Below are positions 1 to 64,000 of a stretch of 64,000 bases of DNA, piece by piece. Origin of the DNA: Escherichia phage HildyBeyeler. Numbering within the stretch: the first letter of the stretch is position 1; every line of letters starts with the position of its first letter. The stretch lies in sequence record MZ501074. The stretch is one strand, 5' to 3'. Made by a program: the position numbers and the translations under genes. The notes under the pieces are model-generated. The model saw only the letters and a list, made by a program, of their open reading frames with translations. It did no database searches and was not told where the DNA came from.

Positions 1-420
1 AGAAATATCAATATCAAACGGAGTTGCCAGGTTCAACTGCTTCATGATAGACTGGATGCCTTTCAGAATAGTAGCCTTGACTTCCATTACTTTCAGTTTG
101 TTATCAGAACGGTCAATAACAAAGGCGATATAGTTTTTCTTCGGTTTCAGCGGAACACGATTACCATCTTTATCCAGCTCTTTCTCGAAGAAGCCCATCT
201 CATGAACCGGATCAGCTTTACCACGAACAAAGCTCTCTTTGTCACGGTTAAAACGGAGACATTCGAAAGGAGCTACGTTACCCTCTTTATTAGTCAGCCA
301 ATAGACATAACGTGGAAGAACACCAGAAACGATACGAACACGAGTGATGCCGTTGTTGAACTTCAGGAATTCGATTTTATCGTTAGAACCGCCAGTAGTT
401 TCGCCCCAAGACTTAGCCAT
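1..420 (-). CDS. hypothetical protein, N-terminal ~140 aa (gene runs past the window start)
   Basis: ATG at 418-420 on the minus strand, preceded by an AGAGGA RBS; frame is open to position 1; N-terminus MAKSWGETTGGSNDKIEF. Confidence 0.6.
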   Translation of the reverse strand, partial: MAKSWGETTGGSNDKIEFLKFNNGITRVRIVSGVLPRYVYWLTNKEGNVAPFECLRFNRDKESFVRGKADPVHEMGFFEKELDKDGNRVPLKPKKNYIAFVIDRSDNKLKVMEVKATILKGIQSIMKQLNLATPFDIDIS

Positions 421-697
421 ATTTTATTTCCTCTTTAAAGATTAATTTCGATTTGTTAATTGCGATTAGTGGGTTAGTGTCGATTACTAAACGTGGTATC
501 CATACTGGAACATATTGTATGTCCAAACTAGGATCGTTTGTAAACTTGTATTCGGCATAATTTCGTAGACTTAAAATTCCTAGATATTCTGCCAGTTGTC
601 TATTAGACAATTTATTTGGATTATCAACTATTGTTGATTCGTTCAAAATGAATGAGGAACCGACCAATAATTGGTGAGCATCAGGCTCTGTAAGCAT
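413..697 (-). CDS. hypothetical protein (94 aa)
   Basis: ORF track; sits downstream of two minus-strand promoters; weak RBS. Confidence 0.35.
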   Translation of the reverse strand: MLTEPDAHQLLVGSSFILNESTIVDNPNKLSNRQLAEYLGILSLRNYAEYKFTNDPSLDIQYVPVWIPRLVIDTNPLIAINKSKLIFKEEIKYG

Positions 698-804
698 TCT
701 TTTGAATAGCTTAATAATTAGGTCGGAATTTCCTCTAGCTAGTAAGTATAGCTTTTCATAATCGAAGAATTTAATTTTTGTTTTCTCCTCGAATTTATGT
801 ATAT

Positions 805-834
805 ATTATACTAGATTTCGAGAGAATTTAGCAA
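805..834 (-). promoter_or_regulatory. sigma70 promoter (TTGCTA, 18 bp, TATAAT)
   Basis: Consensus hexamers with downstream ATAAATTCGAG box. Confidence 0.55.
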
Positions 835-905
835 CTAAAATTTTTATTTTTCTGCTTCGGACTTTCTTATCAATCCGAAACTTTCTCTCTCAAATTTATG
901 TGTAT

Positions 906-934
906 ATTATACATCATTTATAAGCTGTTGCCAA
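906..934 (-). promoter_or_regulatory. sigma70 promoter (TTGGCA, 17 bp, TATAAT) inside the 3' end of the helicase gene
   Basis: Consensus hexamers with the conserved downstream box. Confidence 0.5.
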
Positions 935-2270
935 ATGCAATTTTAGCTAATTGAACTGCTTTCTCCGGAGTCATAGTAATAGTTTTCCACCCGTTGTTAC
1001 GATATACTGCCATACGTCCAGAAGCCTGTCTTAGTCCAGTGCCACCTTTCATAATTAGATCTACAACAATAGGGTCGAGTTTACCATCGACAATACGTTG
1101 AACACGACCTGCAAGCTGTTCAATGAGAGATTCATTATTAATAAGACTCCCAGTTATTAAACAAGACAGCTCGTTAAGTGAAATACCTTCAGAGAAGATG
1201 CTTTGAGCTGCTGCAAGCACACACGGCCCGCCTTTTGCTATATCTTCCTGAATTTTTAATCGGTCATCTAAGTGGGTTGCTCCTATAATTTCATATGTTG
1301 TAACACCACGCTGTGTAAGAGCTTCTAGTACTATTTGGATTAACTCTGTTCTATCACTTACAATGAGTACTTTATGCCCCATATTCACATATAAATGCGC
1401 TAGGTTTATAATAGTCTCTCGATATTCGGGGTGATTATACACATCGTTAGCACGTAATGCCCACGGTACGTTTTGATTTCCTGATAGCTCAACAGGCACG
1501 GAGTACCTATGAATTGTAGGTGCAACAGTATTATTAACAGGCGGGCTAAAGATCTTATATCCAAAGAAATCTTTGAACATAACTTGTAGACCATCTTTAC
1601 GTTTTAATGTTCCAGATAGTCCAATTTTATAGCGCGCACAGGATATTTCTAGGAAATTAGTGAAAGTTGTAGCCACACAATGGTGAACTTCATCAACTAT
1701 AACAGTGCCGAATACTTTAGAAAGATTATTCGCATGTTTATTCACTGTTTGAATATTACTAACTACAATTGGTGGATCAATATTGTATTTCCCAGAACCT
1801 ATGATGCCCGGTTCAAACCCAAACCATTTACGAACTTCTGCCGCCCACATCTCACGAATAGATGTGTTAGTACAAATTACCAGGGTTTTCTGGCCAAATT
1901 TATACGCAAGTGCGAGGGCTAGGATAGTTTTGCCAAATCCAGGCTTACCATTAATAATACAGGTATCATCACACTCTTCATATATTGGGAGCTGGTCTTC
2001 TTCACGCAGCTTGAACTTAGGTTTTGGTATATCTACCGGAGCTAATGTGCGTTTATCGACTAATTCGTATTTTATTCCTTTAGCATCTAATAAGTCCAGA
2101 CGCGTAATAGGAATCCACTTAATCTCTTTGGCAACAACACCACTATTCTTATACATAATAGGGTATTTACTGGTCATTGTCTCTATGTGATAAGTGGTTT
2201 GCTTACTACAATAATCCCAAAGTTCATCATCGGGCTTGAAATAGGCTTTATTAGATATAACAACCTTCAT
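918..2270 (-). CDS. SF2 ATP-dependent DNA helicase (450 aa)
   Basis: Walker A GKPGFGKT, Walker B-like VIVDEVHH, helicase C-terminal motifs. Confidence 0.75.
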   Translation of the reverse strand: MKVVISNKAYFKPDDELWDYCSKQTTYHIETMTSKYPIMYKNSGVVAKEIKWIPITRLDLLDAKGIKYELVDKRTLAPVDIPKPKFKLREEDQLPIYEECDDTCIINGKPGFGKTILALALAYKFGQKTLVICTNTSIREMWAAEVRKWFGFEPGIIGSGKYNIDPPIVVSNIQTVNKHANNLSKVFGTVIVDEVHHCVATTFTNFLEISCARYKIGLSGTLKRKDGLQVMFKDFFGYKIFSPPVNNTVAPTIHRYSVPVELSGNQNVPWALRANDVYNHPEYRETIINLAHLYVNMGHKVLIVSDRTELIQIVLEALTQRGVTTYEIIGATHLDDRLKIQEDIAKGGPCVLAAAQSIFSEGISLNELSCLITGSLINNESLIEQLAGRVQRIVDGKLDPIVVDLIMKGGTGLRQASGRMAVYRNNGWKTITMTPEKAVQLAKIAFGNSL

Positions 2271-2764
2271 AATTTTATTCTAAGTCTAGGAATTTCAGGC
2301 TCCTCTTGATGGACTTGATAAATAACAGGGCTATTATTTACCAGAATATAGCTTATATAAGCTGGAACATAGGATAATACAAATGGATAAGGGACTTTAG
2401 CCACATAGCATTGGTATTTTCCATTATAAATTCTAGCTGAATGCAAAACTTTAGAGGTGACAACATCATAAAACGTAGTTTTCTTCCAATTAATAAGATT
2501 TCCATCAGAATCTATAAACTGGTTACGCTTTGACCCAACTAATTGAGACAACATTGATATTCTACCCCTAATAGGATAGAGCTTGTATGGTAATTCTTTC
2601 CGTTTCTCAAATAGAATAAGCCTACGTTGAGAAAACGTGCCAGGCAACTTCCTGTTATCTAGCACATATTTATTATATCTTGTTGTAATTACGGAATAAT
2701 CACCTTCTTGCTCAATTGATACAAACGCCCGTAACGCATAGACGGGCAATTTGAAATTAAGCAC
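2267..2764 (-). CDS. hypothetical protein (165 aa)
   Basis: ORF coupled by start/stop overlap to the polymerase and helicase genes. Confidence 0.5.
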   Translation of the reverse strand: MLNFKLPVYALRAFVSIEQEGDYSVITTRYNKYVLDNRKLPGTFSQRRLILFEKRKELPYKLYPIRGRISMLSQLVGSKRNQFIDSDGNLINWKKTTFYDVVTSKVLHSARIYNGKYQCYVAKVPYPFVLSYVPAYISYILVNNSPVIYQVHQEEPEIPRLRIKL

Positions 2765-5324
2765 CGAGAATCCTTTTCACGTTATCCAGATCTTTACATA
2801 TAGCAATAAACTTATCGTCCTTGTACTTGCTATGATCTGGATGCTCTTTATCCATTGCAGCTAATTTCTTATACTCGAACTCTGCATCAAGTAATACACC
2901 CTTGACATAGCGAGTATATTCATCATCATCAATACAAGCGATTGATGGGTGCTGTTTCTTCATCTTACCACAAGAATAGTCACGAGAACCTCCAGCTTCA
3001 GAATCTGAATCAATACCAATCGGACAGCCAGGAATACTGATACCACGGTCTTTCTGAATATTACGAATCAGGATTTCATTGTATTGGTCGATTAAGTCTT
3101 CACGAACAATAGCAACTACGGAGTCATGAACCAGCATAACAATCTTCATCTCTTGCTCTAGGCCAAGAGAAATGATCTCATTATCTGCATCTACAGCACC
3201 TAAAAGGAGACTATCAGAAGAAGCAGACTGAATGATTGCGTTAAATCCAGAACGAATTTCTTCCCCCTGAACGCCACGATCTTCAGAATGGATATTATGC
3301 AGACGACGTTTACGACCAAAGTGACTATAGATAAATCCATGATTCTTGATCTGATCGTGGCACTTATCGATCCAACGCTTAAGCTGTGGGAATTGACCAA
3401 AGTAAGTCTCAATGTACTCTTTAGCATCTGCAACAGTACACTCTACAAACGGTTCCCCAGTTTTAGCTGCTTGTTCGAGCAATGCTTCGTTAACAGAATG
3501 TGCTACTTTAGCTGGGCCAGAACCATACAGAATACCAAAGGTGATTGCTTTAGCTGCTTGACGCAGAGCTGGGAATAACTTTTTAACATCACGAGGTTCG
3601 CATTGGAGCTTAAATACCATGTGTGCGATGTTAGAGTGGAAGTCAGGGTATTTATCAGGTTCATTTCTCATGTTGATAAATACTTGTTGCATATTTCTAT
3701 CACCAGATAGAGCAGCAGCATAATAAACTTCCGCAGTTGTTAAGTCCCACGCGATTACACGATACCCAGGAGGAGCTACTACACAACCCTTGATAATAGA
3801 TTCATCACGAGGTAACTGTTGCAGGTTCAGTTTACCAGAAGAACTCAGACGACCAGAAGTGGTCATATGTTCATGGAAACCAGTACGAATGCACCCATCT
3901 GCATCAATACTCAGAAGAATCTTCTCAACATAAGTAGAGATTAGCTTAGTCAGCTTACGAATCTCTAGCAGAGTTTTAGCAATTGGATGCTGCGTAGCCA
4001 GTTCATTCAGAGCTTCTGCATCCGTAGAATCTGCACCAGTATCTGTTAACTTACCAGTTGGAGTCAAACCAACATAATCGAACAGAAGAACACGAAGTTG
4101 TTTAACAGAGTTCGGGTTAAATGCTTCATTCTGATCTTGTTCTAGCTGTTTAACTTCTGGATAAGTGTACAGTTTCTCACGGGCTTTATTCAGGTTATGG
4201 GTTAACTGATACTGAGCTTCTTTCAAACGATCAATAGAGATAGGTACGCCACGATCTTCGACACGTTGTAAGAATACGCAACCAGGCATCAAAACATCGT
4301 AATACAGACTACAAAGTTTTTCATTCTTCTCAATCTTTGGTAAGAAGAAGTTGTGTAAACGTAGGGTAGCATCTGTATCTTTCGCAGCATATGGCCACAT
4401 AATATCAAATGGAATTAAATCATAGGTGAAATCTTCTTTCTTGATTTTATGTGCTTTGCAGTAATCATCTTTGAACTTATCTAGTTCGAAGTCATAGTCA
4501 CCCATATCGGTATACTTCATTGCTAGGGATTTCAAGCCATGAGTACCCCGACGTTCGTCTAGAACATAGTGCTGCAACATGGTATCATGGAGCCTGCGTT
4601 CTTTATGTGCTTTATCAAAAGTAAGCCCCAGATGGTACTTATAAAAGTGCATATCAAACTTTAAGTTGTGAAAAACAATAGTGTGGTTTTCACTATCTAG
4701 AATTTTCTGGAGATAATATACTGCAACCTCTGTGAGACAATCAGAATCGATATATACACCCTGATATTCTTGGTGAGATATAGAAACACCAAGCAGATAA
4801 CCATCTCGACAGTATAGTGCTGAGGTTTCGGAGTCGAATGCGACGGGTCCGATAACCATATTATACACCATCTTGATATATTCTTCCGCCTCGTCAGGGT
4901 CAGTAATAGGACGGTAATCACCAGCTTTTGCAATCTTCTCACGACCATTGATAATATCGTGGATATTCTCTACTGTTGCATCAAAAACTGGTTTCATTTC
5001 AGGCTTAAAGTGTAACTGGGCTGGGCTGATACTCGCAATCCAGTTAGCATATCCATTATATTCTACACGTTTACCAGTATAGTCACCAATGCCTTTCTTA
5101 CCTGCGAAATACAGGAAAGGTTCAGCACCTACTAGTATAACAAAATCATAATCATTCGGATCAAACGGGTTTTCTGGTGTTCCAATAGTAATGTGCTTTT
5201 TAAGCAAACGACCAGATAACTTCTCGTTACACATATGGAATACATCAACTTCCTCGCCGTATAGCTGGAAATGTTTATCGTAACGAGTGTTACTTAGAGC
5301 TTTATCAACTACTGCGATTTTCAA
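2757..5324 (-). CDS. DNA polymerase, family A (855 aa), probable TTG start
   Basis: 3'-5' exonuclease and polymerase motifs (KAITFGILYGSG, LVHDS); 855 aa as in T5 DNA polymerase; GAGGAG RBS. Confidence 0.9.
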   Translation of the reverse strand: MKIAVVDKALSNTRYDKHFQLYGEEVDVFHMCNEKLSGRLLKKHITIGTPENPFDPNDYDFVILVGAEPFLYFAGKKGIGDYTGKRVEYNGYANWIASISPAQLHFKPEMKPVFDATVENIHDIINGREKIAKAGDYRPITDPDEAEEYIKMVYNMVIGPVAFDSETSALYCRDGYLLGVSISHQEYQGVYIDSDCLTEVAVYYLQKILDSENHTIVFHNLKFDMHFYKYHLGLTFDKAHKERRLHDTMLQHYVLDERRGTHGLKSLAMKYTDMGDYDFELDKFKDDYCKAHKIKKEDFTYDLIPFDIMWPYAAKDTDATLRLHNFFLPKIEKNEKLCSLYYDVLMPGCVFLQRVEDRGVPISIDRLKEAQYQLTHNLNKAREKLYTYPEVKQLEQDQNEAFNPNSVKQLRVLLFDYVGLTPTGKLTDTGADSTDAEALNELATQHPIAKTLLEIRKLTKLISTYVEKILLSIDADGCIRTGFHEHMTTSGRLSSSGKLNLQQLPRDESIIKGCVVAPPGYRVIAWDLTTAEVYYAAALSGDRNMQQVFINMRNEPDKYPDFHSNIAHMVFKLQCEPRDVKKLFPALRQAAKAITFGILYGSGPAKVAHSVNEALLEQAAKTGEPFVECTVADAKEYIETYFGQFPQLKRWIDKCHDQIKNHGFIYSHFGRKRRLHNIHSEDRGVQGEEIRSGFNAIIQSASSDSLLLGAVDADNEIISLGLEQEMKIVMLVHDSVVAIVREDLIDQYNEILIRNIQKDRGISIPGCPIGIDSDSEAGGSRDYSCGKMKKQHPSIACIDDDEYTRYVKGVLLDAEFEYKKLAAMDKEHPDHSKYKDDKFIAICKDLDNVKRILGA

Positions 5325-5385
5325 ATTTAATCTCCTCTTGGTAAGTAAGTATAACTTCAGTGTTTCTTCTCTAACTTACCAATAT

Positions 5386-5415
5386 ATTATACCAAATCTT
5401 TAAGCGATTCAGCAA
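5386..5415 (-). promoter_or_regulatory. sigma70 promoter upstream of the DNA polymerase gene (TTGCTG, 18 bp, TATAAT)
   Basis: Hexamers overlap the 3' end of the primase gene. Confidence 0.5.
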
Positions 5416-6277
5416 CTAAAATTTCAATACGTTTTGCTAACATATCAATTTCATCTTTGTTTAAATCACCTGGATCCTTGCCTTCTGGCAGAAGAAAGTT
5501 AGCCACTACAGGTGTTAAACGCGTTTTTGTACGAATTAGCTTGGCCAATGCTTGTGCAGCTTTATTACCAGAAGCATCATTATCTAGTAAGATAACAACA
5601 ACTTTTACACCGGCAATAATATAAGGACTGAACTTATCTGCAATGTTATCCGAAGTAAACTGATGGGTACCAAAGCAGCAAGAAGCATAGTCTATACCAT
5701 TATCCTCTAGGTTCAGCATATCAAAGATGCCTTCAACTAGAATAAGAACTGGAGTATTATATCGTACAGGAAAAATTGGCGGTGAAACTTGTTTTGGTTT
5801 TACTAAGTATTTAGGAGGGGCAGAACTGTTTATAGAACGACCCAAAAATAGGATATTGCGTCCAACAGCATCTGTGATTGGGAATACAATTCTGCCTTCC
5901 CAGCTCTCTTGGTGTTGGAAAGCAAAATATTTCTTCAAGGTCTTAGAACTGATACCTCGGAAATCACCTTCGAAAAGGCAGGCAGACTCAGGTATTGCAA
6001 GATTCATAGATCCATTTCTAATTTCTGAAATCTTTTTTCGTACCTGTGATAGTCTTGGGGACTGTCGGTACTGAGCCTCATTAAAATAATGGTAAATGCT
6101 CGGTATACCTTTACCGAAGCCACAACTCAAGCAGTGCATGACCCCTGACTCGGGGTCAATACGTAGACTTGGATGTTTATCATCATGTTCAGGATTCAGG
6201 CAGCATATAAGAATATCCCCGCCTGTATCCTTGTACTCAATTCCTTTTAGATCAAGTAGTTCTGTTATTCTACTCAT
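5387..6277 (-). CDS. DNA primase, DnaG-like (296 aa)
   Basis: Zinc-binding Cys/His cluster (CLNPEHDDKHP...CLSCGFGKG) and TOPRIM-like EGIFDMLNLED. Confidence 0.75.
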   Translation of the reverse strand: MSRITELLDLKGIEYKDTGGDILICCLNPEHDDKHPSLRIDPESGVMHCLSCGFGKGIPSIYHYFNEAQYRQSPRLSQVRKKISEIRNGSMNLAIPESACLFEGDFRGISSKTLKKYFAFQHQESWEGRIVFPITDAVGRNILFLGRSINSSAPPKYLVKPKQVSPPIFPVRYNTPVLILVEGIFDMLNLEDNGIDYASCCFGTHQFTSDNIADKFSPYIIAGVKVVVILLDNDASGNKAAQALAKLIRTKTRLTPVVANFLLPEGKDPGDLNKDEIDMLAKRIEILVAESLKDLV

Positions 6278-7740
6278 ATATCGCTGGCCTGTTCACCTGT
6301 TGAATTTTCAGTTTTATCTTTCTTAGCACGTTTAGATTGAGCTGGCTTATCCTTTTCAATAGGGATAATGAACTCAGCTTCCATTTGAGATATATCTTCC
6401 ATTGCTAGGTTGGTAGTGTTATCCATCCGCAGAGTTTCCCAGTTCATCTTAGGCATAAACTTCACGCTACCAGAAGAACGGGTCTTAACGAAGTCAAACA
6501 TAATAGCACCTTGACCATTATCAGCTTTTGCAGCATTAAGATTAGCAGCCATGTCTGCGGAATCAAGAATCCCCTTTGACATACGTGTTCTACCATCTTG
6601 ATCGATCTGGTAAGGAGCTACGCCAGCCACGTTATGTTTCTGGCAGATAGATTTGAAAGACGAGCTAACAACCATCTGTTCTTTCCAGTCATACATATCA
6701 ATGGTTTTAGAATCTGGAAGTCGGGTTTGGTTAATATAGTCAAGTAAAGCTACTGTAACCTTATCCCCATATCTAGCAACTAATTTATTTAACTCTACGT
6801 CAACTGTTGTAATAGACAGCTCAGGGTCATAAACAATAATCATAGGAGTATGTAGCTCATATCCTTCTATTAGCTTACTTTCCATATCGTAGAAATCACT
6901 CATCTTAGCCATTGTGTACTGTTTAACGAAGTTATCGAAAAGCTCTTCACCACCATTAAACATTCTAGCTCTAGTTCTGGCTAATCTCAACAGAGCTGCA
7001 CCTTCTAGAGTATTATTACGCATTGCTAATGCTGATACACCAGCTAACATGGCTAGATTACGTCTAAATACTTCATGTTCTTTCATCTCAATTGAGAAGT
7101 ATGGAGCAATATCCCCATTCAAATATTGCTGAACCTGTATGTTTGAACAGATAATGGATTTACCAGTACCACGCCAACCACCAAGCAGTAACGTTTCTGT
7201 GCGAGCTAAACCAATTTGAGCGTCGAACTCATTACAAATACCAAGAGCGATTAAATTCAGTTTGGTATCTTCTTCTCTCTGGAAAATACGCATGTTATCT
7301 GCGTTGAATACTTTCCCAGTATTCGTTACTTTCTCTTCTAATTTTAAGTGAAGGGAGGCAACTCGGTTAAGAATTTCTCCCTGATCCAGCATTGTTAAAT
7401 CTTGAAGCACGTCTGTTTCTAGAAGCTTCAGGAATAAATCCTGTGTATACTCGGCCTCTAGGACTTCAAGTGCCTGTTCCATGCTAACTTCTGGAATTTG
7501 AGTGTTAGCTAAAACGACTAGAGCTTGAGAAAGGCGGGCGTTCCTATTAGCCTCAAGCATCAGTGCGTCAATGGACGGCATTGTGTTATATTTTTTATAA
7601 TAATTCTGGACGGCTTGGTAAATTGAGGAGAAAGCGTCATTAAAATGATCTTTATGCAGTTTTGAGAATGTTTCCAATGCTATTTGCTTCTGTTCGGAAG
7701 CTAGAAGCATCTTCAACACTACAGCTTGCACGTTAAACAT
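6274..7740 (-). CDS. replicative DNA helicase, DnaB-like (488 aa)
   Basis: RecA-like core with P-loop GGWRGTGKS; adjacent and translationally coupled to the primase gene. Confidence 0.65.
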   Translation of the reverse strand: MFNVQAVVLKMLLASEQKQIALETFSKLHKDHFNDAFSSIYQAVQNYYKKYNTMPSIDALMLEANRNARLSQALVVLANTQIPEVSMEQALEVLEAEYTQDLFLKLLETDVLQDLTMLDQGEILNRVASLHLKLEEKVTNTGKVFNADNMRIFQREEDTKLNLIALGICNEFDAQIGLARTETLLLGGWRGTGKSIICSNIQVQQYLNGDIAPYFSIEMKEHEVFRRNLAMLAGVSALAMRNNTLEGAALLRLARTRARMFNGGEELFDNFVKQYTMAKMSDFYDMESKLIEGYELHTPMIIVYDPELSITTVDVELNKLVARYGDKVTVALLDYINQTRLPDSKTIDMYDWKEQMVVSSSFKSICQKHNVAGVAPYQIDQDGRTRMSKGILDSADMAANLNAAKADNGQGAIMFDFVKTRSSGSVKFMPKMNWETLRMDNTTNLAMEDISQMEAEFIIPIEKDKPAQSKRAKKDKTENSTGEQASDI

Positions 7741-8314
7741 TATTTAGCAACTCCTCTGTAAAGTTATCCGCTATATTCTGCGGTTTAACCCTCTCTATAT
7801 CTAGAGCATCTAGGGCTGCGAAATCTCCGTACAAGGCTAAAAGCAGCTTATCTCTATACCACAGAGCTTCTCCTAGAGTTTTTAGGGTTTTTCTAAATAC
7901 TTTGGAGTTTTTAGATATGGTTACTTTAAATGTGTTATTTTTTGTTACTTCTATGTTACGAATGCCTAGCTTGTTACCTATAAAGCTATTAGCGGAATTT
8001 TGAGAGGAAGTAACTTCACGTAAGTTATTCCAAGTATTATCAGTTTTAATTCTATTTTTATGATCAACCTTGTCAGGGATTTCTCCTTCCATATATAGAA
8101 AGGCCCACCTATGCGCTCCCATAGATTTTTGTATACCTGACTCTAAGGTTATCTTTATGTAAATATAGCCTGATGAATGCATATAGCCTGCAGGTTTGTT
8201 AGCGTGCTTAGCATTGAACGCAGGATTATTTTCTCTAGGTAGCCAGTAGAAATTTCCAGTATCAGGCTCATATCTTAATAATGTTTTAAGATACTGCTGG
8301 GTAATCTCCCCCAT
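7733..8314 (-). CDS. HNH homing endonuclease (193 aa)
   Basis: HNH motif VDHKNRIKTDNTWNNLR plus an AP2-like C-terminal segment. Confidence 0.8.
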   Translation of the reverse strand: MGEITQQYLKTLLRYEPDTGNFYWLPRENNPAFNAKHANKPAGYMHSSGYIYIKITLESGIQKSMGAHRWAFLYMEGEIPDKVDHKNRIKTDNTWNNLREVTSSQNSANSFIGNKLGIRNIEVTKNNTFKVTISKNSKVFRKTLKTLGEALWYRDKLLLALYGDFAALDALDIERVKPQNIADNFTEELLNNV

Positions 8315-8373
8315 TATGTAGCCTTCTAATATACAAGAAAGGAGAACCGAAGTTCTCCTTATCTGCCTTCTAA

Positions 8374-9141
8374 TTATTCAGCAGCCGCAGCTTTTGCATC
8401 CAGTTTAGCACGCTTAGCGGCACCATCATAGTCCTTAGCAACCAGACCACGACGAGACAGCATAGATTTAACACCGCGCTCAGACTTACCAGTTTTCTCA
8501 GCGATCTCAGCAACAGTCATGTTAACCAGATCCAGACCTTCTAACAGATCTTCACGAGTTTTAGCACTTGAGGTTTCCTGTACCGGCATAGCAGCGATAC
8601 GACCTTCACGAAGCAGACTCAGAGCTTTACCACGGATCTGTTTGATATTACGACCGAAGTGAGCAGCGATAGCTTCAATAGTAGCCCCAGCAACAACCTG
8701 ATTAACAAAGTCAGTTTCTTCATCCGGAGTGAAGGAACGAACAGCAGCAGTTTTTTCGGTTGGTTTAACAGAAGCGGTCATTTCCAGACTCAGGATCTTA
8801 CCCTGTACCTGTTTAGCACCGAACTGACCACCAGCCACAGCAGCAGCGATTTCAGCATAAGTATACTGACCAGCATGAGCGTTCAGGAAATCAACCAGTT
8901 CAGCTTCCTGCTCAGGAGTCCACGGGGATTTCTGTACTTCGTTAGCTTTCTGTACTTCAAAACCTTCTTTACGCAGTTTAGAGCCAACAGAGCGAGCAGT
9001 AACATCTTTGCCAGTTTCAGCAGCCAGTTCAGCGGCGATAGCAGCTACTTGTTCTTGAGAGATTACATCAACACCCAGAGCAGTGGCTTTTGCTTTCAGA
9101 GACTCGGTTACACCTTCTACGTTCCAGTTCAGTTTAGACAT
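8374..9141 (-). CDS. DNA-binding protein with three tandem HTH-like repeats (255 aa)
   Basis: Three internal repeats of the form TxAEIAxxxGxxxxxxxGKxLSL; Ala-rich. Confidence 0.5.
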   Translation of the reverse strand: MSKLNWNVEGVTESLKAKATALGVDVISQEQVAAIAAELAAETGKDVTARSVGSKLRKEGFEVQKANEVQKSPWTPEQEAELVDFLNAHAGQYTYAEIAAAVAGGQFGAKQVQGKILSLEMTASVKPTEKTAAVRSFTPDEETDFVNQVVAGATIEAIAAHFGRNIKQIRGKALSLLREGRIAAMPVQETSSAKTREDLLEGLDLVNMTVAEIAEKTGKSERGVKSMLSRRGLVAKDYDGAAKRAKLDAKAAAAE

Positions 9142-9916
9142 TATTATTTTTCTCCAATAGTTCTTTAATCGACAGGATTTCTATCCCATTCGTTTCGGCT
9201 TTCTTATAAGATGAGGAAGAACGCTTCGATTCATCCTCACAGATTAGGTATTTGACGTCTTTGGTAACGGATTTCTTAACCGTATATCCTAGACCTTCTA
9301 AATAGTTTGTTGCATCCGTTCTATTTGCAAAATCTTGCAAAGATCCGGTAATACATACCGCGATTCCATTTGGCTGGGCAGCTAATTCATCCGTAGTGAT
9401 AATATTAGCTTTAGTGCCCTTAATACCAGTTGAGAATTTCCACGGTAGTTCGATAACATCCTTGCCTTGTGGGGAATTTAGCCAGGCTTTGTAATTTTCT
9501 CCAGCCTTGCCGTCAGCCTTCACATCATGGAAGCTAGTGCAATTTTGGGATAATTTCTTTGCTGCAACCTCTCCAATTAGAGGGATTCCTAAAGAACCGA
9601 GAACTGAACCAAAGTCAATGTCTCCGCGAACTTTAGTATTTAATTCGCTAGTTAACTTAGCGGCAACCTTGCTACCCACGGCTCTAACCAAATCTTCTTC
9701 GGTTAGGTAAAATAGTTCTGAAATCTTCGTCAGCTCCAGCTTCTCAATAGTTTTTGGGCCAAAGCCCTTTAACTTCATTTTTGAACAGAAGTTCTCAATT
9801 AACTTGCTTGATTGCGCTGGACAGTTGGACTTATTACGACAGAATAATTGTCCGTTGACAAGATCTAGCTTAGAACCACAAGAGGGACATTGTGTTGGAA
9901 TTTCGATTTTCATCAA
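9134..9916 (-). CDS. ligB: NAD-dependent DNA ligase, C-terminal subunit (zinc finger, HhH, BRCT)
   Basis: N-terminal Cys4 zinc finger CPSCGS...CRNKSNC, helix-hairpin-helix region and BRCT-like C-terminus. Confidence 0.8.
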   Translation of the reverse strand: MMKIEIPTQCPSCGSKLDLVNGQLFCRNKSNCPAQSSKLIENFCSKMKLKGFGPKTIEKLELTKISELFYLTEEDLVRAVGSKVAAKLTSELNTKVRGDIDFGSVLGSLGIPLIGEVAAKKLSQNCTSFHDVKADGKAGENYKAWLNSPQGKDVIELPWKFSTGIKGTKANIITTDELAAQPNGIAVCITGSLQDFANRTDATNYLEGLGYTVKKSVTKDVKYLICEDESKRSSSSYKKAETNGIEILSIKELLEKNNNV

Positions 9917-9943
9917 ATTTCTTCCTTATCAATTTATATAAAT

Positions 9944-9972
9944 ATTATAGCAAGTATTTAAGCATTTAGCAA
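9944..9972 (-). promoter_or_regulatory. sigma70 promoter between the two ligase genes (TTGCTA, 17 bp, TATAAT)
   Basis: Consensus hexamers followed by AAGGAAG RBS and the ligB start. Confidence 0.65.
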
Positions 9973-10115
9973 CTACAATTTTAATTAACTTTGCTTACCC
10001 TCGCCATAACTTTCTATCCCTCAACTGAATGATAATAGTATATACCTAAGCGGCGAAAATGTCAATAACCACTTTATAATTCCGATATGGTAGATGGGTA
10101 GCAAAGGGTTATGTA

Positions 10116-11087
10116 TTAATCGTATACTCGCTCTACTATGCACGGGATTACACCACCAGCACGAATCACTCGAATCTGGCAACCGATCTCTAGATCGAGA
10201 GAGTTAATATAATCAACGTTATTAAGAGTTGCTTTAACAATTGTAGCATCATCAATAATTACCGGTTCAAAATAACCAACTGGAGTTACTTTACCCGAAG
10301 CCCCCACCTGCCATTCAACTTTAGTAAGAGTTGTAATCTCGCCTTCTTCATCCTCTTTAATAGCGAATGCTCCACGAGGGAATTTATTAGTCCAGCCTTC
10401 ACGGAAGAATTTGTTGTTATCATTAATACGAACAACTTTACCGTCCGTCGGAATCCATTTAAAGAAGGAACGCACATTAACAACTGTTAAGAAGTTCTCA
10501 TTCTCCAGCCAAAGCATATCTTTTAAGTATGATTCTGTAATACCTACAGATTCAGCAGAACACTGGATACCATATGCAACGAAGATTAAACCACCTTCCC
10601 CAATGCGTTGTACGAAATCATCACTATCTTTGAGGTTAATAGCACCAGAGGCAAAGTTACGTTTATTTTCTACTTCTTTTGTAATTAGAACTTCACCAGT
10701 TATTTGAGTAGGTACTTTTTGGGAAATCTTTTTAGGAATATTCAGCAATCTTACGTTGCTTGTGACATCATTCCCTAGAATACCGTTACCACGAGTTAGT
10801 GCTTGAACAAATTCGCCGTTAATATACAGCAGAGAAATTGCACAACCATCTAACTTATCGGTTTCCACCTGACCTAAAGGATTGAATGGTGGTTTATCAC
10901 CACGGTTATAGTAAACTTTCTGTAAAGAATACATACGATATAGATGTGGAATATCACCCTTAGGCCCGATCTCTTCCTCTAATGGGAAGCGTTTTACCAG
11001 ACGATCATATTCTTCATCAGAGATTAAAGACATTCCCTGGTAATATGCTTCTTGGCAACGTTTAATAAAGTCTTTTACATTAGTCAT
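10116..11087 (-). CDS. ligA: NAD-dependent DNA ligase, N-terminal adenylation/OB subunit
   Basis: Adenylation motif KLDG (TDKLDGCAISLLY), Ia domain and OB fold; lacks the zinc-finger and BRCT parts. Confidence 0.85.
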   Translation of the reverse strand: MTNVKDFIKRCQEAYYQGMSLISDEEYDRLVKRFPLEEEIGPKGDIPHLYRMYSLQKVYYNRGDKPPFNPLGQVETDKLDGCAISLLYINGEFVQALTRGNGILGNDVTSNVRLLNIPKKISQKVPTQITGEVLITKEVENKRNFASGAINLKDSDDFVQRIGEGGLIFVAYGIQCSAESVGITESYLKDMLWLENENFLTVVNVRSFFKWIPTDGKVVRINDNNKFFREGWTNKFPRGAFAIKEDEEGEITTLTKVEWQVGASGKVTPVGYFEPVIIDDATIVKATLNNVDYINSLDLEIGCQIRVIRAGGVIPCIVERVYD

Positions 11088-11360
11088 TTATTCTGCCTCA
11101 TAGTACGTGGGTTGTCTGGTAGATCCGTGCCACGTATAATTTTTGCAAAGATGCAAATATGTAGTTTTTACTAGCCTATCCGATAATGGAGAGTATATTT
11201 CAGCTATTAATACTTCTTTTTCGTAATAAAGTGAAATCAGTTTATACCCAGCTCTAGTTTTAGTATACTTTTCCCCATTAATCTTTTCCTCCCACATGAG
11301 TATGAGAGGCTGTCCGATATATGGAAAAGGTTTAAGTGTACTTATATGTATCTTTTTCAC
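11088..11360 (-). CDS. hypothetical protein (90 aa)
   Basis: ORF directly downstream of minus-strand promoter 11391-11419. Confidence 0.5.
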   Translation of the reverse strand: MKKIHISTLKPFPYIGQPLILMWEEKINGEKYTKTRAGYKLISLYYEKEVLIAEIYSPLSDRLVKTTYLHLCKNYTWHGSTRQPTYYEAE

Positions 11361-11390
11361 TTTGCAACCCTCTCATTAATTTATATAAAT

Positions 11391-11419
11391 ATTATATAAC
11401 AAAACTGAGTTGAAAGCAA
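11391..11419 (-). promoter_or_regulatory. sigma70 promoter (TTGCTT, 17 bp, TATAAT)
   Basis: Consensus hexamers with downstream TAAATTAATGAGAG box. Confidence 0.65.
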
Positions 11420-11446
11420 ATACATTTATAAAGAAAAAGCCAAGAA

Positions 11447-11755
11447 CTAGGCATTCTTGGCTTTGAGTTCTTCAGCTCGTTTCTGTACTTCATGTAAAAC
11501 CTCAGATTCGCTAAGAATCTGTGTAAACGCATAGAAAAGCTGTGATGTTGTTTCTAGGGTGTAAGGAAAAGAGAAGCCAGATTTCGTTGGAAACCATTCA
11601 TCATTAATATCAAGAAGCCAGTAACGAATACCCATGTATAGATTCCCACGAAATTCAGATACTGTTAATCTTACTTGTTCCCCCTCCCTCTCCCAAAGTA
11701 TGATGGACTGGTCATCAACGTGTCCTTCATAGTTTTGATTTACCTGTTCGCTCAT
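11447..11755 (-). CDS. hypothetical protein (102 aa)
   Basis: ORF track; co-oriented early gene. Confidence 0.5.
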   Translation of the reverse strand: MSEQVNQNYEGHVDDQSIILWEREGEQVRLTVSEFRGNLYMGIRYWLLDINDEWFPTKSGFSFPYTLETTSQLFYAFTQILSESEVLHEVQKRAEELKAKNA

Positions 11756-11805
11756 TTACATATCCCAAATACACAAAAAGCCCCATATAGGGGCTAATTG
11801 TTTTC

Positions 11806-12102
11806 TTATCGGCCTACTGGAGAAGCACGATCTAACTCTGATTGGAGGCTAGTCACACGACGAACTTTCTCAACAGGAATAAAACGGAAGCTATCATTAG
11901 TACGAGAGAAGACAAGGATTTCGTCATCTTTTGGTTGACGGATACGTTCGCGTTTAATACGCTCCGCCAGATATTTATCTTGGGCCGGATCAAATTCCAT
12001 TGTACCCTGAAGATATGTGGTTCCTTTCTGACGAAGTTTCTCGTAATGAAGATAAAACTCACCAAATTTTTCACACTGTGCAATAATTTCAGCTTTAGTC
12101 AT
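11806..12102 (-). CDS. hypothetical protein (98 aa)
   Basis: ORF track; co-oriented early gene. Confidence 0.5.
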   Translation of the reverse strand: MTKAEIIAQCEKFGEFYLHYEKLRQKGTTYLQGTMEFDPAQDKYLAERIKRERIRQPKDDEILVFSRTNDSFRFIPVEKVRRVTSLQSELDRASPVGR

Positions 12103-12138
12103 AGCTATAGTTCCTTTTGTTGGTGGATTTATCTAAAA

Positions 12139-12549
12139 TTATTTAGTGATGGCTCGAATTGCTTCTGCCAGATGAGCAGCCGCTTTACCGGTCAGTTTGT
12201 CGATAATTGCATCATCCAGAAAATCTGGTGCTAAGCCAGCGTCAGAGAATGCTGAGCGAAGGTCAGCATGAGCTTGGGCTTTGGAGGTACGAGAACCACC
12301 AGAGGCTTTTTCTGCAGTAGATGCGCTAGATTTAGAAGCAGAGCCAGCAGCTTTCTTGATATACACACCTGCTTTAGTCAGCTTCATACGAAAACCGTTC
12401 GGAGTTACACCATTTTCCTGGGCAATTTCGCTAACAATTTCCATGCTAACATTCGGACGTTCATCCTCTGGGAATTGCTCCATACGAGCAACGTATTCGG
12501 AAGACATTTTTTCGAACAGTTCATCAGTCCACTGAGTTGGAGTAGTCAT
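12139..12549 (-). CDS. hypothetical protein with one HTH-like repeat (136 aa)
   Basis: Segment EIAQENGVTPNGFRMKLTKAG resembles the repeats of the 8374-9141 protein; downstream of promoter 12608-12636. Confidence 0.5.
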   Translation of the reverse strand: MTTPTQWTDELFEKMSSEYVARMEQFPEDERPNVSMEIVSEIAQENGVTPNGFRMKLTKAGVYIKKAAGSASKSSASTAEKASGGSRTSKAQAHADLRSAFSDAGLAPDFLDDAIIDKLTGKAAAHLAEAIRAITK

Positions 12550-12607
12550 ATTTTATATTTCCTTAATTAAGAATTAAACAGAATAGTTCTTTCAAACTAT
12601 GAGAATA

Positions 12608-12636
12608 TTATATCAAGAATTATAGGATTAAGCAAC
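12608..12636 (-). promoter_or_regulatory. sigma70 promoter (TTGCTT, 17 bp, TATAAT)
   Basis: Consensus hexamers upstream of CDS 12139-12549. Confidence 0.65.
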
Positions 12637-12652
12637 TGAAATTTTTAAGTAG

Positions 12653-12928
12653 TTACTCCACCAGGCCAACAGCGAGCATATCATCAATGCTGGCAACCTC
12701 CCAATCGTCCGCAATAGCTTCGCATACTGTTAATGAAACAACCTCGCTATATGGATAGTTACCGGCTACCCAGGTATGCTGAGTAGCTACATCTGAGTCA
12801 GCATCTAAAGTTAATAACACTAAGCCGTTATTATCGTTATCCCAGCTTCTACGATATAGCGTTTTTACTTCCCCATCTTTAAGTAAATCAGTTAGTCTAC
12901 TCACTACGTTTTCCTTTTTCTTTATCAA
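12653..12928 (-). CDS. hypothetical protein (91 aa)
   Basis: ORF track. Confidence 0.45.
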   Translation of the reverse strand: MIKKKENVVSRLTDLLKDGEVKTLYRRSWDNDNNGLVLLTLDADSDVATQHTWVAGNYPYSEVVSLTVCEAIADDWEVASIDDMLAVGLVE

Positions 12929-13601
12929 GTTTCAAGGCAGCCTTAACAGCTTCGTTAATCAGTGTGATAACTTCTTCCCGGGACCATTTATACCCCAGAG
13001 ATTTTACGTCTACCCCCAGCTTTTCCAGATGCTTTACAGAAGCCAATTCATAATTCATATAATGAACGTTCTGTTGTTTGCCTTCTGATAGAAGCCATAC
13101 ACGGTAGCAACCAACAGGATTATCCATTGCTTTTTTGATTTCACCGATACACTGGTATCCAGGAACCCAAACAAGCTCACCTACCTCAAATTCTTCTGCT
13201 ACAGCATCATCAGGAATAATTGGTGGATTCAATGGATCTACAATATCATTCAAACGAAGCAGAGCACCATATCGTTCCAGAACAGATTTAACCATTGCTA
13301 CAGAGCGGTAATTACGATCGGCAATCTCTTCAAAAGAATCGCCAGATAGATACTGTTCAATAACGTTGGCTAACTCAATACCTTCAATGAGTGTACCACG
13401 TTTCTTTTTCTTCATTTCGGCAACTTGAATCTGGCGGTCTTGCCACTCTTCAATCATCCTTTCCATAGTTGGATTGGATGATACACCGAGCATTTCACAT
13501 GCTGCTTTCTTAGTACCACCGTTCTCCAGATGCTCTATAACTTTTTTAAAGACTTCATCCGGGATTTCATGGATGTGTTTCTTTCTGCGAGAACCAGCCA
13601 T
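12897..13601 (-). CDS. hypothetical HTH-containing protein (234 aa), first gene downstream of the PN25-like promoter
   Basis: GAGAGG RBS then ATG at 13601; HTH-like GTKKAACEMLGVSSNPTMERMIEEW. Confidence 0.6.
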   Translation of the reverse strand: MAGSRRKKHIHEIPDEVFKKVIEHLENGGTKKAACEMLGVSSNPTMERMIEEWQDRQIQVAEMKKKKRGTLIEGIELANVIEQYLSGDSFEEIADRNYRSVAMVKSVLERYGALLRLNDIVDPLNPPIIPDDAVAEEFEVGELVWVPGYQCIGEIKKAMDNPVGCYRVWLLSEGKQQNVHYMNYELASVKHLEKLGVDVKSLGYKWSREEVITLINEAVKAALKLDKEKGKRSE

Positions 13602-13632
13602 ATTTAAACTCCTCTCTCAAATTTATGAATCT

Positions 13633-13661
13633 ATTATACAGAAAAATTTTCCTGAAAGCAA
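13633..13661 (-). promoter_or_regulatory. strong sigma70 promoter matching T5 PN25
   Basis: Minus strand reads TTGCTT, 17 bp, TATAAT, then AGATTCATAAATTTGAGAGAGG; the reverse complement of 13611-13680 matches the PN25 sequence from memory. Confidence 0.85.
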
Positions 13662-13670
13662 ATAAATTTT

Positions 13671-13913
13671 TTATGATTCTTTGAGCAAAGAAGAAAGTTC
13701 AGCATATACTTTATCTAACTCAAACCCTATGCGAAGAGATACGTTAGTCCTCCGTTGTTTAAGTAACCACTCGGATATGTTAGGGATGCCAGCTAGTCTA
13801 GCAGGAACCACCCTACATAGCTTCTCCGAAGTATCATAAACAGGGACTTTACGTTCTTTTACTGGAAACTTCCTTGTTTCCCATTTTTTATTCTTCACTG
13901 TCATTTCTAGCAC
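13671..13913 (-). CDS. hypothetical protein (80 aa)
   Basis: ORF track; overlaps the end of the upstream gene. Confidence 0.45.
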   Translation of the reverse strand: MLEMTVKNKKWETRKFPVKERKVPVYDTSEKLCRVVPARLAGIPNISEWLLKQRRTNVSLRIGFELDKVYAELSSLLKES

Positions 13914-16677
13914 CTAGCTCTGACATTGCTTCTTCTGCCATAGCCTTCTCTTCCTCTGTCATGAATTTGAAAGGAATTGGCATACACTCGATTTTACAAT
14001 AGGTTCTGTACCAGTCTACGATATTCTCCGTGTTCATATCTTTACCAATACCCATCATACCAAGATACATTCTAGCATATTTTGGGTTAGCACTCTGGCC
14101 TGTTTTAAGGAAGAAATCCTTTTTCTTACCTTTTAGAGCTTCTATGAATGGTTTAATGGTTACATTTGAACACTTCTTAATGTCTTCCCAGAACATCTCG
14201 TGCATCTTATGAAAGAATGCAGCTCGATCATTTGGTTTATCTTTGATATATTGTTCAACATGCTCAACTGTTACATCTTTAATAGACTCAAGATGATAAT
14301 AGCGAACAATAAGTAGTTTAGCTTCATACGCATCAGCATGACGTGGAGCACAATAATCCGGAGTTGAATGTAGAATAGCTTTGATTCGCTCTTCTGTGTA
14401 CTCTTTACCAGCACCTTCAATAGTTCCCCAGCTTTCACTGAAAATATCAATAGTTGCACCCTGATCAAGCAAGTAATAACGTAAAGTACTAGTATAGTTC
14501 CTAGATTCCAGCTCCCTGCGACGTGCGTATAATTGCTGTGCTAACTCCAGCCAACCCTCATCAATGTTATACTGTTCAGAACCTGCGGAGAATCCACTCG
14601 TAGATTTATCAATAAAATAATAAATGTTCTGAGCGCCACGGTCGCGCCTGATTGCTTGGAAACGCATGTTTGGCGCTTGATTACTGGTTCTAGTAATAAC
14701 AAATACGTTATCAAAATAGTTGAAGTCAACTCCACTCGTTACGGATGGACTACATAATAAGCAATCAATTTGTTGATCAATTAGCTCATTAGTTGTGTAA
14801 TCCAGAATACGTCTAATATCCACATCTGATGTGGAGTTTGAGTGGATTTCCTTAACTAACGCACCAGTATTACGACGTAGTGCCATGCCCTTCTCATTCA
14901 GCTCATCAGGGCCACAATCAGATACTAGAATAGATTTCTCACCCATCTCTAGAGAAGTCTGAAGTGCAACCCAAATACTGGATTCATCGGGGAACTCATA
15001 AGCGTGAGCTTTTGACAGCATTTTACGGTGATGATTATAAAATGCTACTGGTTTATCGAACTCAATCAAAGAACCATATGCTTCAATTGTTTCAGCACTA
15101 ATATCACCATCGGATAGTATAATGATTTTTGCAGTTGCAAGAATATCACGAAGAACCTGAATACACTCGCGACGTTGCTTAACAACTGGGGCGAATAATA
15201 GGTCATTCATTACTGCATCACATTCATCGATAAAGATTGCATCAATTTGACCAATAAAACTCTTAAACTTATGTAAAGAGTGGATAGTTGTGGACATACG
15301 GTCAATAGCACCACGCTTAAAATTAAGCATATCTACAGACTTATCATATTGTCCTGCACTAAATTTCTTGGCATTTGAAGACACCAGTGCCCTAGTATTG
15401 GTAATTGCTAAGAAATTACCTTTAATAACTCCTGAATCTAACCAACGCACAACTGCCGTGGTTTTACCTGTACCTAGACTTGCTTTTACAAAAGTCATAT
15501 AACCTTCTGGTGGTACAGTGTTTAATTTCAAGAAGTTATCAGTTTCTAGAGAATTAGTTTCTAATTTTTTAAGTGGAACACCTTTTAATACTTCTGGGAT
15601 CTCACGCTTAGAGTTATTAACAAAGGCTTTTAATGCCTGTTTTCGACCGTTATTAAAATAATCTTGAATATTACGACTATTATCTTTAGTTGCAATATAC
15701 TCAGATAAAGCTGGGCGGATCTCCTTCTCTAGCCAACCAAAATCTACACCATCCTCTAACGCTCGGTGATATAGCTTTGGAATAATACGTAGATATACAC
15801 CATCCTCAGCCTCTTCTAACTCGCTAATGGTTTCTTCTACTTTATCAGAAGCAATCTTTTTGCCTTTAATTTGATCGAGTAAAGAGTAGAATTCCTCTTT
15901 AAACTCCCCTCTAGTTGTTTCATAGTCAACCAGATTATTAGGTAAATTTACTTTAGAACCCTTAACAAATACCAGACGTGAAGCACCCTCCGCTTTAAAC
16001 GGATCAACTATACCATCAGTAAATAAAGGATCTGCAAAGTAATGGAGCTGTACGGAAGAGTAATAAGCTAAGTCGGCAATATCAAAGCCATACTTTTGTC
16101 TACTACTTTCATTGATAGATGTAAATAAGAACTTGATCTGACCCTGTGTAACTTTAACATTAGATTCTAGTATTAAGTGCATTCGGATACCTGGTTTTAG
16201 TCCAGCCGAAGACGATGCATGAGCAATAAACCCTGCATCAAGAGGAAACATATCCTCACTAATACTATTCAACATTCTAATAATATGACGCGCCATGCCA
16301 ACAAGATCAAACTTGTTACAACCTCCTGTATCTACAATACCATCCACGTCCATTGCAATTATATGACTTGGGTTAGATACATTAAAGTTGTCCTTCTTAC
16401 GCCGCACATTATTTTTAGGTGCAAGACATCGACCTCGTACCGCAACGATATGGGGGTCAGACGTTAAACGTCTCATAAGAGGGAGCATTTCTACTAGGGT
16501 TTGAGGATCAACTTCATCAATTACATCAAACTTGAAGGGCATTGAAGCTGGTTTACCTTCAGGATGCTTTGAGGAAAATCTTTTAGCAAAAAGATAATCT
16601 TCTGCTTTAACTTCTCGCCAATTGCCCGTGGCTAAATCGCGATGAAATCCTGCATGACCTTGTAGGATTGAGAACAC
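13888..16677 (-). CDS. putative replication origin-binding protein / SF2 helicase (~929 aa), GTG start
   Basis: P-loop FVKASLGTGKTTAV and DEAD-like IFIDECDAV; the track ORF extends to 16875, but an AGGAG RBS supports the GTG at 16677. Confidence 0.65.
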   Translation of the reverse strand: MFSILQGHAGFHRDLATGNWREVKAEDYLFAKRFSSKHPEGKPASMPFKFDVIDEVDPQTLVEMLPLMRRLTSDPHIVAVRGRCLAPKNNVRRKKDNFNVSNPSHIIAMDVDGIVDTGGCNKFDLVGMARHIIRMLNSISEDMFPLDAGFIAHASSSAGLKPGIRMHLILESNVKVTQGQIKFLFTSINESSRQKYGFDIADLAYYSSVQLHYFADPLFTDGIVDPFKAEGASRLVFVKGSKVNLPNNLVDYETTRGEFKEEFYSLLDQIKGKKIASDKVEETISELEEAEDGVYLRIIPKLYHRALEDGVDFGWLEKEIRPALSEYIATKDNSRNIQDYFNNGRKQALKAFVNNSKREIPEVLKGVPLKKLETNSLETDNFLKLNTVPPEGYMTFVKASLGTGKTTAVVRWLDSGVIKGNFLAITNTRALVSSNAKKFSAGQYDKSVDMLNFKRGAIDRMSTTIHSLHKFKSFIGQIDAIFIDECDAVMNDLLFAPVVKQRRECIQVLRDILATAKIIILSDGDISAETIEAYGSLIEFDKPVAFYNHHRKMLSKAHAYEFPDESSIWVALQTSLEMGEKSILVSDCGPDELNEKGMALRRNTGALVKEIHSNSTSDVDIRRILDYTTNELIDQQIDCLLCSPSVTSGVDFNYFDNVFVITRTSNQAPNMRFQAIRRDRGAQNIYYFIDKSTSGFSAGSEQYNIDEGWLELAQQLYARRRELESRNYTSTLRYYLLDQGATIDIFSESWGTIEGAGKEYTEERIKAILHSTPDYCAPRHADAYEAKLLIVRYYHLESIKDVTVEHVEQYIKDKPNDRAAFFHKMHEMFWEDIKKCSNVTIKPFIEALKGKKKDFFLKTGQSANPKYARMYLGMMGIGKDMNTENIVDWYRTYCKIECMPIPFKFMTEEEKAMAEEAMSELGARNDSEE

Positions 16678-17273
16678 AACAATACTCCTGTGTTGGAAAT
16701 GAAATAAGTTTTCTTTAGGACTATTCAGAAAGAATAGAACAACTGTTACTGTCAATTTCTCAACAATTAATCGCAAATACTGAAGTGGGGTGGCAACTTC
16801 CACTTTCACGCTGCGCTGCTGCCTCATTATACCGCACAAATCCTTGAGGATGGCCGCTAAGCCGGATTTGCTCACCTAATGCTTCATATACTAGCTCATA
16901 CTAGATGCAATATAACTTACAGAATCACGTCTCGGTAGTTTTTCACTCCTCCCATCTCACTTCACAACCACCTCATACTAGGTTGCTTCGAGGCCTTACC
17001 AGGGTTCCTATGGGACGCAGATCGCTAAGTATTCTATTAACTATTTGTTTAAAAACTAACACGTAACAGTTAAAACAACCCTTAATGGGGCAGCCTAACT
17101 GTTCCGTATCGCGGATTGTAAACAAGAAAAAACTTTTTCGTAAAGCTCTAGCAACGTACCTTATGCAGCTATTTACGGGTCATCGATTCCTCTCGCCGTA
17201 AATCCATTGTCAGCTTCACTAAGAAAAATTAGCAAAATCAATTTTTACTAATGTCTCTCAATTCAATATAAAT

Positions 17274-17302
17274 ATTATAGCAAGATTTTGAGCATCATGC
17301 AA
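17274..17302 (-). promoter_or_regulatory. sigma70 promoter (TTGCAT, 17 bp, TATAAT)
   Basis: Consensus hexamers with the conserved downstream box TTGAATTGAGAGAC. Confidence 0.6.
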
Positions 17303-17378
17303 GTAAATTTTTAAGGAGAATGCTATCAGTGTCTTTGAGCACAGTGAAAACCGAGCCAAAATGACTCGGTTATGTGGA

Positions 17379-17573
17379 TTAGACACTTAAAATACTTCTA
17401 ATCTCTTCTATATACTTATCTACTTTTTTAGCATCTATTTTACTTAGTTTTCCTATATCAAAATCAGGATCAGTCAAATATCTTGCCATAAATTTTACTT
17501 GTTTAGCTGAAAGTTGACCCTTATTCCACTTTTTAATTTTACCATAACATACCCAATATTCTTTATTCATCAT
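17379..17573 (-). CDS. hypothetical protein (64 aa)
   Basis: ORF track. Confidence 0.4.
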   Translation of the reverse strand: MMNKEYWVCYGKIKKWNKGQLSAKQVKFMARYLTDPDFDIGKLSKIDAKKVDKYIEEIRSILSV

Positions 17574-17955
17574 TTAGTCCCGAAACATAAATCCCAACAC
17601 GGTTTAATTGTTCTTTGGCTTCTTTGAGAATATCTGGAGTGTACTCCCAAATATCATCTTCCACCTGTAAAAGATGGGGCGAACAACCGTCATCGGGCAC
17701 ACGACATATGGCCAAACCACGTGGATGGAACAAAGAGAAATTTAGTGCAACAATTAAACCCATAGCAGACAACTCATTCCAATCCAATTCCCATTCCCTA
17801 GCGTAGCCTGATAGGAAAACACCAATACAGGGATCGTCTATTTGCTGCTCCGGAAAAGTAAAGGAGGCTTGTCTTACCCCCAACCAACGTTGTAGCAGCT
17901 TCTCCGCACGCTTCACCAAACTAGGATCAATCTGACGCCAATATACTTGTTCCAT
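17563..17955 (-). CDS. hypothetical protein (130 aa), paralog of 17965-18393
   Basis: Shares CIG...W.EL...MGL..ALN..LF.P with the neighbouring gene. Confidence 0.55.
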   Translation of the reverse strand: MEQVYWRQIDPSLVKRAEKLLQRWLGVRQASFTFPEQQIDDPCIGVFLSGYAREWELDWNELSAMGLIVALNFSLFHPRGLAICRVPDDGCSPHLLQVEDDIWEYTPDILKEAKEQLNRVGIYVSGLNDE

Positions 17956-17964
17956 TGTGCCACC

Positions 17965-18393
17965 TTAGGCAGTTAAACCAGGAATTTGATAACCAAAACG
18001 ACGAAGTTTCTGGATACCATCATTTACTTCTTCCGGTGAGTAAGACCAACCGTAATGTTCATCAACTTGAAAGCCAGGAGATTCACTGGTTTTATAGTTA
18101 ACAACAATACGGTGTTTATTGGGCATAAATAGCTTATAGTTTAATGCAAAAACCAACCCCATTTCATCCAGCTCTTTCCAGCCGACAATCTCTTCCAGAC
18201 CATCCTCTACCTGCACAACTAGACCAATACACGGGGCCTCATCAATATCATCTTTAAAAGCAAAGGAGATTTCATTATTTTCACACCATATTTTCAAGGA
18301 GTTAATAGTCTCATTATACAGGCTAGCTGGGAGAGTACGCCAGAAGTTAACCAAAATTGGATTAGCTTCTTTAGAGAATACATTATTGAACAT
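17965..18393 (-). CDS. hypothetical protein (142 aa), paralog of 17563-17955
   Basis: Shares a conserved central block with the adjacent gene. Confidence 0.55.
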   Translation of the reverse strand: MFNNVFSKEANPILVNFWRTLPASLYNETINSLKIWCENNEISFAFKDDIDEAPCIGLVVQVEDGLEEIVGWKELDEMGLVFALNYKLFMPNKHRIVVNYKTSESPGFQVDEHYGWSYSPEEVNDGIQKLRRFGYQIPGLTA

Positions 18394-18395
18394 AT

Positions 18396-18902
18396 TTACA
18401 CCTTAAGTTGTTGTAGGGCTTTACACATTTCAAGATCTGGACTAAATTCTAGCATATAGCTAACAGCCATTAAATCTTGAAGGTTTATTCCAGTTCTACC
18501 GTTGACTATAACCGTTGGATACTGGTACATCATAGCACCAGCGTCATCCAGCACACACCAATGTTTGAGCTTATGCTTTTCAACGAAGCGAAGAACAGAA
18601 TTACCCCTAGATAGCCCACCACCAGTAAAATCCGTTGTACCAAGAAAACGATCAATAAGATCTAATCTGGTCATAATCTGAACGTTCTCCATCTCATTCC
18701 TGACAGAGAACCATGAAGATACCCCAACAATCATTATTGGAGAAGGACGAATAAAGTCCTGAAAAGCCTTGAGAAGCGGCTTAAAAACCCAGTCACTTCC
18801 AAAGAAAATCTTTTCATCATCAGGTGCATGATGGTGGGAGATGCTCGAATTAAGCACCCCATCGATGTCTAGAAAAATAATTGGAGTATTACTTATTTCC
18901 AT
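18396..18902 (-). CDS. HAD-superfamily phosphatase-like protein (168 aa)
   Basis: N-terminal HAD motif I IIFLDIDGVL and a downstream VLDD motif. Confidence 0.6.
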   Translation of the reverse strand: MEISNTPIIFLDIDGVLNSSISHHHAPDDEKIFFGSDWVFKPLLKAFQDFIRPSPIMIVGVSSWFSVRNEMENVQIMTRLDLIDRFLGTTDFTGGGLSRGNSVLRFVEKHKLKHWCVLDDAGAMMYQYPTVIVNGRTGINLQDLMAVSYMLEFSPDLEMCKALQQLKV

Positions 18903-19071
18903 TTCTGTTCCTTTCTAAGAACGTATCATACTCAACCGTATCAACATATATGACACCATAGTCATCGGATTTATAGTCCATTTCCCATAGCTCACATCGA
19001 TAGCACCAACTACCATCCGCCCATACAAATATATCATCGGGATGTGTATACACAGATTTAACTATGGACAT
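18889..19071 (-). CDS. hypothetical protein (60 aa)
   Basis: ORF track. Confidence 0.35.
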   Translation of the reverse strand: MSIVKSVYTHPDDIFVWADGSWCYRCELWEMDYKSDDYGVIYVDTVEYDTFLERNRNGNK

Positions 19072-19886
19072 ATTTGTTTTCCCGGCATATAAGGTCTACC
19101 CTCTAGATGAGCTTCTACACGAGCAATAAAACCAGGATCACTGAAAGCATCTACTGCACCTTTACTCCAGTAAGGAATACCACGATCTTCCAGTTGGTAC
19201 ATATCACTACGAGTCATACCTTGATAGCCTGGTTTCGACGCTAGGGCACTATCATAGTAGTTAACTACCATAAGTTTCGCAGCAGTCCGATTAAGAACAG
19301 GGAATAGTTCCCAGTAGAAGTTAATTACTTGGTTAGAGCAACCAACTACAACGATCATATCTTGACTGGTAATACCATCAAAAATATTGTACATTTCTGC
19401 GTACGCTGGAGCATGCTCACCAAAAAAGATTACATTAGGTTTAACCCATTTATAATCATCTGGGTCAATAGAGTTATACCCAACATCAATAACCCGTTTA
19501 TTACTACTATTGTAGCTATCAGCTACAACAACCTCTTTTAAATATCCGTGAATGTGCAGAATATCACTATGTGGAACGCCAGCACGCTCAATAAGGTCAT
19601 CAACGTTGGTAGTCAAGTTTACTACTTGACCCGGATATTTCTTATACCATTCACCAATACGCAAGTGTGCAAGATTAGGTTCAACAGTTTCTAACTCTTC
19701 ACGCCGCTTGTTGTAAAACATATGGGTTTTATGATAAAAGTTACCACGAAAGGCGTGAATATTACATACTTCTTCTAGATCATAATCATCCCACAGTGCT
19801 TTACCACTAGCAGTATCGGTACGAAAAGCTCGTACACCACTTTCAACGCTCAAACCTGCACCGCTAATAATAATTAATCTACGCAC
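19062..19886 (-). CDS. Sir2-family (sirtuin-like) NAD-binding protein (274 aa)
   Basis: GAGLSVESGVRAFR (compare Sir2 GAGIS..SGIP.FR), NVDDLIERAG and catalytic-His context ILHIHGY. Confidence 0.65.
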   Translation of the reverse strand: MRRLIIISGAGLSVESGVRAFRTDTASGKALWDDYDLEEVCNIHAFRGNFYHKTHMFYNKRREELETVEPNLAHLRIGEWYKKYPGQVVNLTTNVDDLIERAGVPHSDILHIHGYLKEVVVADSYNSSNKRVIDVGYNSIDPDDYKWVKPNVIFFGEHAPAYAEMYNIFDGITSQDMIVVVGCSNQVINFYWELFPVLNRTAAKLMVVNYYDSALASKPGYQGMTRSDMYQLEDRGIPYWSKGAVDAFSDPGFIARVEAHLEGRPYMPGKQICP

Positions 19887-20080
19887 TATACGATTCCTCG
19901 CTTAAATCCTTCGATAATATTTCGGAGTAAAATTGCTTCCTCCGGGCGTACCTTCTCTTGCTTAATAAGCATATCCAATCCAGCAATACAACTAGTTACA
20001 CCAGCATTATAACCAGAGTTCCATTGCTCAATGAGCATGTTTTCTAGATTACTTTTTAGATTCTGATTCAAGAAGTCCAT
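19886..20080 (-). CDS. hypothetical protein (64 aa)
   Basis: ORF track. Confidence 0.4.
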   Translation of the reverse strand: MDFLNQNLKSNLENMLIEQWNSGYNAGVTSCIAGLDMLIKQEKVRPEEAILLRNIIEGFKRGIV

Positions 20081-20255
20081 AAAGTTTCTCCTCTAGTCCC
20101 ATAATACGATTTTCATAAGAAGCACGCAACTTTTCAATTGCCAGCGCACGCACTGTAACCTCATTAGAATTAATAGCTAACTGGGCCAGATCTTCTGTTT
20201 CCATACGTCCGTTGTAAATTAAGCGATATTTAAGGTGTTTCACATTCTTGGTCAT
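20049..20255 (-). CDS. hypothetical protein (~68 aa)
   Basis: ORF track, start moved to the internal ATG at 20255, which has a GGAG RBS. Confidence 0.4.
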   Translation of the reverse strand: MTKNVKHLKYRLIYNGRMETEDLAQLAINSNEVTVRALAIEKLRASYENRIMGLEEKLYGLLESESKK

Positions 20256-20628
20256 TATTAAACTCCACTGCAACTGTTTCTAGGTCTTCGTCAAAAAAAC
20301 TAGAGTATGTATCTTTAAGATACTGTTTAATACTCCAAGTAATATCTTCGTATCCATCTGGACTACGTTGGTATACTTTTAACACTCTATTATACACAAA
20401 TTCAAGATTACATTTTACTTCATCTCTGTCTTCATCAAACAAGCAATATGGGTTATATGGCGATACATCTAGATTTGTTTCCACCCAATCACCAATAACG
20501 GTGGGGTATCCAGCACCATCTATATGAGAGTAATCACCTGTGGCAGCAAAGACAGCCTCAGCAATATCATCCACGCCCAGATGGAAATCACCACATGTAG
20601 ATTCAACTATATAGGGCTTTAATTCCAT
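20230..20628 (-). CDS. hypothetical acidic protein (132 aa)
   Basis: ORF downstream of promoter 20657-20685; no radical-SAM CxxxCxxC motif, so not NrdG. Confidence 0.5.
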   Translation of the reverse strand: MELKPYIVESTCGDFHLGVDDIAEAVFAATGDYSHIDGAGYPTVIGDWVETNLDVSPYNPYCLFDEDRDEVKCNLEFVYNRVLKVYQRSPDGYEDITWSIKQYLKDTYSSFFDEDLETVAVEFNNDQECETP

Positions 20629-20656
20629 ATCTTTCTCCTCTCAAATTTATAAATCT

Positions 20657-20685
20657 ATTATACATAAATTTTTAGCTGAAAGCAA
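20657..20685 (-). promoter_or_regulatory. strong sigma70 promoter, PN25-family
   Basis: TTGCTT, 17 bp, TATAAT on the minus strand with ATAAATTTGAGAGGAG downstream box. Confidence 0.75.
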
Positions 20686-20727
20686 ATAAAATAAAAGCCA
20701 GGTCGACTAGCAACCCGGCTGATTAGC

Positions 20728-22554
20728 TTACTTAAGATTTAAGTGTTTTACTCTACCAAGAACTTCTTTTTGTTTCCCAGAATTGAAAGGCCTACTGCTA
20801 GGGGATCCCAAGTACCCGCAAACCCTACGTGTAACCTCTATTTCTTCAGACCCACAACTCGGACATACAAACCCACGTTCAGAGGCAACAGATTCACCCA
20901 TATACCCACAGTTGAAGCACTCATCAATTGGTATATTAACACCAATATAATGGCTACATTCTAGCCCCTTATCCACCACATACTCAAGAGCTTTGTGGAA
21001 CTTTTTCATTTGAGGTAGTTCCACAAATGATATATTACCACCATTAGCTATTTTGGTAAAATGAGCCTCGTACTCAAATTTAGTATCTGGGGCTACCTTC
21101 TCTCTTACGTCCAAATGGTGACTATTAGTGAGATAGCCTTTATCTGTTAGCCAAGAATACTCTGGGAATCTACGTTCTAGTAATTTATTAAAACGATTAC
21201 ATAGAGACTCACTAGGAGTAGCGTATAAGCTAAATCCAAGATTAGTCTCATTAGCTTTAACTTCGCAACGATTTTTTAGGTGAGTAAGAACTTCTTCTGT
21301 AAATTCAATACAATCCCTATGGGTTTGTGGTAGACCAAACATTATTTGGCACATCTCATAGACCCCAATGTATCCAAGAGATACAGAAGATCTACCCTCA
21401 AAAATAGGCCATACATACTCTTCCCCATCTAAACGCACACCAAAACCACCGTGCATATAAAGAATAGGGGCTTGTTTAGCCTTAACTTTCTTCAGTCTGT
21501 TTAAGAAGAAGTCATGCGCTTCAAAAGCCTCATCCACATATTTGTCTAGAATATCCCAGAAATCTTCAAAAACCCCATCTGCCTCAGCAGCAACCATAGG
21601 TAGATTAATAGACACTACACCTAAATTATTGCGCCCTGCAATTTCTCCGGAGGGGATAGCAGATAAAAAGCTACGACAACCCATAGGTGCTTTAAAATCA
21701 CCAGTAACAGCTACAACTTTCTCATAGCTTAAATAGTCCGGGTACATACGGGTAGCAGAACACTCAAGTGCTAGCTGTTTTATATCGTAGTTAGGATCGC
21801 CTGGATTTTTATTTAACCCTTCTTTAACTGAGAATACTAGTTTAGGGAAGATAGGGGTTGACTCAGCAGCACCTAAACCTTTAATACGGTTTTGGAGGAT
21901 GGCTTTCTGAATCATCCTTTCCTCCCACTCCTGTCCTAGCCCAAAGCCAAGCGTAACAAAAGGAGTCTGTCCATTAGAGTTAAATAATGAATTAGTTTCA
22001 TACTCTAGGGCTTGGAATGCGTCATAACACTCTTTTTCAGTGAGTTCAGTAGCATATACAGCAGCTTTCCTTTCATCCTTGAGCCAACGTAGACCACGAC
22101 CCAGGTGCTTATCATAAGACTTTCTGACATAAGGGGCTAAAACCTCATCGATACGATCAATAGAAGTGCCACCATACTGAGCACCAGATACTTGGGCAAT
22201 AATCTGAGCAGTGATTGCACATGCAGTAGTTATGGATTTAGGAGTTTCAATATTTGCATTACCAATTTTAGTACCATTCTTCAGCATGCCACCAAGGTCT
22301 ACTAAACAACAGTTAGTGTATCCCTGTGCCCTGTAATCCATATCATGGATGTGTATTTTACCTAGATTATGGGAGTCTAATAGATGTTTAGGTAATTCTT
22401 GTGCTACTAAATACTTGTTGATTTCTCCAGCTAATAAGTCTCTTTGGGTATGGAACATCTCACTAGGCTTATTAGCATTATTATGTTGTAAGTCCTTATC
22501 AGCAGTTAGAGTGAGCAGGCCTTTGCAATTCTCAATTAATTCATTCTCTGTCAT
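20728..22554 (-). CDS. nrdD: anaerobic ribonucleoside-triphosphate reductase (class III RNR), 608 aa
   Basis: C-terminal zinc ribbon CFNCG...CPSCG and glycyl-radical motif RVCGYLG. Confidence 0.9.
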   Translation of the reverse strand: MTENELIENCKGLLTLTADKDLQHNNANKPSEMFHTQRDLLAGEINKYLVAQELPKHLLDSHNLGKIHIHDMDYRAQGYTNCCLVDLGGMLKNGTKIGNANIETPKSITTACAITAQIIAQVSGAQYGGTSIDRIDEVLAPYVRKSYDKHLGRGLRWLKDERKAAVYATELTEKECYDAFQALEYETNSLFNSNGQTPFVTLGFGLGQEWEERMIQKAILQNRIKGLGAAESTPIFPKLVFSVKEGLNKNPGDPNYDIKQLALECSATRMYPDYLSYEKVVAVTGDFKAPMGCRSFLSAIPSGEIAGRNNLGVVSINLPMVAAEADGVFEDFWDILDKYVDEAFEAHDFFLNRLKKVKAKQAPILYMHGGFGVRLDGEEYVWPIFEGRSSVSLGYIGVYEMCQIMFGLPQTHRDCIEFTEEVLTHLKNRCEVKANETNLGFSLYATPSESLCNRFNKLLERRFPEYSWLTDKGYLTNSHHLDVREKVAPDTKFEYEAHFTKIANGGNISFVELPQMKKFHKALEYVVDKGLECSHYIGVNIPIDECFNCGYMGESVASERGFVCPSCGSEEIEVTRRVCGYLGSPSSRPFNSGKQKEVLGRVKHLNLK

Positions 22555-22744
22555 TGATTATTTCCTCAATAAACTTTATAGCTACTTTTGGTTCAATATT
22601 GAAGAATTCCGTAGCGCCGTCAAAATCTTTGTACTGGCAATTCTGCTCTTTAAAGTAGTTATGGGCTAATTTTTCTATTCGAACTGCACTACTATATTCT
22701 CCAATTTCAAATACTTTAATTTTTTCGGCATTACTCTTCTCCAC
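22541..22744 (-). CDS. hypothetical protein (67 aa)
   Basis: ORF directly downstream of minus-strand promoter 22760-22788. Confidence 0.4.
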   Translation of the reverse strand: MEKSNAEKIKVFEIGEYSSAVRIEKLAHNYFKEQNCQYKDFDGATEFFNIEPKVAIKFIEEIINDRE

Positions 22745-22759
22745 AGAATTTTCACACCT

Positions 22760-22788
22760 ATTATACTAAACATTATCCACTATGTCAA
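22760..22788 (-). promoter_or_regulatory. sigma70 promoter (TTGACA, 17 bp, TATAAT), divergent from the phoH promoter
   Basis: Consensus hexamers on the minus strand upstream of 22541-22744 and nrdD. Confidence 0.6.
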
Positions 22789-22925
22789 TTAAAATTTTCT
22801 TTCGCCACCTAATACTGTAATATTCCGCGTATAAATAAATGATTATCTAATACCATACATTTCCCGTTAAAAGCAAGCAAATTTTTTATTTAAATGCAAT
22901 ATCATAGGCTTATTTAAAATTGTAG

Positions 22926-22954
22926 TTGCTTTTTACTGCATATACTGGTATAAT
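22926..22954 (+). promoter_or_regulatory. sigma70 promoter (TTGCTT, 17 bp, TATAAT) for phoH and nrd genes
   Basis: Consensus hexamers with A/T-rich upstream region. Confidence 0.65.
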
Positions 22955-23030
22955 ATATTTGTAAGTTGATAAACAAGATCTCTTTGTTGATCCTCTGTTA
23001 GAAGCGAAGTACACTATAGGAGTGTTATGT

Positions 23031-23783
23031 ATGGGAAAAGCACGTCAAAAAAGAGAGAACCGCAATGGTTCAAGAAAGCGTGGCAACAAATATGAGAATA
23101 ACGTAATTCAGGCTGATTTTTCTAATGATTACGCTAACCCAGTTGCTAAATCCCTAGTAGGTAAAAACCGAGAGCAAAAATCATATATCAATATGATCAA
23201 GAACAACACAGTGACTGTGGGTATCGGTGAGCCAGGTACAGGTAAAACCTTTATCCCGTCTGTTCTTGCAGCTCAGGAACTCGTAGACATTCACTCAGAT
23301 ATTGAGCAAGTGATCCTCGTACGTCCTAATGAACCTCTAGGTAAGTCTCTTGGTATGCTTCCTGGTGATCTAGCAGAAAAGCTAGAGCCTTGGTTGGAGC
23401 CAATAGCTGATGGTATGAAATGGGCCATCGGTGATCATGCCTATAGGGGATACGTCGAACGTCAGAAAATTAAATTTTTGGCTATCGAACATGCTCGTGG
23501 CAGAACTTTCAACAACTCCTATGTAATTGTCGATGAAGCTCAGAATATTTCCGTTGAGGCAATGATTTGTCTCCTAACTCGTGTAGGACAAGACTGCCGT
23601 TTAATTATCTGCGGAGATATAGCTCAGAAAGACATTAAAGGTGACTCAGGTCTAGCACTCCTTATGGAAGTCTATGAGAAATACGAAAATGCCCCCTTCT
23701 CAATGATCGAATTGATTGATAACGTTCGTTCTGCTGAGTCTAAAGCATTCTACGATATTTTTAAAGACATGGGGAAGGTGTAA
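23031..23783 (+). CDS. phoH: PhoH-like ATPase (250 aa)
   Basis: Walker A GIGEPGTGKTF, Walker B VIVDEAQN; AGGAG RBS before the ATG at 23031. Confidence 0.8.
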   Translation: MGKARQKRENRNGSRKRGNKYENNVIQADFSNDYANPVAKSLVGKNREQKSYINMIKNNTVTVGIGEPGTGKTFIPSVLAAQELVDIHSDIEQVILVRPNEPLGKSLGMLPGDLAEKLEPWLEPIADGMKWAIGDHAYRGYVERQKIKFLAIEHARGRTFNNSYVIVDEAQNISVEAMICLLTRVGQDCRLIICGDIAQKDIKGDSGLALLMEVYEKYENAPFSMIELIDNVRSAESKAFYDIFKDMGKV

Positions 23784-23784
23784 T

Positions 23785-23982
23785 ATGGGAGACGTTGTAC
23801 ATCTACACCGAAAAACTAAAATACATCGTACTTCACTGAGTGCTGCTAATATGATTACACGTAAGGAAGGGGAAGAAAGTCCTAAGACTACCCTAGCGTG
23901 GAAAATTGTAACCTCAAATCCAAATCGGCCCTTCAATTATAACGAACTAAGTACCTCAATAGATATTCTGCTGAGAACTTAA
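23785..23982 (+). CDS. hypothetical protein (65 aa)
   Basis: ATG overlaps the phoH stop (TAATATGG); GAAGG RBS. Confidence 0.45.
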   Translation: MGDVVHLHRKTKIHRTSLSAANMITRKEGEESPKTTLAWKIVTSNPNRPFNYNELSTSIDILLRT

Positions 23983-24126
23983 GTGGCCAAAAACTAGACT
24001 GACAACACAGAAGGCCTGGGTATGAAAGTACTCGGGCCTTTTCTATCAGAAAATTTTATTTGCCAAATGACTGAGAATAAAGTAAACTATTTCCTAAATC
24101 CTGATAACTATAAAAAGGAAAGCCAA

Positions 24127-26460
24127 ATGAGCCATCGCATTGAAAAGGTAATTAAACGTGACGGTACTGTAGAAGACTTTGCTCCTGAAAAACTCAATGG
24201 TTGGGCAGAGTATGGTTGCAAAACAGTTGATGTAAGTTGGTCTGCCATTACTATGGCTGCTCAAAAAACTCTGCCTAAAGGGGTTGTAGATTCCGACACT
24301 CTGATGGATGCGTTAATTAAAGCTGCTGAAAGTCTTATCAAAGATAATCCAGCATACGACGTGCCAGCAAAGGAATTACGTCTTGCGCAGATGCGTAAAC
24401 GCCTTTATGATTCCTTTGAACCACCTTCTCTACGCTTCTTCCACGATCATATGGTTAGTGTAGGTGCATGGGAAGACATGAGTGCATGGATTACCGATGA
24501 GCAATTTGAAGCTCTGAATCAGGTTATCGACCATGATCGTGACCGTCTTTTCACTAGTGGAGGACTGAAACAATTCTTTGATAAGTATTCCCGTCGTAAC
24601 ATAGCCACCGGTGAAATTTATGAAACCCCGCAGTTTGCCTACATGGGTATGGCAATGGCGATGCTATCTCAACCTAACTGGACAATTCTCGATGCAATCG
24701 ACCTATACAACGCAATGTCACTCCACAAAATCAACGTTCCTACGCCGCCACTGGTTGGTCTGCGCTCTAGTGATCGTGGATTTGCTAGTTGTTGCCTCGT
24801 TGATTCCACTGACACATTGGATTCAATCGACACAGCCGAGCACATCGTTTTTAAAATGGTCGCAGCCAGAGCGGGAATCGGGTATCATCTTGAAAGCAGA
24901 TCAATTGCTGATCCGGTGCGAAATGGGGCATTCCCGCATTCCGGAAAACTGCCATATTATCGACACATTGACCGCTCAGTAAAGGCCAACACTCAGCAAA
25001 CTCGTGGTGGTTCTGCTACAGTGTCTTATCCATACTTTGATCCTGAAATCATTCAGTTGATGCAGGTTAAGCAACAACGTGCTACAGACGAGAATAAAAT
25101 CGATAAGATGGATTATTCTCTGAGCTTCAACAATCTTTTGTTAAAACGTTATCTTAAAAATGAAGATATTACGCTAATGTCATACTTCTATGCTCCGGAA
25201 GTTCATGAAGCGTTTTATAGTGATGACGAGGCTAAATTTGAAGAAATCTATGTGGCAGCGGAGAAACGTGTGGCATCTCTTACAAAGATCGACCACGAAG
25301 GAAAAACAGTTCCAGCAGCTCCTAAAGTCTCTGCAAAAGAAATCCTAGATACTTGGCTGCGTATCCGAATGGAAACAGGACGTATGTATGCCCACCACAT
25401 TGGGGAATCTAATCGTCACGGTAACTTCCTTGATCCGATCCGTATGACAAACCTTTGTGTTGAAATTACTCAGCCTACACGCCCGTTCCATCATATCACG
25501 GAACTGTATAAAACGAAAGAGCAGCTTGACCAAATGAAGCCGGAGGATATTGGGGAAGTATCTCTATGTAACTTAGGTGGTGTTGTACTAGGACGCATGG
25601 AATCTCTAGCTGAGTGGGAAAAAACTTGCTACATCCTCCTGAAATTCGTTGATACAATTATTGAAATTCAGGATTATCCGTTCCCAACTATGGAATATAC
25701 GGCTAAGAAACGTCGTAATGTTGGTATTGGCCTGATGAACGCAGCAGGTGCAATGGCAGCAGAAGGTCTGGCTTATGAAGGTATTGAAGCCCGTAACTGG
25801 ATTCACCGTGAGGCTGAAAAACTGTCTTACTTCCTGCATAAAGCCTCTGTACGCCTAGCTAAAGAACAGGGTGCATGTGAGTGGTTTGATCGTACTAAAC
25901 CATCTAAAGGAATTCTGGTAATCGACACATACAAGAAAACTGTTGATGAGCTGGTATCCGTAGGTCTAGAAATGGATTGGGAATCTCTGCGTGCAGATAT
26001 TCTGAAATACGGTATGCGTAACTCTGTTCTGACTGCGCAGATGCCTGGAGAAAGTTCCTCTGTACTATTGGGTGTTACCAACTCAATTGAGCCACCTCGT
26101 AGGATTGTATCTATCAAGGGTAGTGCAGTGAATAAAGTAATTGCAATTGCTCCGGGTGCAACTGATTGGGATACTCTCATGAGCTATAAACTGGCCTATG
26201 ATATTGATCGCACTGAGTGGATCAAATGGAACGCCGTTTACCAAAAATTCTTGAGCCAGTCATCAAGTTTCCAGATGTATTATGATTACTCTAAATTCGA
26301 GAATGAAATCATTCCTGGCCCAGTAGTAGTTCGTGACTTTATGACTGCGGTTAAGTATGGTATAAAGACCTGGTATTATGCTAACTTTAACACTGCGAAT
26401 GGTGGAGGAGCTGGTGAAGAGGCGGCAACAGGTTGTGCATCAGGCGGTTGTCAGTTATAA
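24127..26460 (+). CDS. nrdA: ribonucleotide reductase large subunit (class Ia), ~777 aa
   Basis: ATP-cone N-terminus (MSHRIEKVIKRDGTVEDF), catalytic core, C-terminal Cys pair; AAGGAAAG RBS before 24127. Confidence 0.9.
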   Translation: MSHRIEKVIKRDGTVEDFAPEKLNGWAEYGCKTVDVSWSAITMAAQKTLPKGVVDSDTLMDALIKAAESLIKDNPAYDVPAKELRLAQMRKRLYDSFEPPSLRFFHDHMVSVGAWEDMSAWITDEQFEALNQVIDHDRDRLFTSGGLKQFFDKYSRRNIATGEIYETPQFAYMGMAMAMLSQPNWTILDAIDLYNAMSLHKINVPTPPLVGLRSSDRGFASCCLVDSTDTLDSIDTAEHIVFKMVAARAGIGYHLESRSIADPVRNGAFPHSGKLPYYRHIDRSVKANTQQTRGGSATVSYPYFDPEIIQLMQVKQQRATDENKIDKMDYSLSFNNLLLKRYLKNEDITLMSYFYAPEVHEAFYSDDEAKFEEIYVAAEKRVASLTKIDHEGKTVPAAPKVSAKEILDTWLRIRMETGRMYAHHIGESNRHGNFLDPIRMTNLCVEITQPTRPFHHITELYKTKEQLDQMKPEDIGEVSLCNLGGVVLGRMESLAEWEKTCYILLKFVDTIIEIQDYPFPTMEYTAKKRRNVGIGLMNAAGAMAAEGLAYEGIEARNWIHREAEKLSYFLHKASVRLAKEQGACEWFDRTKPSKGILVIDTYKKTVDELVSVGLEMDWESLRADILKYGMRNSVLTAQMPGESSSVLLGVTNSIEPPRRIVSIKGSAVNKVIAIAPGATDWDTLMSYKLAYDIDRTEWIKWNAVYQKFLSQSSSFQMYYDYSKFENEIIPGPVVVRDFMTAVKYGIKTWYYANFNTANGGGAGEEAATGCASGGCQL

Positions 26461-26469
26461 TAAAAACAA

Positions 26470-26496
26470 GGAGATCTTCGGGTCTCCTTTTTCTTT
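26470..26496 (+). terminator. intrinsic terminator after nrdA
   Basis: GGAGATC-TTCG-GGTCTCC hairpin followed by TTTTTCTTT. Confidence 0.7.
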
Positions 26497-26506
26497 GAAA
26501 TTTTAC

Positions 26507-26535
26507 TTGCTAATCGCTACCAGATTTGCTATAAT
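26507..26535 (+). promoter_or_regulatory. sigma70 promoter (TTGCTA, 17 bp, TATAAT)
   Basis: Directly follows terminator 26470-26496; precedes the HNH gene. Confidence 0.6.
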
Positions 26536-26561
26536 ATCTCCATTAGTTAAGGAGATTAGTT

Positions 26562-27077
26562 TTGATAACACAAGATGAATTAAAAAGGATTCTGGAGTAT
26601 AATCCAGATGAAGGAACATTTACTTGGTTAAATAACCAGGAAGTACACAATAAAGTAAGGGGACTACCTGCTGGCTGTTTAAAACCCCACTCAGTAGATC
26701 CTAACCGAAAAGACTTAGTAATACAAATCAAGGGTAAGAAGTATCCCGCACAAAATATTGCTTTCCTGTACATGACAGGAAACTTACCTAAAGTTATGGT
26801 TGACCATATAGATGGAGATTCACTAAACTATAAGTGGGCTAATCTAAGAGAAGCAGACTGGCAGTTAAATAGTCAAAATAGAAAAACTAGTAAAAACAAT
26901 ATATTGGGTACTAAGAATATTCGGAAGAAAGGGTCTGGATTTCAAGTTAGAAAATCCATTAACGGAAAAGAATATGTGAAAACTCTCCCAACTCTAGAAG
27001 AGGCGATAGAGTATCGAGATTCTTTAATCCTCTCTATAACCAAAGATCCAACACTACTTAGAAACACAGATAAATAG
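26562..27077 (+). CDS. HNH homing endonuclease (171 aa), TTG start
   Basis: HNH motif VDHIDGDSLNYKWANLR with AP2-like C-terminus; inserted between nrdA and nrdB with its own promoter. Confidence 0.75.
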   Translation: MITQDELKRILEYNPDEGTFTWLNNQEVHNKVRGLPAGCLKPHSVDPNRKDLVIQIKGKKYPAQNIAFLYMTGNLPKVMVDHIDGDSLNYKWANLREADWQLNSQNRKTSKNNILGTKNIRKKGSGFQVRKSINGKEYVKTLPTLEEAIEYRDSLILSITKDPTLLRNTDK

Positions 27078-27085
27078 GAGAACTA

Positions 27086-28231
27086 ATGACAACTTTACTT
27101 AACTTAAACTGGGATCATACCAATAAAGATCTATTTCTCGGTGATTCTCTTGGTATTGCAGATTATGTACGAGTAGCCCATCCAGAGCTGGAAAGGCTGG
27201 CGTTATTAGCTCGCTCTCAATTCTGGACTGAAACTGAAATCAGTCTGGAAGCAGATAAGAAACAATGGCCTAATCTCCCACGAGAAATTCAGGAAATTAC
27301 CCTCCTGAATTTAGCATGGCAGACTCAAACTGATTCCTTTATCAGTCGAGCGCCTGAAGCAGCTATTATGCCACTTGTAAGTCGTCCAGAATTGGAAGGT
27401 ATGCTAAAGCAGTGGAGCTACTTCGAAGACCTGCATAGTCGCGCCTATAGCAATATTATTCGTAATGTGCTGACTGATCCAGCAGAATTTATTGATTCTG
27501 TAACCAAAAACCAGGAAGCATTCGCACGCATCGCTGATTCTGTTGAACTGTTCGATGAACTGTATCAGTTAGGTCAGTATTTCCTCGCAGTACGCGATCA
27601 TCGTGGTGACAATACATATCCAGAAACTGAGTTCCCTGAAGTTAAACGTGAAACTCAGGCTAAACTATTAGACGCTTACTTTGCGATCTATGGTCTGGAA
27701 GCAATGCAGTTTTACGCATCCTTTGCATGTACTTTTGCTCTAGCAGAGAACGATATTCTGCAAGGTATTGCTAAGAACCTGCAATTAATCGCTAAAGATG
27801 AGGCTCTGCACACCCAGATGTCTAAAGCAATCATCCAGATTATGTTCCAGCAGTTTGACAAAGATCTGGTAGATGAAGCAGTGGCTAAAGCACCAGCACA
27901 GCTCCTGAAAACTCTGAAAACTGAAATTGAATGGGGTCATTTCATTTTCAAAGGTCGTAGTCTGATTGGCTTGAATGCAGAACTTCTAGAAGAATATCTG
28001 TACTTTGTGGGGCGTAATGCATTTATGCACATCGGTGTAGAATGGCCTAGTCATTTACCAGTAATCACTAAGAACCCCATTCCGTGGATCATGAACTGGC
28101 TGGATACCACTTCTTTACAGCCTGCTCCACAAGAAATCCAGATTGGTGCAGCCTACCGTGTAGGTCAGGTAACTGAGACCTCTACTGATACTCTGAAAGA
28201 TCTGGGTAATGAATTTGGAGATTTCTTATGA
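27086..28231 (+). CDS. nrdB: ribonucleotide reductase small subunit (381 aa)
   Basis: Di-iron ligand and ferritin-like motifs; follows nrdA. Confidence 0.85.
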   Translation: MTTLLNLNWDHTNKDLFLGDSLGIADYVRVAHPELERLALLARSQFWTETEISLEADKKQWPNLPREIQEITLLNLAWQTQTDSFISRAPEAAIMPLVSRPELEGMLKQWSYFEDLHSRAYSNIIRNVLTDPAEFIDSVTKNQEAFARIADSVELFDELYQLGQYFLAVRDHRGDNTYPETEFPEVKRETQAKLLDAYFAIYGLEAMQFYASFACTFALAENDILQGIAKNLQLIAKDEALHTQMSKAIIQIMFQQFDKDLVDEAVAKAPAQLLKTLKTEIEWGHFIFKGRSLIGLNAELLEEYLYFVGRNAFMHIGVEWPSHLPVITKNPIPWIMNWLDTTSLQPAPQEIQIGAAYRVGQVTETSTDTLKDLGNEFGDFL

Positions 28232-28758
28232 TTACAGCAATGTATGCAGTTGGGCCGAATGGAGAGTTCGGCCTCCGAGGTAAACTTCCCTGGGGTTCCT
28301 TCAAAGAAGAGTTAGATGCTTTCTATTCTCAACTGGACGTGTTGAATCCAGATAACATCATCATTGGTGCGGGTACTTATTTAGCACTTCCAGAAGTTGT
28401 TAGGCAACGTATGATTGGAGAATCCGACCTCTTTATTCGTGCTGACCGACCTCTGGCTGATAGCATCAAAGAAACTTACACTGCCATATCAAGGATAGGT
28501 GATACACTACCTACTTTCCTAAAAGATCAGCAAACAGTAGTTCTAGGCGGAGCTAATCTTCTCCTAGAAATGTATCAGCATGGGCATATAGAAAGTGCTT
28601 TTGTATCTACAATCTTTAGTGAGCAGAAGCTAGAGGCAGATACATACCTAGATAGTATGATACTGGATTATAACTATGAATCCACTCGATTAGTCTATGC
28701 AGTTGGCGCAAACAGTGATAACAGCCTGCGATTTGTACAGGAATTGGTTACTTATTAA
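28228..28758 (+). CDS. frd: dihydrofolate reductase (176 aa)
   Basis: DHFR-like N-terminus with GKLPW; translationally coupled between nrdB and thyA. Confidence 0.65.
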   Translation: MITAMYAVGPNGEFGLRGKLPWGSFKEELDAFYSQLDVLNPDNIIIGAGTYLALPEVVRQRMIGESDLFIRADRPLADSIKETYTAISRIGDTLPTFLKDQQTVVLGGANLLLEMYQHGHIESAFVSTIFSEQKLEADTYLDSMILDYNYESTRLVYAVGANSDNSLRFVQELVTY

Positions 28759-29597
28759 TGCAACAATACTTAAAAATTTTGACAGATGTAATTTTACTAG
28801 GTGAACCCCGTAATGACCGTACAGGAACAGGCACAGTTTCAATTTTTGATTCCTATGCTAAGTTCGATCTACGTGAGGGATTCCCTGCCGTAACCACTAA
28901 ACGTCTAGCCTGGAAATCAGTAGTAGGAGAACTTTTATGGTTCTTGTCTGGTTCCACAAATCTTCATGATCTACGTGTATTCACATTTGGGCGTGACGAA
29001 GGACAGTGGACCATCTGGACTCCAAATTATGAAGACCAAGCTATAAGTATGGGGTATGATAAGGGTAATCTAGGACCGGTATATGGTAAACAGTGGCGTA
29101 ACTTTGGTGGGCGAGATCAGATTCTAGAACTTATTGAAGGACTCAAGAATAATCCTCATGGCCGCAGACATCTAGTTTCTGCATGGAACGTAGCTGAACT
29201 TGATAAAATGGCATTACCGCCCTGCCACTACGGCTTCCAGTGCTATGTAAGTAACGATGGATACCTAGATCTTAAATGGACACAACGTTCTGTAGATTGT
29301 TTCCTCGGTTTACCCTTCAATATTGCTAGTTATGCTTTATTAACGCATATATTAGCAAAACTGACAGGATTAAAACCTCGTTATCTCATCTTTAGTGGTG
29401 GAGATACTCATATCTATAATGACCACATGGAACAGGTAGAAGAACAGGTAAAACGCAAGCCACGCCCTCTACCAACTCTAGTAATGCCAGAGTTTGTAGA
29501 TCTTTACGATTTATTAGAAAATAATACGGCAGCTTGGTCCTTCCAGCTTGAAGGATATGATCCGCATCCGGCTCTTAAAGCTAAAATGTCTTCCTAA
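28758..29597 (+). CDS. thyA: thymidylate synthase (279 aa)
   Basis: Active-site motif ALPPCHYGFQCYV and TS fold signatures. Confidence 0.9.
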   Translation: MQQYLKILTDVILLGEPRNDRTGTGTVSIFDSYAKFDLREGFPAVTTKRLAWKSVVGELLWFLSGSTNLHDLRVFTFGRDEGQWTIWTPNYEDQAISMGYDKGNLGPVYGKQWRNFGGRDQILELIEGLKNNPHGRRHLVSAWNVAELDKMALPPCHYGFQCYVSNDGYLDLKWTQRSVDCFLGLPFNIASYALLTHILAKLTGLKPRYLIFSGGDTHIYNDHMEQVEEQVKRKPRPLPTLVMPEFVDLYDLLENNTAAWSFQLEGYDPHPALKAKMSS

Positions 29598-29603
29598 CTC
29601 AAA

Positions 29604-29630
29604 TAGCCCTTCGGGGCTATTATATTTAAA
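29604..29630 (+). terminator. intrinsic terminator after thyA
   Basis: TAGCCC-TTCG-GGGCTA hairpin followed by a T-rich tract. Confidence 0.65.
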
Positions 29631-29636
29631 TTTCAT

Positions 29637-29665
29637 TTGCTTATTTAGTGAAATTTAAATATAAT
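29637..29665 (+). promoter_or_regulatory. sigma70 promoter (TTGCTT, 17 bp, TATAAT)
   Basis: Follows the thyA terminator. Confidence 0.65.
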
Positions 29666-29690
29666 ATATTTTATAAATTGGAGGTATATA

Positions 29691-29972
29691 ATGATTTCAG
29701 CCAAAGAAGCTCAAGAACTTGCAGGATTAACAGAAGTACCCGCATTCCTAAAGTTTATAGAAGAAAAGATTGTAGAAGCTGCTAAGTCTGGAAATACAGA
29801 AGTAATTATTCGAGATAATCCTTACGCTAGGTGGCTATATAATCCTAGAGAAATGCCAGGAGCAGCTAAATCGGTACTAAAAACCTTATCGGATAAGGGG
29901 TATCACCTCTCACAATACTACCGAGAAGCCGCCTTTGTAGACATGGGTCTTAAAATTAGTTGGGAGGTATAA
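29691..29972 (+). CDS. hypothetical protein (93 aa)
   Basis: GGAGG RBS; follows terminator and promoter. Confidence 0.55.
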   Translation: MISAKEAQELAGLTEVPAFLKFIEEKIVEAAKSGNTEVIIRDNPYARWLYNPREMPGAAKSVLKTLSDKGYHLSQYYREAAFVDMGLKISWEV

Positions 29973-30448
29973 TGTCGGTTTTCCACATTTACACAGATGG
30001 TGCTTGTAAGTCTAACCCAGGTCCAGGTGCTTGGGGTTTTATTGTCTATAATGATAACGACGATCGTTTAGGTTCTAAATCTGGTTATAATCCTAAAACT
30101 ACAAATAATGAGATGGAACTCACAGCTATTGTAGAAGCTCTACGTTGGTCTGTTAAAAAAGATAATAGACCAATTGCTATCTATACTGATTCTGCTTATT
30201 GCAAAAATGGCATGGAAAGTTGGATGTTTTCTTGGCAAAGGAAAGGCTGGAAGAAAGCAGATGGTGAAGTTCCCCTTAATCTAGAACTTTGGCAGGAAGC
30301 ATTTAAATTAACACAGCAGTATATCAACTTTCATAATATTAACCCTACTTTTATTAAGGTTAAAGGACATTCTGGTATTAGTGGTAATGAAGCTGTAGAC
30401 GCCTTATGTAACACAGTTATTACTGAGCAAGAACTTGCCGAGATGTGA
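29972..30448 (+). CDS. rnh: ribonuclease H (~158 aa)
   Basis: RNase H1 signature HIYTDGACKSNPGPGAWG and downstream DSAY/GHSG motifs; GGGAGG RBS. Confidence 0.8.
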   Translation: MSVFHIYTDGACKSNPGPGAWGFIVYNDNDDRLGSKSGYNPKTTNNEMELTAIVEALRWSVKKDNRPIAIYTDSAYCKNGMESWMFSWQRKGWKKADGEVPLNLELWQEAFKLTQQYINFHNINPTFIKVKGHSGISGNEAVDALCNTVITEQELAEM

Positions 30449-30469
30449 TAAGTAAATTAAAAATTCAAT

Positions 30470-30498
30470 TGCTTAAAGCCCTCTAATTTAGTATAATA
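30470..30498 (+). promoter_or_regulatory. sigma70 promoter (TTGCTT, 17 bp, TATAAT)
   Basis: Consensus hexamers with A-tract upstream. Confidence 0.65.
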
Positions 30499-30524
30499 TT
30501 CGTATTGAAAGTGAGGAGGGCTTT

Positions 30525-30809
30525 ATGAGAATTTATAACTCAAATTCATTAGGATTTAAACCATTGAGAAAACGTGCACAATCACCTCGTCAAATAAGAA
30601 AGGCTAATATTGGTGAACCAGAAACACGTCTTCCACCTCCTCCAGAACAACGTTTAGTTTATCTGGACGAAGAATTAGCGGAACGCGAAAGAAAAGCTCA
30701 AGAAGAGATTAAGCATAAGAAAATGTGTACTGCTCCAGCCTACTCCAAAGGGGCTTATCAATATATCTATACAGCCGAGGAGGCTAAAGATGCGGGGCGT
30801 AAAAAATGA
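30525..30809 (+). CDS. hypothetical protein (94 aa)
   Basis: GAGGAGG RBS; own promoter. Confidence 0.5.
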   Translation: MRIYNSNSLGFKPLRKRAQSPRQIRKANIGEPETRLPPPPEQRLVYLDEELAERERKAQEEIKHKKMCTAPAYSKGAYQYIYTAEEAKDAGRKK

Positions 30810-31255
30810 AGATTACTGAATTTAAAGGTACTTATAGTTTTTTATCTAACTTTTATTTATCACCAATTACTTTCGAATATCTAAATGAGATATGGCATGC
30901 TGATACTGTAGAACATGCTTTTCAGGCTATGAAATCCGACCAAAAAGATGATGTAGCTCATGTGCTGCGCTCCCTAAATGCAGGAGTTGCCAAACGTAGA
31001 GGACGTAAATTAACTCTGCGCTCTGACTGGGATAAGGTAAAAGATGATGTAATGTTAGAGCTTTTACGGTTAAAGTTTGCAATCCCTGATTTGAGGGACA
31101 AACTGTTAGCAACAAAAAATGCAACTTTGATCGAAGGAAATACCTGGGGAGATACATACTGGGGTGTTTGCCGAGGCATCGGGGATAATACTTTAGGAGT
31201 TCTTTTGATGCAGGTAAGGTCTGAAATTAAAAGAAGTTTACAGTTAATAAATTAA
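30806..31255 (+). CDS. NADAR-domain (YbiA-like) protein (149 aa)
   Basis: FLSNFY...EHAFQAMK signature of the NADAR/DUF1768 family. Confidence 0.65.
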   Translation: MKITEFKGTYSFLSNFYLSPITFEYLNEIWHADTVEHAFQAMKSDQKDDVAHVLRSLNAGVAKRRGRKLTLRSDWDKVKDDVMLELLRLKFAIPDLRDKLLATKNATLIEGNTWGDTYWGVCRGIGDNTLGVLLMQVRSEIKRSLQLIN

Positions 31256-31263
31256 AAATTCAT

Positions 31264-31292
31264 TTGCTAAACGCTTCAAATTCTAGTATAAT
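31264..31292 (+). promoter_or_regulatory. sigma70 promoter (TTGCTA, 17 bp, TATAAT)
   Basis: Consensus hexamers plus ACTTCATAAATTGA downstream box. Confidence 0.7.
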
Positions 31293-31330
31293 ATACTTCA
31301 TAAATTGATAAACAAAAAGGAAAATAAATA

Positions 31331-31846
31331 ATGGCTAAGCAGAAAAACGCAAAAACTCAAGCAGCAACTACAGTTAAAACTTTCCCTCAGACTGAGGCTA
31401 ACCGCAAAGCTCGTCTGGAACGCCACCTGCGCAAGCATCCTACTGATGCTCAAGCTGCACAGGCACTGAATCGTCCGGCTCCGATTCGTCAAAAGCCGAA
31501 GGCTAAGAATGCTACTCGTTCTGTAACCCGCCTTGTGACCTATGTACAGGGTTATGGCCACAAATCTGTTCCAGTAACACTGAGTTTCAATGCTGGAGCT
31601 GAATTGTTCCCTCGTAATGGCATGGCCATGAAAGATTACGAGAAAGCAGTTAACCAGAAACGCAAGCCAACGGCAGATGTGCTTCGTGACACTCATGGAC
31701 AGTTTGGCTCTGTTAAGCCAAATATCTTTGGCGTAGAGTATAGTAAAGATAGTGTTCGTGCTCTGTGTTACGGTGTAGGCATTAAGTTCACTGGTGATTC
31801 TGCTCGTAAATCTGCTAAACCAGCTCGTAAACGTAAAGCGAAGTAA
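31331..31846 (+). CDS. hypothetical basic protein (171 aa)
   Basis: Lys/Arg-rich; own promoter; terminator follows. Confidence 0.5.
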   Translation: MAKQKNAKTQAATTVKTFPQTEANRKARLERHLRKHPTDAQAAQALNRPAPIRQKPKAKNATRSVTRLVTYVQGYGHKSVPVTLSFNAGAELFPRNGMAMKDYEKAVNQKRKPTADVLRDTHGQFGSVKPNIFGVEYSKDSVRALCYGVGIKFTGDSARKSAKPARKRKAK

Positions 31847-31857
31847 TAGATAGGAGG

Positions 31858-31884
31858 GGCGAAAGCCCCTCATATTTTGGAGAA
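31858..31884 (+). terminator. probable intrinsic terminator
   Basis: AGGGGC-GAAA-GCCCCT hairpin followed by CATATTTT. Confidence 0.5.
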
Positions 31885-31887
31885 ACT

Positions 31888-32124
31888 ATGCGTAATTTTG
31901 TAGTAAAGAATGATTTTAACCGTGCTAGCACCCATAAGTCCGCTAGAGATTATACACGACTTTCTAGTCATGAGGTAATGGATACCTGTTATGAAGAGCT
32001 GGAAGATAACTGGAATGAATGGCCAGACTTTTCTATGGAAGAAAACTGGGATGTTAGTGAAGATATGCTTCCTGGTTTTAAAGACCCCAAGAAGTGGGAG
32101 TCTATTAAAGAGACAGCTCTTTAA
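31888..32124 (+). CDS. hypothetical acidic protein (78 aa)
   Basis: ORF with RBS. Confidence 0.45.
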   Translation: MRNFVVKNDFNRASTHKSARDYTRLSSHEVMDTCYEELEDNWNEWPDFSMEENWDVSEDMLPGFKDPKKWESIKETAL

Positions 32125-32152
32125 TAGTTTTCTACACAATAAAGGATAAGTT

Positions 32153-32854
32153 ATGAAAGTAAAACCATTTGGTATGCTAGATATTGAATCTCTAGGAACT
32201 CCGGGGGATTGTGGTACTACTCATATCGCAATGCCTTCTTTCGCTTTTGTGGCTATGCATGGGATTGATAAAGACCCTGACTTAGTATTTGCTACTTTGG
32301 ATGTGCAGGATCAGCTTAATTCTGGTGCCAAAGTTACAGCATCTACTCTAGCATTCTGGATGGATCAAGCTAAAAATAGCCCGTCTGCTATTCACATTAT
32401 GGAAGCTATGAAGGAACGTAATCCAAAACTGATTGCCTTCCAAAATGGTAAACATCATTGCACTACTAAATTAGGCTCAAACTATGCTGCCTTCTCTATG
32501 GCTCAAAATATTATGGAGTTGGCTCTAGGCGAAAATGCTTTGTATTATGGCAATGGCCCAGAGTTTGATATGACTATCTACTCTGCAAACACGTTCCATG
32601 CTGGAACCAATGAAGAGGTAGTTCCGTGGAAATTCTGGAATTTAGGCAATGTTCGATCTCTTCGTAATCTCTGGATGCAAGCGGGTTATAGTTACAAAGA
32701 TCTAGAGGCTGAAGGTATTAGCTGGGCAAAAGCTAAAATGGAGAAGATGGACACCATTCGTTATGGGATCTATCCGGTTAAGCACGACCCAGCATTCGAT
32801 GCCCTAGTTGAGGGCTATTGTGTTGCAGCTATGATCGAAAAAATGAAAATTTGA
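32153..32854 (+). CDS. hypothetical protein (233 aa)
   Basis: AAAGGA RBS. Confidence 0.55.
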   Translation: MKVKPFGMLDIESLGTPGDCGTTHIAMPSFAFVAMHGIDKDPDLVFATLDVQDQLNSGAKVTASTLAFWMDQAKNSPSAIHIMEAMKERNPKLIAFQNGKHHCTTKLGSNYAAFSMAQNIMELALGENALYYGNGPEFDMTIYSANTFHAGTNEEVVPWKFWNLGNVRSLRNLWMQAGYSYKDLEAEGISWAKAKMEKMDTIRYGIYPVKHDPAFDALVEGYCVAAMIEKMKI

Positions 32855-32855
32855 T

Positions 32856-32884
32856 TTGCTTCCGGCTCCAAAATTCTGTATAAT
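32856..32884 (+). promoter_or_regulatory. sigma70 promoter (TTGCTT, 17 bp, TATAAT)
   Basis: Consensus hexamers plus ATTTATAAATTTGAGA box. Confidence 0.7.
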
Positions 32885-32925
32885 ATATTTATAAATTTGA
32901 GAAAACAATAAAAGGAAAAACAAAT

Positions 32926-33108
32926 ATGCCAGTATCTAAAAATGTTCGTAAAAATGGTAAGAAAGCTACTCGTAATCTGGGTATCCGTCGTATGGCCGAA
33001 CGTCAATCAGGTGTCCAGAAAATCTTTGATCTGTTAAATCGTGCTAATCCTAAAATTGATAACAGTAATGATACTGTTCTGCGCACTCTGCTGGCAATTG
33101 GTCTGTAA
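32926..33108 (+). CDS. hypothetical basic protein (60 aa)
   Basis: Own promoter and RBS. Confidence 0.45.
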   Translation: MPVSKNVRKNGKKATRNLGIRRMAERQSGVQKIFDLLNRANPKIDNSNDTVLRTLLAIGL

Positions 33109-33161
33109 TAGATCAAATTTAAACAAATTCAAATCTCAAACTTCATATAAGGAAGCAAATA

Positions 33162-33800
33162 ATGACTACTCGTATTTCTAAAACTCGCGCTCTGGCAACT
33201 ATCAAATCTCTGGAAGCTAAAATCCGTAAAGCTGCTGAACAGCAGGTTCTGATCGCTGTTGGTGAAGGTAAGGATAAAAATAAGGTTGTAGTTGGCGCTG
33301 CAATCGAAGTAGACGATCTGTCCGCCCGTATTAAGGCAGATTTCCAATCTCTCCTGGATATGATGTCCCAGCGTGATCGTATCAAAGCTGCTCTGATTAA
33401 GAGCAATGCGGAAACAATCGTTGAGATTGGCTCTCGTAAGATGACTGTTGCGGAAGCAATTGAAGCTAAGCGTTCTATGGAACTTAAAGCCCAACTGCTG
33501 GCTAACATGCGTAAGCAGTTCCAAGCCGCTACGGCTAAGTTTAATACGCAGAAAGCACAGTTTGATGCTAAATATGAGCGTTTGCAGGATAGCATGGCTA
33601 CCCGCGATAAGAAAACTTCCGAAGATGAAGTTAAAATGCAGCTCAACCTGCTGGAACTCAAGAATACTCCATTCTTGATTGATCCGCTGGAACTGGAGAA
33701 GCTGATTAAGCAGCATGACGAGGAATACCAGGACTTTGCAACAAATGTTGACTTTGTTCTGTCCGAGTCTAACGCCTCTACCTTCATTGAAGTAGAGTAA
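33162..33800 (+). CDS. hypothetical coiled-coil protein (212 aa)
   Basis: AAGGAAG RBS; preferred over the antisense ORFs covering the same span. Confidence 0.55.
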   Translation: MTTRISKTRALATIKSLEAKIRKAAEQQVLIAVGEGKDKNKVVVGAAIEVDDLSARIKADFQSLLDMMSQRDRIKAALIKSNAETIVEIGSRKMTVAEAIEAKRSMELKAQLLANMRKQFQAATAKFNTQKAQFDAKYERLQDSMATRDKKTSEDEVKMQLNLLELKNTPFLIDPLELEKLIKQHDEEYQDFATNVDFVLSESNASTFIEVE

Positions 33801-34183
33801 TAATTTAAAAGCTAGTAAATCGGTAGACGAAAGCCCAAGCATCTTACCTCGCAGCAGCGGTTGAAATACGAGGTTAAATAAGACCGCTGACCATACTATA
33901 AAGTATAATCTATTGGAGATTATGTTTATTACATCAGACATTTAATCTGACACGTAAAAACAAAGCGTCGTTGATATTACCGACACAACTTCAAAGATCA
34001 ACATTTAAGTATGAAAGCTGAAAAGTTTAAAGAACTCAAACTTCTAAACTTCTAAAGCTAAAAGATGCAAAGTATTCGTTGATGATTCAAACCCTAGATC
34101 AAAGGTACATGGCTCATAAGATATGGCCTGTGGCGCCTCTAGGCTGTTTATCGGTTTACTAGTTTCACAATTTAAAAATGTAT

Positions 34184-34212
34184 TTGCTAATTTATTAAGT
34201 TATCTGTATAAT
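34184..34212 (+). promoter_or_regulatory. sigma70 promoter (TTGCTA, 17 bp, TATAAT)
   Basis: Precedes HNH gene 34243-35064. Confidence 0.65.
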
Positions 34213-34242
34213 ATATTTTTAAATTGATGAAACGAGGCTATT

Positions 34243-35064
34243 ATGGGTAAATTACAAAAACAAATACTACCATATATAGATTATATCCGAGAAATTATAG
34301 AGTATAATCCCTATACTGGTAAATTATTCTATAAGCCTAATAAATATAAGAATAAAACTTGGCATACTTTATATGCTGGGAGAGAAATATGTAGTAAGAA
34401 CTCTGATGGGTACATCAGAGTTAGTTTGCTCTTAGATAATAAACCCACAATTATTTATGGACACCGAATAGCGTGGCTCCTTCACTATGGGGAGGAACCA
34501 CCTGCTATGATTGATCATATAAATACTATACCGTGGGATAATAGAATTATTAACCTAAGAGAGACAAATTTTAAGTTAAACAGACTTAATACTAACAAAA
34601 CGGTAGGTGTAGAGCTGCTGCCAGAAGGATTTGTGTACAGCATTACATTAGGTGAAAAGTTTTTTGTATCCCCCGGCTTCCCCACTTTCGAACAAGCTAA
34701 AGTGGAAAGAGAAAAACTAGTAAATGGTTTATGTAATGCAGAAATTGGGAAGCAGACCAATATTCTAATAGACGATGTTAGAGATTTACCTGAAATGTCC
34801 ATTATTTGTCGTACAGTTATAGGTGCGCTGGAACTATCAGATGTGTTTAGTTTCACAGGATCCTATTTATTTATGGACTCAGATTTAGGAGATTCAGAGG
34901 TACAAGGAAAAGATTTATTAGATCATATACTATTATTAGGTCAAAGACCCCTAAAAGTGATTCTAGTAACATCTAATCCTGTTGACGCAGAGTACATGAG
35001 AGGTACTCTTACGTCTTATGGATACCGAGAAAATCCCAATAGATTAGAATATGATCTATTTTAA
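34243..35064 (+). CDS. HNH homing endonuclease (273 aa)
   Basis: HNH motif IDHINTIPWDNRIINLRETN; own promoter. Confidence 0.8.
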   Translation: MGKLQKQILPYIDYIREIIEYNPYTGKLFYKPNKYKNKTWHTLYAGREICSKNSDGYIRVSLLLDNKPTIIYGHRIAWLLHYGEEPPAMIDHINTIPWDNRIINLRETNFKLNRLNTNKTVGVELLPEGFVYSITLGEKFFVSPGFPTFEQAKVEREKLVNGLCNAEIGKQTNILIDDVRDLPEMSIICRTVIGALELSDVFSFTGSYLFMDSDLGDSEVQGKDLLDHILLLGQRPLKVILVTSNPVDAEYMRGTLTSYGYRENPNRLEYDLF

Positions 35065-35076
35065 GGAGTAAAAAGA

Positions 35077-35526
35077 ATGAAGGCAGCTTTGCTTTTAGTA
35101 GCTGCCCTTACCTTCAGCTTCAATAGTCATGCGACCTACGACTCAAAGCAGATTGATTGCATTGCAAAAAATATCTACTTCGAAGCACGAGGTGAGGGCA
35201 TAAAGGGAATGACGGCGATTGCACACGTTACTAAAAACCGTGTTAACTCTGGTACTTTTCCTGATTCTTACTGTAAAGTAGTATATCAGTCTAACCAGTT
35301 CTCTTGGGTATCTAAGAGACCAAAAGTTGATAAAACTGATGAGGCTTGGAAAACCGCCAAGAATTTAGCTAGAGTGATATACTACGTTGATTCACCACAA
35401 GATCCTACACATGGAGCGTTATACTTCCATAGTGGTAAAGATAAACCGCGCTGGACAAAGAAGTTTAAGAAAACAACTAAGATTGAGGGACATACATTTT
35501 ATAAGCCTGTTGTCACTAAAACTTAA
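35077..35526 (+). CDS. secreted cell-wall hydrolase, SleB/CwlJ-like (149 aa)
   Basis: Signal peptide MKAALLLVAALTFSFNSHA; NIYFEARGE...KNR block. Confidence 0.55.
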   Translation: MKAALLLVAALTFSFNSHATYDSKQIDCIAKNIYFEARGEGIKGMTAIAHVTKNRVNSGTFPDSYCKVVYQSNQFSWVSKRPKVDKTDEAWKTAKNLARVIYYVDSPQDPTHGALYFHSGKDKPRWTKKFKKTTKIEGHTFYKPVVTKT

Positions 35527-35534
35527 AAATTTAT

Positions 35535-35563
35535 TTGCTTAAATACTTAAACTTCTGTATAAT
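35535..35563 (+). promoter_or_regulatory. sigma70 promoter (TTGCTT, 17 bp, TATAAT)
   Basis: Consensus hexamers plus CTTTCATAAATTAATGAGAGG box. Confidence 0.7.
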
Positions 35564-35594
35564 ACTTTCATAAATTAATGAGAGGAAGCGAAAT

Positions 35595-35765
35595 ATGAAA
35601 AACTTGATCGTCATTGGTGTTAACACTCGCGGTATTCGTACTACGAAAACTGTTAAAACTTCTAACGTTGCTGAGATCACTACGAACCCTAAAAAGTTTG
35701 ATTTCGCCAAAGTCTCAGCAGTTATGACAGAACAATCTTTTAACCAAGCGTTAGGAATGAAATAA
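35595..35765 (+). CDS. hypothetical small protein (56 aa)
   Basis: Promoter and GAGAGGAAG RBS; ATG overlaps next gene (TAATG); below the ORF-track cutoff. Confidence 0.5.
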   Translation: MKNLIVIGVNTRGIRTTKTVKTSNVAEITTNPKKFDFAKVSAVMTEQSFNQALGMK

Positions 35766-36208
35766 TGGGAGAGAATATTTTAGATGTTTTGCGTAGAGCT
35801 TTGCAGGATTCTAAGTTTAATGGTTCTGATAAAGAAGTCGCTAAAAGCTATCAGACCATAATCGGGGATCTTCAGCGTATTGATAAAGATTTCATCACTT
35901 CTGAACAATTTGTGTCTTATCTCAAAGCTCAACTAAAAAGCATTAACCAGATGAAAGCTAAACTTCATGGTCAAGATCTTGATAGTTATAGCTTGCAGTC
36001 CGCTCAGTATGAATACATTCTAAATAAGTGGTTGCAGGAGTATCTGCCTCCTCAGTTATCTGATACTGAGATTCGTAAATACTTTGCAGAATTAGTTAAG
36101 CTAAACCCTGGAATTACAAAAGGTATGCTGATGAAAGCGATTAAGGAAGAATTTCCTGGGCGTTATGATGGTGGTACTGCTGCTCAGATTGCTGGCGAAT
36201 TTAATTAA
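35765..36208 (+). CDS. GatB/YqeY-domain-like protein (147 aa)
   Basis: C-terminal KGMLMKAIKEEFPGRYDGGTAAQIAGEF resembles the YqeY domain. Confidence 0.45.
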   Translation: MGENILDVLRRALQDSKFNGSDKEVAKSYQTIIGDLQRIDKDFITSEQFVSYLKAQLKSINQMKAKLHGQDLDSYSLQSAQYEYILNKWLQEYLPPQLSDTEIRKYFAELVKLNPGITKGMLMKAIKEEFPGRYDGGTAAQIAGEFN

Positions 36209-36216
36209 AAATTTAT

Positions 36217-36245
36217 TTGCTAAATGCCTATAAATTCTGTATAAT
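36217..36245 (+). promoter_or_regulatory. sigma70 promoter (TTGCTA, 17 bp, TATAAT) at the head of the tRNA cluster
   Basis: Consensus hexamers plus ATTAATAAATTAGAGAA box; no ORF follows for about 900 nt. Confidence 0.7.
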
Positions 36246-36468
36246 ATATTAATAAATTAGAGAACAGCGGGCCGATTACGCTGAGTGCAGAATCCAAACC
36301 GGAGTGCATTGAATAGAGTCGGTGGGTTAGTTGTAAAACTAGTACACAGTGGGCGGCAATCCCGGTTAGTGGCTAGAACGTGTAAAATGGGGCGTCTGAA
36401 ACCTCTCCCCTAAACTCTTCTCTAGTTTATAAATAGTGGGGTGTGGAAATCACTTATGTAGTAACACT

Positions 36469-36540
36469 GCCGATCTAGTATAAACGGTATTATCAAGCCG
36501 TAACTGGTGGAAGATGTAGGTTCGAATCCTACGATCGGTA
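36469..36540 (+). other. tRNA-like minihelix element (7-bp acceptor-like stem plus T-arm; no anticodon arm found)
   Basis: GCCGATC at 36469-75 pairs with GATCGGT at 36533-39; GTAGG-TTCGAAT-CCTAC T-arm at 36516-32; interior does not fold into D and anticodon arms. Confidence 0.3.
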
Positions 36541-37041
36541 AGAACTGGATAACTGGTGCTTTTAACGTAAAAGCTTCCGAGGTTAGTTGCGCACTGCCTA
36601 AACCACGCGGTAGTTGGTTCCAGACTAACCAACCAGTCTGCTGAATAGTTTTATTACGATTTAACTATGTCCAGGCTAAAGAAGAACTTTAGAAGGTATT
36701 CTAGGTGGTGAAGTTTTTCCTCCATATCGGAGTAGTTTTTCAAGCTACCAACAAAGTGGGAAATGCTGACATGAGAGATGTCACTAATGGTGCACAATAG
36801 CACAGGTAATTCGCGATAACTCCTGTTGAGTAGCAGCAAAAGGCGGGAAGTCATGACCCCAAGCCTAACCGAGTCCTCAATATACCGCAGGACATAACCA
36901 CTAAGTCACCCTGACTTAAACTGGAAAATAATAGACGTTACTGTATTTTGTCTTGAAATACTTAATGAGTGAGACTTATGACTCTCCCGGTATCGTCTGT
37001 ATTTTTAAGAGTTTTTACGAGAGTTCTTAAAAATACTTAAA

Positions 37042-37116
37042 CGGGGTGTAGTCTAAGGGAGAGGCAGGAGTCTTCTAAATTCCTTTATGCAGGTTCGAAT
37101 CCTGTCACCTCGGCCA
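37042..37116 (+). tRNA. tRNA-Arg (anticodon UCU), CCA encoded
   Basis: Hand fold: acceptor CGGGGTG/CACCTCG, D-arm, anticodon loop CU-UCU-AA, T-arm GCAGG-TTCGAAT-CCTGT, G73, CCA. Confidence 0.75.
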
Positions 37117-37150
37117 ATTTTATTAACTGTAACTAAAACAAAGGAAATAT

Positions 37151-38098
37151 ATGTTTAATACTAAAAATATGAAAGAACTGACTTCTGAGCAAAAAGTAAT
37201 TCGCACTATTAAACGTTGGGGTATTGGTTCTGTAGTTGGTTTAGCAGGTTTAATCCTAGCTTTTAATTCATATACTATTGTTTCTGATGGTACAGTTAAA
37301 ACCCAAACATTTCTGGGTAAAGTAGATCCTAACCCAGTATTACCTGGTTTCCATCTTGTAAACCCATTTGCATCTTTCGATACTTTTAGTACAAAAGATA
37401 TTGCTGTAAAATTAGATAAACTTCAGGTTCCTAGCCAGGATAAGTTTAAATCCACTGTTGACCTGACTGTTATGTTGCAGTTTGATGGTTCTAAGGCACC
37501 GATCAACCGTATTAATGCAGGTACTCAGGATCAGGCGTTAGACAAATATGTTACTGAAAAATTACTGTCTACCATCCGTGAGTTTGGTAAGTCTGTACCT
37601 AAAGCACAAGATTTGTTTGATGCTAAAATTCAAGCACAATTACAAACTGCAATTCAACAGGAAGTTGAAGAGTATGCACGCCCTTATGGTTACACAGTTA
37701 AGCAAGTGTTCCTTCAGGATATTACATTGCCACCGGTAATTATGGAACAGGTACAGAATACCAAAGTTCGTGAAGAACAAGTTAATGCTGCGAAAGCTGA
37801 ATTGGCTCGTGTTGAACAAGAAGCACAGCAGAAGGTTAAACAAGCAGAAGCAGATCGTGAAGCTCGTAACAACCAAGCTATTGCAAACGAACGTGATGCA
37901 GATGCTAAACTGTATGCAGCTAAGAAAGAAGCCGAAGCTAACGCCGCTCTGCAACGTACTATTACTCCTGAGATGATTCGCTGGAAACAACTAGAAGTTG
38001 AAATGACTCGTGCTCAGAAGTATCAAGGTGGTGTGCCTCAGACTGTAGTAGGTACTGGTTACGATGGTCAAATGATCATGGATATGCGTAACAAGTAA
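37151..38098 (+). CDS. SPFH/band-7 (stomatin/prohibitin-like) membrane protein (315 aa)
   Basis: N-terminal TM helix, SPFH core, long Ala/Glu-rich coiled coil; terminator follows. Confidence 0.65.
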   Translation: MFNTKNMKELTSEQKVIRTIKRWGIGSVVGLAGLILAFNSYTIVSDGTVKTQTFLGKVDPNPVLPGFHLVNPFASFDTFSTKDIAVKLDKLQVPSQDKFKSTVDLTVMLQFDGSKAPINRINAGTQDQALDKYVTEKLLSTIREFGKSVPKAQDLFDAKIQAQLQTAIQQEVEEYARPYGYTVKQVFLQDITLPPVIMEQVQNTKVREEQVNAAKAELARVEQEAQQKVKQAEADREARNNQAIANERDADAKLYAAKKEAEANAALQRTITPEMIRWKQLEVEMTRAQKYQGGVPQTVVGTGYDGQMIMDMRNK

Positions 38099-38121
38099 TA
38101 GTTACACGTAATCTTCGAAGT

Positions 38122-38161
38122 AAGCCCTGTGTTCCCTGGAGAGCGCAGGGCTTTTCTGTTT
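38122..38161 (+). terminator. intrinsic terminator after the SPFH gene
   Basis: AGCCCTG...CAGGGCT stem followed by TTTCTGTTTT. Confidence 0.6.
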
Positions 38162-38324
38162 TAAGGTAGAGGATAAGTGTGTCTCTTTGGTCACTCAGCT
38201 ATGACAAATACTTTACACTATATCACATTGAAAATCAAGTGGGGATAACAATTTTGGGGTCTATCCACTTACCTGCTACCCTTAAGCATCCTGTTATTTT
38301 CCTCTAAAAAGTTAAAAAATTCAA

Positions 38325-38353
38325 TTGCTTGAATGCTAAATTCTCTGTATAAT
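38325..38353 (+). promoter_or_regulatory. sigma70 promoter (TTGCTT, 17 bp, TATAAT)
   Basis: Consensus hexamers plus ACTTATAAATTTGAGAGAGAGG box. Confidence 0.7.
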
Positions 38354-38385
38354 ATACTTATAAATTTGAGAGAGAGGAATCTAGT

Positions 38386-38904
38386 ATGACTGTTGATGAA
38401 CTAACAGAACATCTCTTATCTAGAGGGTTTGATACAGATAAGTATCATTGCTGGTTAAGTCCGGAAGGATGGCTAACAGTCCCGTTGTATGACTTCTCTG
38501 GGATGTTGAGAGGCTATCAGACTTATAATCCTTCTGCTCCAAAAGGTCATGGTAAGTGCCCCTTTGAAGCTAAATATTTTACTTATTCAACTACACAGTG
38601 TGTATGGGGATTAGAAACTCTCAATGGAGATGAAAAAGTAGTATTGATTGCTGAATCTGTATTTAAGGCAGTTGCGTTACATAACGCTGGTTATCCAGCC
38701 CTGGCAATGTTGGGTTCTTCCCCCGGAAAAGCATTGTTAAAGCAATTGAAATTATTACCTTTTAAATTGGTAGCTGTCGGAGATAATGATCCTGCGGGTG
38801 AAAAATTTGCTAGAAAATTAAACGGCTTTGTTTCTCCTGTAGATGTAGATGAGATGTCTACCGAAAACTTGAAAAATTTTCTTGCTATGAAGCTAAATTT
38901 CTAA
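38386..38904 (+). CDS. hypothetical protein, possible Toprim-like domain (172 aa)
   Basis: VVLIAESVFKAVAL...LVAVGDNDPAGEKFARKL; 3' end overlaps promoter 38882-38910. Confidence 0.4.
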   Translation: MTVDELTEHLLSRGFDTDKYHCWLSPEGWLTVPLYDFSGMLRGYQTYNPSAPKGHGKCPFEAKYFTYSTTQCVWGLETLNGDEKVVLIAESVFKAVALHNAGYPALAMLGSSPGKALLKQLKLLPFKLVAVGDNDPAGEKFARKLNGFVSPVDVDEMSTENLKNFLAMKLNF

Positions 38905-38910
38905 TATAAT
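38882..38910 (+). promoter_or_regulatory. sigma70 promoter (TTGCTA, 17 bp, TATAAT) overlapping the 3' end of CDS 38386-38904
   Basis: Consensus hexamers directly upstream of tRNA-Ser. Confidence 0.6.
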
Positions 38911-38924
38911 ATATTTATAAATTC

Positions 38925-39013
38925 GGAAGAATAGCATAACGGTATTGCAGCAGATTGCTAATCTGTCGGTTTGAAATATAGCCTTGTGGGTTCGATTCCC
39001 ACTTCTTCCGCCA
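38925..39013 (+). tRNA. tRNA-Ser (anticodon GCU), long variable arm, CCA encoded
   Basis: Acceptor GGAAGAA/TTCTTCC, anticodon loop UU-GCU-AA, long extra arm, T-arm GTGGG-TTCGATT-CCCAC. Confidence 0.75.
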
Positions 39014-39019
39014 AATTCT

Positions 39020-39097
39020 GGTTCTCAAGCTCATATGGTATGAGCACCCAGCTCATAACTGGAAGGTACGTAGGTTCGAATCCTCGGGGAGCCACCA
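39020..39097 (+). tRNA. tRNA-Met or Ile2 (anticodon CAU), CCA encoded
   Basis: Acceptor GGTTCTC/GGGAGCC with G-U pairs, D-stem GCTC/GAGC, anticodon loop CU-CAU-AA, TTCGAAT T-loop; T-stem imperfect. Confidence 0.6.
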
Positions 39098-39116
39098 AAT
39101 TAAATAAGGACAACTA

Positions 39117-39305
39117 ATGGAATTATTCATAGTTTCTGTTAAATTTGCACAAGATAGAGAACGTTCGGATGAGTTTAAACAAGGGTACAGACTAGTAAAG
39201 GCTACATCTGAACTCCATGCTATGGACAAAGTAGTAGACTATATGTATAATGTAGAAGATGTTTACTACGTCAATGCTTTAGAAGCCTCAAAAGTAATTG
39301 ACTAA
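39117..39305 (+). CDS. hypothetical protein (62 aa)
   Basis: AAGGA RBS. Confidence 0.45.
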   Translation: MELFIVSVKFAQDRERSDEFKQGYRLVKATSELHAMDKVVDYMYNVEDVYYVNALEASKVID

Positions 39306-39314
39306 GGAGACTAT

Positions 39315-39500
39315 ATGTCTAAGTTTCAAGAACTCAAGCAAGAGCTAGAAGAATGTGCCTGCCCTGAGTGTAGAGGAATTGGTGAAAGTTCTGATGCAGA
39401 AGCAGTGGATACTTTTTGCAATATCTGGGTTTGCCCAAATTGCAAGGGTACAGGTATTAATCCTAACTGTGGTATTTCTCTAGATATTGAAAGAGGATAA
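39315..39500 (+). CDS. small zinc-ribbon protein (61 aa)
   Basis: Two CxxC pairs (CACPEC, CPNCKG); AAGGAG RBS. Confidence 0.5.
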   Translation: MSKFQELKQELEECACPECRGIGESSDAEAVDTFCNIWVCPNCKGTGINPNCGISLDIERG

Positions 39501-39505
39501 TACCT

Positions 39506-39595
39506 GTGAAACTAAAAGATTATTATATTGGTTGGTTTGTGGGACTAGTAGTAGGATTTTCACTAGGCTATAATATGTATCAACTAATAAACTGA
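39506..39595 (+). CDS. small hydrophobic peptide (29 aa), GTG start
   Basis: AGAGGA RBS 7 nt before the GTG; predicted single TM helix; ends 7 nt before a tRNA. Confidence 0.35.
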   Translation: MKLKDYYIGWFVGLVVGFSLGYNMYQLIN

Positions 39596-39601
39596 TTACA
39601 T

Positions 39602-39678
39602 GGGGGTGTAATCGAATTGGCATAGGTACTGTACTTAAAATTCAGGTTTTGTGGGTTCGAATCCCACCACCCCTACCA
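39602..39678 (+). tRNA. tRNA with anticodon UAA (Leu-type) but short variable arm, CCA encoded
   Basis: Acceptor GGGGGTG/CACCCCT, anticodon arm CTGTA-CUUAAAA-TTCAG, T-arm GTGGG-TTCGAAT-CCCAC, A73. Confidence 0.55.
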
Positions 39679-39693
39679 AATTAAGGAAATAAG

Positions 39694-39861
39694 ATGTATA
39701 GACATCCACCTCCGCCAACACGTCGTTCTAGAGAAGTTATTCTCATGGAATTGACGAAAAACTTCAAGGCAACCCTTGAGGATAGAGACTTAGGTACAGA
39801 TGAAGACGTTGATTTTATCTGTAAACTATTAAAAATGAAACTGGAGAAGCAACATGGCTAA
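39694..39861 (+). CDS. hypothetical small protein (55 aa)
   Basis: AAGGAAATAAG RBS; stop overlaps the next start; below the ORF-track cutoff. Confidence 0.45.
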   Translation: MYRHPPPPTRRSREVILMELTKNFKATLEDRDLGTDEDVDFICKLLKMKLEKQHG

Positions 39862-40060
39862 TCCTGAAATTACCATGCAACGACTCATGACTAAAGGTAT
39901 GATATCCGAGGCAGGCATTGAACAAGAAGTAAAAAGTTATTACGAACAGATTAAGGGTATTATAGACTCTGCTAAAAACACAGGAGAAAAAGAACACGGT
40001 GCAGCAATTATGGCTATAACTCTTATTAGTCTAGACTTGGCAGAAGAATCTGGAGTTTAG
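39854..40060 (+). CDS. hypothetical protein (68 aa)
   Basis: ORF track. Confidence 0.45.
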   Translation: MANPEITMQRLMTKGMISEAGIEQEVKSYYEQIKGIIDSAKNTGEKEHGAAIMAITLISLDLAEESGV

Positions 40061-40090
40061 CTCCTCCAAACAGAATTTTTAAAAATGTAC

Positions 40091-40120
40091 TTGCCTTTTG
40101 CTTTAAATTTCTGGTATAAT
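40091..40120 (+). promoter_or_regulatory. sigma70 promoter (TTGCCT, 18 bp, TATAAT)
   Basis: Hexamers plus AGTTATATAAATTGATGAAGGAG box. Confidence 0.6.
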
Positions 40121-40150
40121 AGTTATATAAATTGATGAAGGAGTTAACGA

Positions 40151-40426
40151 ATGCAAAATCGTGTTATAGCAACTGGTATTGAAAGTGCAATCTGTAAATC
40201 CTGGGAAGGCTGGGAAGGTGAGATTGAATGGCTTTATTTCTACGATGTAGAACTTCTGCCGGAAATTAAAGCTAAATGTGTTGAAGCTGGCATGGCTCCA
40301 GATGCAAAAGCTGATATTGATATTTCAATGTCTGAACTTAAAGGTCGTGTAGTTACCGTTAGTAATGAGGGCGAAGAAGTTTTTGAACTTCCGTTCTCCT
40401 TAGCTGTCACTCCTAAGTTCGACTAA
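40151..40426 (+). CDS. hypothetical protein (91 aa)
   Basis: Promoter 40091-40120 and GAAGGAG RBS. Confidence 0.5.
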   Translation: MQNRVIATGIESAICKSWEGWEGEIEWLYFYDVELLPEIKAKCVEAGMAPDAKADIDISMSELKGRVVTVSNEGEEVFELPFSLAVTPKFD

Positions 40427-40434
40427 CTAATACA

Positions 40435-40473
40435 GCACTGAGCAAGTCCTTTAAAATTTGACTTGCTCAGTGC
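40435..40473 (+). repeat. perfect 14-bp inverted repeat (GCACTGAGCAAGTC / GACTTGCTCAGTGC) with an 11-nt spacer
   Basis: Arms at 40435-48 and 40460-73 are exact reverse complements; the 3' arm contains the -35 of promoter 40463-91. Confidence 0.8.
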
Positions 40474-40491
40474 CTTAAAACTTGGTATAAT
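40463..40491 (+). promoter_or_regulatory. sigma70 promoter (TTGCTC, 17 bp, TATAAT); -35 lies in the 3' arm of a 14-bp palindrome
   Basis: Hexamers at 40463-68 and 40486-91. Confidence 0.6.
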
Positions 40492-40625
40492 AGTTATCTA
40501 ATTTGGAAAGTTCTTTTTAAGGTAGTTCTTACTTTAGCAGAGTAAACTTTCGGCAGATGGTGGCAGCCACTTTACCGATATTCCATAGTCAGTGCCGCAA
40601 ACACTGGCTACCTTAAAGAGAATTT

Positions 40626-40713
40626 GGGCGTTTATTCCGTAAGTGGTAGCGGAGGGGATTGTAAATCCCTGGTCATTGCGACTCGAGTGGTTCGACTCCA
40701 TTAACGCCCACCA
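40626..40713 (+). tRNA. tRNA-Tyr (anticodon GUA), long variable arm, CCA encoded
   Basis: Acceptor GGGCGTT/AACGCCC, anticodon arm GGGGA-UUGUAAA-TCCCT, extra arm, TTCGACT T-loop. Confidence 0.65.
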
Positions 40714-40721
40714 AATTTAAT

Positions 40722-40796
40722 GCACCTATCGTCTAATGGCTAGGACATCAGGATTTCAATCTGAGAATCGGAGTTCAATTCTCCGTGGGTGTACCA
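40722..40796 (+). tRNA. tRNA-Glu (anticodon UUC), CCA encoded
   Basis: Acceptor GCACCTA/TGGGTGT, anticodon arm TCAGG-AUUUCAA-TCTGA, T-arm CGGAG-TTCAATT-CTCCG. Confidence 0.7.
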
Positions 40797-40804
40797 ATTT
40801 CTGC

Positions 40805-40881
40805 ATTCCTAGAGTGTTACTGGACAGCATGTCGGTCTCCAAAACCGTACGGTCTAGGTTCGAGTCCTAGTAGGTTTGCCA
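40805..40881 (+). tRNA. probable tRNA-Trp (anticodon CCA), CCA encoded; 5' boundary uncertain
   Basis: Anticodon arm TCGGT-CUCCAAA-ACCGT, T-arm CTAGG-TTCGAGT-CCTAG, 3' G-CCA; acceptor has U-U mismatches. Confidence 0.5.
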
Positions 40882-40887
40882 AAATTT

Positions 40888-40962
40888 GCACCTTTAGCTG
40901 AGATGGATTAGCGCTTGCCTGAAGAGCTTGAGAGGTTGGATCGTTACCAACGGGGTGCACCA
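40888..40962 (+). tRNA. possible tRNA-Phe (anticodon GAA), CCA encoded; non-canonical T-loop
   Basis: Acceptor GCACCTT/GGGGTGC and D-stem GCTG/TAGC are clean; anticodon stem has two U-U mismatches; T-loop AUCGUUA. Confidence 0.4.
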
Positions 40963-40978
40963 AATTGAAGGAGCTGCT

Positions 40979-41252
40979 GATGCATCCTGAAAACTTCTTT
41001 ATTTACTGCGCGGATAAGTCGCTGAAACGTAGAATTAACAAAGTCTATCATTATCGTGCTAGTCAACAGCCTTATGTATACGCTTTTGACGGTGATCACA
41101 TTCCACTAGAACAATTATCTTGTGATTACATGATATTGAAGAACTTTGACGAGACGAAGATCTCAAGCGTTTATAATCGACAGAATCCATTAACGTGGAA
41201 ATATAAGAAGAAAAAGAAAGGCATCAAATTCTTAAAAAATATAGTTGCTTAG
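40979..41252 (+). CDS. hypothetical protein (~90 aa)
   Basis: GAAGGAG RBS 5 nt before the ATG at 40979; the track ORF starts at an upstream TTG. Confidence 0.45.
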
Positions 41253-41273
41253 TTTCCAAAAGTTCTGTATAAT
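41245..41273 (+). promoter_or_regulatory. sigma70 promoter (TTGCTT, 17 bp, TATAAT)
   Basis: Hexamers plus AATTACATAAATTGAACTGGAG box; precedes tRNA-Cys. Confidence 0.65.
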
Positions 41274-41321
41274 AATTACATAAATTGAACTGGAGAAGCA
41301 ACATGATAGAACAAGATAAAT

Positions 41322-41397
41322 CGACCGTTGGCTGAATGGCTTAGGCGAAGGATTGCAAATCCTTTTTATGTGAGTTCAAATCTCATGCGGTCGTCCA
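41322..41397 (+). tRNA. tRNA-Cys (anticodon GCA), CCA encoded
   Basis: Acceptor CGACCGT/GCGGTCG, anticodon arm AAGGA-UUGCAAA-TCCTT, T-loop TTCAAAT. Confidence 0.75.
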
Positions 41398-41399
41398 AT

Positions 41400-41540
41400 T
41401 TGCTGAAAGAATTGTTAAATCAATTCAGGCACGCGTAGGAACACTGTCTCCGTAATTGAAAGATGAGGCACGGTTTGGAGAGGTATGCCGCTACACGCTA
41501 CGGTGCTAACTCCGTCTAGGTGAAAATCCTAGTCAGCAAT
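41400..41540 (+). ncRNA. candidate structured RNA (141 nt) with tRNA-like termini
   Basis: TTGCTGA at 41400-06 pairs perfectly with TCAGCAA at 41533-39; CTAGG-TGAAAAT-CCTAG hairpin sits just before the 3' strand; D-arm-like GAAT/ATTC near the 5' end; no ORF. Confidence 0.35.
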
Positions 41541-41549
41541 GTAAATTTA

Positions 41550-41635
41550 GGGTCGTTGGCTGAACGGTTTAAGCGCCGGACTGTTAATCCGTATCCGCAA
41601 GGATAAAGTAGGTTCAACTCCTACACGGCCCGCCA
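41550..41635 (+). tRNA. tRNA with anticodon GUU (Asn-type) but a long variable arm, CCA encoded
   Basis: Acceptor GGGTCGT/ACGGCCC, 3-bp D-stem, anticodon loop CU-GUU-AA, 15-nt extra arm with GCAA loop, T-arm GTAGG-TTCAACT-CCTAC, G73. Confidence 0.55.
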
Positions 41636-41737
41636 AATTCTGTGTAGAGTTAAGTAAACCGGTAGCCAACCAGCTATCATTGCTGACATCGAATTCAGCC
41701 ACAGATACCATTTTCATTAATAACTAAGGAAACAAGC

Positions 41738-41923
41738 ATGTCCAAGAATGTGATTGCGCAGCTAGAAGTTCATCGTGATAGCACTATCAACAATATTAAG
41801 TGCCGACAAAAAGATATTGAAGCTCAAAAGGCTGATCTTTTAATGAGTATTCGAGAGCTTAATGTACGAAAAGAGTTTCTTAAAGAACTTAATGCAGCTA
41901 TTGAAAAACTCAAAGCTGAGTAA
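41738..41923 (+). CDS. hypothetical coiled-coil protein (61 aa)
   Basis: AAGGAAACAAG RBS. Confidence 0.45.
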   Translation: MSKNVIAQLEVHRDSTINNIKCRQKDIEAQKADLLMSIRELNVRKEFLKELNAAIEKLKAE

Positions 41924-41932
41924 ATGAATTAT

Positions 41933-42009
41933 GCGACCGGGGCTGGCTTGGTAATGGTACTCCCCTGTCACGGGAGGGAATGTGGGTTCAAATCCCATCG
42001 GTCGCGCCA
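41933..42009 (+). tRNA. tRNA-Asp (anticodon GUC), CCA encoded
   Basis: Acceptor GCGACCG/CGGTCGC, anticodon arm CTCCC-CUGUCAC-GGGAG, T-loop TTCAAAT. Confidence 0.7.
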
Positions 42010-42026
42010 GATAAGGTAGGTTAGCT

Positions 42027-42185
42027 ATGGAACGTAGGGAGTTTACTCCAGAAGAGATAGAGCAGATAAAAGAATCTGCTATGAAAAATGCTAGAATATC
42101 TCTGTCACTGGAAGGTATCATTATTAGTGATGTAAACTTTGAAAAAATCAAAGCCATAGCTGATGAACTGGAAAAAGTAATTTAA
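42027..42185 (+). CDS. hypothetical small protein (52 aa) between tRNA-Asp and tRNA-Lys
   Basis: AAGGTAGG RBS; sequence MERREFTPEEIEQIKESAMKNARISLSLEG...; below the ORF-track cutoff. Confidence 0.4.
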   Translation: MERREFTPEEIEQIKESAMKNARISLSLEGIIISDVNFEKIKAIADELEKVI

Positions 42186-42186
42186 T

Positions 42187-42262
42187 ACATCCATAGCTCA
42201 ATGGTTAGAGCTACCGCCTCTTAAGCGGAGGGTTCTAGGTTCAAGTCCTAGTGGGTGTACCA
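42187..42262 (+). tRNA. tRNA-Lys (anticodon CUU), CCA encoded
   Basis: Acceptor ACATCCA/TGGGTGT, D-stem GCTC/GAGC, anticodon loop CU-CUU-AA, T-arm CTAGG-TTCAAGT-CCTAG. Confidence 0.7.
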
Positions 42263-42292
42263 AACAAACTAAACTAGCACGAGAAATATGCT

Positions 42293-42640
42293 ATGATTAA
42301 TGCTAAAGAAGAATTGTTACTTGCCCTAAAGAATACTAATTCTGAAGTTAAGTGTATTAAGATAGAATTCGGTTATTATGGGGACAAAGAAGTTTTGGTA
42401 TTACCCATAGGTTACACAGAAAAAGATATTGAAGATTTTCTAAATAATCTAGACTTTAAATATGATTCTGGTTTCGGTGGACAATTGCTTTATGGTAACG
42501 TATGGTTTACTGATGGAACTTGGTTAGAACGTGGTGAATATGATGGTTCTGAATGGTGGGAATATAAGACTACACCAGCAATTCCAGAGGAATGCCGAAC
42601 AATTAATGGTGAAGTAGATCGTACTTTACTATTAAATTAA
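42293..42640 (+). CDS. hypothetical protein (115 aa)
   Basis: ORF track. Confidence 0.5.
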   Translation: MINAKEELLLALKNTNSEVKCIKIEFGYYGDKEVLVLPIGYTEKDIEDFLNNLDFKYDSGFGGQLLYGNVWFTDGTWLERGEYDGSEWWEYKTTPAIPEECRTINGEVDRTLLLN

Positions 42641-42762
42641 CAAAATCTCAGTGCAGAACACGGAGCTAGCAATTCGGAAATGCTGACTCATGATAAGCTG
42701 CCTATGTACTTGCGAAGCGGTCGTGTCCAAGACTCGGACTCTTGCACTGAAAACAATCAAAC

Positions 42763-42883
42763 ATTCTAGCGTGGTTGATGGGGAAACCAGCTTGGCTAGG
42801 GCAGAAGCTCGTTCGATTCGAGTGAAAGAATGGTTCTCGTAAGTCCGCACAAGTGATAACAGGTTCGAGTCCTGTCTAGAATG
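42763..42883 (+). ncRNA. candidate structured RNA (121 nt) with tRNA-like termini
   Basis: ATTCTAG at 42763-69 pairs perfectly with CTAGAAT at 42876-82; T-arm-like ACAGG-TTCGAGT-CCTGT before the 3' strand; internal GCTCG-TTCGATT-CGAGT hairpin. Confidence 0.35.
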
Positions 42884-42897
42884 ACACTATAAAGTTT

Positions 42898-43012
42898 ACT
42901 TATTATGTAGGTTCCGATAGACCGGCGGGTCTATTCTGGCATTTAAGAGAGGTCTCGCAAACTTCTTTGTCAGCCGTGGGGTTGATAGCCCCCAGGTGGC
43001 CTACACAATAAG
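42898..43012 (+). repeat. 14-bp inverted repeat (13 of 14 pairs) enclosing about 87 nt of hairpin-rich sequence
   Basis: ACTTATTATGTAGG at 42898-911 pairs with CCTACACAATAAGT at 42999-43012; internal hairpins ATAGACC/GGTCTAT and GGGG/CCCC. Confidence 0.65.
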
Positions 43013-43032
43013 TAAATTTATGAAAAATGTAG

Positions 43033-43061
43033 TTGCTATTTAGCTTAATTCTCTGTATAAT
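43033..43061 (+). promoter_or_regulatory. sigma70 promoter (TTGCTA, 17 bp, TATAAT)
   Basis: Precedes HNH gene 43094-43669. Confidence 0.65.
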
Positions 43062-43093
43062 ATATTCTATAAAGTGAAGAGAAGGAAAGCAAA

Positions 43094-43669
43094 ATGGAAG
43101 GATTTAAACCAATACCCGAGTATCCAGAATACTTAGTATCTGAGAAGGGAGAAATATACTCCACTATCAGTAATAAATATTTAAAACCTACCATAAACGG
43201 GAGCGGCTATTACCACTTTGCAGTACGTGAAGATACTAATGAGTATAGATGGCTTCTGCTGCACAGAGTTATATGCAGGGTTTATGGTAATCTCCCCTCT
43301 TTAGATAGTGAAATGGAAGTAGATCATAATGATTGTAATAGGCTTAATATACTCCCTAGTAATTTAGTTGCCAGAGAGAAGAAAGATCATTACGATAAAA
43401 CTACACTGGAGAGAGGAAAAACTATAGGGGGCACTAGATGTATAGTCTGTAATAAGAGGATACACTCTGGTCGAGAATACTGCATAAATTGCAGTCCAGT
43501 TAAACAGACTAAATCCCCAGAGATTACCGCAGAACAGATAGAATATTGGGTATCAAAGTATTCCTGGACTAGAGCTGCAAAAGAGTTAAATTTATCTGAT
43601 AATGGTCTACGAAAACGGTATACTAAATTAACAGGTAAATCCCCAAAAGAAATTAAAAAATCAGGGTAA
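43094..43669 (+). CDS. HNH homing endonuclease (191 aa)
   Basis: HNH motif EVDHNDCNRLNILPSNL and zinc-ribbon CIVCNKRIHSGREYCINC; last 8 nt overlap the 5' end of tRNA-Pro. Confidence 0.75.
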   Translation: MEGFKPIPEYPEYLVSEKGEIYSTISNKYLKPTINGSGYYHFAVREDTNEYRWLLLHRVICRVYGNLPSLDSEMEVDHNDCNRLNILPSNLVAREKKDHYDKTTLERGKTIGGTRCIVCNKRIHSGREYCINCSPVKQTKSPEITAEQIEYWVSKYSWTRAAKELNLSDNGLRKRYTKLTGKSPKEIKKSG

Positions 43670-43739
43670 GGGCGATAAGGTACGCCACCTCGTTTGGGGC
43701 GAGGAAATCTTTAGAGTTCGAATCTCTATACCCTGACCA
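43662..43739 (+). tRNA. tRNA-Pro (anticodon UGG), CCA encoded
   Basis: Acceptor CAGGGTA/TACCCTG, D-stem GGCG/CGCC, anticodon arm CCTCG-UUUGGGG-CGAGG, T-loop TTCGAAT. Confidence 0.75.
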
Positions 43740-43745
43740 AACAAT

Positions 43746-43821
43746 TGCGGGTGGGAGGCATAGAGTTCTTCTTAGTCTCATAAGCTAAGTAAGTCCAGGG
43801 CAGTACTGGAACCCGCTACCA
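43746..43821 (+). tRNA. tRNA with anticodon CAU (Met/fMet/Ile2-type), non-canonical T-loop, CCA encoded
   Basis: Anticodon arm TTAGT-CUCAUAA-GCTAA, T-arm TCCAG-GGCAGTA-CTGGA, acceptor 6 bp with a U1-U72 mismatch. Confidence 0.45.
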
Positions 43822-43839
43822 ATTTCAAGAAAAACGCAG

Positions 43840-43868
43840 TTGCTTAATGCTTAATTTCTTGTTATAAT
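43840..43868 (+). promoter_or_regulatory. sigma70 promoter (TTGCTT, 17 bp, TATAAT)
   Basis: Hexamers plus ATTTATATAAATTGATG box; followed by about 330 nt with no ORF. Confidence 0.65.
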
Positions 43869-44204
43869 ATTTATATAAATTGATGCGAAAATAGCTGCCT
43901 AGATACCAGGTGTATGACGTCTACACTAGCAGAGCTACCGAAAAAGAGATCCCCAGGATAAACGTCGTAGCAAAATTAGTCTGGTATCCATCAATTTAGT
44001 TCACTAAGGTATTAGCTCGACCTAGGACTGGCTGCCAAAAAGCACGATCCCTACGATTCGGGAGAAGTTCTAGATTAGTCCACTAGATTCAGCGGCAACT
44101 GAATAGTGTATTGGGTTTGCGAGATGACGCAGTTCCTTCCGCTCGAAGCGAAGGTGCTGTAGTTACGCCGAGCTAATAGCCTTAGTAAACTAGAAGGAAT
44201 ATCT

Positions 44205-44468
44205 ATGTTTGATCTGAAAGATATGGCTAAAAAGTTAATGTCGCAACGCTATCAACAAAGAACACTCCATAAACGAGTTTCCGATATGAAAAAACGTTGC
44301 AATAATGCTAAATATTATAATAGTCTTAATAAACTATCTGATGCAGATCTTGTTAAAACTGAAGCAATATATAATCACTTAGCAGTAGAGTATGATATAG
44401 TGAATAAAGATATTGCTAGGCTAGAAGCTCAGATTGTAGCAACTGTACTTGACATGTACAGGGAATAA
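44205..44468 (+). CDS. hypothetical protein (87 aa)
   Basis: GAAGGA RBS. Confidence 0.5.
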   Translation: MFDLKDMAKKLMSQRYQQRTLHKRVSDMKKRCNNAKYYNSLNKLSDADLVKTEAIYNHLAVEYDIVNKDIARLEAQIVATVLDMYRE

Positions 44469-44479
44469 ATAAAGAATTT

Positions 44480-44558
44480 GGGGGATGGGTCTGCTGGGAG
44501 TGGACACCTCGCTTGCACCGAGGACATCAGAACGATTCGAATTCGTTATCCTCCACCA
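44480..44558 (+). tRNA. tRNA-Ala (anticodon UGC), CCA encoded
   Basis: Acceptor GGGGGAT/ATCCTCC with G3-U70, anticodon arm CCTCG-CUUGCAC-CGAGG, T-loop TTCGAAT. Confidence 0.7.
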
Positions 44559-44563
44559 AATAC

Positions 44564-44640
44564 GCGTGATTGATGGAATTGGCATACATACCGTCCTTAG
44601 AAGTCGGGTTTTGAGGGTTCGAATCCCTTGTCACGCACCA
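44564..44640 (+). tRNA. tRNA with anticodon UAG (Leu-type) but short variable arm, CCA encoded
   Basis: Acceptor GCGTGAT/GTCACGC, anticodon loop CU-UAG-AA, T-arm GAGGG-TTCGAAT-CCCTT, A73. Confidence 0.55.
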
Positions 44641-44764
44641 AATTTGATGGTCAGAGTAAATTAAACCTACTATCTCGGTTGAGCTGTTTTAATGGGTTCG
44701 AATCCCAGCGAGGCGTAACTGCCTGGTGTGATAGAGGCATCATTCCACTAATATTGGAAAACTA

Positions 44765-44995
44765 ATGAAACGAAAATTAAAAAAATCTTATATAATTAAG
44801 ATAAATAAGCTAAGAAGTAGGGCAAAAGGATGGCCACTTCGGATATTAATTGCGGATAACCATATTAGATACCATGCGGAACAACGTCATTATAAACAGT
44901 GGGAGTCATACTGCCGCTCAAAAGCAGGTCGTTTAGATGGATCTTATGAGTTTCTATTTGGTAAGAAGCCTACTAGAGTAGCTTTAGGTAATTAA
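44765..44995 (+). CDS. hypothetical basic protein (76 aa)
   Basis: ORF track. Confidence 0.4.
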   Translation: MKRKLKKSYIIKINKLRSRAKGWPLRILIADNHIRYHAEQRHYKQWESYCRSKAGRLDGSYEFLFGKKPTRVALGN

Positions 44996-45000
44996 TACTT

Positions 45001-45091
45001 GGAAGAGCAAATCGAATTGGCGACGAAAACCGCTTGGAAAGTGGCTGACCGGTAAAACGGCTTGAGAGTTCAAATCTCTCCTCTTCCGCCA
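45001..45091 (+). tRNA. tRNA-Ser (anticodon GGA), long variable arm, CCA encoded
   Basis: Acceptor GGAAGAG/CTCTTCC, anticodon loop UU-GGA-AA, 18-nt extra arm, T-arm GAGAG-TTCAAAT-CTCTC, G73. Confidence 0.65.
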
Positions 45092-45103
45092 AACAATTTA
45101 TAT

Positions 45104-45198
45104 GGTAGGTCAATCCAACGGCTGGCGCTGGACTCCGACTTGAAATCGGTTGATCGTAGTGATACGGTGTAAGGGTTCGATCCCCTTACCTACCTCCA
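45104..45198 (+). tRNA. tRNA-Ser (anticodon UGA), long variable arm, CCA encoded
   Basis: Acceptor GGTAGGT/ACCTACC, anticodon arm CCGA-CUUGAAA-TCGG, long extra arm, T-arm AAGGG-TTCGATC-CCCTT. Confidence 0.6.
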
Positions 45199-45450
45199 AA
45201 TCTTGAAGTATGCCGGAATCGGTAGACGGGGCTGCCTAAAAGGTTTATAGGGAACATCCACTCCCTGCAACATACCTCATAAAGCGGCTGAGATAAATGG
45301 TCTATCTCGTGAAGGTTCAAGTCCTTCTGCTTCTTGATACATCTATGGCTCAAAGTGTAACGGTGCTATTTGATGCTCTTGGTAAGACTTCCCCGACATG
45401 CGTTCGGGAGTAAGCTGCTAAGACTAGAGTAGAAGAGTTTCTGAGAGCCG

Positions 45451-45568
45451 CCACAATTGAAAATTCGTACTCGTCTTGAGCTGCGTGCAATAGGAGATAA
45501 CTTGATTAGTATTCTAGAACATGCTAATTGAGGATGGTTTCGCTAACCCTGCGAGTTTTCAATTGTGG
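45451..45568 (+). repeat. 13-bp perfect inverted repeat (CCACAATTGAAAA / TTTTCAATTGTGG) enclosing about 92 nt
   Basis: Arms at 45451-63 and 45556-68; the 3' arm runs into the acceptor stem of tRNA-His. Confidence 0.75.
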
Positions 45569-45641
45569 CTATATCATAATTGGTTAATGATCCTGATTGT
45601 GAATCAGGCCTATGTGGATTCGAATTCCACTAGCCACCCCA
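45565..45641 (+). tRNA. tRNA-His (anticodon GUG), CCA encoded
   Basis: Acceptor GTGGCTA/TAGCCAC, D-stem TCAT/ATGA, anticodon arm CCTGA-UUGUGAA-TCAGG, T-loop TTCGAAT. Confidence 0.75.
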
Positions 45642-45666
45642 AATTAACTTAAATAGGAAATAAAAT

Positions 45667-45864
45667 ATGGCTGATTTCTGCAAACAATGCTCCATTGATA
45701 TGTGGGGCAGAGATACTGGTGATCTTTCTGGTTTGATTACAGAAGCCGAAGTCAAAGAAGGTTATGGTGCAGTTGTGGTTTGCGAAGGATGCGGAGTTAT
45801 TCGAGTAGATCATGAAGGCAAACGTTTAGAAGAACCGGAAAATTTAGGAGAAACAAATGAGTAA
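45667..45864 (+). CDS. hypothetical Cys-containing protein (65 aa)
   Basis: ATAGGAAATAAA RBS. Confidence 0.45.
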   Translation: MADFCKQCSIDMWGRDTGDLSGLITEAEVKEGYGAVVVCEGCGVIRVDHEGKRLEEPENLGETNE

Positions 45865-46093
45865 TGCTTTAATTAGTGAAATTATGTTAACACGTCTTGC
45901 AGAACTGCAAACTCTTCGAGATGAATCTCAGAATAACTTATCCTACCATAAACAGATGGTAGATACTCTTACTACTCGTATTGAAACTTACGAGCGTGAT
46001 ATTGCAGCATTACAAGCTCTTTTCTCCGTATCAGCACCAGATACGTTAGAACAGCCTGCTGTATCTCAGCCAGTAGAGACAGCATCTAGTTAA
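45857..46093 (+). CDS. hypothetical protein (78 aa)
   Basis: GGAG RBS; coupled to the upstream ORF. Confidence 0.45.
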   Translation: MSNALISEIMLTRLAELQTLRDESQNNLSYHKQMVDTLTTRIETYERDIAALQALFSVSAPDTLEQPAVSQPVETASS

Positions 46094-46102
46094 TAGCATT
46101 TT

Positions 46103-46178
46103 TGGAGTGTAGATCAATTGGCAGATCGTCGGCCTCTGACTCCGAAGGTTCCTGGTTCGATCCCAGGCACTCCAGCCA
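46103..46178 (+). tRNA. tRNA-Gln (anticodon CUG), CCA encoded
   Basis: Acceptor TGGAGTG/CACTCCA, D-stem GATC/GATC, anticodon loop CU-CUG-AC, T-arm CCTGG-TTCGATC-CCAGG. Confidence 0.7.
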
Positions 46179-46184
46179 AATAAT

Positions 46185-46260
46185 TGGAGAGTAGTGTAAC
46201 GGTTAGCACAACGGCCTTTGACTCCGTTAATGGTAGGTTCGATTCCTCCTTCTCCAGCCA
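46185..46260 (+). tRNA. tRNA-Gln (anticodon UUG), CCA encoded
   Basis: Acceptor TGGAGAG/TTCTCCA, D-stem GTGT/GCAC, anticodon loop CU-UUG-AC, T-loop TTCGATT. Confidence 0.7.
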
Positions 46261-46267
46261 AAATAAT

Positions 46268-46342
46268 GCGTGATTAGTTCAGTGGCTAGAACAACTGGCT
46301 TCCAACCAGTAGACACGAGTTCGACTCTCGTATCCCGCACCA
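46268..46342 (+). tRNA. tRNA-Gly (anticodon UCC), CCA encoded
   Basis: Acceptor GCGTGAT/ATCCCGC (one mismatch), D-stem GTTC/GAAC, anticodon arm ACTGG-CUUCCAA-CCAGT, T-arm ACGAG-TTCGACT-CTCGT. Confidence 0.7.
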
Positions 46343-46356
46343 AATAAGGAATCTCT

Positions 46357-46608
46357 ATGCACGTTTTTGAGTTTCGTAATAAAAGTACCAATAAACGAGT
46401 TATTGTTATTGGGGAAACATATCGAGCATATGAACAAACTGACGGCTCTGTTATCTTGAATGATGAGAAAGGGGGTTTTAGCTTTTATCCAGAAGAACCT
46501 TATGAAGAGTTTCGAAAACAATTTAACCTAGACTGGAGAAAGCATTTAAACACTGTTGCTTCATCTGTAGTACTGCCAACTACCAGTACTGTACTATCTA
46601 ATGGCTGA
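46357..46608 (+). CDS. hypothetical protein (83 aa)
   Basis: AAGGAAT RBS. Confidence 0.5.
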   Translation: MHVFEFRNKSTNKRVIVIGETYRAYEQTDGSVILNDEKGGFSFYPEEPYEEFRKQFNLDWRKHLNTVASSVVLPTTSTVLSNG

Positions 46609-46765
46609 TAACCTAAAAGTCAAGATCGACAAACAAAAGAAACGTGTAGAAGTAGAGATTGGTGAAGAACGTGTAGCCTTCACCTTTGAATTTCTACAAC
46701 AAATGGCAATGACAGTTATGACTGATAAGTCTCCTGTTATTGAAAAAGAAATCCCGTTGAAATAA
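46601..46765 (+). CDS. hypothetical small protein (54 aa)
   Basis: ATG overlaps the upstream stop (ATGGCTGA); hairpin follows; below the ORF-track cutoff. Confidence 0.4.
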   Translation: MADNLKVKIDKQKKRVEVEIGEERVAFTFEFLQQMAMTVMTDKSPVIEKEIPLK

Positions 46766-46773
46766 CGGGTTCT

Positions 46774-46860
46774 GCTGGGTTGGCAGAATGGTTGAATGCA
46801 CCTGATTTGTAATCAGGAGGAGTAATCCCGTTGCAGGTTCGAATCCTGTGCCCAGCACCA
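46774..46860 (+). tRNA. tRNA with anticodon UGU (Thr-type) but a long variable arm, CCA encoded
   Basis: Acceptor GCTGGGT/GCCCAGC, 3-bp D-stem, anticodon arm CCTGA-UUUGUAA-TCAGG, 15-nt extra arm with GTAA loop, T-arm GCAGG-TTCGAAT-CCTGT, A73. Confidence 0.55.
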
Positions 46861-46874
46861 ATTTAAGGACTATT

Positions 46875-47042
46875 ATGTTTAAACTGTTAGTAGTTATCTG
46901 GTATAGTCAATCAAATAGAGCGAATACCTCCCACGTTATAGACTTTACTACTAAAAATGAAGCTGAAAAAGCATATGCTAATTTAATAGAACGCAATAAA
47001 GAATCTCGTAGTATAGTTTATGAAGTGACTAAACTTTATTAA
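46875..47042 (+). CDS. hypothetical small membrane protein (~55 aa)
   Basis: AAGGA RBS before the ATG at 46875; the track ORF began inside the preceding tRNA. Confidence 0.45.
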   Translation: MFKLLVVIWYSQSNRANTSHVIDFTTKNEAEKAYANLIERNKESRSIVYEVTKLY

Positions 47043-47050
47043 AAATTCAT

Positions 47051-47079
47051 TTGCTTTCCCTCTTATTTATTGTTATAAT
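47051..47079 (+). promoter_or_regulatory. sigma70 promoter (TTGCTT, 17 bp, TATAAT)
   Basis: Hexamers plus ATTTATATAAATTAATGAGAGGG box. Confidence 0.7.
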
Positions 47080-47109
47080 ATTTATATAAATTAATGAGAG
47101 GGAAACCAA

Positions 47110-47400
47110 ATGAAACGTTATCTTTCTGTTATGTTCCAAACCGGCGGCCAAAGATACACCTATGAATTTCCACCTTCCTGGAAAATCAGGGAAGGTGATC
47201 AAATAGTTGTGTTGACACCGCGTGAAGAATATAAAGTAGTGACGGTTAAACAAGTATTTCCAAAAGATCATGAACCAGCTATAGGCATCCGATATAAGAT
47301 GATTCATGGCGTGGTTCGTCAAGTACCACGAACTGAGGTAGAAGTAGATAATACTGGAGAAACTAAATTCCATTATACTTCTTACTTAGACAGTGTGTGA
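47110..47400 (+). CDS. hypothetical protein (96 aa)
   Basis: Promoter 47051-47079 and GAGAGGG RBS. Confidence 0.55.
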   Translation: MKRYLSVMFQTGGQRYTYEFPPSWKIREGDQIVVLTPREEYKVVTVKQVFPKDHEPAIGIRYKMIHGVVRQVPRTEVEVDNTGETKFHYTSYLDSV

Positions 47401-47415
47401 TGTAAATATTTTAAT

Positions 47416-47491
47416 GCTTCGGTAGCTTAGCGATCTAAAGCACTCGGCTGATAACCGAGAGATCAGGGGTTTAAATCCCTCCCGGAGTACC
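47416..47491 (+). tRNA. tRNA-Ile (anticodon GAU), CCA encoded
   Basis: Acceptor GCTTCGG/CCGGAGT, D-stem GCTT/AAGC, anticodon arm CTCGG-CUGAUAA-CCGAG, T-loop TTTAAAT. Confidence 0.7.
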
Positions 47492-47510
47492 AAATCTAGG
47501 AATTAAGACT

Positions 47511-47594
47511 ATGCGTCCAGGAAAGTTTAAAAAAGCTAGTTGGTCTAAAGAGTACAAAGAATACTTACTTAGCCTAGTAAAACGTAATAGTTAG
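47511..47594 (+). CDS. hypothetical small peptide (27 aa) between tRNA-Ile and tRNA-Met
   Basis: AGGA RBS; 3' end overlaps the tRNA-Met 5' end by 2 nt. Confidence 0.25.
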
Positions 47595-47664
47595 TTGGCA
47601 GAGTGGTTATGCGCCTCCTTCATACGGAGCGACTACAGTGGTTCAAATCCACTACTAACTACCA
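47593..47664 (+). tRNA. tRNA-Met or Ile2 (anticodon CAU), CCA encoded
   Basis: Acceptor AGTTGGC/ACTAACT (one mismatch), anticodon loop UU-CAU-AC, T-arm AGTGG-TTCAAAT-CCACT; short D-arm. Confidence 0.55.
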
Positions 47665-47677
47665 AACAGGAGATCTA

Positions 47678-48046
47678 ATGAAAGCGTATCAAAATCTTAA
47701 ATCTGGCGTAATTAATATTGTTCATAATAATCAGATTATTCAACTGTACTCTAAAGATGGTGAACTTAAACAAAAGGTTCTAGTTGAAGATCTAGATGGT
47801 ATCACACCTCATTTTGACCCAGAATCCTTTCGTGAAGTCAAAGTGGAAGTCGCCCCTCAAATTGAAGGTGGTCAACACCTAAATGTCAATGTGTTAAGTC
47901 GTGATCAGCTTTTGGATGCGCAGAAACATCCTGAAAAATACCCTCAATTAACTATCCGTGTTTCAGGGTACGCTGTGCGTTTTAACGCACTGACGCGTGA
48001 ACAGCAGAACGACGTTATTAGTCGTACATTTACTCAGGCGATGTAA
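47678..48046 (+). CDS. grcA: autonomous glycyl-radical cofactor (GrcA/YfiD-like), ~122 aa
   Basis: C-terminal glycyl-radical motif [31 protein letters not shown]; AGGAG RBS before 47678. Confidence 0.75.
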
Positions 48047-48127
48047 TGGGGCTTGGATACGGTTTCTACGAACTACGTAAGGTAGTCGAGCAAACTCCAT
48101 TTATCTCCCAAGTTTTAGGAGAAATGT

Positions 48128-48442
48128 GTGGATCGAGCATTAAGACGTCATCACCGGCAACGTGTAAAGAACAACCGCAAGAAGTATTGGACAGTCTTCC
48201 CACATGAAGAAAGCCCTAAACGGTTAGGTATTATCACTACTACTCCTTGTATCTGTTCTTGTTGGATGTGCGGGAACCCTCGCAAACACTTTAAGAATAG
48301 TAAAGCAGGGATGAAAACCTCGGAGATTAGGAAAATGGAAGCAATGATTACGGATATTTCAAATGATGAATTTGATGGCTTCGTAGGATTCGGGGAAGAT
48401 ATTAGCTCGGACTGTTTCGAAGATGAGCTCCCAGGTCTATGA
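48128..48442 (+). CDS. hypothetical Cys-rich protein (104 aa), GTG start
   Basis: AGGAG RBS 7 nt before the GTG; terminator follows. Confidence 0.45.
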   Translation: MDRALRRHHRQRVKNNRKKYWTVFPHEESPKRLGIITTTPCICSCWMCGNPRKHFKNSKAGMKTSEIRKMEAMITDISNDEFDGFVGFGEDISSDCFEDELPGL

Positions 48443-48450
48443 TTAATAAC

Positions 48451-48488
48451 AAACCCCAGCTATTGAATAAGTAGTCTGGGGTTTTTCT
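48451..48488 (+). terminator. intrinsic terminator
   Basis: AACCCCAG...CTGGGGTT stem followed by TTTCTG. Confidence 0.6.
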
Positions 48489-48563
48489 GTATACAGGTAG
48501 ATAATTTATGTATAATAAAATTCATCCACATTAGGTTAATTCAAAAGACTTAATGGAGGTAAT

Positions 48564-48911
48564 ATGAGCCGTACTTATCGTAGACAAACTGGTGATCAGT
48601 GGTGGAAGTCTAAAGCTAATTACACCCAGGGATATACTTTCCTCAAAGCAAGTGACTACTACATTCGTGTTACTTATGCTAAATCCTGGGATGAGGTAGA
48701 ACAGGAAATGGAAGAAGCAACCATTCGTAATGAGAAAAAGGATGGTTATAGCTGGAATTCTGTTAGTAAGAATGTTAAGTGGCATTCTAATAAAATGGTT
48801 CGTCAAGGAAATCGTCAAGAACTCCACCGCGTGATGAAAGACCCAGAAAATTACGACTATAATCGCGATCATGACATGCGTAAGCGTGGGTTACGGTGGT
48901 GCTATGACTAA
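48564..48911 (+). CDS. hypothetical protein (115 aa)
   Basis: GGAGG RBS. Confidence 0.5.
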   Translation: MSRTYRRQTGDQWWKSKANYTQGYTFLKASDYYIRVTYAKSWDEVEQEMEEATIRNEKKDGYSWNSVSKNVKWHSNKMVRQGNRQELHRVMKDPENYDYNRDHDMRKRGLRWCYD

Positions 48912-48928
48912 ATTCTGAAATAATTCAT

Positions 48929-48957
48929 TTGCTAAACCTCTCTTTTCTTGCTATAAT
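48929..48957 (+). promoter_or_regulatory. sigma70 promoter (TTGCTA, 17 bp, TATAAT)
   Basis: Hexamers plus ATTTATAAATTGATGAGAGAGG box. Confidence 0.7.
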
Positions 48958-48987
48958 ATATTTATAAATTGATGAGAGAGGTTTGAA

Positions 48988-49269
48988 ATGAAAACTCGTC
49001 TAGACTGTGCTGTTCATGTTCTTGAACATGATGTTGTGGGAACCTGTATGTCTTATCACGAAGCAGGTCGTTTAATTAAAGAACGTGTGGCAGATGTATG
49101 TGGGTTGAAGATTACTGCTGAGGAAGCTGATGATCTTCTAGACCAGGCACTGGGGAAAACAGAAATATTCCTCTGCGATTCCTGCTCCTGGTGGTGTGAA
49201 GCTCACGAACATTCCTTCAACGATTATGATGTATGCCGTGACTGTAATGAGGGGGACCATGATGAATAA
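48988..49269 (+). CDS. hypothetical Cys-rich protein (93 aa)
   Basis: Promoter 48929-48957 and GAGAGAGG RBS. Confidence 0.5.
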   Translation: MKTRLDCAVHVLEHDVVGTCMSYHEAGRLIKERVADVCGLKITAEEADDLLDQALGKTEIFLCDSCSWWCEAHEHSFNDYDVCRDCNEGDHDE

Positions 49270-49561
49270 GTTTATTGTTGCACTGATGGTTTCAGCAGTT
49301 AGTTTCGGTTCTCTAGCATCTACCAAAGTTTTTATGAAAAACGGTAATGTTAGGGTACAACAGAATGGTATTATTACCGAGTATGGTAAAGTGCGTGATA
49401 TTAAAGAACGTAATGGCAAAGTAGAAATATATACTAATAAAAACTTCTCTACTCCAGCCGTTACTGTTAGCAAACGCGGTGAAATAACCACTCAACGTAC
49501 TAATAGCTCTAGTTCTTTTACTTGTCGTTATGATTGCGACTTTGAAGGTGAAGATGAATAA
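49258..49561 (+). CDS. hypothetical secreted protein (~100 aa)
   Basis: Signal-peptide-like MMNKFIVALMVSAVSFGSLAS; start overlaps the upstream stop. Confidence 0.45.
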
Positions 49562-49904
49562 TTTAGATCCTAGAATTAAATTTGCAATTACAGAAATCCA
49601 AGATCAAATTGATGAAGACTTCACTGTTTGGTCAAGGTCCGGTAACGGGGAATACTGCCAGCTTTATAGCATGAAAATGGGTATCTCAATTGAGCTTAAT
49701 ATCAACTCTGAAGGTAGAGTAGAAGCCCAACCCATGTTCAGTGTTCCAGGCTTCTCTGGATTTGTTGCAGGTATGAAATTGTGTCTACCAAATAACCATC
49801 TTCATCGAGTTATTTGTCAACTAGAGACTATTAAACACTTCTTGCCAGAAGGTAATATTAATGACTACTACCATGAAGTTGTAGCAGCTCATATGATGAA
49901 ATAA
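49554..49904 (+). CDS. hypothetical protein (~116 aa)
   Basis: GAAGG RBS; ATG overlaps the upstream stop (ATGAATAA). Confidence 0.45.
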   Translation: MNNLDPRIKFAITEIQDQIDEDFTVWSRSGNGEYCQLYSMKMGISIELNINSEGRVEAQPMFSVPGFSGFVAGMKLCLPNNHLHRVICQLETIKHFLPEGNINDYYHEVVAAHMMK

Positions 49905-49926
49905 TGCAAACGTCGGAGAGAAGAAC

Positions 49927-50223
49927 GTGAAAAGACTAAACATCAACAGCACAGTGCAGATTCCAGCAACTAAGGATATTTTAACCTTCCTACGGAGTGA
50001 AAACGCTCAGTTTTGGCATGATCATGTTGTAAAGAACGGTAGTACTCCAGATGTAGTTGCCTTTGCTAAAAAACGTATCGAGGAGTACAAAGATCCAGAG
50101 ATTAAAGATGGTATGATTACTATGCAGTTGTGGGTAGCTATGCAAACCTTTGGCCCCACCATGTGTTTAGGAAATACTCCATTATTTACAAATATTTTAA
50201 TTAATGAAAAGGATTTGAAATGA
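49927..50223 (+). CDS. hypothetical protein (98 aa)
   Basis: ORF track. Confidence 0.45.
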   Translation: MKRLNINSTVQIPATKDILTFLRSENAQFWHDHVVKNGSTPDVVAFAKKRIEEYKDPEIKDGMITMQLWVAMQTFGPTMCLGNTPLFTNILINEKDLK

Positions 50224-50504
50224 TTGTTTCTCCATTTGCTCTTTGGTTCGTCATTGGGTCTATAGTTGCTATTTATAGTCTAATAGATGATTTATTCATC
50301 TCCAAGAATAAAGATGTGTTCTTATATGTTGCACACAAAACACGCCCATCAGACCTAGCACCTCTTGATGATAAAACGCTACTAAGATGTGCTAGAGCTG
50401 CAATATTTATTATGGATATTCTGCTAGGACCAGCATCTGTATTTTTCTATTACCGAAAAACTCGTAATATGAAAAAATTTAAAGCAGAAATGCAGAATAA
50501 CTAA
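50220..50504 (+). CDS. hypothetical membrane protein (94 aa)
   Basis: Hydrophobic N-terminus; ATGA start/stop overlap. Confidence 0.45.
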   Translation: MIVSPFALWFVIGSIVAIYSLIDDLFISKNKDVFLYVAHKTRPSDLAPLDDKTLLRCARAAIFIMDILLGPASVFFYYRKTRNMKKFKAEMQNN

Positions 50505-50614
50505 AGAACTCGCGTAGGACCGAGTTGCGTCACCTGCAACTGTTACGGATAAGGGAGTCGTGCCCCTTAGTGCGGTAAGTGGTGAGTTGGTCGCTGACCC
50601 TAACTGGAGATGAT

Positions 50615-50959
50615 ATGACTATATTACTAATTCTTGTTACTACCTGGTTTTTAATCGGTGCTGGATATGCAATAGCTATTATTAGACATTTGGATGAACA
50701 TTCTGCTGAATGGTTTGTTAAATATCTACGTATAGACAACAAGGATCACGAGTTTAAAGATGAAAAGCAGAAAAAAGCAGTTGAAGAAATGACAGGCGAA
50801 GAATGTTTATTCTATATGCGTGCAATAGGATTCTTAGGATTATTTAGTGCTGGCCCACTAGGTTTTACCATAGCTCCTTATAAAGAAACAGTAGACGATA
50901 TTAAGTTATGGAGAAATGCAGGGGTACTACGCAAAGCTAGAGAAACTAATATTACATAA
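50615..50959 (+). CDS. hypothetical membrane protein (~114 aa)
   Basis: GGAGA RBS before the ATG at 50615; two predicted TM helices. Confidence 0.45.
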   Translation: MTILLILVTTWFLIGAGYAIAIIRHLDEHSAEWFVKYLRIDNKDHEFKDEKQKKAVEEMTGEECLFYMRAIGFLGLFSAGPLGFTIAPYKETVDDIKLWRNAGVLRKARETNIT

Positions 50960-51003
50960 GATTGACACTAAGTCAGCTTACTAGCAAAAGCAAATAATGA
51001 CAA

Positions 51004-51038
51004 AGCCCAGCCTGCACTTTTGCAACTGGGCTATTTTT
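51004..51038 (+). terminator. intrinsic terminator
   Basis: AGCCCAG...CTGGGCT stem followed by ATTTTTAT. Confidence 0.6.
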
Positions 51039-51053
51039 ATAATAAAATTTTAG

Positions 51054-51082
51054 TTGCTTAGATGCCCAAACTTTTGTATAAT
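51054..51082 (+). promoter_or_regulatory. sigma70 promoter (TTGCTT, 17 bp, TATAAT)
   Basis: Follows terminator 51004-51038; downstream GTTTATAGATTGAGG box. Confidence 0.7.
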
Positions 51083-51113
51083 ATGTTTATAGATTGAGGC
51101 AAGAGGATTAAAT

Positions 51114-51794
51114 ATGAGGATTATTTCTAAGTTCGCCGATGTGTATGATCTGCAGAACAGTTTGTTTGACCCAGATCGTGTGTGGGAACGTAAAACTGAA
51201 GAGCTAACAATAAAAGCCCCAGATGATGACAACTATACGATCATGCAAGAACGTAGGATTGCTCGTATTGAGGGAAAGATTGGTTACTTTAAAATTTTGC
51301 CTTTCTTCCTAGCTGGGGAGATTTACTGGTTATACCACATTGATGTACTGGATACCCAAGTAAAAACCTTCAGTTTGGACGAGGCGTTAGAAATTTTGGA
51401 GGAGAAGGGATGGTCAACAGGGTTTTCTTTGCTAGACATAAATAGGGGGAAGCCAAAAGAGTCTATCTTAGCATGGCAAGAAGAAGTTACCCCCAAAGCT
51501 AAAGAAGCCTTAACTGAGTTAAGAGTACCCTTAGCAATTCTAGACTCAGTAGTTCCAAATGATAAAGATAACAATAAATACTTCAAGGTTATAACTAATC
51601 CACGCCTACACCTATCAGGAATACCGTGGCAGAGTGTGGAACCTAACTTATATCGACTGCACCAAAGAATCGAGCAGTATATTTGGGGTGTACTAGGAAC
51701 TGGTGAGCCTGATATGATTACTGTGTCAGATAAAGACCGCCTAGCAGCACATGGATTTGATACGGTTACGTCATTCAGGAATATGAAAAGATGA
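51114..51794 (+). CDS. hypothetical protein (226 aa)
   Basis: Promoter 51054-51082 and GAGGA RBS. Confidence 0.55.
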   Translation: MRIISKFADVYDLQNSLFDPDRVWERKTEELTIKAPDDDNYTIMQERRIARIEGKIGYFKILPFFLAGEIYWLYHIDVLDTQVKTFSLDEALEILEEKGWSTGFSLLDINRGKPKESILAWQEEVTPKAKEALTELRVPLAILDSVVPNDKDNNKYFKVITNPRLHLSGIPWQSVEPNLYRLHQRIEQYIWGVLGTGEPDMITVSDKDRLAAHGFDTVTSFRNMKR

Positions 51795-52234
51795 TAAAAA
51801 ACTTTATTAGTTCTCTATGGCAAGGTAAATGGTATATCCTGGGAGCAGGTCTAGCGATAGGCATCGGATTCGGTGCTTATCACTTAGTAGATAAAGTGGA
51901 GACTTTAGCAGGAGATCTTGCGGTAGCTACTAAAAAGATTTCTTCCCTAGAAACTTCCCTCAATAAGGTGAAAGCTGAAAGCGAACTTCGTGAGACTAGA
52001 ATGAATCAGTATTTCACAATGAATAATATTTCGCAAGCAGATCTAGACAAAAAGATTAAGCAGTTAGATAAAGCTCTTAGTCGCCAAGATATTATAGCTG
52101 CAAAGCCTGGATTGGTAACATTAATTGCTAAAAAGCAGAGTAAAGAATTTGAGGAGAGATTAGCATGTCTTTCTGGAAGTGTGGAATACTGCTCGCAGCC
52201 GCAATCACAATCACAGGCTGTGCACAAGAAATAA
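51791..52234 (+). CDS. membrane-anchored coiled-coil protein, candidate i-spanin (147 aa)
   Basis: N-terminal TM helix followed by a coiled coil; 3' end overlapped out of frame by a lipoprotein gene. Confidence 0.4.
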   Translation: MIKNFISSLWQGKWYILGAGLAIGIGFGAYHLVDKVETLAGDLAVATKKISSLETSLNKVKAESELRETRMNQYFTMNNISQADLDKKIKQLDKALSRQDIIAAKPGLVTLIAKKQSKEFEERLACLSGSVEYCSQPQSQSQAVHKK

Positions 52235-52518
52235 AGCCAGAGCCCTCTCATGAGCTACCAACAGCTCACGTAGATTGGCCTAAAGGACTTCAACCTTGTA
52301 GCTTTGACTTTAAGTTTGAAAAGAAAGTAGCTACAAATGGAGAAGAGGGCGTAGTAGTTGTTGTACCATATAAAGATTGGAATATGTTGGCAAAATGCCG
52401 TGAGGCAGAATATTCCTTTATTTCACGACTGACTAGTATGGTTTGCTTCTATCGCCAAGATTTACAAGAAAAACGTTGCTTAATTTACTATCCACCCATT
52501 AACAGTAGGAAAGATTAA
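52165..52518 (+). CDS. lipoprotein, candidate o-spanin (117 aa)
   Basis: Signal peptide with lipobox (AAAITITGC); GAGGAGAG RBS; starts inside the upstream gene in another frame. Confidence 0.4.
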   Translation: MSFWKCGILLAAAITITGCAQEIKPEPSHELPTAHVDWPKGLQPCSFDFKFEKKVATNGEEGVVVVVPYKDWNMLAKCREAEYSFISRLTSMVCFYRQDLQEKRCLIYYPPINSRKD

Positions 52519-53270
52519 TGTCAGTATTAGTAGGTTTACATGGCGAGGCAGGTGCAGGAAAAGATACCGTTGCAAAATTAATTATCGATTGGTGTAATGA
52601 CACGTATCCAACGTGTTTACCACGTCGTTACAGTTTTGCTAAACCAGTTTATGAGCTTGCATCCGTAATCCTCGGGGTAACTCCAGAGTTTCTAGGAGAG
52701 CGCAGGGGAAAAGAAATTGACCAATGGTTTACGGTCACACAATCTCAATTGGAGCGAGCTAGAGACGTATGGTTTAAATATGGTATCGATAAGTTTGAAG
52801 ACTTCTCGTACGTTTGGCCGATTTTTGAGGAAAAATATCTTAATCCTCAACAACTTATCTCAGAGAATAAAGAAGACGGACTTTATAGTTTATTTATTTC
52901 TCCGAGAAAAATGTTACAGCTCGTAGGAACAGAGCTAGGAAGGCAGCTGGTACATGAACGCATTTGGCTCATAATTCTGGAGCAATCCATCGCTAAAGAC
53001 GACCCAGATGTCGCCGTAATAACAGATGTGAGATTCCCCAATGAAGGAGAGTTACTCAGAGAAACGAACCATTTAGATATGGATTCTTTACTAATAAATG
53101 TAGTGCCCGCTGAGCAGAAGTTCACTATTAAATCAGATCATCCATCTGAAAGTGGTATTCCTACAAAATATATCACTCACGAATTAGTTAATAAATTCGA
53201 TGGTATCAATAACCTTAAACTAGAAGTGTATAACTTCTGTGACTTAGAGCTAGAACCACTAGTTGGATAA
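52518..53270 (+). CDS. dnk: deoxynucleoside monophosphate kinase (250 aa)
   Basis: P-loop GLHGEAGAGKDT; size matches my recollection of T5 dNMP kinase. Confidence 0.65.
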   Translation: MSVLVGLHGEAGAGKDTVAKLIIDWCNDTYPTCLPRRYSFAKPVYELASVILGVTPEFLGERRGKEIDQWFTVTQSQLERARDVWFKYGIDKFEDFSYVWPIFEEKYLNPQQLISENKEDGLYSLFISPRKMLQLVGTELGRQLVHERIWLIILEQSIAKDDPDVAVITDVRFPNEGELLRETNHLDMDSLLINVVPAEQKFTIKSDHPSESGIPTKYITHELVNKFDGINNLKLEVYNFCDLELEPLVG

Positions 53271-53282
53271 TCAAGGATTGCT

Positions 53283-53876
53283 ATGGCTAATAAAAAAGAA
53301 GAAAAGACTAACCTGTTTCACTCCATTCGCCAATCTAACGAGTATACCTTTTTCTTTGATGAAGAACTTGGTCCGCCTGATGAATACCGTGATTTATCAA
53401 TGGTACTTATGCAGGCAAATGAGGACGACGAAATTAATCTGATGATTAATGGCCCTGGTGGCTATGTTGATACCGCTGCACAGTTATCTAACTTAATTGC
53501 CAATTGCCGTGGAACAGTTATAGGACATCTGATTGGTCCTAGTGCTTCTGCTTATTGCACAATTTTCCTATCCTGTCATAGATGGGTAGTACATCCACAT
53601 GCTACGCTAATGGGACACACGTTCTCTGGCGGATTCTGTGAGAAAGGTCAAGAAATCAAGAAAGCCTATGAATCTTACAACAAGTTTGTAGAAGATATGA
53701 TGCTAGATGTCTACTATCCGTTCTTCTCAATAGATGAAATCGACGAGATGGTAAAAGACAACAAAAATATCTATCTAGATAGCAAGGAAATTCATAAGCG
53801 TATTGAAATCTTGGCAAAATATCGATCTGAGCAATATAATAAAGCCCAGTTACCTCAATCCTGGGGGCACAACTAA
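53283..53876 (+). CDS. ClpP-like serine peptidase (197 aa)
   Basis: INGPGGYV...GHLIGPSASAYCTIF resembles the ClpP/S14 core; terminator follows. Confidence 0.5.
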   Translation: MANKKEEKTNLFHSIRQSNEYTFFFDEELGPPDEYRDLSMVLMQANEDDEINLMINGPGGYVDTAAQLSNLIANCRGTVIGHLIGPSASAYCTIFLSCHRWVVHPHATLMGHTFSGGFCEKGQEIKKAYESYNKFVEDMMLDVYYPFFSIDEIDEMVKDNKNIYLDSKEIHKRIEILAKYRSEQYNKAQLPQSWGHN

Positions 53877-53892
53877 GAGTAAGTAGTTTTAA

Positions 53893-53925
53893 GCCAGGGT
53901 TTAACGACCCTGGCCTTTCTTTTAT
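53893..53925 (+). terminator. intrinsic terminator after the ClpP-like gene
   Basis: GCCAGGGT-TTAACG-ACCCTGGC hairpin followed by CTTTCTTTT. Confidence 0.7.
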
Positions 53926-53986
53926 CTAAAATTCTTCTTGACAACGACATAATTTTGTGCTCCAAGTGTAACGTTTAAAAACCAAT

Positions 53987-54015
53987 TGAAATTTTCCTCC
54001 AAAATTAGTATAATG
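53987..54015 (+). promoter_or_regulatory. sigma70 promoter (TTGAAA, 17 bp, TATAAT) for the lysis genes
   Basis: Follows terminator 53893-53925; precedes the holin start. Confidence 0.55.
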
Positions 54016-54039
54016 GTACTGGTTAGAGGAGGTTACAAA

Positions 54040-54696
54040 TTGGAAAAGTTCTTACAATTATTAACAGTACTGCTCCAAGAAGCGAAAGACCCAGCATCGC
54101 TTCTTAAACGTCTGCTAACTATCTTAGTTGCTGTCATTATTTTCTTATTTGTTAGTAATACTAGTGAGGTGATGTCATTCTTAAAGACTTTCTCCACGTC
54201 TGCGGTTCTACAGGATGTTCAAACTCAAAGGATAAGTAATTTTCCTAACGTAGCTAGAGAAAAGAGCATGGTGCTTTTTTCCCAAACGGGTGCGGATGCT
54301 GTTTTTGTAGTCAAGTATAAACCCGATGCCATTAATGATTATTCTAACATTATTGCATGGGAAAGCAATGCGCAATTAGATAGGGCTGACTTGGCTGATA
54401 AAGCGGTAAATAAGACGTCTGAGCTATATAGACGTCACTTAGACGGCTTTAACTACGCATCGGATTTAAGTGTAAAAGTAAATAAATACATGGGGTTAAA
54501 TATACCTGCGTTTAAGAACGTTACTTTTAATTACATATACACTTGTCCGTATTTCAATCTAAACAATATCTATGCTGGATATATTGGTATTGCTTGGAAA
54601 GATAATCCTGTAGATACAGCTGATTCTGAACAGTTCAAGGAATATTTAGCAAAGCTCTGTTCCCCACAACAGAGATCTTTAGGTAGGTCAATATGA
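54040..54696 (+). CDS. hol: putative holin (~218 aa), TTG start
   Basis: AGGAGG RBS 7 nt before the TTG; N-terminal TM segment; immediately upstream of and coupled to the endolysin gene. Confidence 0.5.
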   Translation: MEKFLQLLTVLLQEAKDPASLLKRLLTILVAVIIFLFVSNTSEVMSFLKTFSTSAVLQDVQTQRISNFPNVAREKSMVLFSQTGADAVFVVKYKPDAINDYSNIIAWESNAQLDRADLADKAVNKTSELYRRHLDGFNYASDLSVKVNKYMGLNIPAFKNVTFNYIYTCPYFNLNNIYAGYIGIAWKDNPVDTADSEQFKEYLAKLCSPQQRSLGRSI

Positions 54697-55106
54697 GTTT
54701 TAAATTTAGTAAAAGAAGTTTAGATAGATTAAAGGGTGTTCATCCAGATTTAGTAAAAGTAACTCATAGAGCTTTAGAATTAAGCCCATATGATTTTACT
54801 ATTACAGAAGGATTACGTTCCTTAGAACAAAGCGCCCAAAATATTAAGAATGGAACCTCGTTTTTAAAAGACCCGAGCAAGTCAAAACACGTACAAGGGC
54901 TGGCTGTTGACTTTGCTCCTCTTAAAAATGGGGAGATTGATTGGAATGATTTAGAATCATTCAAATTAGTGGCAGATGCCTTCTTTAAGGCAGCAGAAGA
55001 GCTAGGAGTAAAGATTAGATGGGGTGGTGATTGGAACCAGAACGGAAGTTATAAGGATGAAATCCAACGTGGTACTTTTGATGGCCCACATATAGAATTG
55101 ATTTAA
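54693..55106 (+). CDS. lys: endolysin, L-alanyl-D-glutamate peptidase (137 aa)
   Basis: M15-family zinc-peptidase signature (HVQGLAVDF, WGGDW); 137 aa as in T5 endolysin. Confidence 0.75.
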   Translation: MSFKFSKRSLDRLKGVHPDLVKVTHRALELSPYDFTITEGLRSLEQSAQNIKNGTSFLKDPSKSKHVQGLAVDFAPLKNGEIDWNDLESFKLVADAFFKAAEELGVKIRWGGDWNQNGSYKDEIQRGTFDGPHIELI

Positions 55107-55181
55107 GTAAAATACGGCGGGAATACTCCCGCCTTTTTAGGCAAAGGGGGCTTTAATAACTTTTGAAGATAGGAGAAAGCC

Positions 55182-55598
55182 ATGTTTGCAGAACTATTCA
55201 CTACGATGCTGCTAGGTATCTGGAAAATAAGTCTAGTAGTATTCGTTTTAATAATAGTCTTTACTATCCTTGCACTAACTACCAGAAATATCTTATTAAT
55301 AAAGATTACTCATGGACTAGAGTATATAATTATGGGTTCATTCGGCGTTTGTAAATGCAATTGCCATAGAGATACGAAATATTGTTGGTTATGGATGGAA
55401 CTAGAGAATCCTATATCCATAGCTTTGGCTGTTTCATTCGGTATGATTCTTATGGCCCTTACTCTAGCATTAATACCTTTGATGTTAGCTGGGGGAGTTA
55501 CAGCGTATTTCACCCTTTTATCCCCGATACTTATGTACTCAATTTACCCAATAACTATGTATCTAGTTAGGAAAAGATTTATACATGCAGTAGATTAA
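55182..55598 (+). CDS. hypothetical multi-pass membrane protein (138 aa)
   Basis: AGGAGAAAG RBS; several hydrophobic helices. Confidence 0.5.
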   Translation: MFAELFTTMLLGIWKISLVVFVLIIVFTILALTTRNILLIKITHGLEYIIMGSFGVCKCNCHRDTKYCWLWMELENPISIALAVSFGMILMALTLALIPLMLAGGVTAYFTLLSPILMYSIYPITMYLVRKRFIHAVD

Positions 55599-55611
55599 GA
55601 TAAAAAAGTAG

Positions 55612-55640
55612 TTGACTTTTAGCCCTAGTTATTATATAAT
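55612..55640 (+). promoter_or_regulatory. sigma70 promoter (TTGACT, 17 bp, TATAAT)
   Basis: Hexamers plus ATATACATAAATTAGTTAAGAGAGG box. Confidence 0.65.
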
Positions 55641-55673
55641 ATATACATAAATTAGTTAAGAGAGGTATATATT

Positions 55674-56081
55674 ATGTCTGATCGTTTCTATACTCAAATG
55701 GCGGAACATTATAACATGGCTCCATATGAGTTGAACATCGCATTACGTGACCTCGATTCACCAGAGCGTAAAAAACTTGAGAAGAAGGCAGGAACTACTA
55801 TGTCTAAAGGCAAAAAGTTAACTCGTCTTGATCTTAATAAAATTTTAACTGAACTTTTGGGTACTGATATTGAAGGTGCTAAATTACCGCTTCTTGTACT
55901 AGAGACTATGATTAAAAAGGTCAAAAATAAAGAATATAAGAAGGTAGAAGTCCCAGAAGGCAGATTAAAGGCTCCTTATCAGGAAGCATTAACCGAGTGT
56001 TTGGGTGTAAATCTTGATCTGAGCACCGCAACCGTAAAAACTATGAAAAACTTCTTAGAGGCCATTAATAACTATGAGTAA
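55674..56081 (+). CDS. hypothetical protein (135 aa)
   Basis: Promoter 55612-55640 and GAGAGG RBS. Confidence 0.55.
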   Translation: MSDRFYTQMAEHYNMAPYELNIALRDLDSPERKKLEKKAGTTMSKGKKLTRLDLNKILTELLGTDIEGAKLPLLVLETMIKKVKNKEYKKVEVPEGRLKAPYQEALTECLGVNLDLSTATVKTMKNFLEAINNYE

Positions 56082-56364
56082 ATTAGTATATCTATTAAAA
56101 GGTTCCACGTGTCGTCCTTGTGCTCTTTTCGAGCCAGTATTTGATAAAGTAGTCAATGAGTATAATTTGGAAGTCCATAAAGAGACTGATAATACAGAAT
56201 TAATGCAGAAATTTGGCGTACGCCAAGTTCCTGTAGTAGTTCTGGCGGATCGCTTACCTAATGGTCGAGTAGAAGCTAATCATATTTTGATTGGACGTCA
56301 GCTTCGTAAAGAAACTATGCACGAAGCTATTAAAAATTTCCTGGATGATAATCCAGAAGGTTAA
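56074..56364 (+). CDS. thioredoxin-fold protein (96 aa)
   Basis: CxxC redox motif STCRPCALF; terminator follows. Confidence 0.5.
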   Translation: MSKLVYLLKGSTCRPCALFEPVFDKVVNEYNLEVHKETDNTELMQKFGVRQVPVVVLADRLPNGRVEANHILIGRQLRKETMHEAIKNFLDDNPEG

Positions 56365-56370
56365 TAAACC

Positions 56371-56403
56371 AAGCCTGATCTTAGCGGATCAGGCTTTTAT
56401 TTT
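56371..56403 (+). terminator. intrinsic terminator after the thioredoxin-fold gene
   Basis: AGCCTGATC-TTAGCG-GATCAGGCT hairpin followed by TTTATTTT. Confidence 0.7.
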
Positions 56404-56405
56404 AC

Positions 56406-56434
56406 TTGCTTTTTGCTAAAAATTTTGGTATAAT
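56406..56434 (+). promoter_or_regulatory. sigma70 promoter (TTGCTT, 17 bp, TATAAT)
   Basis: Follows terminator 56371-56403; downstream ACTTATATAAATTGATAAGAAGG box. Confidence 0.65.
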
Positions 56435-56491
56435 ACTTATATAAATTGATAAGAAGGCTATCTACGCACTACAAAAAATAGGAGTATTCCA

Positions 56492-56869
56492 ATGAACTAT
56501 GCATATCTAATTATTAATAATAACGTAGTTTGTGGTACTCGCGCTGTTGAGATGGGTATTACAGAAGAAGAGTATAAGTCACTTCCAGAAAAGGAACAAC
56601 AATATTATGTTGAAGAAGCTGCTTGGGAGTATGCTGAGGTTTATCCCGAACAACGTGAAGATCGCGTTACTATTGTTGTTTCTTTGGGGCTGGTTGGCTG
56701 TGATACCGAAGTTGATACAGACCTAGAGACTTTAGAGGAGTGGGAAGAGTTAGATATTTCAGCTAAAAACTCCTTAATCCGTGAAGCCTTTTGGGAAGCT
56801 GTAGATTGCCACGTAGTATTTGAGCCTAATGATGAAGAGGCTGAAAAACATACTAACCATTGGAGATAA
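56492..56869 (+). CDS. hypothetical acidic protein (125 aa)
   Basis: Promoter and AGGAG RBS. Confidence 0.5.
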   Translation: MNYAYLIINNNVVCGTRAVEMGITEEEYKSLPEKEQQYYVEEAAWEYAEVYPEQREDRVTIVVSLGLVGCDTEVDTDLETLEEWEELDISAKNSLIREAFWEAVDCHVVFEPNDEEAEKHTNHWR

Positions 56870-56873
56870 TTAA

Positions 56874-57119
56874 ATGTTAGCAGAGCGAGCAAAACGTTTA
56901 GCTAGGGTTAATAGAGCTGCTCTTCTCAAGAGCAGGAAGAAATCATATAAGTATGTTAAAAGACGGATTATAGCTTCTGTAGAGGCTGGAGGTTCTTATG
57001 TGCAGTTTAACCGTGACGAAATTAGTTATGAAGCTATAAAAGCCCTCAATAAAGATGGTTATACTCTCAAACTATCTAATGAGTATGGCACAACTATTTT
57101 AACTGTTATTTGGGAATAA
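56874..57119 (+). CDS. hypothetical protein (81 aa)
   Basis: ORF track. Confidence 0.45.
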   Translation: MLAERAKRLARVNRAALLKSRKKSYKYVKRRIIASVEAGGSYVQFNRDEISYEAIKALNKDGYTLKLSNEYGTTILTVIWE

Positions 57120-57121
57120 TT

Positions 57122-57973
57122 ATGAAAAAAGAATTTAATGTACATAAAACTCTAGTAGTGCCAGATGATGCCAACTTGTTTTTCGTTGGTGATATTCATG
57201 GGTGCAACGATTTGCTAGAAGATGCACTACAATTAGCTGGCTATAACGGCAAGAAAGATTGCGTTGTATGCGTAGGGGATTTAATTGACCGAGGCACGCA
57301 GAACCTACAAGTTTTAGCCAAATTCCTGTATAATCCACGCTTTATCAGTGTCCGTGGTAATCATGACCAATTTATGATTGTGGGAGATTGGGCTAACTGG
57401 ATGTATAACGGTGGTATGTGGGCTATGAATGAACTAGATGCAGATACCATTAAAAATATTGCCGAAGACATGGCTGAAAAAATGCCAGTATTCCTAACTG
57501 TTAAACATCGTGGCAAGAAGTATGGTGTTGTTCACGGTGCGGTTCCCTACAGGCATAAAGGGGATAATAACATATCTAAAATCCCAAATTGGGACACTCT
57601 TATTCTGGAGGCAGAGCAGGCCAAAGGGCTTGATTTAGCAGATATTATAGACGATGCTCTATGGGATAGGGATGTGATCCAAGATGTATTTTCCCATATG
57701 TCTGAGGATGCTGACCACCCGTATTTTCAAAGATATGCTGGACTTCCAGAAAACTTAATTAATCACATTCCTAAGGTAGAAGGAGTAGAATTCGTATTTC
57801 ACGGGCATACTGGAGTTCCTTACCCAATATTATATAAGAACCGTGTCTATCTTGATACTGGCGGTGTTTTCAACGGGCAGTTGACGGTTGCGCAGGTTAA
57901 TGATGAAACTGGCAAAATCACCACATTTACCACAGACAAAAATGATAGCTGCGGTGTACAGAGGGTTCTTTAA
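57122..57973 (+). CDS. Ser/Thr protein phosphatase, calcineurin-like (~283 aa)
   Basis: Metallophosphoesterase motifs GDIHG, GDLIDRG, GNHD. Confidence 0.75.
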   Translation: MKKEFNVHKTLVVPDDANLFFVGDIHGCNDLLEDALQLAGYNGKKDCVVCVGDLIDRGTQNLQVLAKFLYNPRFISVRGNHDQFMIVGDWANWMYNGGMWAMNELDADTIKNIAEDMAEKMPVFLTVKHRGKKYGVVHGAVPYRHKGDNNISKIPNWDTLILEAEQAKGLDLADIIDDALWDRDVIQDVFSHMSEDADHPYFQRYAGLPENLINHIPKVEGVEFVFHGHTGVPYPILYKNRVYLDTGGVFNGQLTVAQVNDETGKITTFTTDKNDSCGVQRVL

Positions 57974-58260
57974 TGAATGATAGAATGAAAGAAGTACAAG
58001 AAGAGTTACGAGCAATGCGTATTGATGCCCTTCGTTGGAGGGCATTAGTTAATGCTTTCGTAAAAGGAGATACCGGAGTAATATATTCTGGAATAGCAGT
58101 CAATTTTTGTTTTAATTCTCCTGCTGAAATAGAGATAGAAACAAGGCTTACTACCTTCCTTAATGAGGTAGACCTTAAGGAAGGAGAGACTCCCGAGGAG
58201 TTTAAAACTAGAGTATTAACTACCTGGGTTGATAATTTAATACAAAAAAGGAGTAAGTGA
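57973..58260 (+). CDS. hypothetical protein (95 aa)
   Basis: ORF track; coupled to flanking genes. Confidence 0.45.
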   Translation: MNDRMKEVQEELRAMRIDALRWRALVNAFVKGDTGVIYSGIAVNFCFNSPAEIEIETRLTTFLNEVDLKEGETPEEFKTRVLTTWVDNLIQKRSK

Positions 58261-58850
58261 TGAGGGTTAAATTCTGGTCAGACTTGCACTTAGACCACCC
58301 TGGAGCACTACGTTTCCGTCCGTGGTTTAAGAACATGAAAGAGCACGATGAGTATATTCTAGATACTTTGTCCAAGCATATTGGTAAACGAACAAAACTT
58401 ATTTTGCTAGGAGATATTGCAGTAGGTCGTGAAGGTCTGGCCAAATTAAAGTCGGTTATCCACAATGTCCCTAATCAACTCATTATGGGTAATCATGATG
58501 CGGAGCGTCAAGGACTGAGTATTAGGGACTTAGCGGAAGTTTATGACGATATTCAAGCTCTAGGCAAACAGACTGGAGGTGGCAAAAAGTTTTGGCTATC
58601 TCATTGCCCTTTGCACCCCAATGAGCTTCGGGGCAAATTAAATATTCACGGACACGTACATGCTACTTCTATACGTGACCCTCGTTACATCAATGTCTCA
58701 TTTGAAATGAGCAAAACTCCTATTCCTCTAGAAGATATTGTATCAGGTAAGTTTACTAGCTATGATAGAGTAGTTAATTGTACTACTGGCGAAGTATTAC
58801 AAATAGGGGAAGATGTAGCTGCTGTATTACGTGGCGATATAAATGTCTAA
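58260..58850 (+). CDS. calcineurin-like metallophosphoesterase (~196 aa)
   Basis: DLHLDHPG, LGDIAVG, GNHD motifs; AGGAG RBS before the ATG at 58260. Confidence 0.6.
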   Translation: MRVKFWSDLHLDHPGALRFRPWFKNMKEHDEYILDTLSKHIGKRTKLILLGDIAVGREGLAKLKSVIHNVPNQLIMGNHDAERQGLSIRDLAEVYDDIQALGKQTGGGKKFWLSHCPLHPNELRGKLNIHGHVHATSIRDPRYINVSFEMSKTPIPLEDIVSGKFTSYDRVVNCTTGEVLQIGEDVAAVLRGDINV

Positions 58851-58965
58851 GTATATAGCTGGGGCTATAATTAAACGAGTCATACAAGCAGTAGCAATAC
58901 TTATAATCATTTGTATTGCTATTGGTACAGGACTAGGCATTTTAATTAAAAGTTTTATTTGCTAA
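58843..58965 (+). CDS. small hydrophobic peptide (40 aa)
   Basis: ATG overlaps the upstream stop; predicted single TM helix; 3' end overlaps the -35 of promoter 58959-58987. Confidence 0.3.
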   Translation: MSKYIAGAIIKRVIQAVAILIIICIAIGTGLGILIKSFIC

Positions 58966-58987
58966 AATGCCTAAGTTTCTGTATAAT
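58959..58987 (+). promoter_or_regulatory. sigma70 promoter (TTGCTA, 17 bp, TATAAT)
   Basis: Hexamers plus TACTTTATAAATTGATGAGAGGG box. Confidence 0.7.
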
Positions 58988-59017
58988 TACTTTATAAATT
59001 GATGAGAGGGAAACAAA

Positions 59018-59449
59018 ATGAACAAAGTAGATAAAGCTCTAGTTTTTGCAGCAGCAGATAAGTTTGAACAAGTTAAAGCTACTTTCCGAACCCTGTTCCA
59101 GTCTTACGTTCAGGATAAGTCTAATCCTATTTCTGAACGCTTGATGGTTTGGGAGTGTCATGCTTGCAATGCCTTGCTAATTGCTGATTACCGTAGTGAT
59201 ATAGATAAAGATCTTTGTGAAATCCTTATCCCCGAGGAAGCAGAACGTTATCAGTTAATCTCTTTTCAAGATTTAGCAGAACAGATCATCCCTGATGATC
59301 TTTGGGACAAGTATTATGGTGATCCTGAAGACGAAGGAATGACTCCAGAAGCATGTATTGAACTGATCTGCAAAGATCATCCTGAAATTGCAGAAAAATT
59401 TGAGAAAGTTTTTGTTTCTGAGTTCTCCGGTGTTGTTAACGATTGGTAA
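59018..59449 (+). CDS. hypothetical acidic protein (143 aa)
   Basis: Promoter 58959-58987 and GAGAGGGA RBS. Confidence 0.55.
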   Translation: MNKVDKALVFAAADKFEQVKATFRTLFQSYVQDKSNPISERLMVWECHACNALLIADYRSDIDKDLCEILIPEEAERYQLISFQDLAEQIIPDDLWDKYYGDPEDEGMTPEACIELICKDHPEIAEKFEKVFVSEFSGVVNDW

Positions 59450-59466
59450 GTAATTAAAAAATTCAG

Positions 59467-59495
59467 TTGCTTCAAGCCTTAAAATTCTGTATAAT
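59467..59495 (+). promoter_or_regulatory. sigma70 promoter (TTGCTT, 17 bp, TATAAT)
   Basis: Hexamers plus AGTTCATAAATTAATGAGAGAGG box. Confidence 0.7.
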
Positions 59496-59527
59496 AAGTT
59501 CATAAATTAATGAGAGAGGAAATTCTA

Positions 59528-59806
59528 ATGGAAAACATGACTAAAGACTTCGACGCCTCTAACCTTACCAAGACTGAAATGGCCAATGTATTAGCAATTC
59601 TCCTCGACATGCAAGGATTTGAGGGGCAACTGATGAAAATGTCTATTCCGGCGATGAAGAAGATGTATGATTCTCTTAACAAGAACGCCATGGCCTTTAA
59701 CTTAGCAAAACAAGAGGCACGCTTTGCTAAGGAGCACCAAGCAGTGGCAGAACGCCGAGCAGCTAGCTTTGAGCGTGAAGTTAAGCAATTAAAGAAAAAA
59801 TGCTAA
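59528..59806 (+). CDS. hypothetical protein (~92 aa)
   Basis: GAGAGAGGA RBS before the ATG at 59528; the track start at 59510 lies inside the conserved promoter box. Confidence 0.5.
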   Translation: MENMTKDFDASNLTKTEMANVLAILLDMQGFEGQLMKMSIPAMKKMYDSLNKNAMAFNLAKQEARFAKEHQAVAERRAASFEREVKQLKKKC

Positions 59807-60336
59807 CACAAGAAAGATTAAAAGAGCTATTTGAATACCGCCCGGAAACGGGCGAGTTTATTAGATTAGTAAGTATAGGTAATCAAAAAGCTGGTAGTAC
59901 TGCTGGCTGTCTAAGAAAGACTGGGTATATAGAAATAAGAGTAGATAAAGTAGGCTACAAAGCACATCGACTAGCCTTCCTCTATATGGAAGGTTATATT
60001 CCCGAAGTAATAGACCACGTAAATCGTATACGGAGTGATAATAGGTGGGCTAACCTTAGAGAATCTAATAACCAAGAAAATTCTAGAAATAGAACAGCAA
60101 GGAGCAAATCATGGTATTTGGGAATCTTTTGGCATAAACAAAAGCAAAAATGGGAAGTAAGGGTTGTAGATTCGTACAAAAAGTTAGTGCATGGTGGGTA
60201 TTTTGATTTTCTAGATCTAGAATTAGCGGTTCAAAGAGCTAATGAACTACGTTTAGAACTACATGGGCCTAACGCTGTTATAGAAACTTTTGATCATACA
60301 AAACCCTTACCTACTTTAGAGGAATTAAATAAATGA
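59800..60336 (+). CDS. HNH homing endonuclease (178 aa)
   Basis: HNH motif IDHVNRIRSDNRWANLR and AP2-like GIFWHKQKQKWEVRV. Confidence 0.8.
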   Translation: MLTQERLKELFEYRPETGEFIRLVSIGNQKAGSTAGCLRKTGYIEIRVDKVGYKAHRLAFLYMEGYIPEVIDHVNRIRSDNRWANLRESNNQENSRNRTARSKSWYLGIFWHKQKQKWEVRVVDSYKKLVHGGYFDFLDLELAVQRANELRLELHGPNAVIETFDHTKPLPTLEELNK

Positions 60337-60614
60337 TTACAGAAATTCTTATTGGGTTACTAGTTCTTACTACACTAGTAGCGATTGGCGGAGTTATTGG
60401 GATTGTGAATGCACGAAAAAACATGGAAAATATGCTCATTACTAATGATGGGCTACACCACCGCTTGCTAGAGCAAGAGCAGGATATTGAACTAGCACAG
60501 AGACGCTCAGATATTCTTAAAGAAAAATTAAATAATATAGAAGCAATAGTTGGGAATAATAAATTACCTGCTAAAGTAATGCGTACACAGATAATTACGG
60601 AGATTAAAAAATGA
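60333..60614 (+). CDS. hypothetical membrane protein (93 aa)
   Basis: N-terminal TM helix; ATGA overlap with the upstream gene. Confidence 0.45.
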   Translation: MITEILIGLLVLTTLVAIGGVIGIVNARKNMENMLITNDGLHHRLLEQEQDIELAQRRSDILKEKLNNIEAIVGNNKLPAKVMRTQIITEIKK

Positions 60615-60853
60615 TGTTTATTCTAGCGTTTTATTTGATTGTGGTAGGAGTTCTGGTTACTAAGTACCATACATGGGCACCAAAGAATGTAGCTAAGGTA
60701 GCACTATTTGTTATCCCAGTTCCACTTATTATACTTTCTATGTTACTGGTGATGTTAATCGGTAAAGTGACGAAGACCGATATTAAGCGCATTGCTGACG
60801 AATTGCAACAGTCCTGTGATATGATTGAGGATATTATTAAAGATGAAACTTAA
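60611..60853 (+). CDS. hypothetical membrane protein (80 aa)
   Basis: Two hydrophobic helices; coupled start. Confidence 0.45.
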   Translation: MMFILAFYLIVVGVLVTKYHTWAPKNVAKVALFVIPVPLIILSMLLVMLIGKVTKTDIKRIADELQQSCDMIEDIIKDET

Positions 60854-61169
60854 TTTCAATGAGTTAAATACCTTGCATGAGCTGTTACAGTTTGTAAATA
60901 ATAATATTAGTATTCCAGCTGACACACTAGAAGTTCTCACGGTAATCGAGAAAAAGGTAGGAATTGAAATTGAGGACTCTTGGAAACCACTTTCTGTATT
61001 AACGCCACTCAATATGAAAGTGATTGTTAAAAATATCAATACCGGAGAAGAACGTGAGATGGTTCGTACAGAACTGGCTGATAGTTACTCTCCAACGTCT
61101 GTAGTGATGCAACATGATGGTGTTTCTGAAGTTCTACAGACAGCTAATTACGTATGGCGTCTCCCATGA
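60843..61169 (+). CDS. hypothetical protein (~108 aa)
   Basis: ATG at 60843 overlaps the upstream stop; the track ORF began at 60825. Confidence 0.45.
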   Translation: MKLNFNELNTLHELLQFVNNNISIPADTLEVLTVIEKKVGIEIEDSWKPLSVLTPLNMKVIVKNINTGEEREMVRTELADSYSPTSVVMQHDGVSEVLQTANYVWRLP

Positions 61170-61268
61170 TTGATCTAGTACCAATTACTGCGGGACTAAT
61201 AGCACTATTAGTGCTCGCAGTTTTCATTATTGTGGAGCAGGCCAAAGTAATAAGGAGACTTAAAAACA

Positions 61269-61469
61269 ATGATAAAACGTCTTGTTTATCAGACACCAAA
61301 GATTGTAACTGAGTATTTTGTATTACTGCCTCAAATTGTATTTCTAACAGCATTATTTAATATACTTTTTCGACATCTAGGAATAACAGAAAATATATTC
61401 TATACTTCTGGGTTACTTCCTTTTATGTACGAAGGCATCATTATGGCGATTAACGGGGTTCGTAAATGA
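61269..61469 (+). CDS. hypothetical membrane protein (66 aa)
   Basis: GGAGA RBS. Confidence 0.4.
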   Translation: MIKRLVYQTPKIVTEYFVLLPQIVFLTALFNILFRHLGITENIFYTSGLLPFMYEGIIMAINGVRK

Positions 61470-61933
61470 CAGCGCTACAACAACTACAGAATTACTGGTT
61501 TGATAACCAATTTAACGATCTTTTCATCCAGTTGTTTGTCGAAACGAACGGACGCTTCAACTACCGATTCTTTAATAAGTTTCATGAAACAAAATTCTCA
61601 CATACAGAAATTAATGCAGCGATCCAAGACCTAACTGGTTCTAAAGTAATTCAATATCGCGAAGTAGACTTTACACCAGATTGTTTTGGGTTTGAATTGT
61701 TTAAGAAAGCATATAAGTTTGGTAAGTTTGAAGATGCTCGTCAATGGGTTCACGATTTTTGGTATAACACCGATATTGTTCCTAGTCGCGTGCTGATTCT
61801 TAACTGGATTGCTAAGCAACATCCACCTAAAATGCAATCATCCTTCTTACCGACTGCCACAGGAAACCTCTACCATGACAGAAAAGAAGAATCCATTATT
61901 GGAGCAGATGAAGGAGTGGGAGAGCAATATTGA
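61466..61933 (+). CDS. hypothetical protein (155 aa)
   Basis: ATGA coupling with the upstream gene. Confidence 0.5.
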   Translation: MTALQQLQNYWFDNQFNDLFIQLFVETNGRFNYRFFNKFHETKFSHTEINAAIQDLTGSKVIQYREVDFTPDCFGFELFKKAYKFGKFEDARQWVHDFWYNTDIVPSRVLILNWIAKQHPPKMQSSFLPTATGNLYHDRKEESIIGADEGVGEQY

Positions 61934-62246
61934 ATCTGGTCTAATAGACGGTGAAGATATTGTTAATTCCATGTTAGAAGTAACAGTAGATAATATTAAT
62001 CCTATTTTGGAGGGAGAAACCTCAGATCTTATAGGACTCTCTAGCACATTTGATTCTTTGGCTAAATTAGCTTTAGACGATGAAGAGATAACCAAAGAAG
62101 ATCTCGCTACAGCTATGAATATGGCTATTAATGCTTACATCGGTAAACGTACTGATGAACTTGGTAAACAGATCAAAAAGCGTGATGCTACGCTAGGTCT
62201 TATGGAAACGGCCACTATGTTACGAAGTGGTAAACAACTTCATTAA
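61875..62246 (+). CDS. hypothetical acidic protein (~123 aa; start uncertain, 61875 or 61908)
   Basis: Track ORF trimmed to the first in-frame ATG; terminator at 62256-62290. Confidence 0.4.
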   Translation: MTEKKNPLLEQMKEWESNIESGLIDGEDIVNSMLEVTVDNINPILEGETSDLIGLSSTFDSLAKLALDDEEITKEDLATAMNMAINAYIGKRTDELGKQIKKRDATLGLMETATMLRSGKQLH

Positions 62247-62255
62247 TTTTAGGGG

Positions 62256-62290
62256 GCCAGGGCTTAACTGTTCTGGCCTTTTATGTTTTC
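62256..62290 (+). terminator. intrinsic terminator
   Basis: GGCCAG...CTGGCC stem followed by TTTTATGTTTT. Confidence 0.65.
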
Positions 62291-62302
62291 AAGGAAATTC
62301 AA

Positions 62303-62506
62303 ATGCAAGTATATGTCCTTACTAGAGATATAAATGAGTATAATCAGGATGGTGAGTATTTTGTAAAAGTATTCGCTGAAAAGCCAAGTAAACAACAATT
62401 ATTAGATGTTGGAGTACCGGAAGACCAGGCTAAGTGTTTATTACAGGATAAAGAGTTTACTGGAGATGCTTACGAATGTTTCCACCTTAGCTGTGAGACT
62501 ATTTAG
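62303..62506 (+). CDS. hypothetical protein (67 aa)
   Basis: AAGGAAAT RBS. Confidence 0.45.
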   Translation: MQVYVLTRDINEYNQDGEYFVKVFAEKPSKQQLLDVGVPEDQAKCLLQDKEFTGDAYECFHLSCETI

Positions 62507-62507
62507 T

Positions 62508-62954
62508 ATGAGAGAAAAAGTAAATGAATTATTAATCGAGGAAGCTAACAACTTTCCAATAAATAGGTTCGTCAAATCAGATGGGTCTATTAATAGAACT
62601 AAGATTAAGCAGCTACACCCCGACTTCCAGCAAGAAGCGCTAAACCTTATCTTTATCAAGAAAGCCATTGCAGCTCACGGGGCTTTCTTTGGGTATGAGC
62701 GTGTAAATTATAAAACAATGCAGCAGCAAGTCGAGATCTATTGTCCAGACCATGATGGTTATTACTGGCAAACTGCTAGATCTCATTTAGAAGGGCATGG
62801 ATGTCGACTGTGCGCACACAAGGTTGTGCAGCGTGTCACGGATTATGGAACTTATACCGTACCAGCATGTTACCATAAATTTGTAATTGACGATAATCAC
62901 ATAGTTTGGTATAATAAGTTTTCAAAGTTAAGAATGGAGATAAGTAGTGAGTAG
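62508..62954 (+). CDS. hypothetical Cys/His-containing protein (~148 aa)
   Basis: Track ORF trimmed to the ATG at 62508, just after the upstream stop. Confidence 0.45.
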   Translation: MREKVNELLIEEANNFPINRFVKSDGSINRTKIKQLHPDFQQEALNLIFIKKAIAAHGAFFGYERVNYKTMQQQVEIYCPDHDGYYWQTARSHLEGHGCRLCAHKVVQRVTDYGTYTVPACYHKFVIDDNHIVWYNKFSKLRMEISSE

Positions 62955-63237
62955 CTATATTGTATGGTCAAACCCACTAGCAGCACTTAGTAACAAACTA
63001 TTTAAAACAACGTGGGGGTATAATGAAATAGACTTAGGTAGTCACCCAATACCAAACAAACATCCCTTAGTTCCAGAGCTGTATAGGGTAGTGATAAATG
63101 GCGCGGAGTATTTGGTTGATAAATTTGACAGAAAACGTTTACTAGAGGGTATCTACGATAATTCTACATCAATAAATGAATTAGTAGAACATGCCCAAAT
63201 ATATGATAAAAGCTGGATGTTAATATGGAGATCATAG
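62947..63237 (+). CDS. hypothetical protein (96 aa), GTG start
   Basis: GGAGA RBS before the GTG. Confidence 0.4.
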   Translation: MSSYIVWSNPLAALSNKLFKTTWGYNEIDLGSHPIPNKHPLVPELYRVVINGAEYLVDKFDRKRLLEGIYDNSTSINELVEHAQIYDKSWMLIWRS

Positions 63238-63449
63238 TAATTATTTTAGCAGTTATGTTGTTTATTGTAACATTTGTATCATTTGCTATTATGCGCAGAG
63301 CTAGAGAACTAGCGGAAGATATAACAAAATTACGTGGTGAGTTGGCTGCCCTTAAACTACAGCGCGAGGCTTTAAAGTTATTTGTGGTTCAAGTAGCGTG
63401 GAGCATACAACAGAAGACTTCATCACGTATCTCAAACATTACATGGTAA
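63225..63449 (+). CDS. hypothetical membrane protein (74 aa)
   Basis: N-terminal TM helix; coupled start. Confidence 0.45.
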   Translation: MEIIVIILAVMLFIVTFVSFAIMRRARELAEDITKLRGELAALKLQREALKLFVVQVAWSIQQKTSSRISNITW

Positions 63450-63456
63450 TTAAATA

Positions 63457-63642
63457 ATGGAAACTCTTTTTCTTTTAATGCTTGTAGGTTCCCTGCTAGT
63501 CATATTAGCACTTCTACTAATCTGCAATATTCTTAATAATAAGAATTTAGAGTTAAAGTGTGAGAACCAAATCCTTAATCGTGAACTTAAACAATATAAT
63601 CTAGCAGCTCATAAACTGCTAGACAAACTGGAGAATAAATAA
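63457..63642 (+). CDS. hypothetical membrane protein (61 aa)
   Basis: N-terminal TM helix. Confidence 0.45.
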   Translation: METLFLLMLVGSLLVILALLLICNILNNKNLELKCENQILNRELKQYNLAAHKLLDKLENK

Positions 63643-64000
63643 TGTTTACACAACAACCTATTCAAGTAGTACCAGATCATGAACTGAATACATGGGATTA
63701 TAGCTTTAAAGATTTAACTGCTACTGTACAATTCAAATCTATGAAGCTAACCTTTGCACACACTAATATTAAAGCATGTAAAGATTTTGAAGGTAGGCTC
63801 AACAACGCTCGTAAGATTTTTGGTACGGCTCGGATTCCAGCTGATAACCTTATTAACGCATTAATAGATGCGGGCTATAAACTCGTGAAGGCTGAGGTGA
63901 ACCGCCCTAGTACTCCAGTAACTGTTAGTGATCCGTGGCAGTCAGGGCCAATTATAAGGTGGAACAGTCCTAAAATAACGTCGGATTTGCACAATGTTCC
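63642..64000 (+). CDS. hypothetical protein, N-terminal part (gene runs past the window end)
   Basis: ATG at 63642 overlaps the upstream stop; frame is open to the window edge. Confidence 0.5.
   Translation, partial: MFTQQPIQVVPDHELNTWDYSFKDLTATVQFKSMKLTFAHTNIKACKDFEGRLNNARKIFGTARIPADNLINALIDAGYKLVKAEVNRPSTPVTVSDPWQSGPIIRWNSPKITSDLHNV

What the first reader, a model, noticed from the sequence alone, without database searches (positions are those of the whole stretch)
36469..36540. A tRNA-like minihelix with no anticodon arm
A 7-bp acceptor-type helix (GCCGATC with GATCGGT) is directly joined to a canonical T-arm (GTAGG-TTCGAAT-CCTAC). The 40 nt between them do not fold into D and anticodon arms; the best internal helix is ACGG/CCGT with a 10-nt loop. 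This looks like a degenerate tRNA pseudogene, or an acceptor/T-arm mimic that could be a substrate for RNase P or CCA-adding enzyme.
Basis: seen in the sequence. Interest (0 to 1): 0.5.

Follow-up and report, generated by a model that had tools for sequence, protein, structure and literature searches.

The report
tRNA-shaped domain inside phage RNAX
The "tRNA without an anticodon arm" is a conserved, non-decoding tRNA look-alike with no free ends, and it forms the best-conserved domain of RNAX, a long structured non-coding RNA of T5-like phages whose function is unknown.

Summary
The acceptor helix and T arm are real, at 36469-36540 (Rfam tRNA 39 bits, cutoff 29). The locus is already annotated: pseudo-tRNA in T5 AY587007, "tRNA-OTHER/Ser/Sec" elsewhere. 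In T5, BF23 and DT57C it lies inside "RNAX, stable RNA with unknown functions".

New here:
- The fold is under selection across Tequintavirus, Epseptimavirus and Sugarlandvirus, with compensatory changes in all four stems and tertiary-core bases conserved (most invariant).
- It cannot decode. The anticodon slot varies (31-nt two-part hairpin in some Klebsiella phages). No CCA follows it, against 19/19 genuine tRNAs in the window.
- Its conserved flanks form a 12-bp helix, paired in all 24 distinct sequences, with 6 pairs compensatory. The fold therefore caps a stalk inside a closed ~170-nt domain.
- The rest of RNAX is also structured and non-coding.

Best reading: a built-in tRNA mimic presenting a tRNA elbow to an unknown partner, probably uncut. 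RNase P cleavage there cannot be excluded in silico. A decaying pseudogene and a working tRNA are both rejected. The locus is dispensable in the laboratory (T5 st0 deletion).

The parts
36217..36245 (+). Sigma-70 type promoter (TTGCTA, 17 nt, TATAAT), equal to T5/BF23 promoter P16-17. It drives RNAX, tRNA-Arg and the SPFH ORF.
   Evidence: 10/12 match. Annotated as promoter P16-17 in BF23 and T5.
36259..37041 (+). RNAX: a long non-coding 'stable RNA with unknown functions', running from the transcription start to the 5' end of tRNA-Arg. The extent is mapped from the BF23/T5 annotation.
   Evidence: rnaX features in BF23, T5, DT57C. No conserved ORF. No Rfam family other than tRNA.
36254..36428 (+). 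Variable 5' domain closed by AAAUUAGAGAA (36254-64) / UUCUCUAGUUU (36418-28). In T5 the same helix is a simple hairpin and window 36264-36412 is absent.
   Evidence: Read from the sequence. Not tested by covariation.
36436..36439 (+). Outer closing helix, 5' strand GUGG. It pairs with CCAC 36603-36606.
   Evidence: helix 1: 95.8% paired. G-C becomes A-U in bobsandoy, YZU-L1 and KKP_3711.
36445..36448 (+). Tentative helix GGAA pairing with UUCC 36575-36578 (CGAA/UUCG in other clades). With the stalk and hairpin H1 it makes a three-way junction.
   Evidence: MFE fold and alignment A4/A6 read by eye. A register shift prevented a formal count.
36449..36462 (+). Flank helix ('stalk'), 5' strand: AUCA-c-UUAU-g-UAGU.
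   Evidence: helix 1: 12 pairs, 100% paired in 24 distinct sequences, 6 pairs with compensatory double changes. Recovered by single-sequence folding in four phages.
36463..36468 (+). Invariant internal-loop strand AACACU between the stalk and the acceptor stem (U at -1).
   Evidence: Invariant in A1, A4 and A6.
36469..36540 (+). tRNA-like domain. Acceptor 36469-75/36533-39; D arm 36478-81/36490-93; anticodon-slot stub 36497-99/36506-08 with 6-nt loop 36500-05; T arm 36516-20/36528-32 with loop UUCGAAU; discriminator A36540.
   Evidence: G18, G19, A21, the T-loop U-U-C and the T-loop A58 equivalent are invariant; U8 and A14 are nearly invariant (>=90%).
36541..36543 (+). 3' side of the internal loop (AGA). 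No CCA is encoded.
   Evidence: 19/19 genuine tRNAs have CCA, this element has none..
36544..36557 (+). Flank helix ('stalk'), 3' strand: ACUG-g-AUAA-c-UGGU.
   Evidence: helix 1.
36558..36574 (+). Hairpin H1: GCUUUU-AACGU-AAAAGC.
   Evidence: helix 6: 94.4% paired, 2 covarying pairs (GCUUAU/AUAAGC, GGUUC/GAACC).
36581..36598 (+). Hairpin H2 (GG(U)UAG...CUGCC in the window; GGCAG/CUGCC and GACAG/CUGUC in relatives).
   Evidence: helix 8: 88.3% paired, 2 covarying pairs.
36603..36606 (+). Outer closing helix, 3' strand CCAC.
   Evidence: helix 1.
36678..36751 (+). Conserved RNAX block, also found in Sugarlandvirus, with a covarying hairpin UAGAA-GGUA-UUCUA (UAGGC/GCCUA, UAGUC/GACUA).
36753..36925 (+). 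3' multi-hairpin domain of RNAX, closed by GUGG 36756-59 / CCAC 36898-36901.
   Evidence: 43 pairs, 98.6% paired against 30-47% when slid; 7 compensatory pairs against 0-1.
36999..37037 (+). Conserved long hairpin just upstream of tRNA-Arg, present in all three genera.
37042..37116 (+). Genuine tRNA-Arg(UCU) with encoded CCA. Its 5' end defines the annotated 3' end of RNAX.
37151..38153 (+). Co-transcribed SPFH/Band-7 membrane-protein ORF (37151-38098) and the first terminator-like site (38122-38153).

Best explanation
SHOWN.
- 36469-36540 is a tRNA-shaped four-way junction kept by selection in T5-like phages.
- It is not a decoding tRNA. Its anticodon slot holds only a short or lineage-specific hairpin, and no CCA is encoded.
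- Its 5' and 3' flanks pair into a 12-bp stalk, so the fold has no free acceptor end in the primary transcript.
- It sits at the tip of a closed domain of about 170 nt (36436-36606).
- This domain is the most widely conserved part of RNAX, a non-coding, multi-domain structured RNA of about 0.7-0.8 kb (longer in Klebsiella phages). RNAX is transcribed from early promoter P16-17 together with tRNA-Arg and an SPFH protein gene.

INFERRED (the mechanism I commit to). The domain works as a built-in tRNA mimic that stays part of RNAX. The stalk holds out a tRNA elbow (T loop docked on D loop) stacked on an acceptor/T helix, as a docking surface for something that normally recognises tRNA shape rather than the anticodon. 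That partner could be a host or phage tRNA-binding protein or nuclease, or another RNA surface. Which partner, and to what end, is unknown.
For: Conservation and covariation:
- Cloverleaf on 20 distinct sequences: 85.5% of cells paired against 26-49% when slid; 8 compensatory pairs against 1-3.
- Extended module on 24 distinct sequences: 92.0% against 32-43%; 17 compensatory pairs against 1-3. T stem 100% paired with two covarying pairs. Flank helix 12 bp, 100% paired, 6 compensatory pairs.
- Acceptor pair 5:68 is U.U in most sequences. It is repaired on opposite sides in different lineages: A-U in T5 and the window, U-A in BF23.
- Tertiary-core bases are conserved: G18, G19, A21, the T-loop U-U-C and the T-loop A58 equivalent are invariant; U8 and A14 are nearly invariant.
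- G.U to A-U or G-C exchanges in the stalk place the structure on the + strand, the strand transcribed from P16-17.

Not a decoding tRNA:
- Rfam skips the anticodon arm.
- The slot holds a 3-4 bp stem with a 6-nt loop, or CACCGG[CGAUC]CCGGUG, or a 31-nt two-part hairpin.
- 0 of 24 sequences have CCA, against 19 of 19 genuine tRNAs in the window.

Favouring an uncut domain:
- The stalk and both strands of the internal loop (AACACU / AAGA) are better conserved than the acceptor stem, which is only 82.7% paired, with G1.A72 in 10/24 and U5.U68 in 19/24.
- T5, BF23 and DT57C records annotate one RNAX spanning the element.
- In YrlA, only the version with a full 7-bp acceptor stem is cut by RNase P (PMC4201824).

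RNAX is structured and non-coding.

Distribution:
- The module is the widest-ranging block: 486 phage records including 80 Klebsiella phages, against 408 for the 3' domain.
- One full-length copy per window.
- Absent from 5,426 complete E. coli genomes and 72,556 plasmids.
Against: - No experimental data were available on RNA ends, modifications or partners. 'Uncut' rests on database annotations whose experimental basis I could not read.
- The element keeps everything RNase P needs: a 12-bp acceptor/T stack, the elbow, U(-1), G+1 and A73. In the window, T5 and BF23 the acceptor stem is a full 7 bp.
- M. smegmatis YrlA shows that a closed acceptor end can still be cleaved and receive CCA.
- The whole locus is deleted in viable T5 st0, so any function is conditional.
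- Sequence diversity is modest: 24 distinct sequences in a few clades, so some compensatory changes are single events inherited by several phages.
Confidence: 0.5

Rival explanations
1. Processing signal ('punctuation'), as with mascRNA in MALAT1. RNase P cuts 5' of G36469, and an endonuclease (RNase E, or BN/Z) cuts after A36540. This splits RNAX into a 5' piece and a 3' piece, which might stay annealed through the 12-bp stalk. It may also release a ~72-nt tRNA-like RNA that receives CCA.
For: - All RNase P determinants are present: 7+5 bp coaxial stack, conserved elbow, invariant U(-1), G+1 and A73.
- U(-1) is also the usual leader base of this phage's genuine tRNAs.
- The internal loop leaves 6 and 4 unpaired bases at the would-be cleavage sites.
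- M. smegmatis YrlA, a tRNA mimic with a closed 7-bp acceptor stem, is cut by RNase P and gets CCA in vivo (PMC4201824).
- The 3' end of RNAX is itself annotated at the RNase P site of tRNA-Arg.
Against: - The acceptor stem is the least conserved helix, with G1.A72 and U5.U68 mismatches in most relatives. A mere cleavage signal would not need a perfectly conserved stalk or invariant loop sequences.
- No CCA to pair with RNase P RNA.
- Records annotate a single RNAX across the site.
- Salmonella YrlA, with a shorter acceptor stem, is not cut.
Confidence: 0.3
2. Decoy or sponge. This is a specific version of the mimic idea: the tRNA-shaped domain titrates a host tRNA-targeting defence nuclease or toxin, or a tRNA-modifying or repair enzyme, that recognises the elbow or acceptor/T region rather than the anticodon.
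For: - T5-type phage tRNAs are documented counter-defences: T5 tRNA-Lys against PARIS, and tRNA-Tyr against retron Eco7 (PMC11464382).
- The locus is dispensable in the laboratory, as expected for an accessory anti-defence function.
- tRNA shape is conserved while the anticodon is not.
Against: - The known cases work by replacing a cleaved tRNA with a resistant decoding tRNA, not by decoy.
- PARIS AriB recognises the anticodon stem-loop, which this element lacks.
- The PARIS-sensitive T5Mos deletion (30661-38625) does not include RNAX (40848-41566).
- No direct evidence of any kind.
Confidence: 0.12
3. Decaying tRNA pseudogene with no function, kept only because too little time has passed.
For: - Annotated as a pseudo tRNA in T5 AY587007 and as pseudo 'tRNA-OTHER' in RefSeq records.
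- Lowest-but-three tRNA score in the window.
- Defective anticodon arm.
Against: - Compensatory changes in every stem across three genera, with the core bases conserved and mostly invariant.
- The module is better conserved than the surrounding RNAX.
- The flank helix is perfectly maintained.
- No relative retains an intact tRNA there.
Confidence: 0.04
4. A working but unusual decoding tRNA, such as the Ser(ACU) called by ARAGORN here or the 'Sec'/opal-suppressor (UCA) called in Epseptimavirus.
For: ARAGORN calls Ser(act) in the window and SeC(tca) in PRF-SP13 and falkor. Some records annotate tRNA-Ser or tRNA-Sec.
Against: - The ARAGORN register needs a 3-bp stem with a G.A mismatch and A at position 33.
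- Relatives support the other register, with a 6-nt loop.
- The 'anticodon' differs between clades and is replaced by a 31-nt hairpin in Sugarlandvirus.
- No long variable arm, as Ser or Sec tRNAs would have; no CCA; ends are paired.
Confidence: 0.02

Closest known systems
Canonical tRNA (Rfam RF00005) and the genuine tRNAs of the same phage
   Same: Cloverleaf topology, 7-bp acceptor plus 5-bp T stem, UUCGAAU T loop, G18G19, U8/A14/A21, U(-1) leader. Scores above Rfam's gathering score.
   Different: Anticodon arm reduced to 3-4 bp with a 6-nt loop, or replaced. No CCA (0 against 19/19). Ends locked in a 12-bp flank helix. Only 40-51 of 72 identities to any genuine tRNA of the window.
Bacterial Y RNAs with tRNA-like domains: YrlA, and D. 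radiodurans Yrn1 (PMC4201824)
   Same: A tRNA mimic with T and D arms and no free CCA end, built into a larger RNA. Yrn1 is described with the 5'/3' stem at the acceptor position and an 'anticodon arm' carrying a 6-nt loop, which is the same topology as here.
   Different: - No Ro60/TROVE gene nearby.
- The GNCGAAN0-1G motif is not met: the window has GUGGAAAU, with a compensating UUCC partner.
- No Rfam hit.
- It is embedded in a ~0.8-kb RNA rather than being a ~100-nt RNA.
GOLLD and ROOL large phage RNAs (PMC12286853)
   Same: Large, multi-domain, covarying non-coding RNAs of phages located at tRNA islands. GOLLD sometimes carries covalently linked tRNAs in its linker. RNAX is long, structured, sits at the edge of a 20-tRNA island and carries a tRNA-shaped domain.
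   Different: No sequence or structure match to either Rfam model, even at E<=10. Here the tRNA-like unit is the conserved core, not an optional passenger, and is not a functional tRNA. Oligomerisation is unknown.
mascRNA / MALAT1-type tRNA-like processing elements (my own knowledge)
   Same: A tRNA-like fold with a poorly conserved anticodon arm, embedded in a long non-coding RNA.
   Different: mascRNA sits at the 3' end and is released by RNase P and RNase Z. This element is about 210 nt from the 5' end with about 500 nt downstream, and its flanks pair. Cleavage is untested.
B. cereus pseudo-tRNA 'tRNA-Other' (PMC3399842, abstract seen)
   Same: A predicted pseudo-tRNA that does not act in translation yet has a biological effect.
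   Different: That one is a free-standing chromosomal gene. This one is a domain of a phage RNA with paired flanks.

Membership tests
Canonical decoding tRNA (RF00005) | Covariance-model score at or above Rfam's gathering score | tested here: met
   39.0 bits against 29.
Canonical decoding tRNA (RF00005) | Four-helix cloverleaf maintained by compensatory change, with the tertiary-core nucleotides present | tested here: met
   G18, G19, A21, T-loop U-U-C and the A58 equivalent invariant; U8 and A14 nearly invariant.
Canonical decoding tRNA (RF00005) | 5-bp anticodon stem with a 7-nt loop (U33, purine 37) and a conserved anticodon | tested here: not met
   Rfam uses a local end over 18 nt. Relatives support 3-4 bp with a 6-nt loop. 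The slot varies in length and sequence between clades.
Canonical decoding tRNA (RF00005) | Free acceptor end with 3' CCA (encoded in all genuine tRNAs of this phage) | tested here: not met
   A|AGAACU follows the stem. 19/19 genuine tRNAs have CCA. Flanks are paired in 24/24 sequences.
Canonical decoding tRNA (RF00005) | Aminoacylation and decoding | not testable with these tools
   Needs acylation assays or tRNA-seq.
Neutral tRNA pseudogene | Loss of structural constraint, with divergence like neighbouring non-functional DNA | tested here: not met
   Compensatory changes in all stems. The module is the best-conserved block of the region.
Neutral tRNA pseudogene | An intact orthologous tRNA at the same locus in some relatives | tested here: not met
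   ARAGORN on 13 relatives gives no canonical tRNA there. It gives only Ser(act), SeC(tca) or '???' calls, or none.
YrlA / bacterial Y RNA | tRNA-like domain with T and D arms and no free CCA end | tested here: met
YrlA / bacterial Y RNA | GNCGAAN0-1G motif near the 5' end | tested here: not met
   The window has GUGGAAAU. Other clades have GUCGAA followed by AU or CU, with no G within 0-1 nt. The G/C difference is compensated in the pairing partner, which argues for a helix rather than a sequence motif.
YrlA / bacterial Y RNA | Encoded within about 4 kb of a Ro60 (TROVE) gene on the same strand | tested here: not met
   Annotated neighbours in T5, BF23 and ESCO30 are a hydrolase, DUF7616, a YqeY-like protein, tRNA-Arg and an SPFH protein. 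No Ro60.
YrlA / bacterial Y RNA | Binding to Ro60/Rsr | not testable with these tools
   Needs immunoprecipitation.
GOLLD / ROOL large phage RNAs | Match to the family covariance model | tested here: not met
   No hit at gathering score or at E<=10.
GOLLD / ROOL large phage RNAs | Large multi-domain covarying structure in a phage next to a tRNA island | tested here: met
GOLLD / ROOL large phage RNAs | Homo-oligomeric cage assembly | not testable with these tools
   Needs native gels or cryo-EM.
mascRNA-type processing element | Cleavage by RNase P (5') and RNase Z (3'), then CCA addition | not testable with these tools
   Needs in vitro cleavage assays and end mapping.
mascRNA-type processing element | Located at the 3' end of the host RNA and defining that end | tested here: not met
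   The element lies about 210 nt from the RNAX 5' end with about 500 nt of conserved RNA downstream.
tmRNA | tRNA-like domain plus a tag-peptide reading frame | tested here: not met
   ARAGORN finds no tmRNA in the window. No conserved ORF in RNAX.

The most novel reading that the evidence does not exclude
RNAX is a previously uncharacterised class of large, ornate phage RNA, functionally comparable to GOLLD/ROOL. It occurs in the classical, genetically tractable phage T5 and its relatives. Its conserved core is a hard-wired tRNA mimic on a helical stalk, with the same topology as the Y RNA Yrn1. That mimic recruits a tRNA-shape-recognising host factor (a nuclease, repair or modification enzyme, or the ribosome) to the RNA during infection.
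Probability: 0.3. Interest if true: 0.8.

Novelty: new variant of a known kind. Interest (0 to 1): 0.6.

Why it matters
T5 is one of the founding model phages. Even so, it carries a ~0.7-0.8-kb conserved, highly structured non-coding RNA that has sat in GenBank since 2004 as a "stable RNA with unknown functions", and I found no published analysis of it.

This work shows that the routinely dismissed "pseudo-tRNA" is the most conserved domain of that RNA, and that it is a tRNA mimic with locked ends. That reframes a common annotation artefact (tRNA-OTHER/Ser/Sec calls in about 500 phage genomes).

It also gives a concrete, mutable handle (stalk, elbow, internal loop) for asking what large phage RNAs next to tRNA islands do. 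That question is open for GOLLD and ROOL too. Here it could be studied in E. coli and Salmonella, where genetics, RNase P biochemistry and defence-system panels are already available.

Tried and rejected
- My first viral-contig scan used a wrong gap range and found only long-insert variants plus chance tRNAs. It was fixed.
Wider environmental diversity was therefore not sampled.
- The cell-wall hydrolase was too widespread to use as an anchor. DUF7616 as anchor reached only one extra lineage, KKP_3711.
- Leader/trailer duplex energies did not discriminate this element from genuine tRNAs (z = -0.94). The evidence for the stalk is covariation, not thermodynamics.
- Model R1 gave weak end-to-end hits on tRNA-Arg with its flanks (16-38 bits). 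I did not inspect these alignments. Their scores are close to those of the partial hits that cover only the tRNA portion of the model (about 31-33 bits), so I think the tRNA core explains them.
- By eye I considered the internal loop as a kink-turn or a sarcin-ricin motif. I rejected both: there is no tandem G.A next to the acceptor stem, and the AGUA/GAA-like bases covary as Watson-Crick pairs.
- The YrlA GNCGAA motif lead was not met.
- A pseudoknot between GUGU (36441-44) and ACAC (36464-67) has no supporting variation.
- Rfam has no family for RNAX.
- Four literature searches found no paper on RNAX, and the BF23 genome paper does not mention it. Glukhov et al. 2018, on T5 tRNA-region deletions, is cited in PMC11464382, but I did not try to retrieve it.
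- No homologue in E. coli genomes or plasmids.
Full report
**What the window is.** It comes from a T5-like phage (Tequintavirus). The 131 bases around the finding are 100% identical to Escherichia phage Gostya9. The finding lies at the upstream edge of a cluster of about 20 tRNA genes.

**Checking the observation.**
- ARAGORN calls a tRNA at 36468-36541.
- Rfam's tRNA model scores 39.0 bits against a gathering score of 29.
The model aligns a D arm, GUAU / AAACGGUA / UUAU with one U.U, and only the anticodon arm is skipped, by an 18-nt local end.
That helix is not kept in relatives, whereas the cloverleaf pairs are.

**The locus is already annotated.**
- Relatives label it "tRNA-Ser", pseudo "tRNA-OTHER" or "tRNA-Sec".
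- T5 record AY587007 carries a product-less pseudo-tRNA. Its tRNA coordinates are all shifted by 68 nt, and once corrected this feature is exactly the element.
- T5 AY543070, BF23 AJ604530 and DT57C annotate the whole stretch from promoter P16-17 to the 5' end of tRNA-Arg as "rnaX, stable RNA with unknown functions", 719 nt in T5 and 784 nt in BF23.
- In the window, the promoter is TTGCTA-17-TATAAT at 36217-36245. No terminator-like site occurs before 38122-38153, so RNAX, tRNA-Arg (37042-37116) and an SPFH/Band-7 ORF form one transcription unit.
- The viable T5 st0 deletion mutant lacks the whole locus, so it is dispensable in the laboratory.

**Conservation.** A 131-nt query finds 486 phage records. 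They span Tequintavirus, Epseptimavirus and the Klebsiella-phage genus Sugarlandvirus, down to about 70% identity. I collected 20-24 distinct sequences.
- On an explicit cloverleaf, 85.5% of cells pair, against 26-49% when partners are slid. Eight pairs show compensatory changes, against 1-3.
- The T stem is always paired and switches between GUAGG/CCUAC, GCAGG/CCUGC and GUGGG/CCCAC.
- The D stem switches between GUAU/UUAU, GUAU/AUAU, GUAU/UUAC and AGUU/GACU.
- Acceptor pair 5:68 is U.U in most sequences. It is A-U in T5 and the window, and U-A in BF23, so the repair happened on opposite sides.
- The bases that build the tRNA elbow and core are conserved. G18, G19, A21, the T-loop U-U-C and the T-loop A58 equivalent are invariant; U8 and A14 are nearly invariant.
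- No relative has an intact tRNA at this locus.
This is not a decaying pseudogene.

**It is not a decoding tRNA.**
- The anticodon slot always holds a hairpin, but not an anticodon arm. The window has GCC[GUAACU]GGU. Epseptimavirus has AGGC[GUAAAU]GCCU or GGGC[UUCACU]GCCU. One Klebsiella phage has CACCGG[CGAUC]CCGGUG. Others have a 31-nt two-part hairpin.
- ARAGORN's "Ser(act)" register needs a G.A mismatch and A at position 33. Relatives support the other register, with a 6-nt loop (helix 4).
- All 19 genuine tRNAs of the window encode CCA directly after the discriminator. This element has AGAACU there, and none of the 24 homologues has CCA.
- It is no recent copy of another tRNA: 40-51 of 72 identities.

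**The main new result: the flanks pair.** The flanks are as conserved as the core, and RNAalifold paired them with each other. I tested this on alignment A4 (24 distinct sequences).
- Leader AUCA-c-UUAU-g-UAGU (36449-36462) pairs with trailer ACUG-g-AUAA-c-UGGU (36544-36557).
- All 12 pairs are paired in 100% of cells. Six pairs show compensatory double changes, for example UAGU/ACUG, UGAU/AUCA, UAAC/GUUG and UAGC/GCUA.
- The whole 38-pair model is 92.0% paired, against 32-43% when slid, with 17 compensatory pairs against 1-3.
- This stalk is better maintained than the acceptor stem itself (82.7%).
- An internal loop with nearly invariant strands separates the stalk from the acceptor stem: AACACU (36463-68) and A-AGA (36540-43).
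- Independent single-sequence folds of four phages from three genera recover the stalk, the T arm and the downstream hairpin.
- G.U to A-U or G-C exchanges place the structure on the transcribed + strand.
- Duplex energy alone is not distinctive, so the case rests on covariation.

**The surrounding domain.**
- Beyond the stalk lie hairpin H1 (36558-74, covarying) and hairpin H2 (about 36581-98, covarying).
- A tentative GGAA/UUCC helix (36445-48 with 36575-78) becomes CGAA/UUCG elsewhere.
- An outer helix GUGG/CCAC (36436-39 with 36603-06) becomes AUGG/CCAU in three phages.
So the tRNA-shaped fold caps a closed domain of about 170 nt.

**RNAX as a whole.**
- Five blocks are conserved even in Sugarlandvirus: 36203-84, 36433-564, 36678-751, 36904-30 and 36999-37037.
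- Block 36678-36751 has a clearly covarying hairpin.
- The 3' domain 36753-36925 folds into a multi-hairpin unit that is 98.6% paired, against 30-47% when slid, with 7 compensatory pairs against 0-1. One caveat: that structure was derived from the same alignment.
- No ORF is shared between clades, and one relative has none of 25 aa or more on this strand.
- Rfam holds no family for RNAX, even at E<=10.
- A covariance model of the module (R1) finds one full-length copy in the window (173.5 bits). It also finds copies in Enterobacter phage KKP_3711 and Klebsiella phage vB_Kpn_3.
- The module is the most widely distributed block: 486 records against 408 for the 3' domain.
- It is absent from 5,426 complete E. 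coli genomes and 72,556 plasmids.

**How it most likely works.**
- Shown: a selected, tRNA-shaped, non-decoding domain with locked ends, forming the core of a long structured phage RNA.
- Inferred: it acts as a built-in tRNA mimic, presenting a tRNA elbow and acceptor/T stack on a stalk to something that recognises tRNA shape.
- I favour "not excised" for three reasons. The stalk and internal loop are more conserved than the acceptor stem, which carries G1.A72 and U5.U68 mismatches in most relatives. No CCA is present. Database records treat RNAX as one RNA.
- The main rival is an RNase P (plus 3' endonuclease) cleavage site. All RNase P determinants are present. M. smegmatis YrlA shows that a closed 7-bp acceptor stem can be cut and receive CCA, whereas Salmonella YrlA is not cut (PMC4201824). 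These two models cannot be separated without RNA-end data.
- A decoy role against tRNA-targeting defences is attractive, given T5 tRNA-Lys against PARIS (PMC11464382). It has no direct support. The PARIS-sensitive T5Mos deletion does not include RNAX.

**Comparison with known systems.**
- The element passes Rfam's tRNA threshold. It fails the features that define a decoding tRNA: anticodon arm, CCA and free ends.
- Its topology matches the description of D. radiodurans Yrn1: the 5'/3' stem at the acceptor position, and an "anticodon arm" with a 6-nt loop. Like YrlA, it is a tRNA mimic without a free CCA end. It lacks the GNCGAAN0-1G motif and a neighbouring Ro60 gene.
- RNAX resembles GOLLD and ROOL in being a large covarying phage RNA at a tRNA island, and GOLLD can carry linked tRNAs (PMC12286853). 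There is no model match.

**Verdict.** The sequence feature and the RNAX transcript were already annotated. The selected tRNA-mimic fold, the flank helix, the closed domain and the structured nature of RNAX are, as far as I could find, undescribed. I rate it a new variant of a known kind (a tRNA mimic embedded in a large non-coding RNA), with interest 0.6.

Noticed in passing
window 41550-41635 and 46774-46860: tRNA-Asn(GUU), 86 nt, and tRNA-Thr(UGU), 87 nt, carry long class-II-like variable arms in ARAGORN's drawings. T5's own tRNA-Thr is annotated at 75 nt. This is unusual for these amino-acid families.
   Followed up: partly
window 39020-39094 and 40888-40959; 40626-40713, 43662-43739, 44480-44558: The two tRNA finders disagree. 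Rfam finds two tRNAs with encoded CCA that ARAGORN misses. The first corresponds by position to T5's tRNA-Ile2(CAU). ARAGORN finds Tyr, Pro and Ala, which fall below Rfam's gathering score.
   Followed up: no
GenBank AY587007 (locus L037): All tRNA features of this T5 record are displaced by 68 nt from the real genes. tRNA-Arg is annotated at L037:4127-4201 but is really at 4195-4269. The pseudo-tRNA is annotated at 4786-4857 but is really at 4854-4925.
   Followed up: yes
L026:1448-1612 and the equivalent positions in L032, L033, L035 and L312: The longer Sugarlandvirus versions of RNAX (850-890 nt) share a 54-aa ATG ORF, MNFGEVGSRLTLSGKEYSDNRSYKRSLRDLSGTRLSIQLRGSSYTLCKHVTMES, that is absent from the window. 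It could be a real inserted small gene, or an ORF kept only because the sequences are similar.
   Followed up: no
L087:242-392 (human-gut metagenome contig): The module looks like a chimera: a Tequintavirus-type 5' half joined to an Epseptimavirus-type 3' half. This gives an A.C mismatch in the T stem (GUAGG/CCCAC). It could be natural recombination or an assembly chimera.
   Followed up: no
L037/L038 (T5), compared with window 36896-36925: T5's RNAX carries an internal duplication of about 83 nt of the AAGUCACCUUGACUUAAACUGGAA block relative to the window. Conversely, T5 lacks window 36264-36412, so its 5' helix is a simple hairpin.
   Followed up: partly
window 35765-36208: The gene directly upstream of RNAX is variously annotated as 'tRNA amidotransferase', 'YqeY-like' or 'recombination-related exonuclease'. 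It matches Pfam YqeY only weakly and below the cutoff (25.2 against 27 bits). It is absent upstream of the module in Sugarlandvirus, so it is not strictly linked to RNAX.
   Followed up: partly
window 36205-36259: The promoter region of RNAX has several 75-86% identical copies elsewhere in T5-like genomes, for example L038 at 5794-5740, 1367-1311 and 812-749. This fits a family of near-identical early promoters.
   Followed up: no

What the first reader, a model, noticed from the sequence alone, without database searches (positions are those of the whole stretch)
39602..46860. Four tRNAs pair an anticodon with the wrong structural class
By hand folding, two tRNAs with Leu-type anticodons (UAA at 39602-39678, UAG at 44564-44640) have short 5-nt variable loops. 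Two tRNAs with Asn-type and Thr-type anticodons (GUU at 41550-41635, UGU at 46774-46860) carry 15-nt extra arms with tetraloop-like GCAA or GTAA, as expected for class II tRNAs (Leu, Ser, Tyr). All four have clean acceptor stems, T-arms and encoded CCA. If correct, either identity rules are unusual in this phage or these tRNAs are charged with an unexpected amino acid.
Basis: partly seen in the sequence, partly recalled or inferred. Interest (0 to 1): 0.6.

Follow-up and report, generated by a model that had tools for sequence, protein, structure and literature searches.

The report
Phage tRNAs with swapped structural class
This T5-like phage carries two leucine tRNAs that lack the usual long extra arm and an asparagine and a threonine tRNA that have gained one; the swap is real, common in phages and hardly described, but the tRNAs most likely still carry the amino acid their anticodon predicts.

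Summary
Leu-UAA and Leu-UAG have 5-nt variable loops. Asn-GUU and Thr-UGU have 15-nt variable regions that form GNRA-capped mini-hairpins.

The window is a T5-like phage. T5 itself has conventional alleles at the same loci, so these are cassette-like replacements. They are not oddities. Long-arm Asn matches 596 phage records, class I Leu-UAG 567 and long-arm Thr about 100. The pattern matched in 116 IMG/VR contigs but only 25 times in 185,579 cellular genomes. Helices, including the Asn extra arm, covary.

The elements that E. coli LeuRS, AsnRS and ThrRS are reported to read are all present, and none lies in the variable arm. GenBank notes record identical (Thr, Leu-UAG) or near-identical (Leu-UAA) tRNAs from phages 5 and BF23 as working amber suppressors.

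Best reading: functional tRNAs charged according to their anticodon. Escape from shape-reading defence tRNases is a plausible but untested driver. Partial mischarging, especially Ser on the Asn tRNA, is not excluded. No aminoacylation data exist.

The parts
39602..39678 (+). tRNA-Leu(UAA), class I architecture (77 nt, encoded CCA, A73, 3-bp D stem, D loop GAAUUGGCAUA)
   Evidence: ARAGORN; Rfam tRNA 54.6 bits. One base differs from phage 5 tRNAL2, which GenBank notes as an effective amber suppressor.
39646..39650 (+). 5-nt variable loop GUUUU of Leu(UAA). U48 can pair with A15 (Levitt pair).
41550..41635 (+). tRNA-Asn(GUU) with a long variable arm (86 nt, G73, encoded CCA). The anticodon arm is 94% identical to E. 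coli asnT.
   Evidence: ARAGORN; Rfam 54.7 bits. 596 phage records match.
41593..41607 (+). Extra arm of Asn: AUCC-GCAA-GGAU stem-loop followed by AAA
   Evidence: The hairpin appears in the MFE fold. Family covariation of the three pairs next to the GNRA loop.
44564..44640 (+). tRNA-Leu(UAG), class I architecture (77 nt, A73, encoded CCA, D loop GAAUUGGCAUA)
   Evidence: ARAGORN; Rfam 47.5 bits. Identical to BF23 and phage 5 tRNAL1, noted as an effective amber suppressor.
44608..44612 (+). 5-nt variable loop GUUUU of Leu(UAG)
46774..46860 (+). tRNA-Thr(UGU) with a long variable arm (87 nt, G1-C72, C2-G71, A73, encoded CCA)
   Evidence: ARAGORN; Rfam 58.9 bits. Identical to phage 5 tRNAT, noted as an effective amber suppressor.
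46818..46832 (+). Extra arm of Thr: A + GGA-GUAA-UCC + CGUU
   Evidence: The hairpin appears in the MFE fold. A GNRA mini-hairpin is present in 7 of 10 family members.

Best explanation
All four are working phage tRNAs that decode according to their anticodons (Leu UUA/UUG, Leu CUA/CUG, Asn AAC/AAU, Thr ACA/ACG) and are charged by the host's LeuRS, AsnRS and ThrRS. The class swap is tolerated because none of these three enzymes is reported to use the variable arm as an identity element. The Leu tRNAs keep A73, U8-A14, A15-U48, G18G19 and A20a in a tRNA-Leu-type D arm. The Asn tRNA keeps GUU plus G73. The Thr tRNA keeps G1-C72, C2-G71, G35 and U36.

These alleles are alternative cassettes in the mosaic tRNA region of T5-like phages, which is rich in homing-endonuclease genes. 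T5 itself has the conventional versions.

What is shown: the structures, their conservation and covariation, the presence of the identity elements, and in-vivo function of identical or near-identical tRNAs as amber suppressors. What is inferred: which synthetase charges them.

A further inference (about 35-40% likely) is that remodelling of the variable arm is selected because it changes the tRNA shape seen by host defence tRNases. AriB of PARIS cuts host Lys-UUU, Thr-UGU and Asn-GUU. [quoted passage not shown]
For: 1. Two independent tRNA finders agree on the cloverleaves and anticodons.

2. Breadth. Long-arm Asn matches 596 phage records, including T5-like, T4-like Klebsiella/Enterobacter/Erwinia phages and Vequintavirus. 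Class I Leu-UAG matches 567 records, including Felixounavirus. Long-arm Thr matches 98-113 records. Distant Demerecviridae genera (Epseptimavirus, Priunavirus, Novosibvirus) all carry long-arm Asn plus class I Leu.

3. Covariation. In 74 distinct long-arm Asn tRNAs, the three pairs next to the GNRA loop are paired in 67, 73 and 55 of 74, and 0 of 2000 partner shuffles reach these values. RNAalifold recovers the cloverleaf plus extra arm with 19 of 25 pairs compensated. The class I Leu consensus has 19 of 20 pairs compensated and an invariant A73 in 14 of 14.

4. Identity signatures across families. Class I Leu has A73 in 36 of 42 and a 3-bp D stem in 33 of 42. Long-arm Asn has G73 in 77 of 85, and only 15 of 85 start with GG, against 65 of 69 true Ser tRNAs. 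Long-arm Thr starts G1C2 in 10 of 10, with invariant G1-C72 and C2-G71 and a variable discriminator (A, C or U). That fits the ThrRS rules and not those of LeuRS or SerRS.

5. The identity rules are taken from review PMC9976931.

6. The window's D arms and anticodon arms resemble the host Leu, Asn and Thr tRNAs fetched from MG1655.

7. With the anticodon loop masked, the nearest neighbours of each tRNA are tRNAs with the same anticodon from other phages.

8. GenBank notes record identical (Thr, Leu-UAG) and one-base-different (Leu-UAA) tRNAs as 'effective amber suppressors' after the anticodon was changed to CUA.

9. In the window's ORFs, UUA is 27% and CUA 21% of Leu codons, ACA is 26% of Thr codons, and Asn is 5.3% of all codons. 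Missense decoding there would be costly.

10. For the defence idea: AriB's targets are Lys-UUU, Thr-UGU and Asn-GUU (PMC12409363). [quoted passage not shown]
Against: No aminoacylation or tRNA-seq data exist for these alleles.

E. coli LeuRS did not charge the type I tRNA-Leu(CAA) of Streptomyces coelicolor and is described as charging only type II tRNA-Leu (PMC6614811).

The window's Asn tRNA also carries Ser-type features: G1-C72, G2-C71, G73, C11-G24 and a D loop GAACGGUUUAA close to E. coli serT's GAGCGGUUGAA.

The phage 5 long-arm Asn and Thr tRNAs work as suppressors without their native anticodon, so some synthetase charges the body independently of the anticodon. BF23's class I Thr does the same, so this is not specific to the long arm.

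The PARIS rescue experiments used T5's class I alleles, not these.

The window's Thr and Asn keep the host-like AriB site U36AAUC|A/C41, so resistance is unproven.

Long arms also occur on Cys, Trp, Glu, Asp, Met and Ile tRNAs, which are not known AriB targets.

Single-sequence MFE folds do not give the cloverleaf for the two Leu tRNAs (z = -1.0 and -1.4). That is common for unmodified tRNA sequences.
Confidence: 0.7

Rival explanations
1. Dual or switched identity. The long arm, with G73 and G1-C72/G2-C71 in the Asn tRNA or A73 in the Thr tRNA, lets SerRS (or LeuRS) charge these tRNAs. Ser or Leu would then be inserted, partly or wholly, at Asn or Thr codons.
For: The window's Asn tRNA has G1-C72, G2-C71, G73, C11-G24, a Ser-like D loop and a 4-bp extra arm only one pair shorter than that of E. 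coli serT. The phage 5 long-arm Asn and Thr tRNAs act as amber suppressors with a CUA anticodon, whereas T5's class I Asn and Thr do not. Nematode nev-tRNAs are a precedent for V-arm tRNAs that carry class I anticodons.
Against: Across the long-arm Asn family only 15 of 85 start with GG, against 65 of 69 Ser tRNAs, and many have Asn-type UCC...GGA acceptor stems. The arm is followed by 3-4 unpaired nucleotides, against one in serT. The variable regions are 13-16 nt, against 18-23 nt in the same phages' Ser tRNAs. The long-arm Thr family has a variable discriminator, which fits neither Leu (A73) nor Ser (G73). Its G18G19 spacing is not of the Leu type. Asn makes up 5.3% of the phage's codons. 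BF23's class I Thr is also a good suppressor, and CUA suppressors are often charged by GlnRS or LysRS (own knowledge).
Confidence: 0.13
2. They act mainly outside decoding, as decoys or competitive inhibitors that soak up host tRNA-cleaving defence nucleases. Charging would be secondary.
For: The PARIS authors raise the possibility that overexpressed viral tRNAs inhibit AriB by competition. Overexpressed tRNA-Tyr neutralises PtuAB toxicity. The window's Thr and Asn keep the host-like AriB cleavage-site sequence.
Against: Complete identity sets, an encoded CCA, conserved anticodons, a match to the phage's codon usage, and suppressor activity all point to real decoding. The idea does not explain the class I Leu tRNAs.
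Confidence: 0.08
3. Neutral drift or decay. The tRNA region of T5 is dispensable in the laboratory, so these could be degenerating or non-functional genes whose odd shape has no consequence.
For: T5 deletion variants that lack 11 to 17 of the 24 tRNA genes still infect. Some T5 tRNAs fail as suppressors. Several tRNA-like 'stable RNAs' of unknown function lie in the same region.
Against: The structures are conserved with compensatory changes across hundreds of phages from several families. Identity nucleotides are conserved. Suppressor activity is recorded.
Confidence: 0.05
4. Folding artefact. The true anticodon loop lies elsewhere and the architectures are conventional.
For: None was found. 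Single-sequence MFE folds are imperfect.
Against: ARAGORN, Infernal and RNAalifold on homologues all give the same arms.
Confidence: 0.01

Closest known systems
tRNA genes of Salmonella phage 5 (GenBank AJ604531) and phage BF23 (NC_042564)
   Same: Thr and Leu-UAG are identical in sequence, Leu-UAA differs by one base, and Asn is an 83-nt orthologue with the same acceptor stem. They are annotated tRNA-Thr, Asn and Leu, with notes on conversion to amber suppressors.
   Different: The records do not mention the structural-class mismatch. The inserted amino acids are not given.
Phage T5 tRNA-Thr(UGU), Asn(GUU) and Leu(UAG) (NC_005859)
   Same: Same loci, same anticodons, and flanks 88-96% identical. 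The T5 Thr, Asn and Lys tRNAs counter PARIS.
   Different: The T5 alleles are conventional: Thr 75 nt and Asn 78 nt are class I, Leu 85 nt is class II. T5 Thr and Asn differ from the host tRNAs at the AriB site. The window's alleles keep the site and change the architecture instead.
Type I tRNA-Leu(CAA) of Streptomyces coelicolor, and animal mitochondrial tRNA-Leu
   Same: Leu tRNAs with a short variable loop that are genuinely leucylated (PMC6614811).
   Different: Those are charged by their own adapted LeuRS, and E. coli LeuRS failed on the Streptomyces tRNA. The phage tRNAs keep the E. coli-type tRNA-Leu D arm and must rely on an enterobacterial LeuRS.
Engineered E. coli tRNA-Leu variants lacking the long variable arm
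   Same: They show that E. coli LeuRS needs A73 and D/T-loop tertiary contacts, not the arm (review PMC9976931).
   Different: They are laboratory constructs. Here the armless form is natural and widespread.
[quoted passage not shown]
   Same: A long variable arm combined with anticodons of class I amino acids (PMC4033280).
   Different: They are eukaryotic and have Leu/Ser-type bodies that are charged independently of the anticodon (own knowledge). The phage tRNAs keep the identity set that matches their anticodon.
allo-tRNAs and selC* tRNA-Cys (Mukai et al. 2017, as reviewed in PMC7609411)
   Same: Bacterial tRNAs with long variable arms and non-Ser anticodons.
   Different: Those have tRNA-Sec-like 8/4 or 9/3 acceptor/T geometry and longer anticodon stems. 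These have the canonical 7/5 geometry.
tRNA-Tyr of the T5-like phage SP15, with a remodelled variable loop
   Same: A change to the variable arm in a T5-like phage tRNA that decides escape from a defence tRNase, PtuAB.
   Different: Tyr stays class II and only the loop length changes. Here the class itself changes, and no nuclease link has been shown.

Membership tests
tRNA (Rfam RF00005) | Cloverleaf that scores above the family's gathering threshold, with a T loop and an acceptor stem | tested here: met
   47.5-58.9 bits against a threshold of 29, full model length. ARAGORN agrees.
Class II (type II) tRNA | Variable region of 10 or more nucleotides that forms a stem-loop | tested here: met
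   Asn and Thr have 15-nt regions with 4-bp and 3-bp stems and GNRA loops. The Asn arm covaries across the family. The two Leu tRNAs do not meet this, with 5-nt loops.
Class II (type II) tRNA | In bacteria, restricted to the isoacceptors Leu, Ser, Tyr and Sec | tested here: not met
   The anticodons are GUU and UGU.
Bacterial tRNA-Leu (E. coli identity set) | A73, U8-A14, A15-U48, G18G19 and A20a in a 3-bp D stem with an 11-nt D loop | tested here: met
   Both Leu tRNAs have A73, U8, the D loop GAAUUGGCAUA (host: GAAUCGGUAGA and AAAUUGGUAGA) and U48.
Bacterial tRNA-Leu (E. coli identity set) | Long variable arm (characteristic of the family, reported not to be required by E. coli LeuRS) | tested here: not met
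   5-nt loop. There are 42 distinct class I Leu tRNAs in the viral loci.
Bacterial tRNA-Leu (E. coli identity set) | Actual leucylation by enterobacterial LeuRS | not testable with these tools
   Indirect only: amber-suppressor notes. A caution: E. coli LeuRS failed on a Streptomyces type I tRNA-Leu.
tRNA-Asn (E. coli identity set) | Anticodon G34 U35 U36 plus discriminator G73 | tested here: met
   GUU and G73. G73 in 77 of 85 long-arm Asn tRNAs. Rule.
tRNA-Thr (E. coli identity set) | G1-C72, C2-G71, G35 and U36; the discriminator is not decisive | tested here: met
   All present. G1-C72 and C2-G71 are invariant in 9 of 9 family members while pairs 3-7 covary. Rule.
tRNA-Ser (E. coli identity set) | Long arm in the Ser-type orientation, G73, G1-C72, G2-C71 and C11-G24 | tested here: inconclusive
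   Asn has G73, G1-C72, G2-C71 and C11-G24. Its arm is shorter and has 3 unpaired nucleotides on the 3' side, against 1 in serT. Thr has A73 and C2-G71, so it does not meet the set.
nev-tRNA | Nematode nuclear genes; Leu/Ser-type body carrying a class I anticodon | tested here: not met
   Phage origin. The body carries the cognate identity set.
allo-tRNA / selC* tRNA-Cys | 8/4 or 9/3 acceptor/T-stem geometry with a long anticodon stem | tested here: not met
   7-bp acceptor stem, 5-bp T stem and 5-bp anticodon stem.
Phage tRNAs that evade defence tRNases (T5 Lys/Thr/Asn against PARIS; SP15/T5 Tyr against PtuAB) | Shown resistance to the nuclease and rescue of infection | not tested
   The published data concern other alleles. 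The window's Thr and Asn keep the AriB site sequence.

The most novel reading that the evidence does not exclude
The long-arm Asn and/or Thr tRNAs have a dual identity. Host SerRS (or LeuRS) recognises the class II-type core and arm, so that during infection a fraction of Asn or Thr codons is read as Ser or Leu. That would be phage-programmed missense decoding, a prokaryotic-virus counterpart of nematode nev-tRNAs. The amber-suppressor activity of the CUA derivatives and the Ser-like features of the T5-type Asn tRNA leave this open.
Probability: 0.1. Interest if true: 0.9.

Novelty: new variant of a known kind. Interest (0 to 1): 0.6.

Why it matters
Textbook tRNA biology ties the long variable arm to Leu, Ser and (in bacteria) Tyr. 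A 2019 study states that almost all bacterial tRNA-Leu are type II and that E. coli LeuRS charges only type II tRNA-Leu.

Here, natural armless Leu tRNAs and armed Asn and Thr tRNAs sit in hundreds of phages of E. coli, Salmonella and Klebsiella, and in many uncultured viral contigs and tRNA arrays. The sequences have been in GenBank since 2004. Neither of the two reviews I could search mentions them: the review of non-canonical tRNAs says nothing about phages or viruses, and the identity review cites only T5 tRNA-Phe.

If they are charged as their anticodons predict, they are ready-made natural experiments on what LeuRS, AsnRS and ThrRS really read. They are also possible scaffolds for tRNA engineering.

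If the arm changes protect against shape-reading defence nucleases (PARIS AriB, Septu/retron PtuAB), class switching would be a new and general counter-defence tactic. The observation that AriB's targets include exactly Thr-UGU and Asn-GUU makes this directly testable.

Tried and rejected
1. Alternative folds. ARAGORN, Infernal and RNAalifold agree on the arms, so this was rejected.

2. Recent anticodon switch from a Ser, Leu or Tyr tRNA. Arm-by-arm and whole-body comparisons with host, T5 and window tRNAs gave about 0.7 identity to many isotypes and no clear parent. With the anticodon loop masked, the nearest neighbours have the same anticodon. Many long-arm Asn tRNAs look like ordinary tRNA-Asn with a hairpin inserted. 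No support.

3. Best-hairpin length against shuffled variable regions. This was barely discriminating (3.3 against 2.6 bp). I replaced it with a covariation test anchored on the GNRA loop.

4. Using the PARIS rescue experiments as proof of function. Rejected, because T5's alleles are class I.

5. Treating amber-suppressor activity as proof that the long arm gives anticodon-independent identity. Weakened, because BF23's class I Thr is also an effective suppressor.

6. Tracing BASEL phage Bas33 (HildyBeyeler), which is rescued from PARIS by T5 tRNA-Lys alone, to see whether its own Thr is the long-arm allele. Its genome is not in the collection. Its nearest relative SSP1 has the long-arm Thr. 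Bas34 has a class I Asn.

7. The bacterial Schlafen paper says nothing about type II specificity in bacteria.

8. Ten literature searches found no description of the class mismatch in phages.

Full report
**Check of the observation.** ARAGORN finds 21 tRNA genes in the window. Its bracket structures give a 5-nt variable loop (GUUUU) for both Leu tRNAs. For Asn they give ((((vvvv))))sss, which is AUCC-GCAA-GGAU plus AAA. For Thr they give s(((vvvv)))ssss, which is A, GGA-GUAA-UCC, CGUU.

Rfam's tRNA covariance model matches all four end to end at 47.5-58.9 bits, against a gathering score of 29. It uses the same anticodon arms and treats the extra bases as an insertion in the variable region.

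Single-sequence MFE folding recovers the acceptor stems and both extra-arm hairpins. As is usual for unmodified tRNA sequences, it does not recover every arm. All four have clean 7-bp acceptor stems, 5-bp T stems and an encoded CCA. No second, conventional Leu, Asn or Thr tRNA is present among the roughly 25 tRNAs that ARAGORN and Rfam find together.

**What the window is, and how it compares with T5.** The region is 98.6% identical to Salmonella phage Tennessee and matches 608 T5-like records. T5 itself (NC_005859) has conventional genes at the same positions: Thr(UGU) of 75 nt and Asn(GUU) of 78 nt with short variable loops, Leu(UAG) of 85 nt with a long arm, and no Leu(UAA).

A BLAST comparison shows flanks that are 88-96% identical right up to the Thr gene. 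The junction on the Asn side lies inside the 3' end of the gene, at position 41611. Leu(UAA) and two small ORFs sit where T5 has the HNH endonuclease gene hegA. These are alternative cassettes in a mosaic region rich in homing-endonuclease genes.

**Distribution.**
- The long-arm Asn matches 596 phage records. These include T5-like phages (83-86 nt), T4-like Klebsiella, Enterobacter and Erwinia phages (85 nt) and Vequintavirus.
- The long-arm Thr matches 98-113 records, mostly T5-like, plus Aeromonas phage PX29 at 77% identity.
- The class I Leu(UAG) matches 567 records, including Felixounavirus and Vequintavirus.
- Eps7, Providencia phage PSTCR5 (Priunavirus) and Proteus phage VTCCBPA139 (Novosibvirus) all carry long-arm Asn and class I Leu. 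In Eps7 the Leu(UAG) has an intermediate 8-nt loop.
- A pattern for the Asn anticodon arm followed by a long gap and then the T arm matched 116 IMG/VR contigs, up to 476 kb long.
- The same pattern matched only 25 stretches in 185,579 species genomes, none enterobacterial. Only about half of those yielded a long-arm Asn by ARAGORN, and seven of those lie in arrays of 7-36 tRNAs.
- ARAGORN on the viral loci gave 85 distinct long-arm Asn tRNAs, 10 long-arm Thr(UGU) and 42 class I Leu. It also found long-arm Cys, Trp, Glu, Asp, Met, Ile(UAU) and Lys. This sample is biased, because the loci were chosen for containing a long-arm Asn.

**Structural conservation.** In the 74 long-arm Asn tRNAs that have a GNRA motif in the variable region, the three pairs flanking the loop are paired in 67, 73 and 55 of 74. 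Up to six pair types are used, and no partner shuffle out of 2000 reaches these values. By a stricter best-hairpin criterion, 50 of 85 have a GNRA tetraloop, and the arm is usually followed by 3-4 unpaired nucleotides.

RNAalifold on 16 diverse long-arm Asn tRNAs returns the cloverleaf plus the extra arm, with compensatory changes in 19 of 25 pairs. For 14 class I Leu tRNAs it returns a cloverleaf with a 3-bp D stem, a 5-nt variable loop and an invariant ACCA end, with 19 of 20 pairs compensated. For nine long-arm Thr tRNAs it returns the cloverleaf with invariant G1-C72 and C2-G71, but the short arm is not in the consensus. Covariation support for the Thr arm is therefore weaker; 7 of 10 have a GNRA mini-hairpin.

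**Which amino acid?** The identity rules come from the Giege and Eriani review.
- E. coli LeuRS needs A73, U8-A14, A15-U48, G18G19 and A20a. The long arm is dispensable.
- Asn identity is the GUU anticodon plus G73.
- Thr identity is acceptor-stem pairs plus the anticodon, with the discriminator unimportant.
- Ser identity rests on the long arm plus G73 and G1-C72/G2-C71.

Host comparators were fetched from MG1655. Both Leu tRNAs have A73, U8 and the D loop GAAUUGGCAUA, against the host's GAAUCGGUAGA and AAAUUGGUAGA. They also have U48. The Asn tRNA has GUU, G73 and an anticodon arm 94% identical to asnT. The Thr tRNA has G1-C72, C2-G71 and UGU.

The family statistics agree.
- Class I Leu has A73 in 36 of 42.
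- Long-arm Asn has G73 in 77 of 85, and only 15 of 85 start with GG, against 65 of 69 true Ser tRNAs.
- Long-arm Thr starts with GC in 10 of 10, with discriminators A, C or U. That fits Thr and not Leu or Ser.

With anticodon loops masked, the nearest neighbours of each tRNA have the same anticodon. The phage uses UUA for 27% and CUA for 21% of Leu codons, ACA for 26% of Thr codons, and Asn for 5.3% of all codons. From my own knowledge, UUA and CUA are much rarer in E. coli.

**Experimental hints.** GenBank AJ604531 (phage 5) and NC_042564 (BF23), from the laboratory that sequenced the T5 tRNA region, carry notes on these genes. The 87-nt tRNAT is identical to the window's Thr and becomes an 'effective amber suppressor' when its anticodon is changed to CUA. 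So does tRNAL1, which is identical to the window's Leu(UAG), and tRNAL2, which differs from the window's Leu(UAA) by one base. The 83-nt long-arm tRNAN becomes a suppressor.

These bodies are therefore expressed, processed, charged and used on the ribosome in E. coli. The notes do not say which amino acid is inserted. T5's class I Thr and Asn are noted as not convertible, but BF23's class I Thr is convertible. The phenotype therefore does not track the arm.

**Cautions.** E. coli LeuRS did not charge the type I tRNA-Leu(CAA) of Streptomyces coelicolor. That tRNA follows different rules; for example, A73 is not an identity element there. The T5-type long-arm Asn has several Ser-type features, so some serylation cannot be excluded. 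Against that, its variable region is 13-16 nt, compared with 18-23 nt in the same phages' Ser tRNAs, and its arm geometry differs from that of serT.

**Why the swap?** This part is inference. AriB of PARIS cleaves host Lys(UUU), Thr(UGU) and Asn(GUU) between positions 40 and 41, and also contacts the D loop. The T5 versions of these tRNAs rescue infection. [quoted passage not shown]

The only two long-arm misfits in the window are Thr(UGU) and Asn(GUU). They keep the host-like U36AAUC|A/C41 sequence, which T5's alleles have mutated. That suggests escape by architecture rather than by sequence. The link is post hoc and untested, and it does not explain long arms on Cys, Trp and other tRNAs.

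**What is known.** The sequences have been deposited and annotated as tRNA-Thr, Asn and Leu since 2004. I found no description of the class mismatch. The review of non-canonical tRNAs never mentions phages or viruses. The PARIS paper never uses the word 'variable'. The paper on phage tRNA escape through anticodon-loop mutations does not discuss variable arms.

The closest analogues are the type I tRNA-Leu of Streptomyces and of mitochondria, nematode nev-tRNAs, and allo-tRNAs and selC* tRNA-Cys.

**Verdict.** It is a new variant of tRNA architecture. These are most likely ordinary decoders (confidence 0.7), with an open and testable link to anti-defence and a small chance of genuine mischarging.

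Noticed in passing
window 36468-36541: ARAGORN calls a 74-nt 'tRNA-Ser(ACU)' without CCA (Rfam tRNA, 39 bits). It lies inside the stretch that is 92% identical to T5's 'RNAX', a stable RNA of unknown function. The T5 copy is called the same way.
   Followed up: partly
window about 45200-45345: Counterpart of T5 'RNA1', a tRNA-like stable RNA (93% identical). By eye, it has a tRNA-Leu-type D arm (GCCGGAAUCGGUAGACGG) and a T arm, with about 35 extra nucleotides between them. It could be a disrupted or unusual class II tRNA-Leu relative.
   Followed up: partly
window 41636-41710: The counterpart of T5 'RNA3', a putative tRNA-like RNA, lies directly after the long-arm Asn gene. The homology with T5 resumes inside the 3' end of the Asn gene, at 41611.
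   Followed up: partly
window 35765-36208 (+): A 147-aa ORF just upstream of the tRNA cluster has a weak Pfam YqeY (GatB-tail-like) match: 25.2 bits, below the cut-off of 27. By position it appears to be the gene that T5, Eps7 and PSTCR5 annotate as 'tRNA amidotransferase'. Its function is unknown.
   Followed up: partly
window 34243-35064 (+): A 273-aa ORF combines an HNH_3 endonuclease domain with a cREC_REC domain (cyclic-phosphate processing receiver). Aravind's group links this receiver domain to RNA-repair and conflict systems (own knowledge).
   Followed up: no
window 42187-42262: The only Lys tRNA found in the window has the anticodon CUU. T5 carries Lys(UUU), the tRNA that counters PARIS. 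This phage therefore lacks the key anti-PARIS tRNA but has the long-arm Thr(UGU) and Asn(GUU).
   Followed up: partly
window 39107-39671 and 43316-43659: Leu(UAA) and two small ORFs occupy the place of T5's HNH gene hegA. An ORF with 69% DNA identity to T5 hegD ends right at tRNA-Pro. This fits exchange of tRNA cassettes driven by homing endonucleases.
   Followed up: partly
L123 15484-15564 (Eps7); also L154 and L158 (BASEL Bas28 and Bas27): Leu(UAG) is 81 nt here. In Eps7 the variable loop is the 8-nt CUUCGGGU. That is an intermediate between T5's 13-nt arm and the window's 5-nt loop.
   Followed up: partly
IMG/VR loci L004, L012, L031, L033-L037, L053, L056, L059, L078, L093, L098 and others: The contigs that carry long-arm Asn also carry long-arm Cys, Trp, Glu, Asp, Met, Ile(UAU) and occasionally Lys(UUU) tRNAs. 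Most have GNRA-capped mini-hairpins. No Arg tRNA (0 of 87) has one.
   Followed up: partly
L129, L130, L133 (Verrucosispora and Micromonospora genomes: two complete chromosomes, one draft contig): Arrays of 32-36 tRNA genes within 8 kb contain a 90-nt long-arm Asn and class I Leu(CAA/CAG/GAG). They may be relevant to the type I tRNA-Leu described in Streptomyces.
   Followed up: no
L157 17605-17681 (BASEL Bas34 SelmaRatti); one search hit H136 (Shigella phage SSP1): Bas34, which needed all three T5 tRNAs for rescue from PARIS, has a 77-nt class I Asn. The genome of Bas33 (HildyBeyeler), rescued by tRNA-Lys alone, could not be fetched. Its nearest relative SSP1 carries the long-arm Thr.
   Followed up: partly
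L001 (T5) annotation compared with L155 and L156: The T5 RefSeq notes say 'replacement of the anticodon with 5'-CAU-3''. The phage 5 and BF23 records say CUA. The T5 wording looks like a typing error for the amber anticodon.
   Followed up: no
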